A stretch of 64,000 nt of DNA. Source: Leucoraja erinacea. Taxonomy: Eukaryota. The DNA is taken from the NCBI RefSeq assembly GCF_028641065.1, contig NC_073391.1, forward strand, positions 11,160,001 to 11,224,000. The letters are read 5' to 3'. Of this stretch, positions 1 to 64,000 are shown one piece after another. The notes under the pieces were generated by a model that was given only the letters and a program-made list of their open reading frames with translations, did not search any database and was not told the DNA's origin. The stretch's first letter is position 1. Every line of letters starts with the position of its first letter. The translations under genes and the position numbers were made by a program.

Positions 1-1100
1 GCCATTGATTGAGATACGGCCCAATGTGATGGTGTCATCTGCAAACTTGTAACCGAAGTTAGAACAGAATTTAGCTGCAGAGTAAAGAGCATCTAAGGAA
101 TATCGCGGGAATGAGCACACAGGTCTTGCAGGGGATCATTGTTGAGAATTATCAAGGTGAAGTTGCAGAGGTGGATGCTGACTCCTAGGTCCAGGAGTTT
201 GAAGTTGTGTTTAGGTTGGAATTATGGTGTTGAAGGCAGAGCTAGAGTCAATAAATGGGAGGTACACAAAAATGCTGGAGAAACTCAGCGGGTGCAGCAG
301 CATCTATGGAGCGAAGGAAATAGGCAACGTTTCGGCCCGAAACGTTGCCTATTTCCTTCGCTCCATAGATTCTGCTGCACCCGCTGAGTTTCTCCAGCAT
401 TTTTGTGTACCTTCGACTTTCCAGCATCTGCAGTTCTTTCTTAAACACGTCAATAAATGGGAGTCAGACATAGGTGTTCTTGTTGTTCGGGTGTGACAGG
501 GATGAGTGTAGGGTCTGGAAGATGGCATTTGCTGTGGGCCCATTGCTGTGAAAGGCAAATTGCAGTTGATCAAGGCTGTCGGGCAGGGTGGAGTTGATGT
601 GCGCCATGACCACTCTTTCAAAGCACTTCAAGGGGATGGGTCAGAGGCAATGGATGGCAGTCATCAAGACACTCCGTCGTGTTTGTCTAAGGCTCCGGGA
701 TGATAGTGGTGTTCTTAATATCTCAATTTGGAGGAGGGGGAGGAGAAAGATGTCAATGAATATATCTGGTCTGTTCAGATGATGAGGATACAGCCGACTA
801 GGCCAGTCTCTATCTGTGTGTTCACTCACATAAGGCCAACCTGGTGTTTATGATGATGACTCGGGAACAGTGCACCCAGGCTGTAGGGGTGGGTGATGTA
901 ATACTACTGACTTTCAGATCAGAATTAGCATAGAATGCAGTGAGTTCATCAGGAGGAGTCCGTTGTTGCCAGTGATCCTGCTCAACTTCACTTTGTAGCC
1001 TGTTAAAGCATGCAAGTCTTACCACAATTGAAGGGGTATCTCTGTGGTTAGCCTGGGATTCTAACTTTGTGTGGGCATGTTTTCTGGCATCCCTAATAGC
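1..1100 (-). mobile_element. Decayed Rex1/Babar-like non-LTR retrotransposon RT region
   Basis: Sequence parallels the younger copy at 44306-45680 (GGTGTCATCTGCAAACTTG is the reverse complement of a KFADDT-coding stretch; also TCAAAGCACTTCA); many stops; interrupted by the 262-448 insertion. Confidence 0.65.
262..448 (+). mobile_element. Short Penelope-derived insertion with fold-back palindrome, flanked by 15-bp TSD
   Basis: GTCAATAAATGGGAG at 247-261 and 449-463; 75-bp inverted arms 261-335 and 337-411 with one mismatch; same unit as the 3' part of the Penelope copy at 47563-48145. Confidence 0.85.
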
Positions 1101-1138
1101 TCTGTATAGTTCATACCTAGATTTCCTGTACGGATTTT

Positions 1139-1500
1139 GGGCGGTATGGCATTGTAAAGGGGCAGAGCTGCTCCCTTACAGCACCAGAGACCCGGGTTTA
1201 ATCCTGATTACGGGTGCTTGTCTGTACATCGTTTGTACATTATACACGTGTGCATGTGTGGGTTTTCTCCGAGATTCTTCATGGCTTTCCATCCACACTC
1301 TCTCCAAAGACGTACAGGTTTGTAGGTTAGGGCCATTGGCTTGGTTAAATATAAAATTGGCCCAACTAGTGTGTGGCAGAGAGTAGTGTTAATGTGCAAA
1401 AGTTCTTTCATCTCGGTTTTAAAGGGTCAGTGCTGTGACCCCTTGTCGGTGGGCCAAACATCGGGGAGGGATTGTTTCCATGTCTGTATCTCGAGAAACT
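1139..1500 (+). mobile_element. HE1/V-SINE-type tRNA-derived SINE with a mosaic 3' end
   Basis: tRNA-like head, V-domain-like core GGGTTTTCTCCGAGAT...CCAAAGACGTACAGGTTTGTAGGTT, tail GTTTCCATGTCTGTATCTC. Confidence 0.8.
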
Positions 1501-1564
1501 CAGTTTTCCAACTCCAAAACTACAAAGATTGGGATTAAAATCCTAACTTGAGTGCCTCAGACCT

Positions 1565-1663
1565 GGACTTCAATAGAAATGGTTCATCCTGATTCATCCA
1601 TGGTTATTTGGAGGACTTCAATAGAAATGGTTCATCCTGATTCATCCATGGTTATTTGGAGGA
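1565..1663 (+). repeat. Perfect 48-bp tandem duplication
   Basis: GGACTTCAATAGAAATGGTTCATCCTGATTCATCCATGGTTATTTGGA occurs twice in a row. Confidence 0.95.
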
Positions 1664-1709
1664 GAACACACGGATTAACTGGTTTGTTATGCAGTCCTAT
1701 ACGCACTTA

Positions 1710-1828
1710 AGGGCCAGTCCCACACACTGCTGGATTTTCAACATGTTGAAAATTTTCGGCAACCTTGCGCAACTATGACATGTGCCAGCAAGTCACCGAA
1801 ACAATCGCGTATGTGTGGGACAGGCCCT
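1710..1828. mobile_element. PIF/Harbinger-type MITE
   Basis: TIRs AGGGCCAGTCCCACA and TGTGGGACAGGCCCT; TTA TSD at 1707-1709 and 1829-1831; internal palindrome TTTTCAACATGTTGAAAA. Confidence 0.85.
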
Positions 1829-1984
1829 TTACCGATAAGGAATGTGAAAGCATTGACGTCCTTAAAGTTGCTCTCAGCCAGTCTGCTCCTTGTGCTCATC
1901 TCCCATCCCTGAGTCCCACATTTCCCTTTTATCTTCCCACTTCCACCCTATCCCTTTCCACCCATATCCTTCAATGTGACTGCA

Positions 1985-2172
1985 ATGGTTTTCTCCAGGT
2001 ACTCCGGTTTCAATCCAACATCCCAAAGTCGTGCAGGTTTGTAGGTTAATTGGCCCCTGTAAATTGTCCCTAGTGTGTGGGATAGAACTAGTGTGTGGGT
2101 GATCAATGGTCAGCATGGACTCTGCCAGCCGAAGGGCCTTTTTCCACGATGTATCACTAAACTAAACTAAAA
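1985..2172 (+). mobile_element. 5'-truncated V-SINE
   Basis: Core and tail GCCGAAGGGCC...(CTAAA)n shared with the other SINE copies. Confidence 0.8.
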
Positions 2173-2178
2173 TCAGTC

Positions 2179-2946
2179 CAGTCAACCTCATTATTATGGA
2201 CCTCTTTATAACTTTATAATGTGTTGTAACAGAGGCGCCTGCACGTATCGGACAGATCAGGCCTGGGACTGTGCGATTTTTACAGCATCTTTCGGAAAAC
2301 TCAGGCATTTTATAAGGTTACGAAAACTCAAGGATTGAAAATAGTTAAACAACCTAATAAAATGGAGATTTATTCTGTGACATGGTGGCGTCTCTCACCT
2401 GGAGCAGGTAGTGACAGAGAAATGCTGTTAATTCTGGGATCTTGGTCTTGATGAGTCAGGGGATTCGCCCATTTGTGGGGGTGACACGGCGGGGCAGCGT
2501 GTAGAGCCGCATCAGAGACCCGGATGCGATCCTGACCTCGGCTGATGTCTGTGTGCTGCTGTCACTGCGGTGGTTCCGTCCCACATCCCAAAGATGCACC
2601 GCTATGTCAATTAATTGCCATCCATGTGTCAGGAGACTATTAATCTTGTGCGTCAGGACTGCATGCGAATGGGGGATAACATAGAACTAGTGAGAACGGG
2701 TGATCGATGGTCATTATGGACTCCATGGGCCTGAGGGCCTGTTTCCGTACTATATCTCTAAACTCTAAACTACGCTTAATCTGAGAACACAACCTTTTCT
2801 GCCACAAGTTCCAGCTTTGACGATCTTAATGGACCTTCCAAAACCATCCCTTAGATTACTTGGTTATAGCGGACAATCAGCAATAACAGACACCATTCCC
2901 CTCTCTCCCCCACCCCCAAATAGTCCGTTATAACTAGGGTTGACTG
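2179..2946. mobile_element. Tc1/mariner-pogo (Tigger-like) non-autonomous element containing a SINE
   Basis: Imperfect TIRs CAGTCAACCTCATTATTATGGAC and GTCCGTTATAACTAGGGTTGACTG; TA follows the right end, left TA not preserved. Confidence 0.6.
2478..2772 (+). mobile_element. Degenerate V-SINE nested in the MITE
   Basis: Head GGCGGGGCAGCG, core CCCACATCCCAAAGATG, tail GGGCCTGTTTCC...TCTCTAAACTCTAAAC. Confidence 0.75.
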
Positions 2947-3854
2947 TATTTTGCCACACATGCTGTATGTACATAGGTAGCAACTCGTTGAGCAATTTAG
3001 AAAACACCTTTATGATGAAGCTGTACCTGTTGCTCAGATTCAATGAGTGAAAATCGCTTCTTTCCTGGGTAGCTCATGGGGACACAGGGACTTAGAGTTT
3101 CTTTGCCTTCTTGCCAAATTGACTTGACTCATTAGTGTTAACACTCCTAGCTGAAATGGAGATACTTCATCATTAGCTCACAGGTCTCATGCTCTTCGGC
3201 GTATGCCGATGATATCTACATTGTGAAGGATTTGCTGTAGTTTAGCAAGCATTGTGAGGGGCAAATGTATGAAGGCATTGCAAACACCAATAAAATAGCT
3301 GCTAAGTTATAGCTCATATAATCCACACCACAATGTCCCACGCCCCTACTTATCATGTTTACAATATGCCACCAGAGTGTGACAACTTATTATTGGCTGT
3401 TCCCAATAGATCCTCTATGTACATGTATTACAATCATTCTACTATTTCGAATCTCAATTCTGAGACTATCAGAATCACTAACAATATTTTCGTCAATCTA
3501 CTGACCTGGCTTCCAGATCTGCTCCGAGTCGACCAGTGAGGCCTGTGACAAGGCTTGCCCATGACCGACAAGACCTGTGGCCTACTGACCTCCTGAAGTG
3601 CCCAACACAATGACCCAATGTAACAATCACTGACCCGAAAGAGCTGACCACACACCAGGGCCACTGAACCCGACCATCAGAGGCTCCTTCTTCCTCGGGT
3701 GCCTGTTCATGATCGGACTTGAATGCCGATGCTGCACCTGTGGCTTACAATAAAAGAAGGAAGCAACAACCATGCGGCCTCTCAAAGGCCCAACCCAGAC
3801 AAGCACGTTGGTCAGTGGAAATGGCTGACTTCATGACCCAACCTCGAGGCCTGA

Positions 3855-4245
3855 TTCTGGCAATGAAGGAGGCCAAGGACAGACACGTTGGTGTGGCAAT
3901 GGGAAGGAGGGTTAAAATGGTTATCAATTGGGAGCTTCAAGTAACCATGGTGGACAGAGCGCAAATGCAAACATTTACCCCTCTTTCCTCTTCACCCTTC
4001 CACCCTGACACCTCCAAAAAGTTTAAAAGAAAAACTAACTTCAAGTAGCCCTTTCCCTCACTCTATCCCCTCCCCTTCCCAGTTCTCCGACCAGTCTTAG
4101 TCTCCGACTACATTGAATCTCTGTAAGCCCACTCCCCTGACATCAGTCTGAAGATGAGTCTCGACCCGAAATGCTACCAATTCCTCTCTCCAGAGATGCT
4201 ACCTGTCCCGCTGAGTTACTCCAGCATTTTGTGTCTATCTTCAAA
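3855..4245. mobile_element. Penelope-like fragments: antisense endonuclease C-terminus, then sense 3' repeat with hammerhead-like motif
   Basis: 3855-3970 matches the reverse of 47700-47820; CAGTCTGAAGATGAGTCTCGACCCGAAATG at 4144-4173. Confidence 0.7.
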
Positions 4246-4615
4246 ATAGTTAAACATTGTTAATTTATATTCTGCCAGCGTGGCGCCTATGTTTATTCAT
4301 CATGCTGAGCAAATGGATAATGTAAGTGAGTGAACTAGAACATTTATGTCTTTAAACTCAGAGTCACGTGTTAAAGTGTCGCCAGCATTGGGTGTGTTGA
4401 TGGAGAAAAGCCATTGATAAATGTAGCTTAATTTTTAATTAATTTGCGTACCAACACCAATTTGTCTCCAAGAAAAGCTCTACACTAAGAGAAAAGATCA
4501 GCTGTGATCCTGATAAATGAAGGAGCTTGATGTTCTGAAAGACAAAGCAGTTTTGATGTATGGCCTTTTCAAATTGGTGTTTCTTAACTAATTCTGTGAC
4601 TGTACCAAATGATAA

Positions 4616-5715
4616 TCTATATATAACTAAAACTTTCAACTTGTTATCTTCCAGTTTGGGTTGTTTTTACATTTGCGTACAAACGGTACAAGATAGCGCT
4701 ACGATTTTTCACCACCTTACTCATCATTCTCCTGTGCTGCAAATGCACCACCAATTTCCAATCGGTGGTATATTTTAAAAGTGATTAAGGTTTAAAAATC
4801 TTAAAAACCACACATGCGCAGATTGGTCTCATCTCCTGTCAGTCATTGCCTGGACGGCGACGCCCATTCTAGAACCATCGCTGCACTGATTGGCCGCATC
4901 CACTGTTAGTCACCAACACCCGCCTGCCTCTGCTGGCGAGGCTGGCTCTAAGAGCGCCGACGGCTGATACTCCTCCGGGGACCACAAGAAGGGAGAGGAG
5001 CGGCAACCTTGAGATCCTGGGGAGGTGATGGGGGGGATGGAGGAAGAGGAGATGGAGGGGTGAAAGTGGGGAGGTGAGGAGGGAGACCGGGGGGATTGAG
5101 GGAGAGGGGGGATTGAGGGAGACAGAAGGGAAAGTGTGGGAGTTGAGGAGGGAGAATGTGGGAGGAGGGGGGATAGAGGGAGAGGAGGGAAGGTAGGTAG
5201 GGAAGAGGAGTTATGGAAGGAGGAAAGGAGGGAGGGGAGGGAGTGACTGGTGAGGGAGGGACTGGGGAGGATAGGAGAGGGAAAAGATGGGGGAGGAGTT
5301 GAGGAGGGAGAGTGGGGGAGGAGGGGGAATAGAGGGAGAGGGGGGGGGAGCTAGAGAGAGGGGGAATAGAGGGAGACGAGGCCCTGGGGGAGGTGATGAG
5401 GGATAGTGGGGAGATAGGGGGAGGTGAGGAGTGGGGAGGTGGGGGATAGAGGCTTAGGAGGCGAGAAGAGTTATGGAGGGAGACAGTAACTGAGGGTTGG
5501 GGAAAGGAGAGGTGAGGGAGGGATTGGAGAGGGCAGGAGGAGAGGGGAAAGAAGAGGGAGGTTGAAGAGGAAGGGGAGAGACTGCTGGGGATGAGGATAT
5601 ATGATCCGCTGCTGCGCAGTTGGGGGCTATGGGTGAGTGGTGGAATATTGCGTTGGGGGAACGGGTTGCATTGGGGGACCAGGCCTCCTGTGTGACAGGG
5701 ACCCATTTAATCTAG
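4616..5715 (+). mobile_element. Non-autonomous Helitron H1 with G/A-rich low-complexity interior
   Basis: A|TCTATATATAACTAAAAC 5' end; CTAG|T 3' end at 5712-5716 after GGGACCC (hairpin partly deleted); no TSD; ends shared with H2 and H4. Confidence 0.8.
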
Positions 5716-5815
5716 TTCTGTCTAAAATACTCTGTACAAGTGGCGTCTCCTCTCACTATGTCGCACAGACATCAAACTTATTTCCTGTTGTGTCCATGAA
5801 TATAACTTGCTTGGC

Positions 5816-6032
5816 AGACACAAAAAGCTGGAATAACTCAGCAGGTCAGACAATTTCTATGGAGAAAATTAATAGGTGACATTTTGGGTCAAGAAACTTC
5901 TCCTGAAGGAGGGTCTCGACCCGAAACTTTACCTCTTCCTTTTCTCCAAAGGTGCTGCCTTTCCTGCTGAATTGCTCCAGCTTTTTGTGTTTATATTCAG
6001 TTTAAACCAGTGTCTGCAGTTTCATCCTACAC
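5816..6032. mobile_element. Inverted pair of Penelope 3' repeats with hammerhead-like motif
   Basis: Antisense copy 5816-5901 joined to sense CTGAAGGAGGGTCTCGACCCGAAAC at 5903. Confidence 0.75.
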
Positions 6033-6732
6033 AATATATCTTGCTTGGTTGGCCAGATATTTTCTTTTCCAATAGACTGCCAAGTGCTAGAGTACCTCAA
6101 CAGGTCGGGCTGTACCTATGGAGCGAATGGTTAGGTGATATTTTGAGGTTGGGAACCATTTGAGACTTTAGTCAAACTTGGACAAATGTTTTGGTCTCTG
6201 AGAACGCGCACACAAAAAAAAAGTGATCATAATTTTTTTAGTAAGAACATGGCCTGCGCTTGTAGTCAAATGAATTCTCAGTTCATTTATTTTACTGCAG
6301 CACATTTCTCCTTTATCCTTCCTGTCCTTGATTAGGTTTCCTATTGATTCCTTCACATCTACCAAACCCTGCAGCGTCCTCCCAGTGTGATACTGGTTGA
6401 TAATAAAGATAGCTCAATAATAGCTAGCTGAACAATTACGGCATATCTCCGAGAGCTAACTATTTAAATAAAAATGATTCTTTAAATCTTTGCATCTTTT
6501 ATGTCTTTGGAACTTTCGCAGTCAATTTAGCAGAAAAAAAAACAAGTACTTTTCGGACTCACTACAGTAACTCTTCAACTTTTGCATGTCGTTGAAATGG
6601 GTTCTTAAAATAAAGACAACCTCTCATCTTATTAAGAATGTAAGAATGACATCCACCCTTCCTGAAAGAAATTTGCAAATTACCACCAAGAGAGAATTTG
6701 GTGACCAGTACAAAGGAGGCCATGAGTTCCTA

Positions 6733-7735
6733 AGTCATGGGAGCAGGATGAGGCCATTCGGCCCATTGAGTCTATTCCACCATTCAATTATGGCAGATCC
6801 ATCTCTTAATCCCATTCTCCTGCCTTCTCCCCATAAGCTTTCACACCCGTGCTGATCAAGAATCTGGTAATCTCCCAATGGCTTGGCCTCAACAGCCATC
6901 TGTGGCAATGAATTCCACAGATTCAGCAGCTTTTGACGAAATAAATTCCTCCTCATTTTCTTTCTAAAGGTACGTCCTTTTATTCTGAGGCTGTGCCCTC
7001 TGGTCCTGGACTCACCCACTATTCGAAACATCCTCCCCACATCCACTTTATCCAGGCCTTTCACTATTCAGTTAGTTTCAATGAGATCTCTTCTCCTTCC
7101 CCACCATTCTTCTAAAGTCCAGTGAGTACAGACCCAGAGCTGTCGAACGCTCATGATACTGATCCCAATCATCCCGGGGTTATTGTCATAAACTTCCTCT
7201 GGACCCTTTCCAATGCCAGCAAATCCCTCCTGAGATATGGAGTGCAGAACTGCTCACAATACTCCAACTGTGCATTATAAAGCCTCAGCATTACATCCTT
7301 GATTTTATATTCTAGTCCTCTCTAAATAAATTCAAACATTGCATTTGCCTTCCTTACTACCGATTCAACTTGCAAATGAATAGTTTGGGAGTCCTGCACC
7401 AAGTCCCTTTGCTCCTCCGATTTCTGGATCCTCTCTCCATTTAAAAAATAGCCCATGCCTTTATTCCTACAACCATGATTGCACATTTTACTGCACAGTA
7501 TTCGATCTGCCACTTCTTTGCCCACTCCCCCAATCTGTCCTAGTCCTTCTGTGGGTCTTCCTGCTTCCTTTACACTTCCTGCCCCTCCACCTATCTTTGT
7601 ATCTTCTGCAAACTTGGCCAAAAAGCCATCAATTCCATAATGTAAATCATTGTTATATAATGTGAAGAGTAGCGGCCCCGACACCAACCCCTGAGGACCA
7701 CCACCAGTCACTGGCAGCCAACCAAAAAAACAGTC
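6733..7735 (-). mobile_element. CR1 LINE 3' fragment (ORF2 RT C-terminus)
   Basis: ORFs 7322-7741 (GPQGLVSGPLLF, KFAEDTKIGG) and 6735-7064 (SRTRGHSLRI, NLWNSLPQ). Confidence 0.92.
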
Positions 7736-10700
7736 AACCAATTGTAAATTATTATTTTAGTGAAGGTTCATCCAAAGCCACATTTTCATTAAAAATTCTC
7801 TCTTAGGATTATTGCATAATTCAAAACAATTCACCTCACATTGGTCAGGGTTCCTCGTATATATATATTGAACTTATGCCTTCTTATTAGATCCCACATA
7901 AAAATAGCATCCGAACTACCCAGAACCTTCCATGAACTAGCAAACTGCGTTAAGTCCAAAAATATTTTCAGTTGTTTTAGAATTAAATTACTTAAATAAT
8001 CAAAGCCTCAATGCACTTTCTGATAACTTTAGTCATTATTTTATGGCTAGTTTGAGTGCAATACTTTTAAATGATGATAATGGATAATCTTCCATTTTTA
8101 ATCTTTATTTATGAACGACAACATCTCAGGTGTGATGTCCAAAGAATTTGGTGCATGAATCATAAATACAAACCATCAACATTTTAAGCTAATCATCAGC
8201 GTGATATGTTTAATCTTTTCCATCCCCTCGTGTCACTGGAAATGATAAATTATTTTAGTTTCATTGGGACAAAAGCCAATGAGAACTAATCAAAGACTTA
8301 TTTTCTTCTACTTTTATTGCCAAACTTAGGGTAGAATAGCTTTGGATTTATTACATATAGGTTTGGAGGATACCTGTTCCCAAAAAAATCTCACATTGAA
8401 CATTTATTTTCCCCGAGAGAGTTTTCTGGGCATAGCCCATTGGACTTGTTGTAGACATATGCTGCAAAAAGCTTGTTTACTAATTAACATTTTGTGATAC
8501 ATTAGAGATCAGTTCTGCTCTTAAACATAAAAGGCTCTGTGAATTGGTACTATTGTGTTATGTTTAAAATGTCTCCCTTAAGAGTGCAATACTGTCTATT
8601 ATGCCGTACAGGGAGAAATACACATCTTGATTAATGTGTTAATAATGTTAATTGAATGTTTTTTCTACGCCGCTGTTGCTACATAGAAGCATTTTGTAGA
8701 TATTACACATGGCCTCATCACACACCTACTACAATTCTATTTAAGTGATCTCACTTCATCTGCATATCTTTCTCCATTTTATGCATTCTCATGCGTGTAC
8801 CTGGTGAGATTTCTCAAATAAATGTAACACAATTTGGCTCTTACACTTCATGCCATGGTAACTACCTTACTACCATTATTTTGAACCAAGGAGCACCTGG
8901 ATTTCTTGTTGAACTTATTGGAAAGTTATTGCACGGCAAGGCACTATCTAGTTTCTTGTGCATGTACTGTTATATTTATTCCCTCAACCGTGATTCTCGA
9001 ATTTTAGCCCACACCTCTGTAAATTGGGAGTTCCTTAACTGGAACTTCCTATTAAAATCAGTGACGAAATTCATTTCTACGATCATTTCACCTCGGTCAG
9101 GTAATTTTCTCATATTATATTCCTAAAAATTATATAGATCTGAGAAAATTATATATCATCTGCACATTACTGTACACAGTGCAAGATAGGGTGGGGTGAG
9201 TACCAAAGCTCCATAACCTTCAGACAGCAACATAATTTTGGCCGCTAATGGGGTGCAAGCTATTTCTTAAGGAATGAAAACCTTGTCTTAGATAAGTAAA
9301 GGAGAAGATGTTTTCAGAAAGTGAGAAATCACTGGCTGTAGGAAGGAGATGTATGGGGGAAATGTGTCAGTCTCAGACAAGCAATATCAAAAGTGCAGTA
9401 TGACAGAGAACTCCCACTTATCTTAGAACTGGATAAAAGTTATTTTAGCCTGTTTGGCCTTTTGCAGATTCAGCTTCTTGTCACTTGCCGCCAAAGCCCA
9501 CTCTTAATTCTTAGTGCCCAATTAATTACCATTATATTTCAAAGAGGATGCTGTCTGATGGGCATGTTTGCTCCTTTTTCAAGTTTTGATGAAAATTGAC
9601 AAAGGGACGTGATTGTGTCTGGGTGGACAAGTCTCAGAGTTATTTTAACTGTCGGCAGAACAATCATCTGCAGGACAAATGCAATTAAAACAATCCCCAA
9701 CAGTGATTGAGTTTCCTGAAAGACTGGGAACTCTAAAATAAATAAAAACCAACCAAAGCAACTTGCACTGAAATTACCAGTGGTTTGCGTTGGCTGCCTT
9801 GCTTCACATAATGTAGAAAAAATGTGGATGCATGTAAGCTCTTCACATAATTTCTTCCCAATTACTACCTCAATCCAATCTCCAGATATGGAGATTGCTG
9901 GACAATTAGTGCAGTGCATCAGTAAGATGAAAGATGCATTGAGTTAAAGCTTTGAAAACACTTGTCTAGAAATCATTTTTTTCTATTGGAGCGCTTCTGC
10001 CAATTGCTAGTGAGCTCTGGGGTAAGCTAATCTTTAAAACATGGAAAAAATATCTTGTTATGAATCAGGCCTTTACAGAGTAATGAGAAGGAGAACAAGG
10101 AAGTGAACAGCTCAGATCAGAGGAAAGCAACGTGAGGAATTTTAGATGATGTGAAACATACCTGTAGGGGCTCCTTGAAATGGAAAGGAATACAGCCCAT
10201 TTTAATCAGGATGGCAGCATTAATCACTGAATCTTCTCTGTTAAAAACAGTCAAACAGTGGCTCAGTGTTATAGGAAGGCGAACATTGATTGTCCATTCA
10301 AGTGAGCCTTTGGTGATTACCTCCTCCTTTAGAAGCTATGCAGAAGGAAAGGGCATCCAGTTCAGTTCTGCAGACTCTGTGTGAATGGTGCACTTGGTTG
10401 CAGTCAACTGCTACTGAAATCCCTTGGTTAGAACTCTCTCAGTTAATGAACAAGGTTTCATCCCATTTGTGTGCAGCTCATGTACAGTGCCACTCTTCTT
10501 ATTTTGTGGATTAATCCCATTACTTGAAGTTTCCATGACACTTTCATTATATGGCAATCCACCATGTGAACTGATGTTTGGCAGCCAGGTATCAGGAGGT
10601 TTGATTGGGGATCAAGAATATCCTCTGCCGTCATGGTTTAACATAACATTCTCGCAGCCACAGACAGCAAGGAAGAATAAATATAACGAGGCCCGTGGGA

Positions 10701-12164
10701 CAATGGAAACTTGGATGAAGCTGATTGGCATCTGAATTCTCATTTGAGATGTATGGATGATGGTATTGGAAGTGTGCATTGTAGCTCAGCACAAGTCTCC
10801 CAAAATATTGTGGCCAGCTGCCGATGTAAAATTGTTATGTAAAATAAAAGCAGAACCTGTTAGAAATACAGATAGCTCTGCTATAACACAGTTGTTGTGT
10901 TCCTAAAAAAACGTATTATAGAAAACCAATATTCAAAACCCAAATGTATCAATGAGGGATAGAGGGTTAGATGCTAGAGAGTTTCTGACCCATAATAACA
11001 AAGTTATTTTTCCAACAGGGTTTTCAATATAACAGTCATTTAAACAGCAGTAAGTTCATTTTTGTTACGGGAAGCTAAAAAAATGGAAAATAGAGTATTG
11101 ATTAACAAATGGCAATATAATGATTGTTTATTAATTTTAATGGCCATCCACAATTAAAGTAGTGGCTGTGTTCTTGAGACAATGGTGCCTGATTACTGCA
11201 GAGAGGTTACATTGAAACAGAATTTTGTCCCCAATATCGTTTAAATATTTTACTGCTTGTCAATTTCCGAAGTGACTTTTAAGCCATTCTTTATATCAAA
11301 ATCGTTTCATAGCTAATTCAGCCTGCGTAATGCGAATAACGTTCCCTAATTCATCACTCACGTTCAATTTATTTTGTGGATACGCACATTTTTACAGAAC
11401 TTCCTGAACTCATAATGTCAGACAGCATTTTTTGAGCGCAAAACATCGTTAATTTTTCAGATCAATGACCATTAATCTTTTTTTTTTTCTGCTACTTCCT
11501 GGAAATGTTCAAGATAATTATGGGGATGCTGAAGATCTCTCTACATTTACATCAGGACCCGAGCTGGAAAAACTTTGAAAACAGAGAACAAAAGACTAAC
11601 CAGAGACAGGAAAATTAAAAAAAACTAATGTGTCAATGTTGGAAAATTAGTTTCGCTTCTGCCTATTCTTATCCATTTTTTCTCTGCATAGTCACTTCCA
11701 CCAACCACCCCAAGCAACCATCAACCTGGTTGGCCACATCCCCTGCAGCTATTCTATTGTAGACTCGTGGAGTCATCTATTTCTATATTTCTATTATATA
11801 ATTAAAAGTTTCATCTTGACCACTTCCTGTTTACAGTGTGCTTTGATTTTAGAAAAAAATGCTACCACATATGGCTGTGATTTTTTGGCCATCTTACTCA
11901 GAGTCCACCTCCGCTGCGCAGGCCCCGAGGATTTTTCCCATCTATGAAAAATAAAAGACTTATTAGTGTTTAAAAAATCTTGTGATTCTCTCTCCTGTCA
12001 ATCACCGCCATGAAGGCCATAAAACCCGGAAGTGTGGGCTTGGCTCAGTCTGTCTGCAAGATGGCAAGGGAGAGGTCATGACTCTCTGTCTGAGCTGGGA
12101 AACTACAGAACACTGTGAGTATGCAATGTACTTGAATAATGATTGTTAGCCCTTAATGAAAATG

Positions 12165-12445
12165 AAATTAGTTGTTTGGCCTGCCATGAGCTTGAAACTG
12201 CAATGGCAATGGAAATGTAGTGAAAATGCAATCAGCTGTTTGGCTTGAGCCTGCCCTATGCTTGAAAGTGCAGTGGCAATGGAAAAGAAGTGAAAATGCA
12301 ATCAGCTGTTTGGCTTGAGCCTGCCCTGTGCTTGAAAGTGCAATGGCAATGGAAATTAAGTGAAAATGCAATGAGCTATTCGGCCTGCCCTGTGCTTGAA
12401 ACTGCAATGCAATTGGAAATTAAATGAAATTAGTTGTTTGGCCTG
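12165..12445 (+). repeat. ~60-65 bp minisatellite (~4.5 copies) inside Helitron H2
   Basis: Unit approximately GAAAATGCAATCAGCTGTTTGGCTTGAGCCTGCCCTGTGCTTGAAAGTGCAATGGCAATGGAAA. Confidence 0.9.
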
Positions 12446-12839
12446 CGTGAAACCACTAATTTCAGCCTTAACCAGTCCCTTTTACCCAAAATACCCGTAT
12501 TGGCCCAGGAGGAGCATTTTGGCCCAAAAGGCCCATGCCAGGTGAGGAAAATTTCACTCCAATTTTTTTTAAAAGAGCCCCTTCGGCTCATCAGGCATGT
12601 ACTAGCCCAGGAGTCCCTTCGGCCCATCCCCCTGCATGTATTAAACCGCGCCCCAGTATTTTTCTTCCTCCCTTCATTTGCTCCATGTGAGATCCTGGCC
12701 AGGATAGACTTTTCTCCTTCATTGCTGTGATCTGCAGAAAAATATGAAAAATGTCTAAAATTGATTCTCCACCCTCTCTCCCCTTCTCTCTCACAGAGTC
12801 TCTCACCTGTTTTGGGTAGAATTTCTGGCAGTTTCTGAA

Positions 12840-13000
12840 CTGCCAGCCCAGCAGGCCTGAGTGACTGAGCTGCCAGCCCACCAGGCCTGAGTGACTGAGC
12901 TGCCAGCCCACCAGGCCTGAGTGACTGAGCTGCCAGTCCACCCAACCTGAGTGACTGAGCTGCCAGCCCACCAGGCCTGAGTGACTGAGCTGCCAGCCCA
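12840..13000 (+). repeat. 30-bp minisatellite (5+ copies) inside Helitron H2
   Basis: CTGCCAGCCCACCAGGCCTGAGTGACTGAG head-to-tail with no spacers. Confidence 0.95.
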
Positions 13001-13199
13001 AAAAACCCACTCGGCCCACAATGTCCATACTAGCCCTCTGGAAACCAGTCCCTTCAGCCCACAACACCCATACTAGCACTCCAGAAAGCCCCCCCCCCCC
13101 CACCTGCTCCTCCCCACTGGCCAACAATATTGGAATTGGTGGAGAGGTGGAATATTGCATTAGGGGTCATCCCTACCCAATGGGTCCCACTTAGTCTAG

Positions 13200-13560
13200 T
13201 TACAATATAAAACTCTGATCTTGGATGTTTATTTGTGGGGATGTTTGTTTACTTAAACGTTTTCTTTGATTCACATCTCCTCGAAAACCCGTTGTGGTAA
13301 CGGTGAAATTTTTATATATTCCGGTAGAGATTTACCTCATGATTTCAAAAATCCCCTTATCTGTAAATTTGATTCATTATATCCCAAGCTGTTTACGAAA
13401 ATTGTTCACCAATCTGATATCTTTTTAAAATGTAACGTGCGGAAACGAGCTGGATGACGTCACAATGCCTTTGCTCCTCGCGGCGACTGCGCAGAGTTTT
13501 CAACACGCAGCCATGAGCTGCGAGTTATTTGGCCCAGCCGGCCTCCCCCCTCCAGCTTGT
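13200..13560 (+). mobile_element. 5' part of another Helitron subfamily (H3) abutting the 3' end of H2
   Basis: TATAAAACTCTGATCTTGGATG and GATGACGTCACAATG match the 5' region of H5 (49065-50433); no 3' CTAG found. Confidence 0.7.
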
Positions 13561-13574
13561 TGTGTCTATTTTCA

Positions 13575-13905
13575 GAAGAAACTGCAGATGGGGTTTACAA
13601 TAAAAGACACAAAGTGCTGGAATATTCATTGCCATGGCTTCACAATTCTATCCTCATCTATCATCTTCTTATCCCACAAGTTTTGTATTTTCCTCTCTGG
13701 GCTTTATCCAACCATCTGCTAACCAAAAAAAAACCTTTCACCTCTATCCACCTCTCATTTTCCAGGCTTTGTCCTTCCTCCACCTTTCTTCCAGCTTTCT
13801 CCCCACTCCCACCCTCACCTCAATCCGTCTGAAGAAGGGTCTTGACCATGTTCTCCAGAGAAGTTGCGTGCCACACTGAGATATTCCAGCACTTTGTGTC
13901 TTTGC
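13575..13905. mobile_element. Penelope-derived 3' repeat remnants
   Basis: AACTGCAGATG...GACACAAAGTGCTGGA antisense piece and CTGAAGAAGGGTCTTGACC sense piece. Confidence 0.65.
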
Positions 13906-14107
13906 AGGTGGGCATTGCATTGCAGTAACTGATGCATTAGCATGGATTCTACCCTGCTGCCAACACATGATCGATGATCATTAATCTTTTTGTTTGAAGC
14001 ACGGAACCCAAAGTAGTAGTTATTTCCCTCAGCTCTGTAGAATTTACTTTTCCCTTCCGTTTCCAGATCGTCCTCTCACTACTGCTCATTGATTCATATA
14101 ATAAAAC

Positions 14108-14250
14108 TCTGTCAGCAGTAGTTCAATATCTGAGTCGGAGATTGTGGATTTATTCCTTTTCTAAAGATGTGAGGCCACAATTCAAAGGATACTCCAATGC
14201 AGCACTGATGAAGGACACCATTGTTGAATATACTGCCTTTTAGATGACTC
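14108..14250 (+). mobile_element. Ancient DeuSINE/SacSINE1-like SINE fragment
   Basis: CTGAGTCGGAGATTGTGG...ACTCCAATGCAGCACTGA...TGCCTTTTAGATGA resembles the family consensus as I recall it; highly diverged. Confidence 0.4.
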
Positions 14251-14450
14251 AGTTTTAGATTCAGATCATTTAACTATCATATACACAAGTAATAACATTT
14301 CTTGTTCACATGGTGCTCATAGACTAAACAGCATGGTAATGATATATACAATAATAAATACAAGTGCAAAATAGCAGAATGGTGCAAAGAGTGCGGTGTC
14401 ATCTGAAATTGTCTAAAAATATACTGAAGTGCAATAATTTAAGAATCAGA

Positions 14451-14734
14451 GTACATCCAAACATGAGAACAGCTTCTTCCCCATTGCTATCAGATACCTG
14501 AACCTATCACCTCTTTCACACCTCCTTCCCAAAGGTGCTGTCGTGTATTGCATTGTATTGTATTGTATTGTATATCTTTATTGTCATTTCATGTGAATAC
14601 TTAGGAAATGACAATAAAGATATACAATACAATACAATACATGATAGTACCTTTGGGAAGGAGGTGTGAAAGAGGTGATTGGTTCAGGTATCTGATAGCA
14701 ATGGGGAAGAAGCTGTTCTCATCTTTGGATGTAC
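14451..14734. repeat. 284-bp near-perfect palindrome (arms ~130-140 bp, 14-nt loop) in a Rex-like remnant
   Basis: 14451-14590 is the reverse complement of 14605-14734 with a few mismatches and a difference in (TATTG)n copy number. Confidence 0.95.
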
Positions 14735-15049
14735 AGGGCTTCCAGGTTTCTGTATCTTCTCACAGAAGGTAGAAGAGAGAAAAGGATATCCAGTATGGCA
14801 CGCATCCTTGACACCTAACCTACCAAACATTATCTTTCTTTTAAGTCTAGACTTAAAACTTATTTCTATTCTCAAGCCTTTCATGAGGTTGTCTGAGGGA
14901 GCGCAGTATATATGTATCTATGTATGTATTGTTGATCTATGTACCATCGTTTGTAGCACGTTAGTACCTGCACCAATTTAAAGCACTTTGGTCAACGAGA
15001 GTTGTTTTTAAATGTGCTATAGAAATAAAATTGACTTGACTTGACTGAC

Positions 15050-16831
15050 TCTTCTGATAAGGCTCGAGAATAGTGGGAGAAGGCACAGGGGCATCGACAC
15101 TTGTTGATTGTTTAGCGGGCATAGCGTTCTTTGACTGTACAGTTTTTTTTTCTTTTCATTGTATATTTCCCTATTGCAGGCAAGAGCATTCTGTTTCTGC
15201 TTGTCAGTTTTTGCCAATCTCTCGTAATTGATGTCCATATCTTCCAACATCTGTACGCCACTGCTGACAGCAGCAAACACCTCCTCCAGTTTCCATGTCA
15301 TGAATGTTTTCGATGCCTCAGTTATAACTTCTTCTTCATCTGCTTCTTCTTTACTTCTTTCTTCCTCCAGTTCGATCAGCTCCTCATTGGAAAGTTCTTC
15401 AGCCTCAATGCCAACAAGCTTATGAATATCTTGTTCATCAATTCCAATTCTAGCTGTTTCCCATGAATAAATATCTTGTACTTACTATGTCATCAACAGC
15501 AGAAACTTTGTAAAAGCCTTTGAATGTGTTCACATATGTCTTCATAACTTTCTTCCGAACACTGTTCATGTATTGCTGTGTGACTTCTTCCCAGGCTGCA
15601 GCGATGTTCCAGATAGCATTTAGAAAGTTAAAACCTTTCCAAAACTCTCAGTGTTCGGCCAGATTCAGTCGCTTGAGCAGCCTGCGCAAATGTTTGGCGT
15701 AAATAGTAGGCTTTGAACACAGCTATTGTGCCTTGGTCCATTGGTTGAATGAGTGCGGTTGTGTTCGGCGGCAAATACACAACCTATACATCGGGATGCA
15801 TGTCGCCGATATGCTGCGGATGGCCTGGAACATTATCCAAAATCAGAAGAATTTTTAATGGGATGTTGTTTTGCCTACAATATTCTCTTGCCTGCGGAAT
15901 AAAACAATTTAGAAACTAGTCTTCAAACAATGCTAATGTCATCCAGACAATTATTTTATGCAGCTCATCCTTAAAAACTTTGATACCTTCAGTATCGGCA
16001 CGCTGCCTCGCCGCTGCCCTTCACATTATGAAAATTATGATGCCTTTTGAGGCATTGGAACCATCCATGACTTGCTGTGAACACTTGCGTGTGCGTAGGA
16101 TCATCGGCATGCTCTTTTAGCGTATCGAAAATACTTCTTGCCTTAGCCTGGATCATCATTAGGCTAAACGCTATGCGCTTCTCTAACTGATCTTCCATCC
16201 ACGTGATAAATAATCTCTCCATATCATCAATCGGCCCAGCTCTTTTCTTTGTGATGACCGTGGATTTAATCGATGCTGACAATTTCACTCCATCACTGAT
16301 TCGCGTCTTATCCTTTAAGATTCTTGGTTCTTGGTTTCTTGGTCCTCCAAAATATTACAAATGGAATTTAAACTGGAGGTGGTGAGATCGTCGATTGCGA
16401 AAGTCCTAACTCATGCGCGACGACCATTACTGGCTTGCCGCCTTCATGCTGGGCAATTATCTTGCGTTTTATCTCAAGATTAATTGCCTTCCTCTTCTTC
16501 TTCTCACCAGAAGCAGGAGACGTAGATGGGCGTTTTGTAGACATGATGGGATACAAAAACACAAAACACGATACATTGTATCCAAAAACGCTGGCAACAC
16601 ATCAACCTGTTGATGTAGAGTATCAGTTATTTGATGGCGTGGCTGACTGGGAGCTGCAGCTCGCTGCCGTTGCCCAGCATCACGAGAGAGTATTTAACCG
16701 CATATCACTAGCCCGGGAAAAGATCAAAATTCAAAATTCGAAGAACGTTTCTTACTAAATGTGTATCGCTTTTGCACCATCGTGAAATCGAAATATCGTA
16801 AGTCGAGGCATCATAAGTCGAGGATTATCTG
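15050..16831 (-). mobile_element. Tigger/pogo DNA transposon, internally deleted and 3'-truncated, with MER82-like 5' end
   Basis: TIR CAGATAATCCTCGACTTATGATG starting at 16831 next to TA; transposase remnants: psq-type HTH (KRKAINLEIK), CENP-B HTH (FTASHGWF), DDE (LLILDN...LPPNTTALIQPMDQG). Confidence 0.92.
15060..16546 (-). pseudogene. Disrupted Tigger/TIGD1-like DD32D transposase
   Basis: ORF pieces 16368-16562, 15989-16288 and 15017-15301 plus manual translation of ~15700-15970; stops; ~60-bp insertion at ~16320-16380; deletion near 15945 removes the first catalytic Asp region. Confidence 0.88.
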
Positions 16832-16999
16832 TATTGCCAAATTGATTGTTAGCATAGCTGAATGACACATCATGACAGATTTACAAACTAGGTAATAGTT
16901 ACACAAAATATTTGTTCTCAATGCAGTCTTAATATCTAACAAATTACAATTGTGAGCAAATATGTGAAACCCTTCAACATTCACACGTCAGCTGACCAA

Positions 17000-18150
17000 T
17001 AGTGTCCAAAAGTTTGATAGTTATTGGAAAGCTGTTCCTGGACCTGGAGGTCATGGTTTTCACATTCCTATACCATTTTCCCGATGGCAGGAGTGAATGA
17101 GAGCGTGGCCAGAGTGGTGTGGGTCCTTGATGATGCTGGCTGCCATTTTGATGCAGCGTCTCCTGTAGATCGCTTTGATGGTGGGGAAGTCAGTACTCAT
17201 GATAGAATGGGCAATGTCAACCACTTTTTGTAATCTTATTCTTTTCTGGGGATTTAAGTTGCCGATTCAGACCTTGATGCTACGTCAATATGCTCTCTAT
17301 TATACACCTGTGGAAGTTCAAGAGAATATTCATTGACAAACCTAATCTCCTCAATCTTCTCAGGACATAGAGGCAATGAAGGGGTTTTGTTGTGATTGCA
17401 TTAATAGGCTGAGGCCAGATCCTTAGAGATTTTAAAGGGCGGCATGGTGGCACAGCGGCATAGTTGCTGCCTTACAGCACTTGCAGCGCCAGAGAACTAT
17501 GGGAGTTTGTACGTTCTCCCCATTACCTGCGTGGGTTTTCTCCAAGATCTTCGGTTTCCTCCCACACTACAAAGACGTACGGGTTTGTAGGTAAATTGGC
17601 TTGGTAAATGTAAAAATTGTTCCTAGTGTGTGTAGGATAGTGTTAATGTGTGGGGGTCGAAGGTCAGCACGGACATGGTGGGCCGAAGGGCCTGTTTCCG
17701 TGCTGTCTAAGCAAAACTAAACTAAACTAAACTATATGCACGTCCAGGAACTTGAAGTTGTTGATTCCCTCCGCCACTGACCTGTTGATGAAGACACTTT
17801 CATGGATCCTCTGCCTACCTGTTCTACAGTTCACAATCAGCTCCTTGGTGATTATGTTGTTGAGAACAAGGTTGTTGGTCTGGCACAATTTAAGCAGATT
17901 CCTTCCAATACTCTGACTCATCATTGCCCATAATTCATCCCACAATGCGGTGTCATTGGTAAATTTACAGATGGAGTTGGAACTGTCTCTGGCTACACAG
18001 TCTTAGGTATAGAGTGAGCAGAGAAGGGGGCTGAGCATACAGTCTTGATGTGCCAGAGTGCTGCGCTGATTGTTATCGTGGAGGAATAATATTGTCAAAT
18101 TGTACCAATTGTGATCTGTTGATGAGAAAGTCGAAGATCACATCCAGTTG
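17000..18150 (-). mobile_element. Decayed Rex1/Babar-like LINE fragment split by a SINE
   Basis: ORF 17727-17945 (NNLVLN, TKELIVN, NFKFLDVHI) is homologous to the 44765-45463 ORF. Confidence 0.8.
17436..17733 (+). mobile_element. HE1/V-SINE
   Basis: Head, V-core and (AAACT)n tail. Confidence 0.9.
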
Positions 18151-18204
18151 ATATTTTTAAATCATAGTATGTCCTCAATTAATTTACTCTATGTTCATTG
18201 GTAA

Positions 18205-18442
18205 AGGGCCTGTCCTACTTTCATGAATTAATTCACAACCGTTTATACTTGTGGACATTTTTCATCAGGCTAGAAAAAATGCCCCGACCTACTTGATGCC
18301 ACGACTACCCACAACTAGCTTCACGGCCTGCTACGACTTACATACGACCTCCTACGACCTTGTGACGACCATGCGGCGAGTATGAGTCAAAGGCAAACTC
18401 GGCAGAGGTCGTGAATTAGGTCGTGAAAGTGGGACAGGTCCT
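18205..18442. mobile_element. PIF/Harbinger-type MITE
   Basis: TIRs AGGGCCTGTCCTACTTTCATGA and TCGTGAAAGTGGGACAGGTCCT; TAA TSD at 18202-18204 and 18443-18445; internal TACGAC repeats. Confidence 0.9.
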
Positions 18443-19434
18443 TAAGTCTAAACTATTCTGAGATTTTATAAATGAGCAGAAAAGAGATTGGGTGGGCAAT
18501 TCACAATTTGCTGTTGACATGAAAATACATTAAAGTTCTACATTAGATAAACAGTCTGCACGAGACAAAGATGTGTTGTGACTCCAGTGGCAGATTGCTT
18601 TATTTGCAGACAAGTAAATGTCATCGGTTCCACGAAAGATATGGCCAGACAATTATACAGTATTTGCAATTATCCACTCACGGTTGTATGGTAAAAGATA
18701 ATGAAACTTGATGGTCTGCCTCAGGGTCACACTATATTGTGAAAGTAAATAAAATGTTAGAGGAATGGGTAAAATAACTGAAAATGAAAGCTGAGGTATA
18801 ACAATGCCAAGTTTTAATTTGGAAAGGAGTGGGAATTCTGGAAAAAGATCAGAGGTGGCCAACAATTTACTGCTGAGTTTGAAGCACTTACATTTCATTT
18901 GGCATTGAGAAACCAGATTCTTCACTCAATTGTCCATGAATAAATTGAAAATAAAATTCTAATAATGAAAATAAGGAAAACATTGTTTGCTAACAATTAA
19001 TTTTACTGGATCAATGATGCCCAAAGAAAAATGAATATCAAGCTATTCCCATCTGTAAATGTTGTTAATCTAATGAATGTATTGATCAGGCAATGCAAGC
19101 AATTTGTTATCACTCGGATGCAGTAGCGTGTTCACAAGTCTGGGACTATGCAATGTTACAATACAAACTAGATTAACATTATGGATTTTAAGCATTAACA
19201 AAACATTAAATGTTTTCATGATTCTATGCAAAACAAAAATTAAATACTGAAAGAGACATGACTATTCAGAATATAAAATTGAATTGATATTGATTTCGAT
19301 GCTCTCAACAGATTTTTTGAAATCATTTTCTATTTTTTTTTTCATTCACAGCTAAGTATCTGGGATTAGCTGTAGACATGCAGAGTTAGTTATCATTCAT
19401 ATCTTGGGCATGTTAAAGTTGATCTGACCTGTGA

Positions 19435-19934
19435 AGGCACAGGGAATTGCAGATGCTGGTTCACAAAGAAAGACACAATATGCTGGAGTAACTCAGCTGA
19501 TTGGGTAGCAAGAGAGGGTTGGGTGGGATGGGGGGGGGGGTAGCTTAAAACCTAACAGTATGAACATACAATTTTCCAATTCCAGGTAAATAACCAACTT
19601 ACCCCCCCCCCCCCCCCCCCCCCCCCCCCACCTTTCCCTGTGCCCCTCATAGATTTGCATCCATTTCCTTTGTTCCCTCTCTCCCTGTCCCCTTCCACAT
19701 ATAATGCTTCTTCTGACTTCACAATTCGCCCTTCTTCTGTCCTTATCTTATTCTTTAGTAACTCGTCAGTTTCTTTGTTGAACTAAATTAAGGCGCATGT
19801 TGCAATCAAAAGCGCTTGAACAATTGGTTGGGAAGAAAGCCAAACTGTAAGAAAGACGACTGCCCATGTCTCATCTCTGACCTTTGTCTAACCATTTATC
19901 TATCACCCCCCACCTCCCCTCACCTATCCACCTA

Positions 19935-19965
<31 letters not shown>

Positions 19966-20080
19966 ACTTTCCACCATAACCAGTCTGAAAAAGGATCTTG
20001 ACCTGAAACGTCACATCCCAGTTTCCAAGTTCTCTAGAATGACTGCGTGGTCCATTGAGTTACTCAAGCACTTTGCATCT
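19435..20080. mobile_element. Penelope-derived remnants with poly-C tracts
   Basis: Antisense unit 19435-19510; sense unit with CAGTCTGAAAAAGGATCTTGACCTGAAACGTC at 19981-20012. Confidence 0.65.
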
Positions 20081-20384
20081 TGGTCTGATTGATGGCCTTC
20101 ACGGTTTAAGTGGGTAGCGAGTCAAGGACTGCAGGATGCTGATCTGGCAATGTCCACTCCCTGAGAATGCTATTCTTTACGGGTAGTATCTATCTGAGAC
20201 ATTCTGCCCTGCAAGAAGCCACAAATTCAGGGCTTTAGCTCATTCTAGTTTATTTTCTCTGCGCATGCCTTTCTTCAGAGAAAAACATCAAGTCCTGACT
20301 GGAAAATCTTGATGCCAGCAATACAACTAAAATAATTAATCTTGTGGCAGTGAGATTGGTGTGAGATGTGTGTGGTGTATTAAT

Positions 20385-21790
20385 ATGCTGGGGCATTTTG
20401 AGATCACAAGGAGATGATGTTGCATATCTTGAAAGCATTGAAGTGGATAAGCCCTCAGGGCCTGATTGTGTCTATTCCATGTTATTGAGAGACACAAGGG
20501 ACTTTGACAAAGATGTTTGTACCCTCTCTTGCCACTGGCAAAATCCCAGTCTGGAGAGAGGTTAATGTTGTTCCGTTGTTTAAAAAGGGAAATAGAAATA
20601 ATCCAGGAAATTATAGCCTATGCGTCTCACATTAATGGTAGGGAGGCGAGTGGAGAGGAATCTTAGAGACACAATTTCAATGCATTTGGAAGATAATGCA
20701 CTAAGTGGAGACAGCTTATCTTTCTGCGGTAGTTTGTGTCTCACAAAGTTGATTGAAATGTTTGAGGAAGGTGATTGATGCGGGCACAACAGTGGATGTT
20801 GTGTACAAGGACTTTGGTAAAGCATTTGACAAAGTTTCTCATGGTAGACAGATCCAGAAGATGAAGATACATAGGATCCATGATGACTTGTCGGTCAGAT
20901 GCCAGTGGGAAGAAGGTTCTCGATCCAAAATGTCAACCATTCCTTCTTCCCAGAGATGCTGCCTGGCCCGCTGAGTAAGTCCAACATTTTGTGTCTATCT
21001 TCAGTATAAACCAGCATCTGCAGCCCCTTCCTACACATCCATGATAACTTGGTAGTTTGTATTCAAGCCTGGCTTGTCCATAGATGGCAGACGGTAGTGG
21101 TGGAAGAGTTGGCCGGAGGTCTGTGACCAGTCGTGTCCCATCTGTGCTGGAATCTCTGCTGTTTGTGACGGATGAAAATATGTGTGGATTGGTTAGTAAG
21201 TTTGCAGATGACTCAAAAGTGGTGGAGTTGCTGACAGTAAACTAGGCTATCGAACGGTACAGCAGGAGATAGATCAGTTACAGATATGGGCAGTGAAATG
21301 GTAGAGTGAAATGCCTTAGAAGTAATCCAGACAAGTTGGGGAAGTATACATATAATAGCTTTATCTTGCACTAAATGTTATTCTCTTAAACATGCATCTG
21401 TACACTGTGGATGGCACAATTGTAATCATGTATAGTATTTCTGCTGACTGGTGGTAGCACACAACAATAGCTTTTCACTGTATCTCAGTACATGTGACAA
21501 TAAACTAAACTAAACTAAACGGATTGTTTTCTCTGGAGCATTGGAGGCCAAGCGGAGACCTTAGAAGTTTATTAAATTATGAGAGGCATGAATAGTGTAG
21601 ACAGTCAGAACCATTTTCCATTGTTGGAAATACTAGAGGGCGTAGTTTTAATCTCAGAGGGGGAAAGTTTAAAGGAGATGTATGGGGCAATAATTTTTAC
21701 ACATAGTAGTAGGTGGTTGGCAGACGCTGCTGAGGTGGTTGTGGAAGCAAATATGTAAGTGCCGAATAAAAGGTTTTTAGAACATGCAAG
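20385..21790 (+). mobile_element. Decayed CR1 LINE ORF2 interrupted by a Penelope unit (~20905-21037) and a Rex-type tail (~21350-21520)
   Basis: VDVVYKDFGKAFDKVSHGR in ORF 20753-20974; AAGTTTGCAGATGAC encodes KFADD at ~21198. Confidence 0.85.
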
Positions 21791-21935
21791 GAATGAATGC
21801 ACATGGCTCATTAATAGGTCCACCAAGTCTACTTCGCTATTCAATCATGGCTGATCTATCTCTCCCTCCTAACCCCATTCTCCTGCCGTCTACCCATAAC
21901 CCCCGACACCCTTACTCATCAACAATCTGTGAAAA

Positions 21936-23319
21936 TCTTTATTACTAATAGTCTCATCTTGACCACTTCCTGTCTGCTCTGTATATTGATTTTAGAAAAA
22001 AACACTACCATATATCGCTATGATTTATGACCATCTAACTCGTGGTCCTACTTTGCTGAGGCAGCCCCAAGGATTTTTCCGATCGATGAAAAATAATAAA
22101 GTAATGAATGTTTAAAAAATCTTGAGATCAGCTAATTGGGCCTGTCGCCTGTCAAACACCATGATGAAGGTAACGCCCCTTAAGGGGGGCCATGAATATA
22201 AAGCCCAAATGGTATGAAATTGCATTTGAATTTGGTGGCCTGCACTCTGCTTGAAATGGTATAAAATTGCATTTGAATTTGGTGGCCTGCACTCTGTTTG
22301 AAATGGAATTTCAAGGAATAGCCATGAGTCAACTGCCAGCCCAACAGCCGTGTCAGTCAACTGCCAGCCCACCAGCAATGAGTGAATGAACTGCCAGCCA
22401 ACCAGCAGTGAGTGAGTGAGTGAACTGCCAGCCCACTAGCCGTGAGTGAGTGAGTGAGTGAGTGAGTGAGTGAGTGAGTGAGTGAGTGAGTGAGTGAGTG
22501 AGTGAACTTCCAGCCCACCTTTGACCTACCTGAAACCACTAATTTCGGCCCTCAAGGCCACTATTAGCCGAGAAGCCAGTCTCTTTTGCCCAAAATGCCC
22601 GTATTATCCCAGGAGGAGCATTTTGACCCAAAAGGCCCGTGTCAGGCCAGGAACATTAAACAAAAAGTGCCTTTTACTGAGAGTTCACTCAGATTTTTTT
22701 TACGTCCCCTCGGCCCATCAGGCATGTACTAGCCCTGGAGGAGTCCCTTCGGCCCATCAGTAAGTGTTCCCTCTGTAAGTATTAAACCCCAGTATTTTTC
22801 TCTCTCCCTTCATTGGCTCCCTGTGAGATCCAGGCCAGGATAAAATGTCTAAAATTGATTCTCCACCCTCTCCCCCTTCTCTCTCACAGTCTCTCACTTG
22901 TTTTGGGCAGAATTTCTGGCAGTTTCTGATCTATCAGGCCCACCAGCCCTGAGTGACTGAGCTGCCAGCCCACCAGCCCTGAGTGACTGAGCTGCCAGCC
23001 CACCAGCCCTGAGTATCTGAGCTGCCAGCCCACCAGGCCTGAGTGACTGAGCTGCCAAGCTACCAGGCCTGAGTGACTGAGCTGGAACTCACCAGGCCTG
23101 AGTGACTGAGCTGCCAGCCCAAGAATCCATTCGACTCACAATGTCCATCCTAGCCCTCTGGAAACCAGTCCCTTTGGCCCACAACACCCATACTAACACT
23201 CCAGAAAGCCAGCCCCCAACTGGCCACCAATATTGGAATTAGTGGAGAGGTAGAATATTGCATTGGAATACCAGCCTTCCCATGTGAACATGGGACCCAA
23301 CAGATCCCATTTAGTCTAG
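21936..23319 (+). mobile_element. Non-autonomous Helitron H4 inserted in a CR1 3' UTR
   Basis: A|TCTTTATTACTAATAGTCTCATCTTG 5' end; TGGGACCCAACAGATCCCA hairpin then CTAG|T at 23316-23320; host CR1 continues on both sides without TSD; contains (TGAG)n at 22443-22505 and the 30-bp repeat at ~22935-23120. Confidence 0.88.
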
Positions 23320-23477
23320 TCTGCCTTAAAAATATTAATTGACTTGGCCTCCACAACCAGCATGGCAATGAATTCACCGACAGGTTCACCACCACGGTAG
23401 AAGGGATTAGTTTGTTGAGAAGTTAATTATTCAACCAGAGGGAAGGATGGTGTAGTAGAAAAAGGCTGGGGGGAGGG

Positions 23478-23800
23478 ATATACCTGAAAGTGGATAATTC
23501 AATGTTCATCCCATTGAATTGCTATGAAATATGAGATGCTATTCTTCCAGATTGTGAGTGGCCTCAGTCTGGCAATGGAGGAGGCCAAGGACTGGCAAGT
23601 CACAAAAGGAGTGGGATGGGAAATTGAAATGGCTGGCAGCCTAGAGCTGCAGTTGGCCCTGGTGGACAGGATTACGTGTTCAACACAGCAGTTGTCTATG
23701 CTTGGGCTTAGTGATGAAGAAGAGACCATATTGAGAGCACTGAATGCAATGGAGGTTGGAGGAGATGCATGTAAACATCTTTCTCTGGAAGGATGGGGAT
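23478..23800 (-). mobile_element. Decayed Penelope GIY-YIG endonuclease fragment
   Basis: Reverse homologue of 47590-47890. Confidence 0.7.
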
Positions 23801-23819
23801 TGTGAGGAAACATGATGGA

Positions 23820-24178
23820 AGTATATATCATTATGAGAGGCATAGATTTGGTAGACAATTAGAACATTTTCCCAGTTTCAAAAAGATCAAATACTAGAGG
23901 GCATAGGTTTAAGGTGAGAAATTAGTGTAAAACGTAAAGGAGATGTGTGGAGCAAGTTTTTTTCACACAGAGGGTGGTGAGTACCTGGAATGCACTGCTT
24001 TGTGTGTGATATAATAGTAGCATTTAAGAGATGTTTGAATAGGTATATGGACAGGCAGGGAATGGAGGGATGTGAATTATCTGCAGACAGATAAGAAATG
24101 GTCCTGACATTATATTTGGCATAGACTTTGTGAGCTAAAGGACCTGTTCTTGTGCTGTACTGTTCTATGGTCTACTGT
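23820..24178 (+). mobile_element. CR1 LINE 3' end
   Basis: ACTAGAGGGCATAGGTTTAAGGTGAG (TRGHRFKV), CAGAGGGTGGTG...TGGAATGCACTG and CR1 tail. Confidence 0.8.
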
Positions 24179-25187
24179 ATGTTTACCTGGAAGGGTTGTT
24201 GGAGTCACTGAACAGAGATGGCGAAGAAGGCTTGAGGACAAGAGTGCACCTCCTACGGTTGCAGGAGAAGGTGCTTGGGGAGAGGGAGGAGTGGGTGGGT
24301 GGGTTGAGTGAACCAAGGAGTGGTGGAGTGAGTGGTCTCTGTGGAAAGCAGAAAAGAGTGAGAAGATCTGACTGCTGGATTATATTTTCCTCTCAGATAA
24401 CCAAAACATTCAGGACTGTTTCGATGAGCTGGCACATACAATTGAAATATGTTATTCCATTTGTAAAACATTATTTCAGCTGGATCAGACCTAAGCTTTG
24501 AGCCTGACTAATCTACTTACATTTTCGCAAGTCAATGATTGAAATGACATTCCACTAAGAACTCTTCCTTGTGTTGGCTGGTTGTGCTAAAGCATCTCTC
24601 CAGCAACACAGCAGCCTGATCACCAATAAAGTCTACAGGTCCTAAACATGTGGCCAAATCACACGTTAAAGTGCCCAGGGATACACAGAGAGTCATTAAG
24701 AAGTACACCTTGAACTTTAATGCTTCATCCTATTAAACAATGGGTGTCCATAAGTACCTAAAGATAAATTGTTCACTTAATTAACACTCCAAACCAAAAA
24801 AAAAAAACATGCATTTAGAAATTTGATATAACAGAACTTGTTTTATGGGTGCTGTACAGATACTTCAAGATGAAATAAATCTCATCTCTCCCTGGAGGAG
24901 GGGGTTCTGTTTCATGATCAGGTTAACTGCACAAACTAGTTACTGATGAGTCATTTATTTTAGCACCTTCATTCTTCTTACTGCTTACAAACATGCCAGC
25001 TCTTTAGCGTTAAAATTGTCCACTAAATCATTAAAATTGCATATAAGAAAAAGTACTTGGCCAGGATGAGACAACATGAAGAGGATAAAGAGGACCCACT
25101 CCCTCAGCAGTCGAGGTACTCCCCAAGATAAGGTTACACCGAGCGGCCCTTTATTGGTATCAATAATCAACCGCATCAGACCTAAAA

Positions 25188-25360
25188 ACTGAAGATAGAC
25201 ACAAAAAGCTGGTGTAAATCAGCGGGATAGGCAGCATCTCTGGAGAGAAGGAATGGGTGATGTTTCGGGTCGAGACGCTTCTTCAGACTAAGGGAAACAA
25301 GAGATATAGACAATGATGTAGAGGCATAAAGAACAATGAATAAAAGATTTGCAAAAAAGA
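25188..25360 (-). mobile_element. Penelope 3' repeat with hammerhead-like motif
   Basis: GTTTCGGGTCGAGACGCTTCTTCAGACT at ~25262-25289 reads CTGAAGAAGCGTCTCGACCCGAAAC on the minus strand. Confidence 0.8.
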
Positions 25361-25571
25361 CCTAAGAGCTGGATTGAGGAGCATATGTTTCCATGTATGC
25401 AAATCATGCGTAAACCCAGTTAACCCAGAGGAGATTGTGCCAGCGATTGTTTCCACATGATGGCATGACCAATTGTCCAGGGCACTACATAATGCAATTC
25501 ACAGCAGTGTGTTGGATGCTTCCTGGCATCTAGTTTGTACTTAATGCATCTAGTTTGTACTTAATGTTATA

Positions 25572-26475
25572 AAGAGCCAGGATGTTTAGGCACTAAAAAA
25601 CACTGAAGTAGGCAGGCAAAAAGGCACAATAAAATTACAAAAAAAGCATGAATAAGGCATTTACTAACAAAAAAAGGCATAAAAAGGCATATATTTCCAC
25701 CACCAAAATATGGTTAAAAATGATCACATAAAGGTATACTGCATTAAATGACCAAGTTGCCTGGTTGAAGATAATTACTAGCATTTTTTTCAAATGATCT
25801 GGTGTTAAATTATGCCATCTGTCAAACAGAATATGCTTCAGTTGTAAAAAACGTCTTTCTACCTCAGCTGAGGTCACTGGTGCATACCCGAAGCAAGCTA
25901 CAGGCTCTATATTCATGTCGATATCTTGTGCGTTACAACTACCTTTGAGAACTTTATCTATGTTTTGTATTTCTTCAAGATATTTGTTAGCTAAAGTCAC
26001 TCTCATATTTTCTCTGTATGTCTTTACCTACATCGCCAGGAACTTTACGAGTATCGTCAGTTACTTTGTTGAAAATCCGCTGGTTATGCACTAATGTTTT
26101 GCCACGTTTCTCAAGGGAAGTGGTAGGCTGTGGGAATTTGCAAAATTGGAAGCAATAAATAGATTTTGCAGAAAACTGAACCAGTGGGCAGCGGCACGAA
26201 TGAATGGATGACCGACGGTGGCATCCCCGGTGGTGGAAATTTTCTTGTAATTTATACTATCTTAACACGTTAATAATAACATTAATATTAACATGTTAAC
26301 ATAGAAAACGTCACTGTAATCATGGTACAACTAGAGAAAATAGCACAACCTTTTAGCAAAACAGCAAAAAAAAACCTGATTTAGGCACTCGATTATGAAA
26401 AAGGCATTATCCTGGTGAAATCATCAAAAAACGCATGAAAAGGCACATGGCATTTATGGCAAAATCCTGGCTCTA
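25572..26475 (-). mobile_element. Internally deleted hAT transposon with transposase C-terminus (hAT19/CGGBP-related type)
   Basis: TIRs AGAGCCAGGATGTT and AAAATCCTGGCTCTA; ORF 25635-26006 YAPVTSAEVERRFLQLKHILFDRWHNLTPDHLKKMLVI matches the hAT dimerisation motif; degenerate 8-bp flanks GTTATAAA and GTTTTCAC. Confidence 0.82.
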
Positions 26476-26682
26476 GTTTTCACTATTTGCAGAATGCCCA
26501 CTTCCACTCTTTCCAATATAACTTGAAGATTCCAGAGATGCTGCCTGACCCGCTGGGTTTGTGCCTATCTTCAATTTAAACCAGCATCTGCAGTTCCTTC
26601 TAACACATAACTTGGAGATTACTAGGATGCATCCTACACCAATCATTGAACATGTATTGCAACATGATGCTACGTTTTATGA

Positions 26683-26878
26683 CACAAGGAACTGCACTTG
26701 CTGGAATATTGAGTAAAACATAAAGTGCTGGAATATCGCAGCAGGTCAGGCAACATCTCGGGAGGATATGGCTAGGTGATATTTCAGACTGAAGAAGGGT
26801 TCCAAAAGGAAACATCGCCTATCCATGTCATCCAGCGATGCTGCCTGGCCTGCTGAGTTACTCCTGCACTTTGTGTGC
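26683..26878. mobile_element. Inverted pair of Penelope 3' repeats
   Basis: Antisense and sense units joined at TTCAGACTGAAG (~26783-26794). Confidence 0.75.
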
Positions 26879-27625
26879 TACTTTGTTGCATTAATTAACA
26901 TTTAAAAGTGGGCACGTGTCTGCTCTGCTCCATAGCCAACTACTAACACAACCATGGTTGCTTTACCAATTTTGGTTACCAAAACATTCAACAGGTGTAT
27001 CTTGGTGTTAACAACCCCCGGCAGCACTCACTCCCTCGAGACAACAGTATGGCGATGGTAGGATTCACAAGGTGATTGGTAACCCCAGGTTTGGAGCAGG
27101 GATGTCCACATCAGTGTACAGCCTCATTTAACATATAGCCTTCAGAGGCACCACATCTAGACTAGATCACAATGATGAACAAGGCATCCGCAAACCCAGT
27201 TTTTCTAAGGCTGTCATTGCTGACATGTGCAAAATTTGGTAGAAAGACTTGCAGCCGTGCTCTTGTGCCTGGGCTAATCTATTATGTAGACTCCTTCTGA
27301 CTCCTTGCATAGAGTATTCCTGACTAGCGACTGCAGATCTCTGGCAAGTCTCATACTTTGTTGCTCGGTCTTGCATCAGAGAGATTGCCCAAGTCGTATT
27401 TTCCTGGAGAGATGATCTCATCTACTTTACACTTCAATGGTGCCCAGGTGTCATCTCTGAGTCTGGGATCTGCCAGCGTAACCAGCTTCCCCTGTGCTCA
27501 GGCTGCCTCAATAGGAAGAGTGTTCCACACCTTCATTGTGACAGCTAGTTGAGGAGCATCAAAAACATTTGCTGATGACCAGTGTCACGGTCCACAATGG
27601 TATGATAGCTTATAAGCATTCGAGT

Positions 27626-27971
27626 GGGCAGTACCGTGGCAGAGAGGTAGAGTTGCTGCCTTACAGCGCCAGAGACCCGAGTTCAATCCTGACCACGGGT
27701 GCTGTCTGTACACGGTTTGTACAGTCTCTCTGTGACCACGTGGGTTTTCGCCAGATGCTCTAGTTTCCCCCCACACTCCAAAGATGGAGGGGTTTGTAGA
27801 TTAATTGGTAACATTGTAAAATTGTAAAAAAAATAAAATTGTAAAATAAAAAATATCCTTGTGCATAGGTTAGTGCGAGTGAAGATCACTGGTCGGCACA
27901 GGGTGATCACTGGTTAGCACGGACTGGGTGGGCCGAAGGGCCTGTTTCCCCACTGTATCTCTAAGGTCTAA
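27626..27971 (+). mobile_element. HE1/V-SINE, followed by a more degenerate copy to ~28180
   Basis: Head, core and tail GGGCCGAAGGGCCTGTTTCC. Confidence 0.88.
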
Positions 27972-28660
27972 AGAGTGTAACCTATTAGCAGCAGTGTGGG
28001 TGCAGAGTGATCCAACGAGTAATGCTACTACTCACAGATCCAATGATCCTGGTTCAATCCTGAATTCCAGGGAAATGTGGAGTTTGCATTTTCTCCAAGA
28101 GACTGCATAGGTTTCTCCCAAGTGTTCCAGTTTTTCCCTACGTCCAAGTGACATTCCGATTAATCGGTGGCTGTAAATATTACTGCTTAGAACAAGGGGG
28201 AGAGGTAAGAGAATCAGAGAGGCCATTAATGACATATGAGAAAGAAGAGATTACAGGGAAACAAGTGTGGGAATGGGATGGATGTTATTGCCCAGAGAGT
28301 TTGTGACATGTTTTCTGTATTATAAGAAAAATGTGAAAATATAGTCAAATTTATTTTCATTAGCACAGGTAAGGTGACGTTCAACAAAATCCCTTGCTTG
28401 CAGCAACATCTTGGGCATATAAACTTAGACAAATACAAAATCCAATTATACATAAGCAATACTACATAAATATAAATTATGATATCAAATGATGCCTGCT
28501 AGAGATGAATCACGCTGAGCTGTTAAACTATCTGATCATGAAGCTGAATCTGTCAGGATTAGTGTGGAGCTCAGGAAGGGACATGCCTAGTCCGAACAAG
28601 CCTGATTTAGGAGCAGAACCAAATTTGAAGAACCTCCAAACAAACTATGCGATGAGGACA

Positions 28661-28751
28661 CACAAAAATGCTGGAGAAGCTCAGTGGGTGCAGCAGCATC
28701 TATGGAGCGAAGGAAATAGGCAACGTTTCGGGCCGAAAGCCTTCTTCAGAC
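28661..28751 (-). mobile_element. 91-bp hammerhead-bearing Penelope-derived insertion with 14-bp TSD
   Basis: ATGCGATGAGGACA (28647-28660) and ATGTGATGAGGACA (28752-28765); minus strand reads CTGAAGAAGGCTTTCGGCCCGAAACGTTG. Confidence 0.85.
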
Positions 28752-29324
28752 ATGTGATGAGGACATGTGATCAGGACATGTGGGAACTAAAAAGAGCACG
28801 AGAGCCATTCAACCACAATCCCCCACTCCCCAACCCCCACCTACCTCCCCTGTCCAGTCCGCCACTCTATAAGTTCATGGGTGATCTGATTACAACCTCA
28901 ACTTAGTGTTCTTGCCAACTCCCAATAACAGTTGACACCATGGCACGTGCATGAAAAATACTTAATGACTGCTTCTGCTTTTGGCTCAGGAAGAGAGTTT
29001 TACTCTCTCTAGGGGCAAATATAATATGCTGTACTTCTGCTGACACCTTATTTTTAAACGGTGAACCTCTAGGTTTAGGAACATGCAAGCACCAGAATTG
29101 ATGTGGATTTATAACGTTAAGATTCTGCTGTCTGTCTACATTACAGGCCCACGCATGCAAAGACCTCATTGTGCTGTGGAGCTTGGAGTGCTGGCTGAAG
29201 AGTGGCAGGAGCAAAATGAGTGTGAGGAGGGCTGCTGGAGGTATGTAGGTTTGAATATGAGGATACCATCAGTATCCATTGCATTAGCCCTGTATTTCAC
29301 ATGAACACATCAACATATCTTTAG

Positions 29325-29555
29325 TCAGGGGTGGTGAATCTGTAGCATTCTTTGCCACAGAAGACTATGGAGGCCAAGTCAGTGGATATTTTTAAGGCAG
29401 AGATAGATAGATTATTGATTAGTACGGGTGCCAGAGGTTATGGGGAGAAGGCAGGAGAATGGAGTTAGAAGGGAGAGATAGATCAGCCATGGTTGAATGG
29501 CGCAATAGACTTGATGGGCCGAATGGCCTAATTCTGCACCTATCACTTAAGACGT
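29325..29555 (+). mobile_element. CR1 3' end
   Basis: GTGGTGAATCTG...GGGCCGAATGGCCTAATTCTGC. Confidence 0.85.
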
Positions 29556-29566
29556 AACAAATGTCC

Positions 29567-30362
29567 CATTCCTTTCCAGTGCTTTCTTTTCATTAGGAGC
29601 TCTAACACAAAAGCATCAATGATCCATTCTACTAACAGCTACAGTTAAGGATGTGGGAGCTTTATCCCACAAGGGTGTGAAAAGCTTCAGTGAGTGACTC
29701 TACACGTTTGGATGATTCCATCACAATGAATTGCTGGCAGTGTACCCATGACATGAGATGTAAGTTGTGAGTTTGAGTCTTCCAGCAGCACAAAGGATCC
29801 TGTAGACTAACTGATGGAAACTGATGTTGGTGATTGATGGTGTAATGGTACATTGAACATTGCCTGATACATGCAGTATTGTTAGTGGAACACGGCACAT
29901 GAAGATTGCTCAAGTTAACTAACCTTGGCTGCACTTGGTGGGAATATTGAACTAACTGCATCTAACCTCTTGGAGATTGGCTTCTGTTATTGATCTTCCC
30001 GGTTCTGCTCTCACCATCTTTTTCTGATGTATCTGCTCATTGTGGGTACAGAACATTTTCCACCCCTTCACCAAGACCTCAATTTTGATGTGCCAAATGC
30101 TACAGAATCTGTTCTATCCTGCAACCCGACATACCTTGAAATGTTCTGGATAGGTTTCAATGATGTAGAATCTCCACCGATGATGTCCTAAAGCTTCTCT
30201 CTCCTGCCCTGAAACTGAATGTGATGCAAGGTGTCTTTCAACAGTCATTCCTTTCCAGTGCTTTCTTTCATTAGGAGCTCTACACAAAAATCAATGATCC
30301 ATTCTACTAACAGCTACAGTTAAGGGATGGGGAGCTTTAATCCCACAAGGGTGTAAAAGCTT
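29567..30362 (+). repeat. ~120-bp dispersed direct repeat (29567-29687 and 30246-30362)
   Basis: CATTCCTTTCCAGTGC...GGGTGT(G)AAAAGCTT occurs twice, differing mostly by 1-2 nt indels. Confidence 0.9.
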
Positions 30363-32924
30363 GCACACCATCTCTGACGGCAGCCAGCCACTCGTGAAAA
30401 CAGCCCTTCCTCCTAATGAAGTGTTAAACCATGAACAGTGTTGGCCAGATGTTACATCATTAATAGCAGCAGGAAAGCTACTTGCATTATACTGAATGAG
30501 CAAAGGTTAATTGCATGCAAGATTCCCCGAGATTTTGGAGATATGGGCTTAGGTATTCTTGTGCGGGCTTTGCCATCTGCACTCATGTCTTGCATTCCTC
30601 CATCTTCCTCAACTTTCCTACTCCAGATTCATAAGGTTGCTTGGCAAAACCATCTTAGCACTAAGTAACAAGCGCTTCAGCATGTTAATAGTGCCGTCAC
30701 AAACTATTAAGGACACATAATTTGGGTCAAAGCTGGAAATGTTTGACACACAGTGAATGAAGCTTTGTTTCCAGATGCTGAGCATTTTCAATGTGCCTGA
30801 GCAACTCTAGTAATAAAACAATTCTGAACGATTTGGATTGTCTGCTACATCACCTCTCCCCACCAACATGCCCGCTCCTCTCCCTTAAATCGTCCCCTCC
30901 TTCCCAGTCACATTTCTGCTGATCATTTCTTCCACTAAAAAGGTAAAAATGTCAACCTTGCTTTTTTTTGCTAATCACGCTGACTGAGTCCATTGAGAAT
31001 AGATTTAAATCCGATGCTGGCATTCAGTCTAATTTTAATTTTCCTGAGCCGTGACTGTTGATGAAGAATATGTTTAATGAGCTTATTAAATTTTCTTTCA
31101 CAATGAAAATCATGCGTAAAATGTATTCAAAATATTAACAGATGCTGGATAAATACAAGTGGGTTAAGGTTAATAATAATATGCATTTCAAGGGGACTGT
31201 TTTCATTCCTTTCACATGAATCATTTCACTGCTACCTTGATGGTGCCTTTTCATAAATTCTGTACTTGTCAAAATGAGGAATAACTGCTGAGGAAAAATG
31301 GTTTCACTCCCCTCCGAAACACTATTATTTCTGCTGTTGCATCAGCAGGGAGCATTAATGTTTTTACACTTCAGTGGGATTCTTTAATAGAATGTAAGCA
31401 TTTTTCAAGGCTGATTTGTTAATTACTCTAATGTTTGGGCTTCAATTTTTGTGACACATTTGACTGTTTGAAAGATCATGATAAATCACTAAACCAGTCT
31501 TTTTTACCTGGGTCGTTATATCCTTCAACTCTTCAATTCAAAGAAGTCAACTTAGTGTTCAGAGATTTATTTTGATGGTCCCGCATGGCCAACTCAACAA
31601 AACTGTTGTAGAAATGGATGTTCGTAAGTGGTAAAAGCCAGTTTGACAGTCTAAAAACTATAAGTCACTCGACAATCACCAAGGGAGAGAAGGCATTCAA
31701 CTTAAGAAGAGTGATACTCACTCCTTGTGCGAAGGAAATAATTTAAAGTACTCAACTGAAGTTAACCATAAATGTTTAGAATTGGCGAACATGCAGGAAG
31801 AGCTCTTGTAATCCAAATATGGGTCTTCCCAGATAGGGGCGAATACTTAGAAGAATTCATATTTGCTCCTTGCACAAGGGAATTGAATTAAAGTTGAACT
31901 GATCATATGATTATTTTTTTAAAGAGCTAGTTAACATGTAGGTAGCTGTTTTTTGCATAAGGAATTATTTATTGGCGTTAGCATAATTTGATATATTTAG
32001 TTAGATAGTTAGATAATACTTTGGCTTTGGGCATGGATTTCTTAGCTGAGCGCTTATCCTGGAGTTATAGCACAAGTACTTTGTGATTTAATTGTAATTA
32101 AATTTAACCACTAACATGGTGATCTATCACCTCTATCTATGTTAACACATTGCATTGAACTTAATGTGAAGAAATACTGGAAATACGTAGCGAGTCAGGT
32201 AGCATCTGTGGAAAGTGAAACAGACTTAATGTTCAGAATGATTGCTTTGTTTTAAAACTTAATTAATAGGTTACATGTTCAGAAAATGCATCCTCTGATA
32301 CAAAAAAATGTCAATAAGAGGGTTAGCGTAAAGCATTATTAACCTGAAACGTTAACTGTTTCATTCTTGACAGATACTGTGTGGCCCACTGAGTCTCTCT
32401 AGCATGTAATGTTTTAATTTCAGAATCTATTTGTGATAATATCTTGATTTATATATTTTATCTATCACCAATTACAACACAGTGGGCCAAGACTTGATGA
32501 CAGTTAATGTTCTAAACACCAAATTAATTGACAGCTTAGTCATGTGAAATTGTTTGAAATTGTTAAATCTTCAAATTAATCAGACTCAATGACTTTTCAC
32601 CTCTCCTCACATCCGTTGAGTTGCTGTAACACAAAGAGAAGGTCAGCATGTATCAGCATTCCAAAATTATGTATCCATTCAGATCTCCCTTAAGCCTCAA
32701 TTCAGTATATGGTTTCCTCAGGAACCCTTTCCAATCCTATCACCCGCTTCATATCAATTTCAGCAGGGATGACTAACAGAATAGAGTCCACCTTGTGTAC
32801 TCTGTCCAAAATAAGGAATCATTCAAGATCAAATGCAAGGCTCCTCAAATTTCACTTGCCTTAAATGAGGTTCTAATCAGTGTCTAATTGCAATGTGGGT
32901 GATGGGGTCACCTCATGCATATCT

Positions 32925-33348
32925 GAGTTTGAGTGTGAATAAGTTTATTGGCCGAGTATGTACACATACAAGGAGTTTGCCTTGGTGCTCCGCATACCAC
33001 ACGACATACAGTAATAACATGGTATACAGTCACAATTAAGAATAAAACATAAAACATTAAACATTAACAATAAAACATTATAGTTCAAACATGTGAATGA
33101 AATAAATTACCAAATTAAAATGAGGCTACACACTTTTGGTTGTTGAGTAAAGCTACGACTCATAGAAAAAAGCTGTTTTTATGTCTGGCTGTGGCGGCTT
33201 TGACAGTTGCCTTCCAGAGGGAAGTGATTCAAAGAGTTTGTGCCAGGGTGAGAGGGGTCAGAGATGATCTTACCCACTCGCTTCTTGGCATTTGCAGTGT
33301 ACAGTTCGTCAATGGGGGGAAGGTTGCAGCCAACAACCTTCTCAGCTT
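32925..33348 (-). mobile_element. Rex1/Babar-like 3' fragment
   Basis: (TGAGTT)n tail plus TTTATT (AATAAA on minus); coding end resembles 44560-44760. Confidence 0.65.
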
Positions 33349-33854
33349 ATGAAAGAAATACTGCTTTGCATGTGAACGCAGTGACCTCAGTCAAACAATG
33401 GACAATATCCAAACTTCCTGCACAAATTTGATGAAGATACATTTGTGATAACTCCCTCCCCAAACAAGGCACGCACTGGCTTATGAAACTCAGTATAAAA
33501 ACGTTTCTCCAGCCAAATGCAAGAATATGCAAGAATCTTTGCTTCCTGGGACATCACAACTGTCAACTTTGGCTTGGAGTGTGGCTGAGAAGGCAAAAGA
33601 ATGGACAAATGTAATATAACTATTCCACACATAGGGCAACAGACACCTTAAATGGATGTCAGCTGATGACCAGGAATTTTAACGGAGGATTAAATCATTT
33701 TTGATAAGTAAACCAAGTGAGAAATGTGTGTGGTGAGTTTTCTGTTCTGGTTTGGAATTCTTGGAATGACTAAATAGACCTGGTCTGAAGAAGAGTCTCG
33801 ACCCGAGACATCATCCATTCATTATCTCCAAAGATGCTGCCTGTTCCACTGTTA

Positions 33855-34182
33855 AAGCCCTGTTCCACTTTCCCGAGTTACTCACGAACACTCCGAGTTT
33901 TCCCCTTGATTCGAACTCGGAGAATTATGGTAATAGCCGTTCGTAGGTACTCGGGGCTATTCTTTTTATTCGTGGACATTTTTCAACATGTTAAAAAAAC
34001 GTCCCGACTTACCTGATGCCCCAAGTTCCTACGGCTGGCATTACGAGCCGCTACGAAACATCTACGGACTCCATCGGGCTCTTACGGACTCGCTACCGAC
34101 ATTCCCCGACATTCCCCAAGTTTGAATCAAGGGGAAAACTTGGGAGAGTTTGTGAGTAACTCGGGTAAGTGGGACAGGGTCT
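33855..34182. mobile_element. PIF/Harbinger-type MITE inserted in a Penelope hammerhead unit (33782-34205)
   Basis: Long TIRs AAGCCCTGTTCCACTTTCCCGAGTTACTCACGAAC and GTTTGTGAGTAACTCGGGTAAGTGGGACAGGGTCT; TTA TSD at 33852-33854 and 34183-34185. Confidence 0.88.
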
Positions 34183-35574
34183 TTACTCCGGCATTTTGTA
34201 TCTATCAAAGTGGTCTTTGTTCGTTTCTCTGTCTAGTTGTCTATGTGATGATTCAGACATAGATGAACTATTAGGGAACATTAGGGAACGTATTGATATA
34301 TTTTAACTTTACATATATTTGAACAAAGGGAAAACATCAATGAAATGATATTGAATTCTTACAAACTCAGACAGGCTGAATTGCATTCCTGAATATAAAT
34401 GAGTGATATTTTTCATTGGGTTAATGTCATTCATCCTTTGGTGTGCTTTTAGTCATGCTTTTAGTAATGCATTGATATGAAGCAGAGAAGATCCCTTTGC
34501 ATGAAGAAATAGTGACAATTTCAATATAACTTGTATTTAACAACAATACAATGCTATTCAAAAACACTGCAGTTACAGATAAGCCATTTCTGCTTCTGCC
34601 AAGGAATTGATATATGTTTTCATTCAGTGCGCCCCAAAATGCCTTTAGAATAATGAATTATTCTTCCAGTTGCTATGCTACAAACTAATCTTTGAAGTTG
34701 GCAGGGATCGTGCAGCTGGAGTACCCTTTCCAGCTTACCTAAAGAGCTCCTCTTTGAATGTATAAAGGGAAATTTAGACATGTGTCATAAAATGCAAGTT
34801 GGAAAATCAACAGCTTACTTTCAAAAATTGCATCAAAAAGAATTATTAAAACATGTTGTCCGTAATGAAGGAACATTTCTCAACTGCACGTGAATAAAGC
34901 TAAATGTAATTTGTAATACAGTTTATTGATTATTTGATACTGCCACAACCATCTGAAGTTACAACATAACAATCATAAACAATTGATAACAAATGTATCT
35001 TCTTTCAGAAGATCTAACCGTCACTTGAGAATGCTTCCCCTCAAAATGTCACCAGCTAGTTTGTCACATTTGCTGAAGTCCCAGCAGCTTTTCTTGCAGA
35101 ACAATTTGTCTGTAAAAGCAATTTAACCGAACTTAGACTATGCTAGTGATCATTTCAGAGAAAGCGTGAATCGATTGGGAAATTGGCCTGGCCACATCCG
35201 TAGGTAGTTCATCAAAGTGTGACATTGTTTAATTGTGGATGGCATCACGTTTTACATTACATATTTTCTTGCTCAATGGCATAAATTAAAGCTTCTGGGT
35301 ATAGCTTTTGACCTTCACTGAAAATTGCTCAATATGATTAAGAGTGCATTGTGCTATCTTATTGTTTTCTATTTTAAGGGACACAGTTGTCATTACATGC
35401 AACTGGACACTGACAGCAGACTGCACAGGCACCTTCCAAAAATAATGGACAGTATTTTTAACTGCAATTTTGCTGCTGGGGTACCCAATCAATGGATACT
35501 CAATAGTGTTACCACTGGTAATACTCCATTGGCAATCTTACAAGGTGAGACATGATGGGAACCATATCAATGCC

Positions 35575-35810
35575 ACTTAATCATCGACCACAACCAGAGA
35601 GCAGTGTTGAACTACTATCTACCTCATTGGTGACCCTCGGACTATTGGACTTTGCTGGCTTTATCTTGCACTAAACGTTATTCCCTTATCATGTATCTTA
35701 ACACTGTAAATGGCTCGATTGTAATCATGTTTTGTCTTTCTGCTGGCTGGTTAGCACACAACAAAGACCTTTCCACTGTACACGTGGCAATAAACTAAAC
35801 TAACCTAAAT
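35575..35810 (+). mobile_element. Rex1/Babar-type 3' UTR tail
   Basis: Homologous to 21350-21520; ends CAATAAACTAAAC. Confidence 0.7.
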
Positions 35811-36488
35811 TTCTGCACAGTGAAGGAGACCATTTGCTAGTGGGTACAATGGTCAAACGGCCCATTAGTTACAGGATGCGTACTCCAGAGCCTGCACTAA
35901 AAAACTGCAAATGTTGAAGGGTCATTGACTTGAAATGTTAACTGTTAAATGTTAAATGTTAATGTTGAAATGATTTTAATTCCACATTGAAGTCTTTTAC
36001 CATCGGGCAAATAAATCATCTTCTGTTCACTTCCTGTGATGTTCCCTTAGTTGTTGAATCTATGCTTCTTCGCGTTGAAATAACTCGATTCTGTCAGGAA
36101 TTGTGCATGTTCAGCTTTAATGCAAGAATCTGATGACCAGAAATATAAAAATAATTATATTGATGATTTTAACCTATTTTTTGTTAATTTCAGTATTTAT
36201 TTGCCAGTAATATGATTGGGCATTAAAGCTATACACAGCATAATTTCAGCACTGCATTATAAGGGTCAAGCAATAATATTTTTTTCACAGGTCAATTATC
36301 AAAAGAAAGGTTAAAACTACTGATTATGAGAGGACCACTCTTCTTTTAAGGAAATAAAGCAGAGAAGCATTTGTATTTGAGACACATCTCAGGAATTTTA
36401 GAAACAGAAACCAAAACGAGTGACAAATTTACTTGACAAAATGCATAACTATCCTGCTGATTCCTCTTCATAAAAGGCAGGATAAAAA

Positions 36489-36830
36489 ATAGAAACATAG
36501 AAAATAGGTGCAGGAATAGGCCATTTGGCCCTTCGAGCCAGCACTGCCATTCAATATGATCATGGATGATCATTCAAAATCTTTACCCCATTCCCGCTAA
36601 TTCCCCATATCTCTTGATTTTGTCAGCCACAAGAGCTAAATCTAACTTTCTGTTGAAAACATCCAGTGAATTGGCCTCCACAACCTTCTGTGGCAGAGAG
36701 TCCACAGATTCACAACTCTCTGGGTTTTTCCTCATCTGAGTCCTAACTCAAACCTCAGTCCTTATTCTTAAACTTTGACCCCTAGTTCTGGACTCGCCCA
36801 ACATCGGGAACATTTTTCCTGCATCTAGCC
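36489..36830 (-). mobile_element. CR1 3' end
   Basis: AGAAACATAGAAA tail; same family as 55946-56572. Confidence 0.88.
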
Positions 36831-37179
36831 CGACCCAATGCCAACCACAACCAACTGTTTTACAAATCACCTTCCCTCCTTCAACTGAGAAGTGGGGTGT
36901 TCACAGCCAACGACACAGTCCTCTGTTCTGTTGTAGCTCCACAGCTATTGAAGTGCTTCATACCCACATTCACGATCTAGATGCTATTCAGGACTAGACT
37001 GATAAATAGTATGCAAATTATGCACAACACATATCCATTCTGTTCAGTGGCTGTCAGCAACAAGAGTTTATTCACCTTCCCTTGATCATCAACAGAAATA
37101 CCATCATCAAAGTCCACATCATTACTATGCTAAGGACTACTAAAGATCAGAAACAACTGGATTAGTCATATGAGTATAA

Positions 37180-38150
37180 CGGTTAAAGGTTTGAGACCTA
37201 GAATTCTGCAATTAACGTCAACTAACTCCACAGAATTTCTCATCATCTACAAGGCACAAGTCTGGAGTCTGATGGGACACTTTTCACTTATCTGGATAAA
37301 TGCAGCTCTAACAATGAAAAATCTCAGCAGCATCTAAGATACAGCAGATTGGCATCCCGTACATAACCTAAACAATTGTTCCTCCACCTCTGGTGCACCA
37401 CCATATGGTGCACACCATCTACAAATTGATCTGCAACAGTTTGAGTGTTTCCTTGAACATTACTGCCACTCCCACCTTCTAGAAGGGTAAAGCCCCTGTC
37501 CCACTTTCACAACCTAATTGGCGATCTCTGCCGAGTTTGCCCTTGACTCATACTCGAAGCATGCTCGCCACGAGGTCGTAGGAGGTCTTTGTAACTCTTC
37601 CTCATGCTCGTGAGTGGTTTCCGCGTACTCGTGGCCTCAAGTAGGGCATGGGGTTTTTTTCCAGCCTGATAAAAAATGTTCATGAGTAAAAAAAAGGCTG
37701 GCATGGAAAAAATTGATACTCGTTACTCGTAGGTATGTCGTAGGTAGGTCGTAGTAGATCGTGATGGTAGTCGTAGGTAGTCGCAGAGAGTCGTAGGTCG
37801 GTAACTGGCCCGAGATAAAATTGCAAACATGACATAATTTTATCATGTGATCATTTTTCACTCGTAGCTAGTTGTAGTTGGTGTTAGGTGTGGAAGACTG
37901 AGATCGAGATGTGGTGTTAGGTGTGGAAGACTGAGGGGAGTCATAGGAGGTCGTAGGCATAGTCATAGGAGGTCAACACGACCTTGACATTTTTTTCAAC
38001 TTGTCTAGGGTCGTCTGAACTCGTGGAATAAGTCCTCCAAGTGGGACAGGCCCTTAAGGAGAGCAGAAACATCACCTCCTCACAGAATGTTTCTGTTGGA
38101 ATATATTTAATGATTCCCTTCAACAATACAAGGTCAAAATCCTGACAATT
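37180..38150 (+). mobile_element. Ancient CR1-superfamily LINE remnant interrupted by a MITE
   Basis: ATCTACAAGGCACAAGTC encodes IYKAQV; CACCATCTACAAA; similarity resumes after 38057. Confidence 0.55.
37491..38054. mobile_element. PIF/Harbinger-type MITE (long form)
   Basis: TIRs AGCCCCTGTCCCACTT and AAGTGGGACAGGCCCT; TAA TSD at 37488-37490 and 38055-38057; many GTCGTAG motifs; partly a reverse homologue of 18205-18442. Confidence 0.9.
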
Positions 38151-39604
38151 CATACGTTACCTATATGTGCTTCCCTTCCCCCACAATTACTATAATGGTT
38201 CTAGATGACACTAACACCTTGTCAAGCACAACTGGAAATAAATGCGGGTTTTGCCAACAACATTCATACCCACATAGAAATAAAACAGTAAGGGTACTGT
38301 GTTAGCAGATGTTCCAACTCTTTTAACTAACTGTGCACATTTTTACTGAAAGAATAATACTATTATAACTAAACCACGAATATCTTAAGAATCATGTTTT
38401 AGTTGTAATAATTTAAGGTAATTAAATTTTCACATGATACTTAATAAATCTGCAATATTTAACAAGAAAGGATCACCAATAGAAAGACAACTTGAAGAAT
38501 GCATTAAAAAATTGCAAATAACCAAATTAATTCCGAAGACTGGAACTGATCTGATTAAGAATCACATGCATTGTCCCAAGTTATAGCCCATTGTTTTAAA
38601 GCAACTGAATATTCATATTGTTTATAAAATCAAAGAAATTTACTGCAGACAATTCTTGGCCATTTGGTTCAAAGTAATCATTGCAGACAACAAGAAGGGC
38701 AACGAGGTCTAACACAATAATCTAACTTTAGCCTCATGAGTATTAAAACATTCAGTGCATATTCAAGTCTGATTTAAATATAATAAATGATTTTGTCTCA
38801 GCCATTTCTCTCAGGCAGTGAATTATAATCCTCACCACCCACTGGGTAAAAAAGAAAACATTTTAGTTCTCATCTATATTTTAACTTTTTCTCCCTCTTT
38901 ATTGACCTCTCCATTAAGATCAATAGGTCCTTTATGTCCATTTGGTGTCAGTGCTTCATAAATCTATATAACCCTGCTACTATTTTTGTTGAAATGCATA
39001 AATATTAAGATAGGTGAAGGAATGTGTTACCCAATCAAACATCGTAGCATGGAGGTGTACTCTACTCTACCCAGTGGAGCTTGCTGCATTTTCTAAACAT
39101 TAAATTTAATATTAATATTTGAAAAGGTTTGCAGGGCTAACTGACCTCCCTTTTAAGATTTTTAATACATCTGAATATCAGAGTTTTGTAATTTTTTTTG
39201 CTTGTTAAAATTACTTGCAAATCTAACTGTGGGCAGCATGGTGGCACAGTGATAGCGTTTCTGCATTACAGCGCCAGAGACCAGGGTTCGACCGTGACTA
39301 CGGGTGCTGACTGGAGTTTGAACCTTCTCCCCGTGACCTAGGTAGGTTTTCTGTGGGATCTTTGGTTTCCTCCCACGCTCTAAGACGTACAGGTTTGTAG
39401 GTTAATAGTAAGATTAAACGAGAACTTATCAGTTTGAAGTTTGATCTTTATTTTATGAGGAGTTACGATCCCAACCCTCCTCATAAAAATACAGCTGGTA
39501 GTTCTAGTTCTCGAATCTTACTATCCTCAGTTCATCAACTGTTATCTGTGATTTCACACCGCTGCTTTGAAGATTGACGCGCATGCGGGCTGGTGGATTC
39601 TTGA

Positions 39605-40358
39605 AGATGGTCTGAGCTGAAACGTTTTTGTGCGGTTTCCTGTGACTAATAAATAATGCTAGTTCTAGCCCCCTAAGACCCTTGGTGATCTTAATATATT
39701 GCTGGAGGTGTGTGACCACACATAATCGGGGGTCCAAAGGGCATGCCATAAATTGTAGCTTAAGACCGGAAGTACCTGGTCTGCTCTGTTTGATTGGATC
39801 ATATACAAAAAAGGTTATACCACTGGCAGAAGTGATCATCCTATCCAGACGTAGCTTCTGCAATGACTGGACCCATTGTGCTGATACTAGTGCCACAAGC
39901 ATCACTACTATGTAAGTGAGCCGGAGTAGGGACAGGGATGTAGCTGGAGCACATTGGCCAAGTAGTGTTAGTACCATACCTACATCCCATATTTCCGTAT
40001 ATCTGGGCCTGGGAGGGTTTAGGTTGAATATACCCCTCATGAATCTGGATATTAATGGATGAGACCCAACGGAGTGTTGACCTGAGCTTGGCAACAAGTA
40101 TGATGACAACACACTTCTGGCACAATTCAGACCACTGTAGCTCAATCTCTCGTCAAAATTAAGTTTTGAGAGAAATTCCAAAATGTTGGTTATGTGCGCT
40201 GTCTCATACGTGATATTAGTTTGCAAACAGAACTCTTCCCATTTCTTTATGTAGGAGATGTATTGTTTTGTGGTGCTGTCTCTCTGGGCTGTAGTTAGCA
40301 CATCCACTGTACGGTCAGATAGTCCAATCCCAAGGAAAGGTCTACTTAGAATCTGCAA
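39605..40358 (-). pseudogene. DIRS tyrosine recombinase, C-terminally truncated
   Basis: STTKQY, YSGLNCARSVLS, HPLISRFMRGIFN, IWDV, AQWVQSL (W where the catalytic R is expected), KQSRPG; homology stops at NVSAQTI, so HxxR, W and Y are absent. Confidence 0.9.
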
Positions 40359-40376
40359 ACCAATACGTTTAGCCGA

Positions 40377-41153
40377 TCATGTAGAGGATGTTCTTCCCCA
40401 GTGTTGGGTTAGCAGATTCCTGCATTTGGGAACTGCCATGAAGGGTTCTATGATCATACCCAGAATGAGTGGATACCATGGCTGAGTGGGCCAATCAGGG
40501 ACTATTAGAATGCCCGAGGCAGAGTCTTGCTTAATTTTAAGCAGGCATCGACTGACAAGGCAGAATGATGGGGAAATGCATAGAAAAACATTCATCCCCC
40601 ATGTAGCGAGAACGCATCTATCGCTAGTGCCCCTGGGTCAGGTTCCCATGCAACATAGTTTGGTAATTGATGATTAAGTCTGGATGCAAACAAATCTATA
40701 TCCGGTGTTCCATACCTAGAGATAATATCATTAAACACTCTATGATTCAACATCCATTCTGTGTTGTCATTGAATTTGCGTGACCCGGTGTCTGCCACCG
40801 TATTGAACCTACCTGGCAGGTAGGTAGCTGAAACCCAAATATTCCTTGGAATGCACCAATGCCAAATGAGGTTTGCCAATCTATCACAGGATACTGACTT
40901 GATTCCACCCATGTGATTAATGTATGCCACCGCTGTGGTGTTATCAATCTGTAATCGAATATGCAAACGGTGCATATTCCCACAAAAAGCCCTTAGTCCA
41001 TAGAGGGCAGCCAGTAACTCTAAATAATTGACACCATAGAACTGCAGAAAAGACCGTTCATGCATGTTCCATCTGCCTCCGCAGCTAGAGATGGTGTCAG
41101 TAGCGCCCCATCCCAAAGCACTGGCATCAGTTTGTAAAGTTAGTAAAGGGTTG
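40377..41153 (-). pseudogene. DIRS RNase H plus Dam-like N6-adenine methyltransferase domain
   Basis: TDASALGWGA, NYLELLA, IDNTTAVAYIN (RNase H); IDLFASRLNHQL, IDAFS, FFYAFP after a stop, and LIVPDWPTQPWYP (MT). Confidence 0.9.
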
Positions 41154-42276
41154 TCAACCAAAATGTGTGTTAGAGCTATGCCCAATATTGAACTTCCACC
41201 ATTTTAATTTGGCAATGGCTTCAGCCAGTAAATGCATAGGCCTGTCAAAGTAGCCTAAATGGTGTTTGAGTGCCTGTACCTTTGCTTGTTGTAATTGTTG
41301 GTAATGCAAAGACCCAAATTTTGTGGCTGGGAAAGCTGCCACCAATTTGCCAATTAAACTGGCCATTTATCGAATGAAAGGCTGCTGCTTTGTTATGAGG
41401 TAATTACAGCCTTCTATTCACTCCAATCTTTTGTGACAAGGCAGAGTTACAGACATGTAAACAGAGTTAATAGTGAATCCCAAATAATCCATAACTCGGG
41501 ATGGTGTCAACATGGATTTAACTGAATGGATGAGAAACCCCAATCGCTCTAATAAGAGCTTGGTGGCTGAGACTGCTGAAATAGCCAATTCTGGAGTTTT
41601 GCCTATAATGAGGATATCATCCAAGTATGCCATTACTATGTGTTTTTGAGCTTGTCGCAGCACAAGTATTGGTTTCAATAATTTGATGAATAATCTGGGA
41701 GCGGAAGTTAGTTCATTAGGCAATGCTTTAAACTGCCATAGCTGCCCCATCCAGTTGAATTTGAAGTATTTTCAGTGATCCTTATGAATAGGTACTGAAT
41801 AGTATGCATCTTTGAGATCGATGCATGCCTTGTAACACCCTTTGGAAATTAATTGTTTGGCAGTAACAACATTTTCCATTTTGAAGTGGCTGTACTGCAC
41901 AAAGGTGTTGAGTTGGGTAGGTGTTGAGGATGACTCGGCATCCACCATCTTTCTTTTGTCTAGTCAATATATTGGACACAAATTGGTGAGATTCATGATT
42001 CGGCTTCTCAATTACCCTTTTTGAATATAATAATTGAATTTCAGCTTGTATATCCAAACTTTCTTGTTGTGAATGAACAAAGGTTCGGTTTGGAGTATGC
42101 TGCATGGGTGGAAGTGAATCTGAAAACTCAATTTGGAATCCATCTATACTGTGCAGTATAAACAAATCTGATGTTATCCAATGCCATTCATTCAAAAAGA
42201 AACGTAATCTCCCACCAACATGTGATTAACCCACACACCGCATGTTCCATAGAGAACCAGACCAACCTACCTCCAT
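41154..42276 (-). pseudogene. DIRS reverse transcriptase (frameshifted)
   Basis: WITSDLFIL, FVSNILTRQKKDGGCRVILN, FKALPNELTSAPRLFIK, AYLDDILI, YLGFTINS spread over ORFs 41782-42195, 41418-41750 and 41154-41366. Confidence 0.93.
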
Positions 42277-43414
42277 GGTTGCTGGTGGCCGAGCTTTGTC
42301 CTTGGCCGGTTCTATCTGTCCTTGAGCTGGTACTGGCTCCTGCAGACCATTTGCTGCTAGTAGAGGCATAGGGGTGCTTCCGTCGAAACGATGAATTTCT
42401 ATCTGCTGGTGGAGCTCTAAGTAGCCCCATAGCCTTTGACTCATCGTCCAACCCTTTGACTTGTTTGGACAGGTCTTCCCCAAACAAATAATTCAGCGGC
42501 TGCACATTTGTAGACCTGCATAATCCCGCATATTTGAGATTGAGGACAGGATGAAAGGCGTTTTTCTGAAAGCAATTTATCTGAAAATGTGCATTGCACA
42601 TCAGAGCCAATGCGTCCTGTTGTACCTCCGACAGGGAGCTTGCATCTACTGACCTGGCGAAGGCAGTGACCCCAGAAACTAGCAGGCTCAGGATCCTTTG
42701 GAGTTTAATCTCCTGAGTCTTGATGCCACCACTCATGTAACTCCAAATGGAGCTATTGACAGTCGGGACTCTGAGCGAGGCGCAGTTACTGGGTGTCTGA
42801 TATTTCATTGCCGTTTCCAGCATTACCTGCTCCTGTAGCTGGTGAGAAGTCAGGTAATTGATGCTGGCCGCCAATTCTGCGTCCAGTGGCTCACTGACTT
42901 GCGATGACATCGCAAATTTTGACACCATGGTGGGCACCTCTGCTTCATGTAGGTCTTGTGTCATGGAACATTCCAACATGCCACTAAAATGCGGGTCAGC
43001 CCAGGACTGATGACCTACGCTCCCTTCCTCAGACAGGGAGAAATAACGCAGCCCTGCACCAGGCGCTGCTGCGGGTCCCCGAGGCCCGTGCAGATATGAC
43101 TCGGCCATGGAGTATATCATGCTGGAGCATCTTATCCATAAGATGCTGCATTCAGGAAATACGTCCGTATTTGTGGGGGGCGAACCCTCCCGGCCGGACT
43201 CGTCTGAGTCAACCGGCCAGTTGGATTTCTGTTTGGCCTTCCTGACTTTTGGGGTAGCCAAGGTGCTTTCTGTCGGCACCGGATCCAAAGTTGCTGGCTG
43301 CACACCCAGAGACCGTGATGGTGAAACCGATGGCCGCCCGCTAACCGCATTCTCGCAGTCTTCTGTAGCGGTTCTCCCTGCGGCCCGTCTGGACTTCACC
43401 CTAGTCTTGTCCAT
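42188..43414 (-). pseudogene. DIRS ORF1 (gag-like)
   Basis: ~408 codons open from ATG 43414; PSNCASLRVPTVNSSIW and YLFGEDL motifs typical of DIRS ORF1; likely compensating frameshifts. Confidence 0.8.
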
Positions 43415-44305
43415 AGTTAGTACAATTCTAAAGCTGTAACAAGAAACGAAAAACAACCGCAGACTAAGTTCGATAACTTACCTGGAGGTCTTTAAACTTA
43501 CCGCTGGAGGAGCGACACGCCTACCAGCCAGTCGCGGCGCCATGCGTTAGAGGTAATGATGCGCATGCGGGCTGGCGTGTTCTTCGCGTAGTCACTAACG
43601 TGACTCCAAAGTAAAATTGGCGTGTTATATTTGTAAATTGTCCCTAGTGTGTGTTGGAGAGTGCAAGTATGTGGGGATCTCAGGTCAGCATGGACTCGGT
43701 GGGCCAAAGGGCCTGTTTCCACACTGTATCTCAAAACTAAACTACACTACACTCAATCAAATTATCAAACAACATGCTGCTCAACATTATGTTGCTCAAT
43801 TTATAAAGTAGATACCTGAGCTAGAAAATGGTCATGTAAATCAATTTTAGGTGTGATGTATCTTTCTCAAATATAAAAAAACTGGGACTTGTCTTCAACC
43901 AGTCTGTATTGCCTGAGACAATACAGTCTTTGGTGATGGAGTAGCCAGAGGCATCTTGACATCCTAAACTAATTATCAACTCATCAAGAGCAACACAAAC
44001 TAAATATTCTGATTCAGTGTAAATGAGATGGTGTGAAATTACATTATTTCCATGGTTAAAGGTGGAAGAGGGGTACTTTTGAATAAACTGACAGCAGAAT
44101 AGAAGGTTTCTCAAGTGGGCAACTGGGTAAACAGATATCTCCTCAATTTGTTTGTTACCTAATCTGCCCAGAAGGGGTAATCGATGTTGCCTCAAAAAAA
44201 ATCAGCAGCTGTTAGTTATTCAATAAGCCGAGTGAAAGCACACTGGTAAATCTGAAGAATGCCTTTTCCATAACATCCAGCACAACATTACAGCTACAAG
44301 AATAG

Positions 44306-45680
44306 ATTCAAGATTCAAGAGAGTTTATTGTCATGTGTCTCAGATAGGACAACAAAACTCTTGCTTTGCTTCTGCAAAGCAGAATATAGTAGGCATGAAT
44401 ACAGAACAAATCAGTGTGTCCATATACCAATTATATAAATATATACGTTATATAAATATATACACACATGAATAAATAAAACAGATAAAGTGCAAATAAA
44501 CAGATAATGGGCTATTAATGTTCAGAGTTTTGTTTGAGTTGAGTTTAATAGCCTGATGGGGAAGTAGCTATTGCTGAACCTGGACGTTGCAGTCTTCAGG
44601 CTCCTGTACCTTCTACCTGAAGGTAGCGGGGAGATGAGTGTGTGGCCAGGATGGTGTGGGTTCTTGATGATGATGCCAACCTTTTTGAGGCAGCGACTGC
44701 GATAGATCCCCTCGATGGTAAGGAGGTCAAAGACGATGATGGATTGGGCAGGGTTTACTACTATTTATGGTCTTTTCCGCTCCTGGGTGCTCAGGTTGCC
44801 GAACCAAGCCACAATGCAACCGGTCAGCATGCTCTCTACTGTGCACCTGTAGAAGTTAGAGAGAGTCCTCCTTGACATACCGACTCTCCGTAATCTTCTC
44901 AGGAAGTAGAGGCGCTGATGTGCTTTCTTTATAATTGCATCAGTGTTCTCGGACCAGGAGAGATCTTCAGAGATGTGCACCCTCAGGAATTTGAAGCTCT
45001 TGACCCTTTCCACCATCGACCCGTTGATATAAACAGGATTGTGTGTCCTCATCCTACCTCTTCCAAAGTCCACAATCAGTTCCTTGGTTTTACTGGTGTT
45101 GAGGGCCAGGTTATTGTGCTGGCACCATTTGGTCAGTCGGTCGATCTCTCTTCTATACTCTGACTCATCCCCATCAGTGATACATCCCACAACAGTGGTG
45201 TCGTCAACGAACTTGATGATGGAGATCGCACTATAACCAGCTACGCAGTCATGAGTATAGAGTGAGTACAGCAGGGGGCTGAGCACGCAGCCTTGAAGTG
45301 CTCCAGTGCTGATTGTTATTGAGGCTGACACCTTTCCATCAATTCGAACAGTCTGTGGTCTGTGAATGAGGAAGTCGAGGATCCAAATGCAGAGGGATGC
45401 GCAGAGACCCAGATCTGCGAGTTTGGTAACCAACTTGGAGGGGGTGATTGTATTAAATGCCAAACTGTAATCAATGACTAACAGCCTGACATATGAGTTT
45501 TGTTGTCCAAGTGGTCCAGAGCGGAGTGGAGAGCCAGCGAGATCGCATCCACCGTTGATCTGTTGTGGCGGTAGGCAAACTGCAGTGGATCCAGGTTTTT
45601 GTCGCGGTAGCAGTTGATTTGTGCCATGATCAACGTCTCAAAGCACTTCATCACCACAGGCATAGTGCCACTGGTCAATA
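44306..45680 (-). mobile_element. Relatively young 5'-truncated Rex1/Babar non-LTR retrotransposon
   Basis: ORFs 45478-45717 and 44765-45463 (LDPLQFAYR, QGCVLSPLLYSLYTHDC, IIKFVDDTTVVG, KKAHQRLYFLRRL); (CTTGAAT)n tail at 44306. Confidence 0.93.
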
Positions 45681-45794
45681 GTGTCGACATAGGTTGATAG
45701 AAGTCCCTGCTCAACAAATTGTTTCCTGGTCAGTTGCTGCAGATAATAAACGTGATAAACAACAATGGGCAATTCAAACATAATTGTAAATAGG

Positions 45795-46300
45795 CACAAA
45801 ATGCTGGAGGAATGGATGACGTTTTGGGCCAAGATCCTTCTTCAGACTGAGAGTCAGGGGAGGGGGAGATACAGAGATAAGGAAGTGTAAGGTGTGAGAA
45901 TGAGACATCAAAGGGGGTGAAGCTCAAGGAAAATGTAGATTAGATCACTGTTCTATGTTTTATGTTGAACTCTTATCGTGTGTTGTGTATTTTATTGAAT
46001 GTCTGTATGGTGATCACATTTCACTATTGCCCACTGGCACATGTGACAATCAATGTATCTTGCATCTTGTATCTTGTTCGTTAGGAGAAGGCGACAACAA
46101 AGCAAACAGACATAAAATGTAATCAGGGACGGTCGGGTCGGAGAACTGGGAAGTGGGATGGATGGAGAGAGAGGGAAAGCAAGGCTTACTTGCAGTTAGA
46201 GAAGTCAATATTCATACTTCTGGGGTGTAAGCTGCACAAGCGAAATATGAGGTGCGGTTCCTCCAATTTGCGCTAGGCCTCACTCTGACATTGGAGGAGG
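45795..46300 (-). mobile_element. Penelope 3' region with an inserted Rex-type tail (~45950-46075)
   Basis: Hammerhead-like motif at ~45818-45848; endonuclease C-terminal sequence at 46200-46300. Confidence 0.75.
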
Positions 46301-47562
46301 TCAGTGTGGGGATTTTTTGCAGCTTGCTCATATATGGAGTCTCCACCCCTCCAAAAACATGTGATATGGGGCAACGAGAAAAAATATCAAATACAATCTG
46401 AGGTCAATTTGGAGAAAAGCATCTGAGCAATTCTTCTCCAATCCTGGATTATGAAATAAAAACGAATGCAGGAGAACACAATAACCCCAAGCTGTCTGCA
46501 GTTACAGATAACCTCGGTAAAAGATAACATCCAGCCCCGTCAAAAGGGTGCCTCGCTTTCTATTTAAGTCACTCAACATCTCTTGTGAAGCATTGTTGAC
46601 AAATACAAGCTTCTGACACACAACTAGAAGTGATAACCTCTGAAAGATTTGGAATCCTTCATAAAATAGGACATGTTAGCGGATTTCTATGTATTGTCCC
46701 CATCATAAACTAGTCGCCTCAAGCAATTCGTATTCTTGGCATTTCATTTGTCGCTGGTTCAATTGCTGCAGCTAACAGCAGCACAAGCAATGACATAATA
46801 TAGTGTGGTACCGTCCACCATTCAATATGACAGCAATGTCTCTAAAAAGAGAGGAATTTTAAATCCACTTTAAAAAGAAAAAATGTCCATCGACAGTCAT
46901 CTCACTGCAAGCAAGGCCTGTCGATGAGTCATTTACATTCCTCCATTGGCAGTGTTCATACATGTGGCAGAGCTCACCCAAACATTTTGAATTTTAATTC
47001 AGACATTAACATAACATTTAATTTGCCAGAAGGCTGATGCTGTTTGCTCAACCAAGCTTCCTTTGGCTTGCTCTAGTAATTGTCATAGACTGCAGTCCAA
47101 AGTAACTCGATACTTTCCCATGAGTATTCACGATAAGACCCAGTGCAAACTGCAAGGTTTAGTAAATTTGTCCACATGCTCATTTCTTCTGAGCAGATTA
47201 CTTTATTATTTATCTTTGCTATCCTTCAACCTTCCAGAGGTGAAATGTTTTTTTTTTTGCAATATGACCTATCAGAATCACTTTTCAGCAAGATAAATAT
47301 GTCTATTTAAGATGACCTCTTTTCAATGCCAGTTCTGAACACTGATCAGCTGATCCTTAAAGACTCCCACCTGTCAGATGTGGACTTACTTTTAACAGCT
47401 AACAGATTTTCTCTTCCTAGCTCTTGCCTGATAAAGGCGTAATTTTCCCAACCCCAATTTAGTACTTTCTCCCGAGGTCCAGACTTACCCTTCTTCAGAA
47501 CTACGTTAAAACTAAATTTGGAAATGCTACACTTGTCGCTTTACCTCCCCCCTTGACTCCAT

Positions 47563-48145
47563 TCAAGGACCCAAGCAGTGCGGCCGAGGATAACCTGCAC
47601 CACCTTCAACCTCATCTAATGCATCCACTGCTCTAGGTGTCTGCTGCTCTACATTGGTGAGACCAAACACAGGCTTGGCAATCGCTTCGCCCAACACCTC
47701 CGCTCGGTTCGCAATAACCAACTTGATCTCCTGGTGGCTCAGCACTTCAACTCCCACTCCCATTCCGAATCTGATCTTTCTGTCCTGGGCGTCCTCCATG
47801 GCCAGAGTAAGGCCCACTGTAAATTGGAGGAGCAGCACCTCATATTTCACTTGGGTAGTTTACACCCCAGCGGTATGAACATTGACCTCATATTTCAGGT
47901 AGTCGCTGCTTTTTCTTTCTTTCAACTCTCCTCTCCGACAGCTCACTGTCCCGCCTCTTCCTTTCTTCTCTCTCCCCCCCCCTCACTGCCCACCCCCCCA
48001 CCCCCACATCACTGAAGAAGAGTCTCGACCAGAAACGTCGCCTATTTCCTTCGTTCCATAGATGCTGCCTCACCCGTTGAGTTTCTCCAGCATTTTTGTC
48101 TACCTTTTTGTCTACCTTAGATTCTTCAGCATCTGCAATTAAACA
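47563..48145 (+). mobile_element. Penelope-like element 3' half: GIY-YIG endonuclease plus terminal repeat with hammerhead motif
   Basis: Translates NLI*CIHCSRCLLLYIGETKHRLGNRFAQHLRS, VAQHFNS, KLEEQHLIFHLGSLHPSGMN; CTGAAGAAGAGTCTCGACCAGAAACGTC at 48012. Confidence 0.9.
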
Positions 48146-48267
48146 TTAAACATGTTAAACATCTTAAACATTAAAATTAATTGTGATCACTATCCACAAG
48201 AATCAACTACTGAAATGCCAGCCACCTGGCAAGGTTCATAAAAGGTCTTGTATGGTCCCTCTGGTGG

Positions 48268-48730
48268 TTCATAGAGTGATACAATGTGGAAACAGGCCTT
48301 TCGGCCCAACTTGTCCACACTGGCCAACATGCCCCAGCTGCACTAGTCCCACCTGCCTGCATTTGGCCCATATCCCTCCAAACCTGTCATATCCATGTAT
48401 CTGTCTAACTGTTTCTTAAACGTTGGGATAGTCCCTGCCTCGACCATTTCTTCTGCAGCTCGTTCCATACACCCACCACCTTTTGTGTGAAAATGTTACC
48501 CCTCAGATTCCTGTTAAATCATTCTCCATTTCGCCTTAGACCTATGTCATCCAATCCTCGATTTGCATAATCTTGGCAAAGAGTGTACATCTACCCAATC
48601 TATTCCTCTCACGATTTTATACACCTCTATAAGGTTCTCCTGCGCTCCAAGGAATAGAGACCCAGCCGACTCATCCTCCCCCTATAGCTCGGACCCTGGC
48701 AACATCCTCGTAGATCTCTGTACCCTTTGA
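48268..48730 (-). mobile_element. CR1 3' fragment of the family sharing its tail with the SINEs
   Basis: GGAAACAGGCCTTTCGGCCCA is the reverse of the SINE tail; CR1 ORF2 end follows. Confidence 0.85.
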
Positions 48731-49064
48731 ACTGTCCATGTACTGTTTCAAGAAACCCTCTTGGTTGCACCCAACAAATTCTGCCCCATCAAGGCCTCTT
48801 GCAATAAAGCACCACTGCCTTTAAAAGCCAGGATACAATCCAAAACCTCTTCTGGATTGGATCTTTGGACTTTTTATTTAAGGTATAGCAGTAATAGTTA
48901 CCATTTTCAAAACTGTTGGCTGTTTTATTTCATTATTACTTTTCATTTTTATTTTAATTGAGAAATGCCACCAGTGTTATTTGCAAATAGGTCATTTATC
49001 TAAACATACTCATTGTGCTTGTAATTTACCACTTCAACGTCCTGCTTTCCAATTCTCAGTGCAT

Positions 49065-50433
49065 TGTTATTATTGCTATACAACTCTTATCTTGGATGTG
49101 GGTGTGGGTGTGTGTGTATTTATTTGTTTGTGTGTGATCACAACTACTCGATGAACGCTCTAACAGGATTTTCTTTTTACATATTCCAAAAGAGATTCCC
49201 CCCATGAGTCAAAATTCGACTTACCTGAAAATTTCTATCTTTATTTCTTGAGTTATTTATGAAAATGTTAAAAAATTTCATTATAACGTGGAAAATAAAT
49301 GAGCTGATGATGTCACAATGGGTCTGCTCGCTTGGCCTATGCACGCTGTTTTCCACTCGCAGCCTGCTCCGCACCGTTTTACACGTGCTGCGAGTGATGT
49401 CACCCCCCCTTGACTCGCAATGCCCGCGCCCACTCGCCATGGACCCACCCGCTCGCCGCGGTCCCGCCCGCTCGCAGACGGCCCAGCTTGGCCTACCGTC
49501 TGCCCCGCCCTCGAGGTCCTCGGATCCATAACCGCCCGCCCAGCCACGGCCTCCCACAATTCCACATCCACCCGTAGCCCTCTCTCTGTCTCTGCCCTCG
49601 AGCGAACCAGCCCTCCCATGTGATGATGACCCCCCCCCCGGGCTCTCGATTGAAGCCGCTGAACACAAGGTCATTTGGTTGATGCCCACCCCGCTGCCTG
49701 CTTCCCACTACCCTCCTCCTCTCTCCCTCTCTGTGCCTCCGTGTCTCTCTCTGTGTCCCTCTGTGTCCCTCTCTGTGCCTCCGTGTCTCTCTCTGTGTCC
49801 CTCTCTATGCCTCCGTGTCTCTCTCTGTGTCCCTCTGTGTCCCTCTCTATGCCTCTGTGTCCCTCTCTGTGTCCCTCTCTGTGCCTCTGTGTCCCTCTCG
49901 TGTCCCTCTCTGTGTCCCCTCTGTGTCTCTCCCTGTGCCTCTGTGTCCCTCTACATGTCTCTGTGTCCCTCTCTGTGCCTCTGTGCCTCTCTCTGTGCCT
50001 CTGTATCCCTTGCTGTGCCTTTGTGTCCCTCACTGTGCCCCTCTCTGTGTCCCTGTCTGTGTCTCTATGTCCCTCTCTGTGCCTCTGTGTCCATCTATGT
50101 TTAACCCCCTCCCTCTCTAGCCGTGCCTGTGAGTTGAGGGCTATTAACGAGTGGATAGGGTGGGGGATGGGGTAAAAGGAGTGAATGTATGATATTAATA
50201 CAATATCAATGGGGGTGGTTAGTGTGTGTGGGGGGGGGGGGTTGGTTAGGGGGGGGGGGGGGGGGGGGGTGTGTGTGTGTGTGTGGGGGGGGGGGGGGGG
50301 TTTGGTTAGTGTATGTGTGTGTGTGGGGGGGGGGGGGGGTTGGTTAGTGCGTGTATATGACGCCGCGGGTTGCCCCTTGCCCCCGCAACCGTGCATTGAG
50401 GGGATGGGACTCAACGGGTCCCCCTTGGTCTAT
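49065..50433 (+). mobile_element. Non-autonomous Helitron H5 with CpG-rich segment and CT-rich simple-repeat array
   Basis: 5' ACTCTTATCTTGGATG as in H3; 3' hairpin GGGACTCAACGGGTCCC then CTAT (CTAG variant); (CTCTGTGTCC)-like array at 49720-50100. Confidence 0.75.
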
Positions 50434-50444
50434 TAATCTCTAAA

Positions 50445-50575
50445 ATTCCGAAGAAGAGTCTCGACCCGAAATGTCTCCCATTCCTCTCTGCAGAGATGCT
50501 GCCCATCCCGCTGTCACTCCAGTATTTTGTGTCTACCTTCGATTTAAACCAGCATCTACAGTTCTTTCTCACACA
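50445..50575 (+). mobile_element. Penelope 3' repeat unit
   Basis: CCGAAGAAGAGTCTCGACCCGAAATGTC followed by the usual unit. Confidence 0.8.
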
Positions 50576-51493
50576 TACGCTCTGAAACTCTGCTGGAAAT
50601 GGTTCTGTCCTGTTACCATTTAAATAATGGGCACATTTTTGGTTTCAGCAATCTGCAAGGATTCTGTTGATCTCCAAAAGCATGCCCCCCAGGAGTTGTG
50701 CAGAATCCGTCAGAAACAGACAGGCAAGCTGCAACATCATGATTAAATGTTGCTGGGATTCTATCAACAAGCCTTCCTCCACATCTTCACACCATGGGAA
50801 GTGTCATCAATGAGAAAAACATTACTGCAGTTTAATGCTCTGAATAATATTAGACATCTTTCTTATTGGAGCCTATTGCGACTTATTTTGAATTATGTTT
50901 AGCACGTGTTTCTTTGTGATGAAATTGACTATGTCCTTTGATAGTCTTGAAAACCGCTGGGATAAAAAAAAGGCACACATGTCTTTTGGTTTTGTCAATG
51001 GGATTCAAAGAGCATTGATTTATTTGACCCCACTGTTTAGACAGATATGAAAGCCTAATGAAATATTAATACATTTCAGATTGCTACCCTGGGAAGAAGT
51101 AAATAATACTTCCACCTGATAAAGTTACTTGGAAAGAATATCAAGTTTCAAAACCCCTAAGTGGTTGAAAGGTAAGAGTTCAAGTTATATCCACCTTCAG
51201 TAAATTTGAGGTTATCCAAATGTCGGCTGCTTTATCCCAACTCACTCCTAATCCGGCATTGTGATAAAATAATGCAGGTTAAAGTACCAGAACTGAAGTA
51301 CAAAATCCAGGTTGACTGAAGGAATGTGTATGAAGGAACTGCAGATGCTGGTATAAACCAAGGATGGACACAAAATGACTGAGGGATTATTTGAGACCGT
51401 ACCTGTTCTCTTGTATCCACATAAAAACAAACTCCCCAGCATTATTTGAAGACGAGCAATGTTGTTCTGGAAGATATCCTGGTCATGATGTTC

Positions 51494-51792
51494 GGGTGGT
51501 CATGGTGGCGCAGCAGTAGAGTTGCTGCCTTACAGCGAATGCAGCGCAAGGGATCCGGGTTCGATCCCGACTGTTTGTACGGATTTTGTACATTCTCCAT
51601 GTGAACTGCGTGGGTTTTCTCCAAGATCTTCGGCTTCTTCCCACACTCCAATAACATGCAGGTTTGTAAGTTAATTGGCTTGATAAATGTAAAAATTGTC
51701 CCTAGTGTGTGTGGGATCGCTGGTCGGCGCGGACCTGGTGAGCCGAAGAGCCTTTTTCCGCACTGTATCTCTAAACTAAACAAACTCTAAAC
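51494..51792 (+). mobile_element. HE1/V-SINE
   Basis: A-box-like GGTGGCGCAGCAG, B-box-like GGTTCGATCC, core and tail. Confidence 0.9.
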
Positions 51793-51961
51793 CATCTATC
51801 CTTCAACCAACATAGCTCAGAGAGGTTTTCTGACAAAAATCACAGAGTAACTTTGCTGTTGCAATTTAGCTGATATTAATTCTAATTCCAACACTGACCC
51901 ATTAAAAAAAATCTAATGGCCTTTAAAGCACTTTTACCAAGGTTGAGTAAGTTGAGTAAAC

Positions 51962-52000
51962 TTAGTCTGAAGAAGGGTTTCGGCCCGAAACGTTGCCTAT
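51962..52000 (+). ncRNA. Minimal type I hammerhead ribozyme motif (best-preserved copy) in a ~80-bp Penelope-derived insertion
   Basis: CUGAAGA-A-GGGU(UUCG)GCCC-GAAAC-GUU at 51967-51994; insertion flanked by TTGAGTAA repeats; activity untested. Confidence 0.7.
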
Positions 52001-52776
52001 TTCCTTCGCTCCATAGATGCTGCTGCACCCGCTGAGTTTCTCCAGCTTTTTTGTGTACCTTGAGTAAGGTGAATTGTTCTACTTAATCTCTTTGATTCAT
52101 CTACATGATCTAATGGAGGTTTCTTGATAGGATAAACATTACTGATTGCAGCAGGTTAATCTATAAGAAGCCGTTTTATTTGTGCATACATTAATTTAAA
52201 GACATTGTTAACTGTAGGATTTTAACACACATCTGCCCTATTCTTAAAGCAATTTCACATCACAGATATTTTCCTTCTTAATTTGGATGGGTAAACACAT
52301 GAACTAATATATACATAAAATACAGTAAACAGTTATAACAACATTGTGAAAACAAATGTTTCTATTTACAACTTTCACCCATCTGCAACTATTCTTATTT
52401 GTTGAGAACTCAAGCTCAGTTTTGTCCTTGAACATCACTAGGGGATGATAACAACTCATTTCAAGACATACCTCCATTACTACTTCACCACATTCATTTC
52501 AGTAGAATATTAGAAAACTCCTAAATCTGGCAATACGTTTCAAAATGCCAATTCTCTTGTTGCTCCCCCTCTATGATTCTTCCTCCTCTCCAGGATGCCT
52601 TATTGCCACCTTCCACTCAGCCAACAATGAACCATTCTACATTTCCTTGAACATTGTCTGCTTTGATCTGTCATTTTCACACCTTACCCTTCCATATCTC
52701 TAATTTCAATCTCCCTGACTCTCAGTCTGAAAAAGGGTAATCTCTCTCCAGAAATCCTGCCTGTCCCGCTGAGTAA

Positions 52777-52830
52777 AGGGCCCCTTAGTTCTCATTGATG
52801 ATTCTCGTAGATCCAAAAATCTCCAGCCCT
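52777..52830. mobile_element. Minimal Harbinger-like remnant in a Penelope unit
   Basis: GAG-TAA-AGGGC...GCCCT-TTA-CTCCAGC interrupts the unit consensus GCTGAGTTACTCCAGC. Confidence 0.55.
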
Positions 52831-53792
52831 TTACTCCAGCATTTTGTGTCTACACAATCTAATGTTATGATTTTGTTCTACTTTGCTTGTTTGAAGCACA
52901 CAGTAACACTAGGCTCTCACATCACTGTCCACTTTTTCTCATCAGATCAGTAAATCATTTTTTCTCCCTTGTTATTATTATGTATACTGATAATGAAATA
53001 AGAAACTTGCAACATTCAGTCTATACAAATATTTCAATCAAGTCTCCAACCGTCTTGTTTCCTGGTTTGTCTGGAGCCAGCGGGAATTTTGATGACATTG
53101 TGTTTTCGTACCTATGGCTGAAAGTCCCCAAATGGTGCCAAAGGTTACAGGGAAAGGGAAGACAATGGGGTTGAGAGGGAAAAACAGATCAGCCACAGTT
53201 GAATAGTGCAGCAGACTCGATGGGCCGAATGGCCTAAGCCAGCTCCTAAATATTATGGTCTTAATATATAATTTGCAACAATGAACACACAGATCAATTT
53301 AAAGTACCATGTGACTTGGGCCACGGCACAATTGATACATGCACAAAGATCAAACACTTGGAAAACCACTGCTGCTAATTCCAGAAAAAGAACAACAATA
53401 TGTCATGATAGAAAAGCAATAATTACTCCAGAAATCATCCTATTTAGCCAACTTTCATTCTTATAGATAATTATCATGATAGTGGTTTTCTTTGTGTAGG
53501 CAAACATTGAATAAAAGCACCATCATGATTCAGCATGATAAACCATGAGCAGTTCTGTGTAAAACGTTACTTTTATTTATGCATCCGTCCAAGAAAAAGT
53601 TTGGGAAACACAAACAAAGCGTGGAAATTAGATTAACAAAAGAAGCGTCTGTTCGTTTTGTTTGCATATGTTCCACAAAATAAAATCATATTGCACTTTT
53701 TAAAAATGTTAGTGTTCATTTCCTGCTTAAGGCCCACCTATCATTTAACTGCAGAAAAGTAGAATCATATGAGCAAAGTTTTAAGGTAGAAT

Positions 53793-54207
53793 CTTCTTAG
53801 GCCCCATTCGGTCATGGCTGACCATGGGCGCCTCCAGGGTTGGAGGACGCCAGTGCATGACTTTGTTTAACATGGGGAGACTGGTGCACAGACAGCCACC
53901 ACACGGTCCTTGACAGATCTGGGTCAGGATCCAGTGGCATGGAGTCCAAGACGACTTGAGAACCTTTTCTGCTGCAGCCTTCATTCGCCTTCCCAGCCAT
54001 TATGACGCTCCACTAAGGTCAGCCATCATCCTCCGCCTGTTCCACCATTGGGGTCTTGGTTGGCTTGCTCTTTGTCAGAGTCCTCCCCCTTGATCTTACC
54101 GCCATGGGTGGCCCTACCAGGACCATAGCTCCAGACGGCATCGCTCTCAGGATCTCAGGACCACACAAGCTTCTCCACCACGACAAGGTGGCAATTTATA
54201 GAGAAGG
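53793..54207 (-). mobile_element. Bipartite non-autonomous RTE (Expander/Rex3-like) element
   Basis: 5' end resembles RTE/Rex3 5' UTRs as recalled (CCACCTTGTCGTGGTGGAG...GGTAGGG); (GAA)n-type 3' tail; TSD AAGGTAGAAT (53783-53792) and AAGATAGAAT (54208-54217). Confidence 0.65.
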
Positions 54208-54624
54208 AAGATAGAATATTGTGATTTTATTTATTCTGCATTTTAACTATGAGTTTGTAGTTTGTCAGTGGTGTTCGTCCATGTTTGGAAAGATCAGGAG
54301 AGATGGCTATTTATCCCATTGCACTTACAGTGTTTGAGTGTGTGAGCCAAGGTGGTTTGTTAACCTTCTGTTAAACTGTTTCCAGAGCACTTACATGTGA
54401 AGAAAGAAACTGCAGGTGCTGGTATGTACTGAATATCGACACAAAGTGCTGGAGTAAAACAATGGGTCAGGCAGCATCTCAGGAGAAAAAGGCTGGGAGC
54501 AGGCAGAATCAAAGAGGTGGAGCAGTGAGAACATCTGTGAGAGGAGGATAACTTCTTCAAAGTAGGCATACTGTACCTTGAGGAGATTTTGCAGTGGAGC
54601 AAACAGGGTCTGAGAAAAGTCACC

Positions 54625-54813
54625 GTAGACAAAAATGCTGGATAAGCTCAGCGGGTGAGGCAGCATCTATGGAGCGACGAAAATAGGCGACGTTTCAGGC
54701 CGAAACACATTGCCTATTTCCTTTGCTCCATAGATGCCGCCTCACCCACTGAGTTTCTCTAGCATTTTTGTCTACCTTTGATTTTCCAGCATCTGCAGTT
54801 CCTTCTTAAACAT
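54625..54813 (+). mobile_element. Short Penelope-derived fold-back insertion with 14-bp TSD, nested in an older Penelope unit
   Basis: TGAGAAAAGTCACC (54611-54624) and TGAGAAAAGACACC (54814-54827); inverted arms centred at ~54698. Confidence 0.82.
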
Positions 54814-55945
54814 TGAGAAAAGACACCCATCCTTTTTCTCCAAATATGCTGCCTGACCTGCTGAATTACATCAGCATTCTGTGTCTACCTTCGGCACTTA
54901 CTGTACATGTGAGACTTGATTCAGGAGAACTGATGGCAAAGAAACTGCTTCTGATAACATGGAAAACAGATGATGTAAAACAAAGCCCAATTTGCTGTGC
55001 TGGTATCAAGAATTCAAACAATAGATTGGTTTTAAAACCATGTCTGAACTCCTGCTCCCACTCTTTGTTTTTTGGATTGCAAGATAATAGAAGAGTGGCT
55101 GGTGTAAGCAAGTGGATGAATATATTTCCCTCCTATTGGAGCTCTGACCATATGAGTAGTTGATGATTTGTGACATTGCATATCATTCCCTTAGGGTTGA
55201 TTCTCCACCTCAATGTCCTGAAGACCATCTGTACTTGCTCAAGTATAACCAGACATTTACAAGCTGTCTAGGAATTAACAGAAACCTTAAATCATTACTT
55301 CTTAGGCCTGCATTTTATCAGGTGTACTCTTGTGCTCTTCTTTAATTCTATATAGTCAGAATAAACTATCCATTGTTACATGAATAATGCTCTAAATTCC
55401 TAAGGACATAAACGTTAGGAGCAGAATTAGGCCATTCAACCCATCAAGTCTACTCCACCATTCAATCATGGTTGATCTATCTCTCCCTCCTAACCCCATT
55501 CTCCTGCTTTCTCTCCATAACCCCTGACACCCGTATCATTGCATCCTATTGCATACTATTGCTAGACAGCATCTTATTCTGTTGGCATGCTGTGACATAA
55601 AGAATAATGCAGGGAGAATTCATTCATTTTATTTAAGCTTTAATATTTACAGGAAATAGATGATGCACGTTGCCATTAAAGCGGAGAAACAAGGGACTGC
55701 AGATGCTGGTTTACAAAAAAGGAATCGAAGTGTTGGAGCAATTCAGTGGGTCAGGCAGCATCTCAGGAGAACATGGATAGGTGATGTTTCCAGAGTACAT
55801 ACATTTAAGACTTGATTCAGTTGGTTGAAAATCTAATCAGTCTGAAGAAGTGTCCCGATCCAAAATGTCCCCTACCCCTGTCCTCCAGAGTTGCTGATAG
55901 ATCTGCCGAGTTATTCCAGCACTTTGAGTCTTAGAGAAAAAGGAG

Positions 55946-56572
55946 ATAGAAACATAGAAACATAGAAAATAGGTGCAGGAGTAGGCCATTCGGCCCTTCG
56001 AGCCTGCACCGCCATTCAATACGATCATGGCTGATCATCCAACTCAGTATCCTGTACCTGCCTTCTCTCCATACCCCCTGACCCCTTTAGCCACAAGGGC
56101 CACATCTAACTCCCTCTTAAATATAGCCAATTAACTGGCCTCAACTACCTTCTGTGGCAGAGAATTCCACAGACTCACCACTCTCTGTGTGAAAAATGTT
56201 TTCCTCATCTCGGTCCTAAAAGATTTCCCCCTTATCCTTAAACTGTGACCCCTTGTTCTGGACTTCCCCAACATCGGGAACAATCTTCCTGCATCTAGCC
56301 TGTCCAACCCCTTAAGAATTTTGTAAGTTTCTATAAGATCCCCCCTCAATCTTCTAAATTCTAGCAAGTACAAACCGAGACTATCCAGTCTTTCTTCATA
56401 TGAAAGTCCTGACATCCCAGGAATCAGTCTGATTAACCTTCTCTGTACTCCCTCTATGGCAAGAATGTCCGTCCTCAGATTAGGAGACCAAAACTGTACG
56501 CAATACTCCAGGTGTGGTCTCACCAGGACCCTGTACAACTGCAATAGAACCTCCCTGCTCCTATACTCAAAT
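55946..56572 (-). mobile_element. Young CR1 LINE 3' fragment
   Basis: ORF 56131-56544 LYRVLVRPHLEYCVQFWSP...; (AGAAACAT)n tail. Confidence 0.95.
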
Positions 56573-57066
56573 GAGTGTAGGTGGCCTTAGGGGCTATGAA
56601 TTCTCTCACCTTAAACAGCCAAACAATTTAGGGCTTTGGAATTAACAACAACTGTTTATCCTAATTACGCTAGCACCTATTTCCTAATCGCCATCCACAT
56701 GGAAGTGTATGAGTAGAATATTTTTGGTATATTACTAAACATTAGACATTTGTTAGTAAATGATTGTTGCACACTGTGGACTTAAACCTAGGATAATGAA
56801 TGTCAGGGCTCTAACTCTTCAAGGTTCATGTCACCATTAAAACTCATCATAGCAAGAAGTTGTTCCAGTTCACTCGGCTGCAATAGTTGTGAAGGATGCT
56901 CAGTTGAGCTGGGAGATTAAAGGCTGCTGCAGGTAATAGGAGTCTCAAAGGACGGAGGTAGCCTGAGACAGATTTGCCACAATCTCCTTCTCTGAGCTTG
57001 GAATCCCCTCAGTCTCTGCCCTTGCTTGCTTTGAACCAAATTGTTGCAGTTTGTAGGGTCTACTAA

Positions 57067-57376
57067 GGGAGGCACAGTGGCACAGCGGTATAGTTGTTGC
57101 CTTGCAGCACTTGCAGCCTGGTTCGATCCTGACTACGAGTGTTGTCTGTACAGAGTTTGTATGTTCTCCCCTTGGCTGCATGGGTTTTCTTTGAGACCTT
57201 TGGCTTCCTCCCACACTCCAAAAAAGTAGTTTAATTGGCTTGCTATAAGTGAAAATTGTCCCTAGTACATGTGTGGGATAGTGTTAATGTGTGGGGATCA
57301 CTGGTCGGTGCGGACTCGGTGGTCCAAAGGGACTGTTTCCGCGCTGTATCTCTGAACTAAAAAACTAAATTAAACT
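57067..57376 (+). mobile_element. HE1/V-SINE
   Basis: Head, core and tail. Confidence 0.9.
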
Positions 57377-57789
57377 TATCACTGCAGGATGAGGAAGGCG
57401 CCTTGGAATTCCAACTGAAGAGTCAAATCAAGGGTTAAAGATGTTGTTTGCCACAAATACATAGAGTTTACTGAACCTGTAATATCTTTTTTTATCATCA
57501 GGAGAATTTTTTTTCCCAAATATCCTGCAGATCCTCTGAAATAAGGTAGGTAAGTGTGCACTGTGATAGGAAGAACCTGAAGACATATTAATGTCTAGGT
57601 GGAGAGAGATTGCAAATGAGCAGATAAAACACAAAAGGTTAACATACCAGATGCAGTAAGTAGTTAGGAGAGCAAATGGCATTTTGGCCTGTGTTACAAA
57701 GGGAATTGGTGTTCAGAAACAGAGAAATACTGTTACAGTTGTAGAGGGGTGAGAGTATTGCTGCACTGAGAGTGCAATGCACCATCCAA

Positions 57790-58050
57790 TAATCTTTCCA
57801 GGTGAAGCAGCAATTCACTTGTGCTTCTTCCAATCTAGTGTACTGCATTCAGTGCTCACAATGTGACCTCCTCTACATTGCAGAAACCAGACGGACTTGT
57901 GGAACACCAGTGTTCAGATAGCAAGCTTCCAGTTTTTCAATTCTCCATCCCACTCCTCCTCTGCCGTTCCTGACTGTCGACCTTATGCACTGTTATATTG
58001 AGGCCCAACGTAAGCTTGAGAAACAACACCTCACCTCATGCCTGCAACAA
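57790..58050 (+). mobile_element. Decayed Penelope GIY-YIG fragment
   Basis: AATCTAGTGTACTGCATTCAGTGCTCACAATGTGACCTCCTCTACATTGCAGAAACC encodes NLVYCIQCSQCDLLYIAET. Confidence 0.8.
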
Positions 58051-58233
58051 TCATTGAAGATCACTTAATAGATCTTTTTTTATATAAAATCTCACCTGCT
58101 GAATATGGCCTGATCATTCGCAATGCGTTACACAGCCAAATCATGTTTTAAAATGATTTTAGCCACCCCTAATCTGCCATGTCCACCCTCGCTCTATCAT
58201 GGATGGAGACCAAATTCTGCCAAACCTGCTGAG

Positions 58234-58578
58234 AGGCAGGAAACATGTTCCCGATGTTAGAGGAGTCCAGAACCAGGGGCCACAGTTTAAGAATAAGGAG
58301 TAAGCCATTTAGAACTGAGATGAGGAAACACTTTTTCTCACAGAGAGAATGGTGAGTCTGTGGAATTCTCTGCCTCAGAGGGTGGTGGATGTAGGTTCGC
58401 TGGATGCTTTCAAGAGAGAGCTGGATAGGGCTCTTAAAAATAGAAGAGTCAGGGGATATGGGGAGAAGGCAGGAACGGGCTACTGATTGGGGTTGATCAG
58501 CCATGATCACATTGAATGGCGGTGCTGGCTCAAAGGGGCAAATGGCCTACTCCTACACCTATTGTCTATTGTCTATTG
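58234..58578 (+). mobile_element. CR1 3' fragment
   Basis: AGAACCAGGGGCCACAGTTTAAG; (CTATTGT)n tail. Confidence 0.9.
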
Positions 58579-59085
58579 ACACAAGGAACTGCAGATATTC
58601 CATTTGTTTCACCTATTTGCCTCCACCATCTTCTCTGCTACATACACTAACTTCTTTTCTCTCTTTCCCTATTCGGAAGAAGGGTTCAAGGTCCAAAACA
58701 CTAGCTACAAATTCTGCCAAACCTGCTGAGCATTCCAGCATTTTATTTTGTTTTTTCTTTCAGATCCCGAGCACCTGAAGTAGGTGGTGCATTATTTTCA
58801 AATAATATTGAAGTCATATCTGATCTGAGCTTCTATGCGTTCAATGTACAAACTTTGTACTCTTTTGCAATCAATGTAATGAAGATGTGCATATTAAATT
58901 CTGTTGAGCCAGTACAGTTACCTTCAAACATATCATTACATATTTCTACCAATTAATCAAATGTGACTTCAAAATTTCAGTTTTGAAAGAAGCATTTTTA
59001 CAATCCAACTTAAGTTGTTGCAAACATGGCTTCACCATTCAAGCTGTCTTCATCATTTGTTACAATAACGGGCCGCAGTACTAAC

Positions 59086-59960
59086 TCAAGAGAGTCAAGA
59101 GAGTCAAGAGTCAATTTAATTGTCATTTGGACCCGGAGGTCCAAACGAAATGCCGTTTCTGCAGCCATACATTACACACAAATAGACCCCAGACACAACA
59201 TAATTACATTTAACATAAACATCCATCACATAACTGTTATGGAAGGCCAAAAAAACTTATCTCTCCACTGCACTCTCCCCCCCCCCCCCCCCAATGTCAG
59301 AGTCAAAGTCAAAGCCCCCGGCTGGCGATGGCGATTGTCCCGCGGCCATTAAAGCCATGCCGGGTGGTGCGAGGTCGCACACCGGGTCTTGATGTTGGAG
59401 CCCCCGGTGTGCGCTCGCAAAGTCCCGCGGCCGTTCCAGCCGCGCGGGGCAATGGTGTTAAGCCCCGCTCCAGGAGCTCTTCAACCCCGCAACACGGGCG
59501 GGAGAATTCGCCGTTGCAGGAGCCCCGAAAAGCGGTCTCCCTCCAGGGAGCCGCGGGCTCCTGGTGCCGCCGTCCACAGACCTGTCGTTGGAGCCTCCGC
59601 ATCAGCAGCAGCAGCAGCAGCAGCAGCGGCAGCGCTCCTCCACCGCTCCACCCGCTCCGGTCTCGGCCAGCTCCGCGACGGCGACGGTGAGTAGCACCAG
59701 AGTCCCCGGCTTCTTCCTGTTGGAGGCCGCTCCTCGTTGCGGCCTCAACGACACCTGAGACCCGACGAGAAAAAGGTCGGGTCTCCAGTGCAGGGAGAGA
59801 TTCAAAAGTTTCCCCAACCCTCCCACCCCACCCCCGCCCCCCCCCACACACACCCCAACATAAAATAACAAAAACTACATATAAACACAGACAAAAAATA
59901 ATAAAAACGCGGACAGGCTGCAGAGGCCGCTGCTGGCCAGAGCCGCGCCGCCTACCGGAA
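59086..59960 (-). mobile_element. CpG-rich, probably young non-autonomous retroelement with Rex/L2-type tail and internal (CAG)n
   Basis: (TCAAGAGAG)n tail plus ATTTAATTGTCAT like the Rex tails elsewhere in the window; GC-rich body with sharp boundaries; no credible ORF. Confidence 0.6.
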
Positions 59961-61114
59961 CTGTATTGCACGTATTGTATTCCCATTGTATTCCCACTTG
60001 CCTGTGGATCTTCACCAGAACAGGTTTTCAATTTAACAGTGCTTTCTATCAACAGCTGCACTTGCATGAGTAAGTACCTTGGCTTTTTGTCAAATGGTCT
60101 GCAGATGCATTAATTTGCACACCACTGCCCTGGTAGTTAATCAACAACTTTACTTGAGAGTCTGTTGCCATGATTGTTTGTGACATAGATACTGGAGAAT
60201 CTCAGTTCCTCATTGTGTTAAATGTAGAAGAACAGCCTCTTTCAGTTAAGCTGCTTATCTCTGGTCATTGACTATAGAATTAGAGACATTAAGAAATAAT
60301 AATTCGGTAAAGTGATACCTGCATGGTCCGAACTGCTCTCTGGGCAGCATTTATTACCATTCGTTCCACTGGTTTGTTCAACCTACCGTGCCATTTTTTA
60401 AAATTCATATTATTAATATTGGACCTTCTAATGGCTACTTATTTCTATAACACAGTGTGAAAATTTCTGCTGCCTAATATCAGAAATATTTCTTAACCCT
60501 CCCACTCTCTCTGGTTAAATGAGGTTGATCCCAGAAACAATGATGGAACCAGCTCTTCCTGTATCGACTGGATTAATATCCCTTTGCACCATCATCTCCA
60601 GTACTCTGTCTTATCCTCTCTTATACTGTATTTTCAGCACTTTAGGTTCTCATGAAATCTTTCATTGCTATCATATTTTATTACTTACTTATTAGGAGAA
60701 CTATGAAACAACAATGTTTTACATCTCTCATCTTTAGGCGCTTCCTCTTTTATCTGAATTTCAGCTTTGTAAAAACACCATTAGAAGTAATTAATTTTAA
60801 ATCTTTGAGTATTCAAAAGTATTTTACTTGTATTGCTCACAACTAAAATATCCTTTAGTGATTAAAAACAAATGCTTTTTGCTTACGTTTTCTTTTTACC
60901 TGCCAAATAAATAGAGGCAGACATGGGGCACATTTCATCTCCACGGATTTAATGACTTTCTGATTAGGTGTTAAATGATTCAGACAGAGATTTACACAAA
61001 TGCCAATGTTTAGCTTATTGGTACAATTATTTAGATCAAGATGGCACAGTCAAACTACATATAAAAACTATTAAATACACAGAGGCTCATTTAGAGGCTC
61101 AGAGACTGAGACTG

Positions 61115-61264
61115 ACCTCCTCCCTTTCCCCAATCTTTGCACATCCCCAATCCTTTCCACTCATCATTTTAATTTCATGTTTCATGTATTTTGTGTTTTT
61201 ATGATGGTTGGCAGATCAATTTCCCTCCTGGGACGAATAAAGTTATATCGTATCGTATCGTATC
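61115..61264 (+). mobile_element. Short non-LTR 3' tail
   Basis: AATAAAG followed by (TATCG)n. Confidence 0.55.
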
Positions 61265-61992
61265 ATAAGTGTGGATTATTCATGGCCAGGATGAATGGCA
61301 AAGGATGCTCTACCTACTGAACGGTTTGCTTCTGTTCGTATATTCCTAACTTGTAAGTACCTTTATCCTTCCACCAAAAACCAATTAGAATCATCATAAA
61401 TAAATAGCAGTTTTAAAAGCATGTTTTGTTCAACACAGACCTCAGAATTCCATAGGGGTTAACATGATGTCCTACAACAACTTCAACAAGAGATCAGTGG
61501 AGCCTCAGGAGAGACTGCACGAGACTAATGTAGAAACTAATCCTTTCAAACACACTGACAACTTACAACCCAGAGTCAGGAGTCTTAATGCTTTAACAAA
61601 TAGATACTGTCGATGGCTGTACTGTGGCTGGAAGGTCCCCTTGGAGTACACTCACAAAGTAGAAAGATAATAAGTCTGATATTTCAGTATTAACCTTTTC
61701 ATCTTAAAAGCCAGTTGAAATGGTATTTTGAAATTATGTTTTAATATTACAGTTTGAGAAAGTAAATTGGTAATCCAGCAAAATTGTGAATACTCCCTTA
61801 AGAAAATGTTTTCTGCAAAAAAATGTTAAAGCTCCTACATTACATTCCTCTAATTTCATTTATTTTATTGACAAAGACTTCTCAATGTAATGTTGTCATA
61901 GATCTCCAAACGAGGATAGTGATATGCAATGAACAACTTGTTGTAATTCAGTGGTGATGCCAAAGCAGAGTTATTGAATGTCTGGTGAAACC

Positions 61993-62182
61993 GTGCAGGA
62001 AGGAACTGCAGATGCTGGTTTAAACCGAAGATAGACACGAAAAGCCGGAGCAACTCAGCTGAACAGACCAGCATCTCTGTAGCATAGGAATAGATGACGT
62101 CTCAGATCCTTCTTCAGACTGAGGAAGAATGGTCTCTCAGTCAAATGAAGGGTCTTCACCCGATACGTCACCTATTCCTTTG
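61993..62182. mobile_element. Inverted pair of Penelope 3' repeats
   Basis: Antisense unit ending CCTTCTTCAGACT, then sense TGAAGGGTCTTCACCCGATACGTCACC. Confidence 0.7.
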
Positions 62183-62310
62183 AATTCCACAGAGAAATCA
62201 AATGTAATTCCAACCATTTGCAAGCGCAACACACAGCATTGGAGACAAGTTCCCATTACCGTCCCTAAGAAAAGTCATATGAAAAATTTCAACAAAGTGA
62301 TATAGTGGTT

Positions 62311-63163
62311 AGAAACATAGAAACATAGAAATTAGGTGCAGGAGTAGGCCATTCGGCCCTTCGAGCCTGCACCGCCATTCAATATGATCATGGCTGATCA
62401 TCCAACTCAGTATCCCGTACCTGCCCTCTCTCCATACCCCCTGATCCCCTTAGCCACAAGGGCCACATCTAACTCCCTCTTAAATATAACCAATGAACTG
62501 GCCTCAACTACCCTCTGTGGCAGAGAGTTCCAGAGATTCACCACTCTCTGCGTGAAAAAAGTTCTTCTCATCTCGGTTTTAAAGGATTTCCCCTTTATCC
62601 TTAAGCTGTGACCCCTTGTCCTGGACTTCCCTAACATCTGGAACAATCTTCCTGCATCTAGCCTGTCCAACCCCTTAAGAATTTTGTAAGTTTCTATAAG
62701 ATCCCCTCTCAATCTTCTAAATTCTAGAGAGTATAAACCAAGTCTATCCAGTCTTTCTTCATAAGACAGTCCTGACATCCCAGGAATCAGTCTGGTGAAC
62801 CGTCTCTGCACTCCCTCTATGGCAATAATGTCCTTCCTCAGATTTGGAGACCAAAACTGTACGCAATACTCCAGGTGTGGTCTCACCAAGACCCTGTACA
62901 ACTGCAGTAGAACCTCTCTGCTCCTATACTCAAATCCTTTTGCAATGAAAGCTAACATACCATTCACTTTCTTTACTGCCTGCTGCACCTGCATGCCTAC
63001 CTTCAATGACTGGTGTACCATGACACCCAGGTCTCGCTGCATCTCCCCCTTTCCCAATCGGCCACCATTTAGATAATAGTCTGCTTTCCTGTTTTTGCCA
63101 CCAAAATGGATAACCTCACATTTATCCTCATTATACTGCATCTGCCAAACATTTGCCCACTCA
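62311..63163 (-). mobile_element. Very young 5'-truncated CR1 LINE, ORF2 C-terminus open to its stop codon
   Basis: ORF 62407-63168, 253 aa uninterrupted (WQMQYNEDKCEVIHFG...RGYGERAGTGY); (AGAAACAT)n tail. Confidence 0.97.
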
Positions 63164-64000
63164 TGCACTGGTTGTATTAGAATCTAAGAATTTTATGGAA
63201 TGTGAGCCATGTGGATATATGGAATTAGGTCATACTTCCCCAACGATTTCATTGAATGTTAGGATAGGCTAGAGGAATTGGTTGTGTGCGCAGTTCCCCT
63301 GTACACTTGAATTTCACTGTGATTTCAACATAAGAAAATAAAGTGGAAGACATTTTCAAGCTAAGAATTGGTCCTACAAATGCCTTTGGTCGCTTGAGCA
63401 TTCGAATGATTTGCCCGCTTTTTAACTATTTTATGTTGAGAGCTAGAGGCACTTCAGATCTAGGTTTGTGTTTTTACACTTGCGGTGAGCTCAAGGTAAG
63501 TTAGACTGAGAGTTACAAAGCACAGCTGGTGTCAGGATCAGGTGTGACAAGCAGAACAGATAAAAATTGTCAGTCTGTAGGATTTGGAGAATACAGTAGC
63601 AATTACTGCAGATGGAAATGATTTCTGGCATTTTGTGTACACATGTTTCCCGCTACTTTGACAATGTTAGTACACCTGGATGTTTAGTCCATCTGCTGAA
63701 GGTTTCCCAGAAGTATTGTTGGCTTGCCTTATGTGCATATCGTTCTGAGTCAGGAGCAGTTCAACCTGAAACAACAGGGATTTGGGCGACATTTAAGCTG
63801 AATAAACCCAACTAAATATTACCTCCCATAGAACGAACAGGCAGCACAAAATTTAGAAGGACATTAAAAAGAGTTTGGGGGTAAGAAGAGAGCTCAGTAA
63901 CTCCAACAACTCCCAAGAAGGGAATTCCATCTACTTCTGAAATGTTCATTTACTCCAGCAGTGACATACCAAGGAGGCGGGATGTACTATCTCCATCTGT

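Follow-up and report, generated by a model that had tools for sequence, protein, structure and literature searches.

The closest described relatives of the repeats analyzed here are the hammerhead motifs in the pLTRs of metazoan Penelope-like elements (PLEs; Cervera and De la Pena 2014, PMC4209133). According to the accessible part of that study, they combine a type I core with an extra nucleotide that separates position 9 from 10.1, a G10.1-C11.1 pair and a palindromic 15.2-16.2 segment, are located in the pLTR and occur mostly as dispersed single motifs; these are called probably truncated elements, and no fixed 5' boundary is described in that part. The genomes treated there contain 2,000-9,000 motifs, and the Schistosoma motifs have a stem II of 7-8 bp and a stem I of 4-5 bp. 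For Poseidon_Ac of Anolis, the available sections of Frangieh et al. (2024, PMC11167929) report that the Penelope reverse transcriptase (RT) begins internally, 3' of the hammerhead, at two tail-defining sites, that the template needs RNA downstream of these start sites, and that insertion proceeds without hammerhead cleavage, with uncut RNA as template. In the accessible text of both papers, the making of full-length and tandem PLE copies and the purpose of the hammerhead appear as an open problem.

The present study concerns a window, i.e., the whole analyzed stretch of 64,000 nucleotides from Leucoraja erinacea (contig NC_073391.1, positions 11,160,001 to 11,224,000), in which a preliminary description had reported a swarm of minimal hammerheads moving as ribozyme-bounded, non-autonomous retro-units. 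The focal motif (51967-51994) contains the core boxes, the extra nucleotide after A9, the G10.1-C11.1 pair and the palindromic 15.2-16.2, which confirms its assignment to the Penelope-type minimal type I hammerheads. It differs from the Schistosoma motifs in its stem II of 4 bp and its stem I of 2 bp in cis, and the family is larger than those of the cited genomes, with about 40,000 exact motifs and, by estimate, 360,000 motifs in all. We propose that the tiny TSD-flanked units are probably dead ends, namely run-off ("strong-stop") cDNAs that the RT of the element would produce on an RNA with a predicted start about 3 nt before the hammerhead core.

Copies in the window and in the genome

An HMM built from 67 natural copies recognized 31 arms in the 64-kb window, 19 of which cover the motif. 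The resulting density of one per 3.4 kb agrees with the earlier estimate of one per 3-4 kb. In 280 kb of the genome (28 randomly placed 10-kb stretches) the same HMM found 72 arms, 46 of them over the motif, and extrapolation from these stretches gives roughly 360,000 motifs in the 2.19-Gb assembly. Exact motif matches number 40,789 genome-wide. A fuzzy scan of the window detected 12 copies within four edits of the consensus given in the preliminary description; ten block shuffles gave 0-1.

All 18 places listed in that description harbor a copy, but the exact consensus is present only at 51967, and the copies at 13829, 52727 and 62117 miss part of the motif. They sort into three stand-alone units with a TSD (51967, 28749, 20907), five arms of inverted pairs, seven longer truncated copies and three short decayed ones for which no TSD was found (Table 1). 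The notion of stand-alone TSD-flanked insertions thus holds for 3 of the 18, whereas seven are longer 5'-truncated Penelope ends that have 54-492 nt upstream of the motif in common with other loci. The focal insertion, originally drawn as 51962-52041, corresponds to a unit at 51964-52059. An empty allele at 51964 was sought and none was found; one contig set spans the left and the right junction and thus carries the insertion as well. The Rfam scan of the window, the kind of Infernal search that had been suggested, gave no hammerhead family at E<=1 and only sub-threshold miRNA matches on hairpins.

Table 1. Positions of Penelope-derived copies and their parts in the window; relative positions count from C3 = 0.
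Feature	Position	Strand	Remarks
Focal 96-nt putative run-off unit	51964..52059	+	3' terminus of autonomous Penelope-like pLTR, -3 to ~+93 from C3, without tail
Minimal type I hammerhead motif	51967..51994	+	sequence; numbering after the accessible part of PMC4209133
Hammerhead parts	core C3-A9 51967-51973; extra A 51974; stem II 51975-51986	+
Hammerhead parts	G12-A15.1 51987-51990; palindrome 51990-51993; H17=U 51994	+
Predicted cut	51994/51995	+	in cis stem I of only 2 bp
TSD, left copy, 9 nt	51943..51951	+	exact; scored as 13 nt, 1 mismatch, by TSD search
12-nt filler between TSD and unit	51952..51963	+	mostly second imperfect TSD copy
TSD, right copy	52060..52068	+	first two bases fit element end too (microhomology)
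Stand-alone unit from -2 (28751-28661)	28647..28765	-	TSD 14 nt, 1 mismatch; stem II broken
Stand-alone unit with tail, ~12-nt filler	20876..21051	+	TSD 15 nt, 1 mismatch; core decayed
Fold-back insertion, two arms, one tailed	247..463	.	15-nt TSD; without CUGA; absent from the preliminary description
Fold-back insertion around 5903 motif	5799..6048	.	16-nt TSD, 1 mismatch
Fold-back insertion	54611..54827	.	14-nt TSD, 1 mismatch; without CUGA; absent from the preliminary description
Old fold-back pair around 26789 motif	26716..26877	.	TSD searched, none found
Old inverted pair around 55842 motif	55728..55928	.	flanking repeat 8 nt, weak
Head-to-head decayed pair (62117 minus, 62142 plus)	62030..62192	.	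HMM
5'-truncated Penelope-like copy	47520..48108	+	GIY-YIG C-terminal fragment 47590-47895, 3' UTR, motif 48012
Longer truncated copy, core decayed	4035..4241	+	~113 nt upstream of motif common with other loci
Longer truncated copy, internal deletion in motif	13683..13901	+
Longer truncated copy, core decayed	19931..20074	+
Longer truncated copy, stem II broken	25192..25359	-	~73 nt upstream common with other loci
Longer truncated copy, deletion 3' of motif	45806..45952	-
Longer truncated copy	52599..52850	+	motif deleted past first bases, split by insertion
Short decayed copy, interrupted 3' part	33782..33853	+
Short decayed copy with tail	50446..50575	+	TSD searched, none found
Very old decayed copy	58673..58744	+

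The window contains further repeats. A SINE with a tRNA-like head, which we take to be of a type common in sharks, lies beside the focal unit (51500-51795) and ends in short CTAAA repeats. Minus-strand open frames of 290 and 429 aa at about 39507-40376 and 42191-43477 resemble parts of a DIRS-type retrotransposon. Additional decayed Penelope-like GIY-YIG fragments are located at 3848-3967, 23512-23775, 46201-46302 (minus) and 57817-58032 (plus), and a long near-perfect inverted repeat at 14504-14681 carries an (ATTGT)n microsatellite in its arms and has sub-threshold miRNA matches only.

The parent element

The repeats are identified as 3' ends of an autonomous Penelope-like family of ~3.9 kb with RT and GIY-YIG domains. 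Within the window, the motif copy at 48012 lies after a C-terminal GIY-YIG fragment, whose Pfam match (E 0.017) is under the curated cut-off. A query with an RT fragment yielded 111 scored matches from 24,909 candidates, many with open frames of 640-900 aa, and in most of 20 fetched elements the exact focal motif is found ~120 nt past the stop codon of long ORFs for RT and endonuclease (EN). The identical 3' end follows EN-bearing ORFs in the loci L093, L098, L100, L107 and L108. In several loci RT and GIY-YIG share a single frame of 775-878 aa, and the order is RT, CX4CX2C linker (seen in the translation of L119) and GIY-YIG; the Pfam matches on fragments (RVT_1, E 6e-6; GIY-YIG, E 0.002-0.017) are all under the curated cut-offs. 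Two motifs 3.2-3.9 kb apart are present in each of L107, L113 and L119, and a partial tandem layout that forms pLTRs is seen in L107, L113, L117 and L119. Linker and layout of the parent are putatively of the Neptune/Nematis type, a clade defined by a CX2-5CxxC linker before GIY-YIG according to the available text of PMC8557442. The whole unit aligns to the pLTR, there is no foreign head, and the stretch from 51964 to 52059 matches the 3' end of the RT/GIY-YIG-coding element; the Penelope derivation advanced earlier is therefore upheld.

Ends of the copies

Copies were collected genome-wide with a 23-mer anchor at +57 (C3 = 0), which was chosen to avoid selecting intact motifs. The end sample comprises the first 100 of 62,814 anchor matches, all in the first 3.7 Mb of one contig; it includes two duplicated pairs, fold-back arms are counted singly, and the flag that separates inverted from simple copies missed some fold-backs. 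The 5' ends were set by comparison with 85 natural references, and chance microhomology blurs the copy ends by a few bases. Units with identical flanks 70-75 kb apart (L024/L027 and L151/L153) point to a local segmental duplication in the sampled contig.

The 3' ends of the sample are bimodal: 59 of 100 are located at +88 to +101, 36 at +123 to +134 and five elsewhere. The concentration of 95 ends at about +95 or +130 is indicative of two RT start sites and a tail, as in the accessible account of PMC11167929. The two 3' sites are ~35 nt apart, the tail is optional, and 27 of the 100 arms were flagged as inverted. At the 5' side, 49 ends fall at -6 to +3, 15 at +4 to +13, 11 at +14 to +57 and three at -7 to -100, while those of the other 22 copies are scattered 112-1123 nt upstream. 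Of the 74 arms extending as far as +3, 49 thus end within 10 nt, and three of the other 25 do so in the next 94 nt (binomial p about 1e-46). The short class consists of 33 copies without and 16 with tail that end at one and the same 5' place, which argues for a stop fixed on the template and not by length. A TSD of at least 7 nt flanks 29 of 39 non-inverted short copies, with TSDs spanning 7-20 nt; at 60 random places, a looser TSD search reached a score of 8 or more four times. In family B, the break lies at the edge of the motif in about 11 of 30 copies (30 of 78,735 anchor matches, judged by eye).

Across the genome, exact matches in which a foreign base precedes -2, -3 or 0 number 4,156, 2,584 and 2,218, respectively. 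Inspection of 30 copies each of the -2 and -3 sets revealed one clear point mutant of a longer copy, whereas 30 copies of the 0 set included two or three point mutants and many fold-back arms. The expected signature of ribozyme-bounded units, a pile-up of 5' ends at the predicted cut (+28), was sought in the 100 copies and in the genome-wide counts and was absent: three of 100 ends lie close to it, at +29 to +32, and the cut-site count is 739 vs 1,013 at a control 4 nt away, both mixing point mutants with true breaks. The boundaries are accordingly non-random relative to the motif, as anticipated in the preliminary description, but the 5' ends accumulate 3 nt before CUGA and not at the cleavage site.

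A second cluster of 5' ends at +9 to +11 from C3 (11 of 100) contains many fold-backs. It likely marks a pivot for template switching, as the motif is self-complementary there across stem II and GAAAC.

Proposed run-off at an RNA 5' end

According to our proposed run-off mechanism, the endonuclease would nick the target and the RT would start in the 5'-proximal pLTR of the transcript, at +95 or +130, and 95-135 nt later run off the RNA where it begins, at the initiator-like TCAGT. Microhomology or a filler would serve to join the cDNA, in some cases together with an inverted second arm. For longer and tandem copies, the template would be a circular RNA or one with a start further upstream, and the hammerhead would be a passenger in the stubs that acts, if at all, on the full element RNA with a dimer partner or the protein of the element. 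The stubs lack the upstream pLTR and the ORF start and would not be copied again; they are most likely dead ends because they also lack the RNA that the anole system needs downstream of the start sites.

The 5'-end peak falls inside TCAGT, and YCAGT is kept in EN-linked families with differing upstream spacers. This sequence fits the initiator consensus YYANWYY and reads equally as a splice acceptor. An initiator-like TCACT is noted in Adineta pLTRs in the accessible part of PMC3846280. We regard the predicted RNA start just before the hammerhead core (-3/-2) as rather probable. The first bases of the unit are re-copied at 5 of 60 junctions (the regex matched 7 of 60, with a background of 2.3%), and these re-copied bases suggest reiterative copying at a template end. 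Re-copies of the first 9-20 bases between TSD and unit were observed in L207, L208, L211, L230 and L247 and also in L066 9621 and L342.

The main rival explanation is a roadblock, i.e., an RT started at +95/+130 on long RNA that is halted by a protein or structure at the pyrimidine tract or CAG edge, with about one third of the cDNAs reading through. A long C/T tract ending in YAG directly before the stop is present in all EN-linked families, and the intron of D. virilis Penelope ends at helix I in the accessible description of PMC4209133. The cap-type signal is also equivocal: at the -2 break, 44 of 100 copies have a G in front (expected 30%, p 0.002), which speaks for a template end, while the 31 of 100 at -3 are no excess (27%, p 0.23) although an initiator A would predict one. 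Among about six near-full-length copies at the 30 inspected of 74 junction-spanning copies none begins at -3, and this position is no more than a candidate start of the RNA for full-length copies. Copies that span the junction from tail to ORF nevertheless pass the site in 11 of 12 cases, as compared with 25 of 74 canonical copies (Fisher p 0.0002), which a simple sequence barrier would not predict. The re-copied first bases likewise suggest a template end, the stubs keep the AG that splicing removes, and their filler shows no common upstream exon. We therefore consider the roadblock unlikely. About 23 of the 30 junction-spanning copies (L253-L282) are short pieces with 3' ends at +170 to +311 and scattered 5' ends. 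Six such pieces reached +3 and only one stopped there; they fit the run-off model only by assuming another origin.

Two further candidates were rejected. Hammerhead cleavage at the nearby upstream AUC (-4/-3) would lack stem I/III pairing, and its U is not shared by every family. A spliced template is at odds with stubs that retain the acceptor AG and have no upstream exon in common. Piles of loose ends at -3 in reads and contigs represent embedded genomic copies instead of RNA ends and were not counted as independent support. RNA reads of a related species (poly(A)-type and single-cell), the type of evidence called for in the preliminary description, exhibited no pile of starts or ends at the site, which fragmented libraries need not show.

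A GT at the last codon of the ORF, a long pyrimidine tract and YAG before the hammerhead were observed in the window (47897-48011) and in L119 (7555-7410); such GT...YAG arrangements in several families look like a putative intron across the 3' UTR. In D. virilis Penelope, 46 nt separate the RNA start from the 75-nt intron that follows it (PMC2377424), and this intron ends at helix I according to the accessible part of PMC4209133. This start is located about 120 nt upstream of helix I, unlike the predicted core-adjacent start of the skate family.

The passage of junction-spanning copies beyond -3 (11 of 12) suggests that full-length copies probably use another template. One tentative extension, which we regard as possible but doubtful, is that linear mRNA, on which the RT primes close to the 5' end, gives strong-stop stubs only and that full-length copies need a hammerhead-cut circularized unit or tandem read-through RNA. 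If so, replication in vivo would depend on the ribozyme even though insertion in vitro does not, and the stubs, hundreds of thousands in number, would be a genomic record of the start site and the ratio of the two templates.

Alternative origins and functions of the stubs

The initial proposal of a self-propagating retrozyme or Penelope-dependent SINE, with ends set by the ribozyme, accounts for the discrete size, the own TSDs and the very high number of the units, and retrozymes derive from pLTRs according to the available text of bioRxiv 10.64898/2026.07.22.740005. Tail-bearing units retain a hairpin around the first 3' site, and a second round from read-through RNA is conceivable; rare direct dimers and one 42-bp triple occur elsewhere. 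The ends are, however, off the cut (3 of 100 near +28; 739 vs 1,013), and the first 100 of 62,814 anchor matches include no same-strand pair within 1 kb, as opposed to ten opposite-strand pairs within 800 nt. Tandem arrays with a complete hammerhead in each unit were thus not found in these copies, nor were unit ends set by cleavage. A small comparison of 13-nt haplotypes in 49 short and 22 long copies showed that 32 of the short copies match haplotypes of the long ones (the four commonest short-copy haplotypes plus a fifth), the others being singletons or one pair; own subfamilies apart from the autonomous partner were not seen in this small sample. Moreover, the units are flush with the TSD or a short filler, without the host flank expected from a read-through template, and no internal promoter was identified. 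Together with the identical end behind RT+EN ORFs, the shared haplotypes and the lack of head-to-tail pairs argue against a separate non-autonomous family; this reading is already largely refuted, and we rate it as quite improbable.

Locus L074 (5018-5195) contains three head-to-tail copies of the 42-bp motif, of which only the last has an intact core; it is a possible seed of a retrozyme-like array.

Irrespective of their origin, the stubs might serve the host as ribozymes by which read-through transcripts are cut or terminated, a role raised in the preliminary description. About 40,000 exact cores exist, and RNA of a related species carries the unit as a passenger, with 93% of 15,113 reads continuing into unlike sequence. 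Intact cores were, however, recovered in 1 of 19 window copies and 7 of 46 in the random sample, even by a loose test. At G12, 37 of 57 sampled copies retain the consensus base and 18 have changed from G to A at a CpG, and the C and G of the palindrome are kept in 39 of 58 and 36 of 58. G12 and the palindromic CG are thus among the least conserved positions, and the loss of the core is neutral decay via CpG. At the last pair of stem II, 12 of the 18 window copies have U-A and four have U-G; the reported alternation of both pairs is hence real, but the change is one-sided and not compensatory. Stem covariation, whose lack was named as a refuting observation, did not exceed shuffles in these copies (one pair changed on both sides, a level reached by 439 of 500 shuffles, and two U-A/U-G changes on one side only), in a test that has little power for one lineage of decayed copies.

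Folding gave z values from +1.28 to -0.50, i.e., no significant stability. The monomer is not predicted to adopt the hammerhead fold; stem I has 2 bp in cis, and in the MFE structure the core is bound by pyrimidines downstream of it. At the predicted cut, the youngest family carries GUU, a poorer cleavage triplet than GUC. In L190 (8832-8924) helix III reads AGCT for ACGT and is still palindromic, a single copy that may be due to chance. According to the accessible parts of the respective studies, helix I of D. virilis also has 2 bp, single minimal hammerheads show no cleavage in vitro and dimers little (PMC4209133), and cleavage of the anole hammerhead needed the protein of the element (PMC11167929). 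Judging from sequence, cleavage of host read-through RNA is unlikely for most copies and possible for a few young ones, and a general host function of the stubs appears very improbable. Plain 5' truncation of Penelope copies at random break points, as single motifs are read in the available part of PMC4209133, retains next to no probability overall: it holds for the long class with its 22 scattered upstream ends and is refuted for the short class by the 49 stops in 10 nt vs three in the next 94 nt.

Comparison with known systems

The element and its hammerhead motif are of known kinds. According to the review PMC6765202, dimer cleavage of small PLE hammerheads has been described by Lunse et al., whose sequence lists may already include the motif of the skate family. 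Searches of the open-access literature found no paper on this family or on a fixed 5' boundary. What seems to be new is the dominant TSD-flanked product with a 5' end fixed just before the core, and its contrast with copies that read past this site.

As far as the accessible sections of PMC8557442 and PMC3846280 allow a comparison, EN+ PLEs of the Neptune/Nematis type have the same RT, CX2-5CxxC linker and C-terminal GIY-YIG, and likewise show partial tandems, inverted 5' arms, a one-sided tail and TSDs. In Adineta, such elements have few solo pLTRs, some of which lack a TSD, and these were ascribed to recombination or deletion, whereas those of the skate are the main product and have TSDs and a sharp 5' end. 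Poseidon_Ac (PMC11167929, accessible part) likewise has two 3' sites past the hammerhead and a tail of 30-40 nt. It differs in its linker, which is of the Neptune/Nematis type here, and in its ORF, which begins in stem II, while the first ATG of a long frame in the skate follows the tail; in vivo run-off products with a fixed 5' point are not described in that part. Non-LTR retrozymes, which have been reported from one chondrichthyan genome, are likewise non-coding, pLTR-related and equipped with a type I hammerhead, but they form tandem units each with a complete hammerhead, in contrast to the dispersed monomers and head-to-head pairs of the skate (bioRxiv 10.64898/2026.07.22.740005, accessible part).

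The dominant insertion class with both ends fixed leads to the predictions that the RNA begins at -3/-2, that linear RNA is not used once cut, and that long copies have a template of their own. It also cautions that the very large hammerhead counts in such genomes mostly reflect decayed by-products and not functional ribozymes or a new SINE. In LTR retrotransposons, priming near the RNA 5' end generates minus-strand strong-stop DNA, a short cDNA whose end corresponds to the start of the RNA. If our reading is true, the skate stubs represent the TPRT counterpart of this intermediate: in both cases a short cDNA would extend to the RNA start, but the LTR strong-stop DNA is transferred in the particle, whereas in the skate the primer would be the nicked target DNA and the product would be integrated with a TSD.
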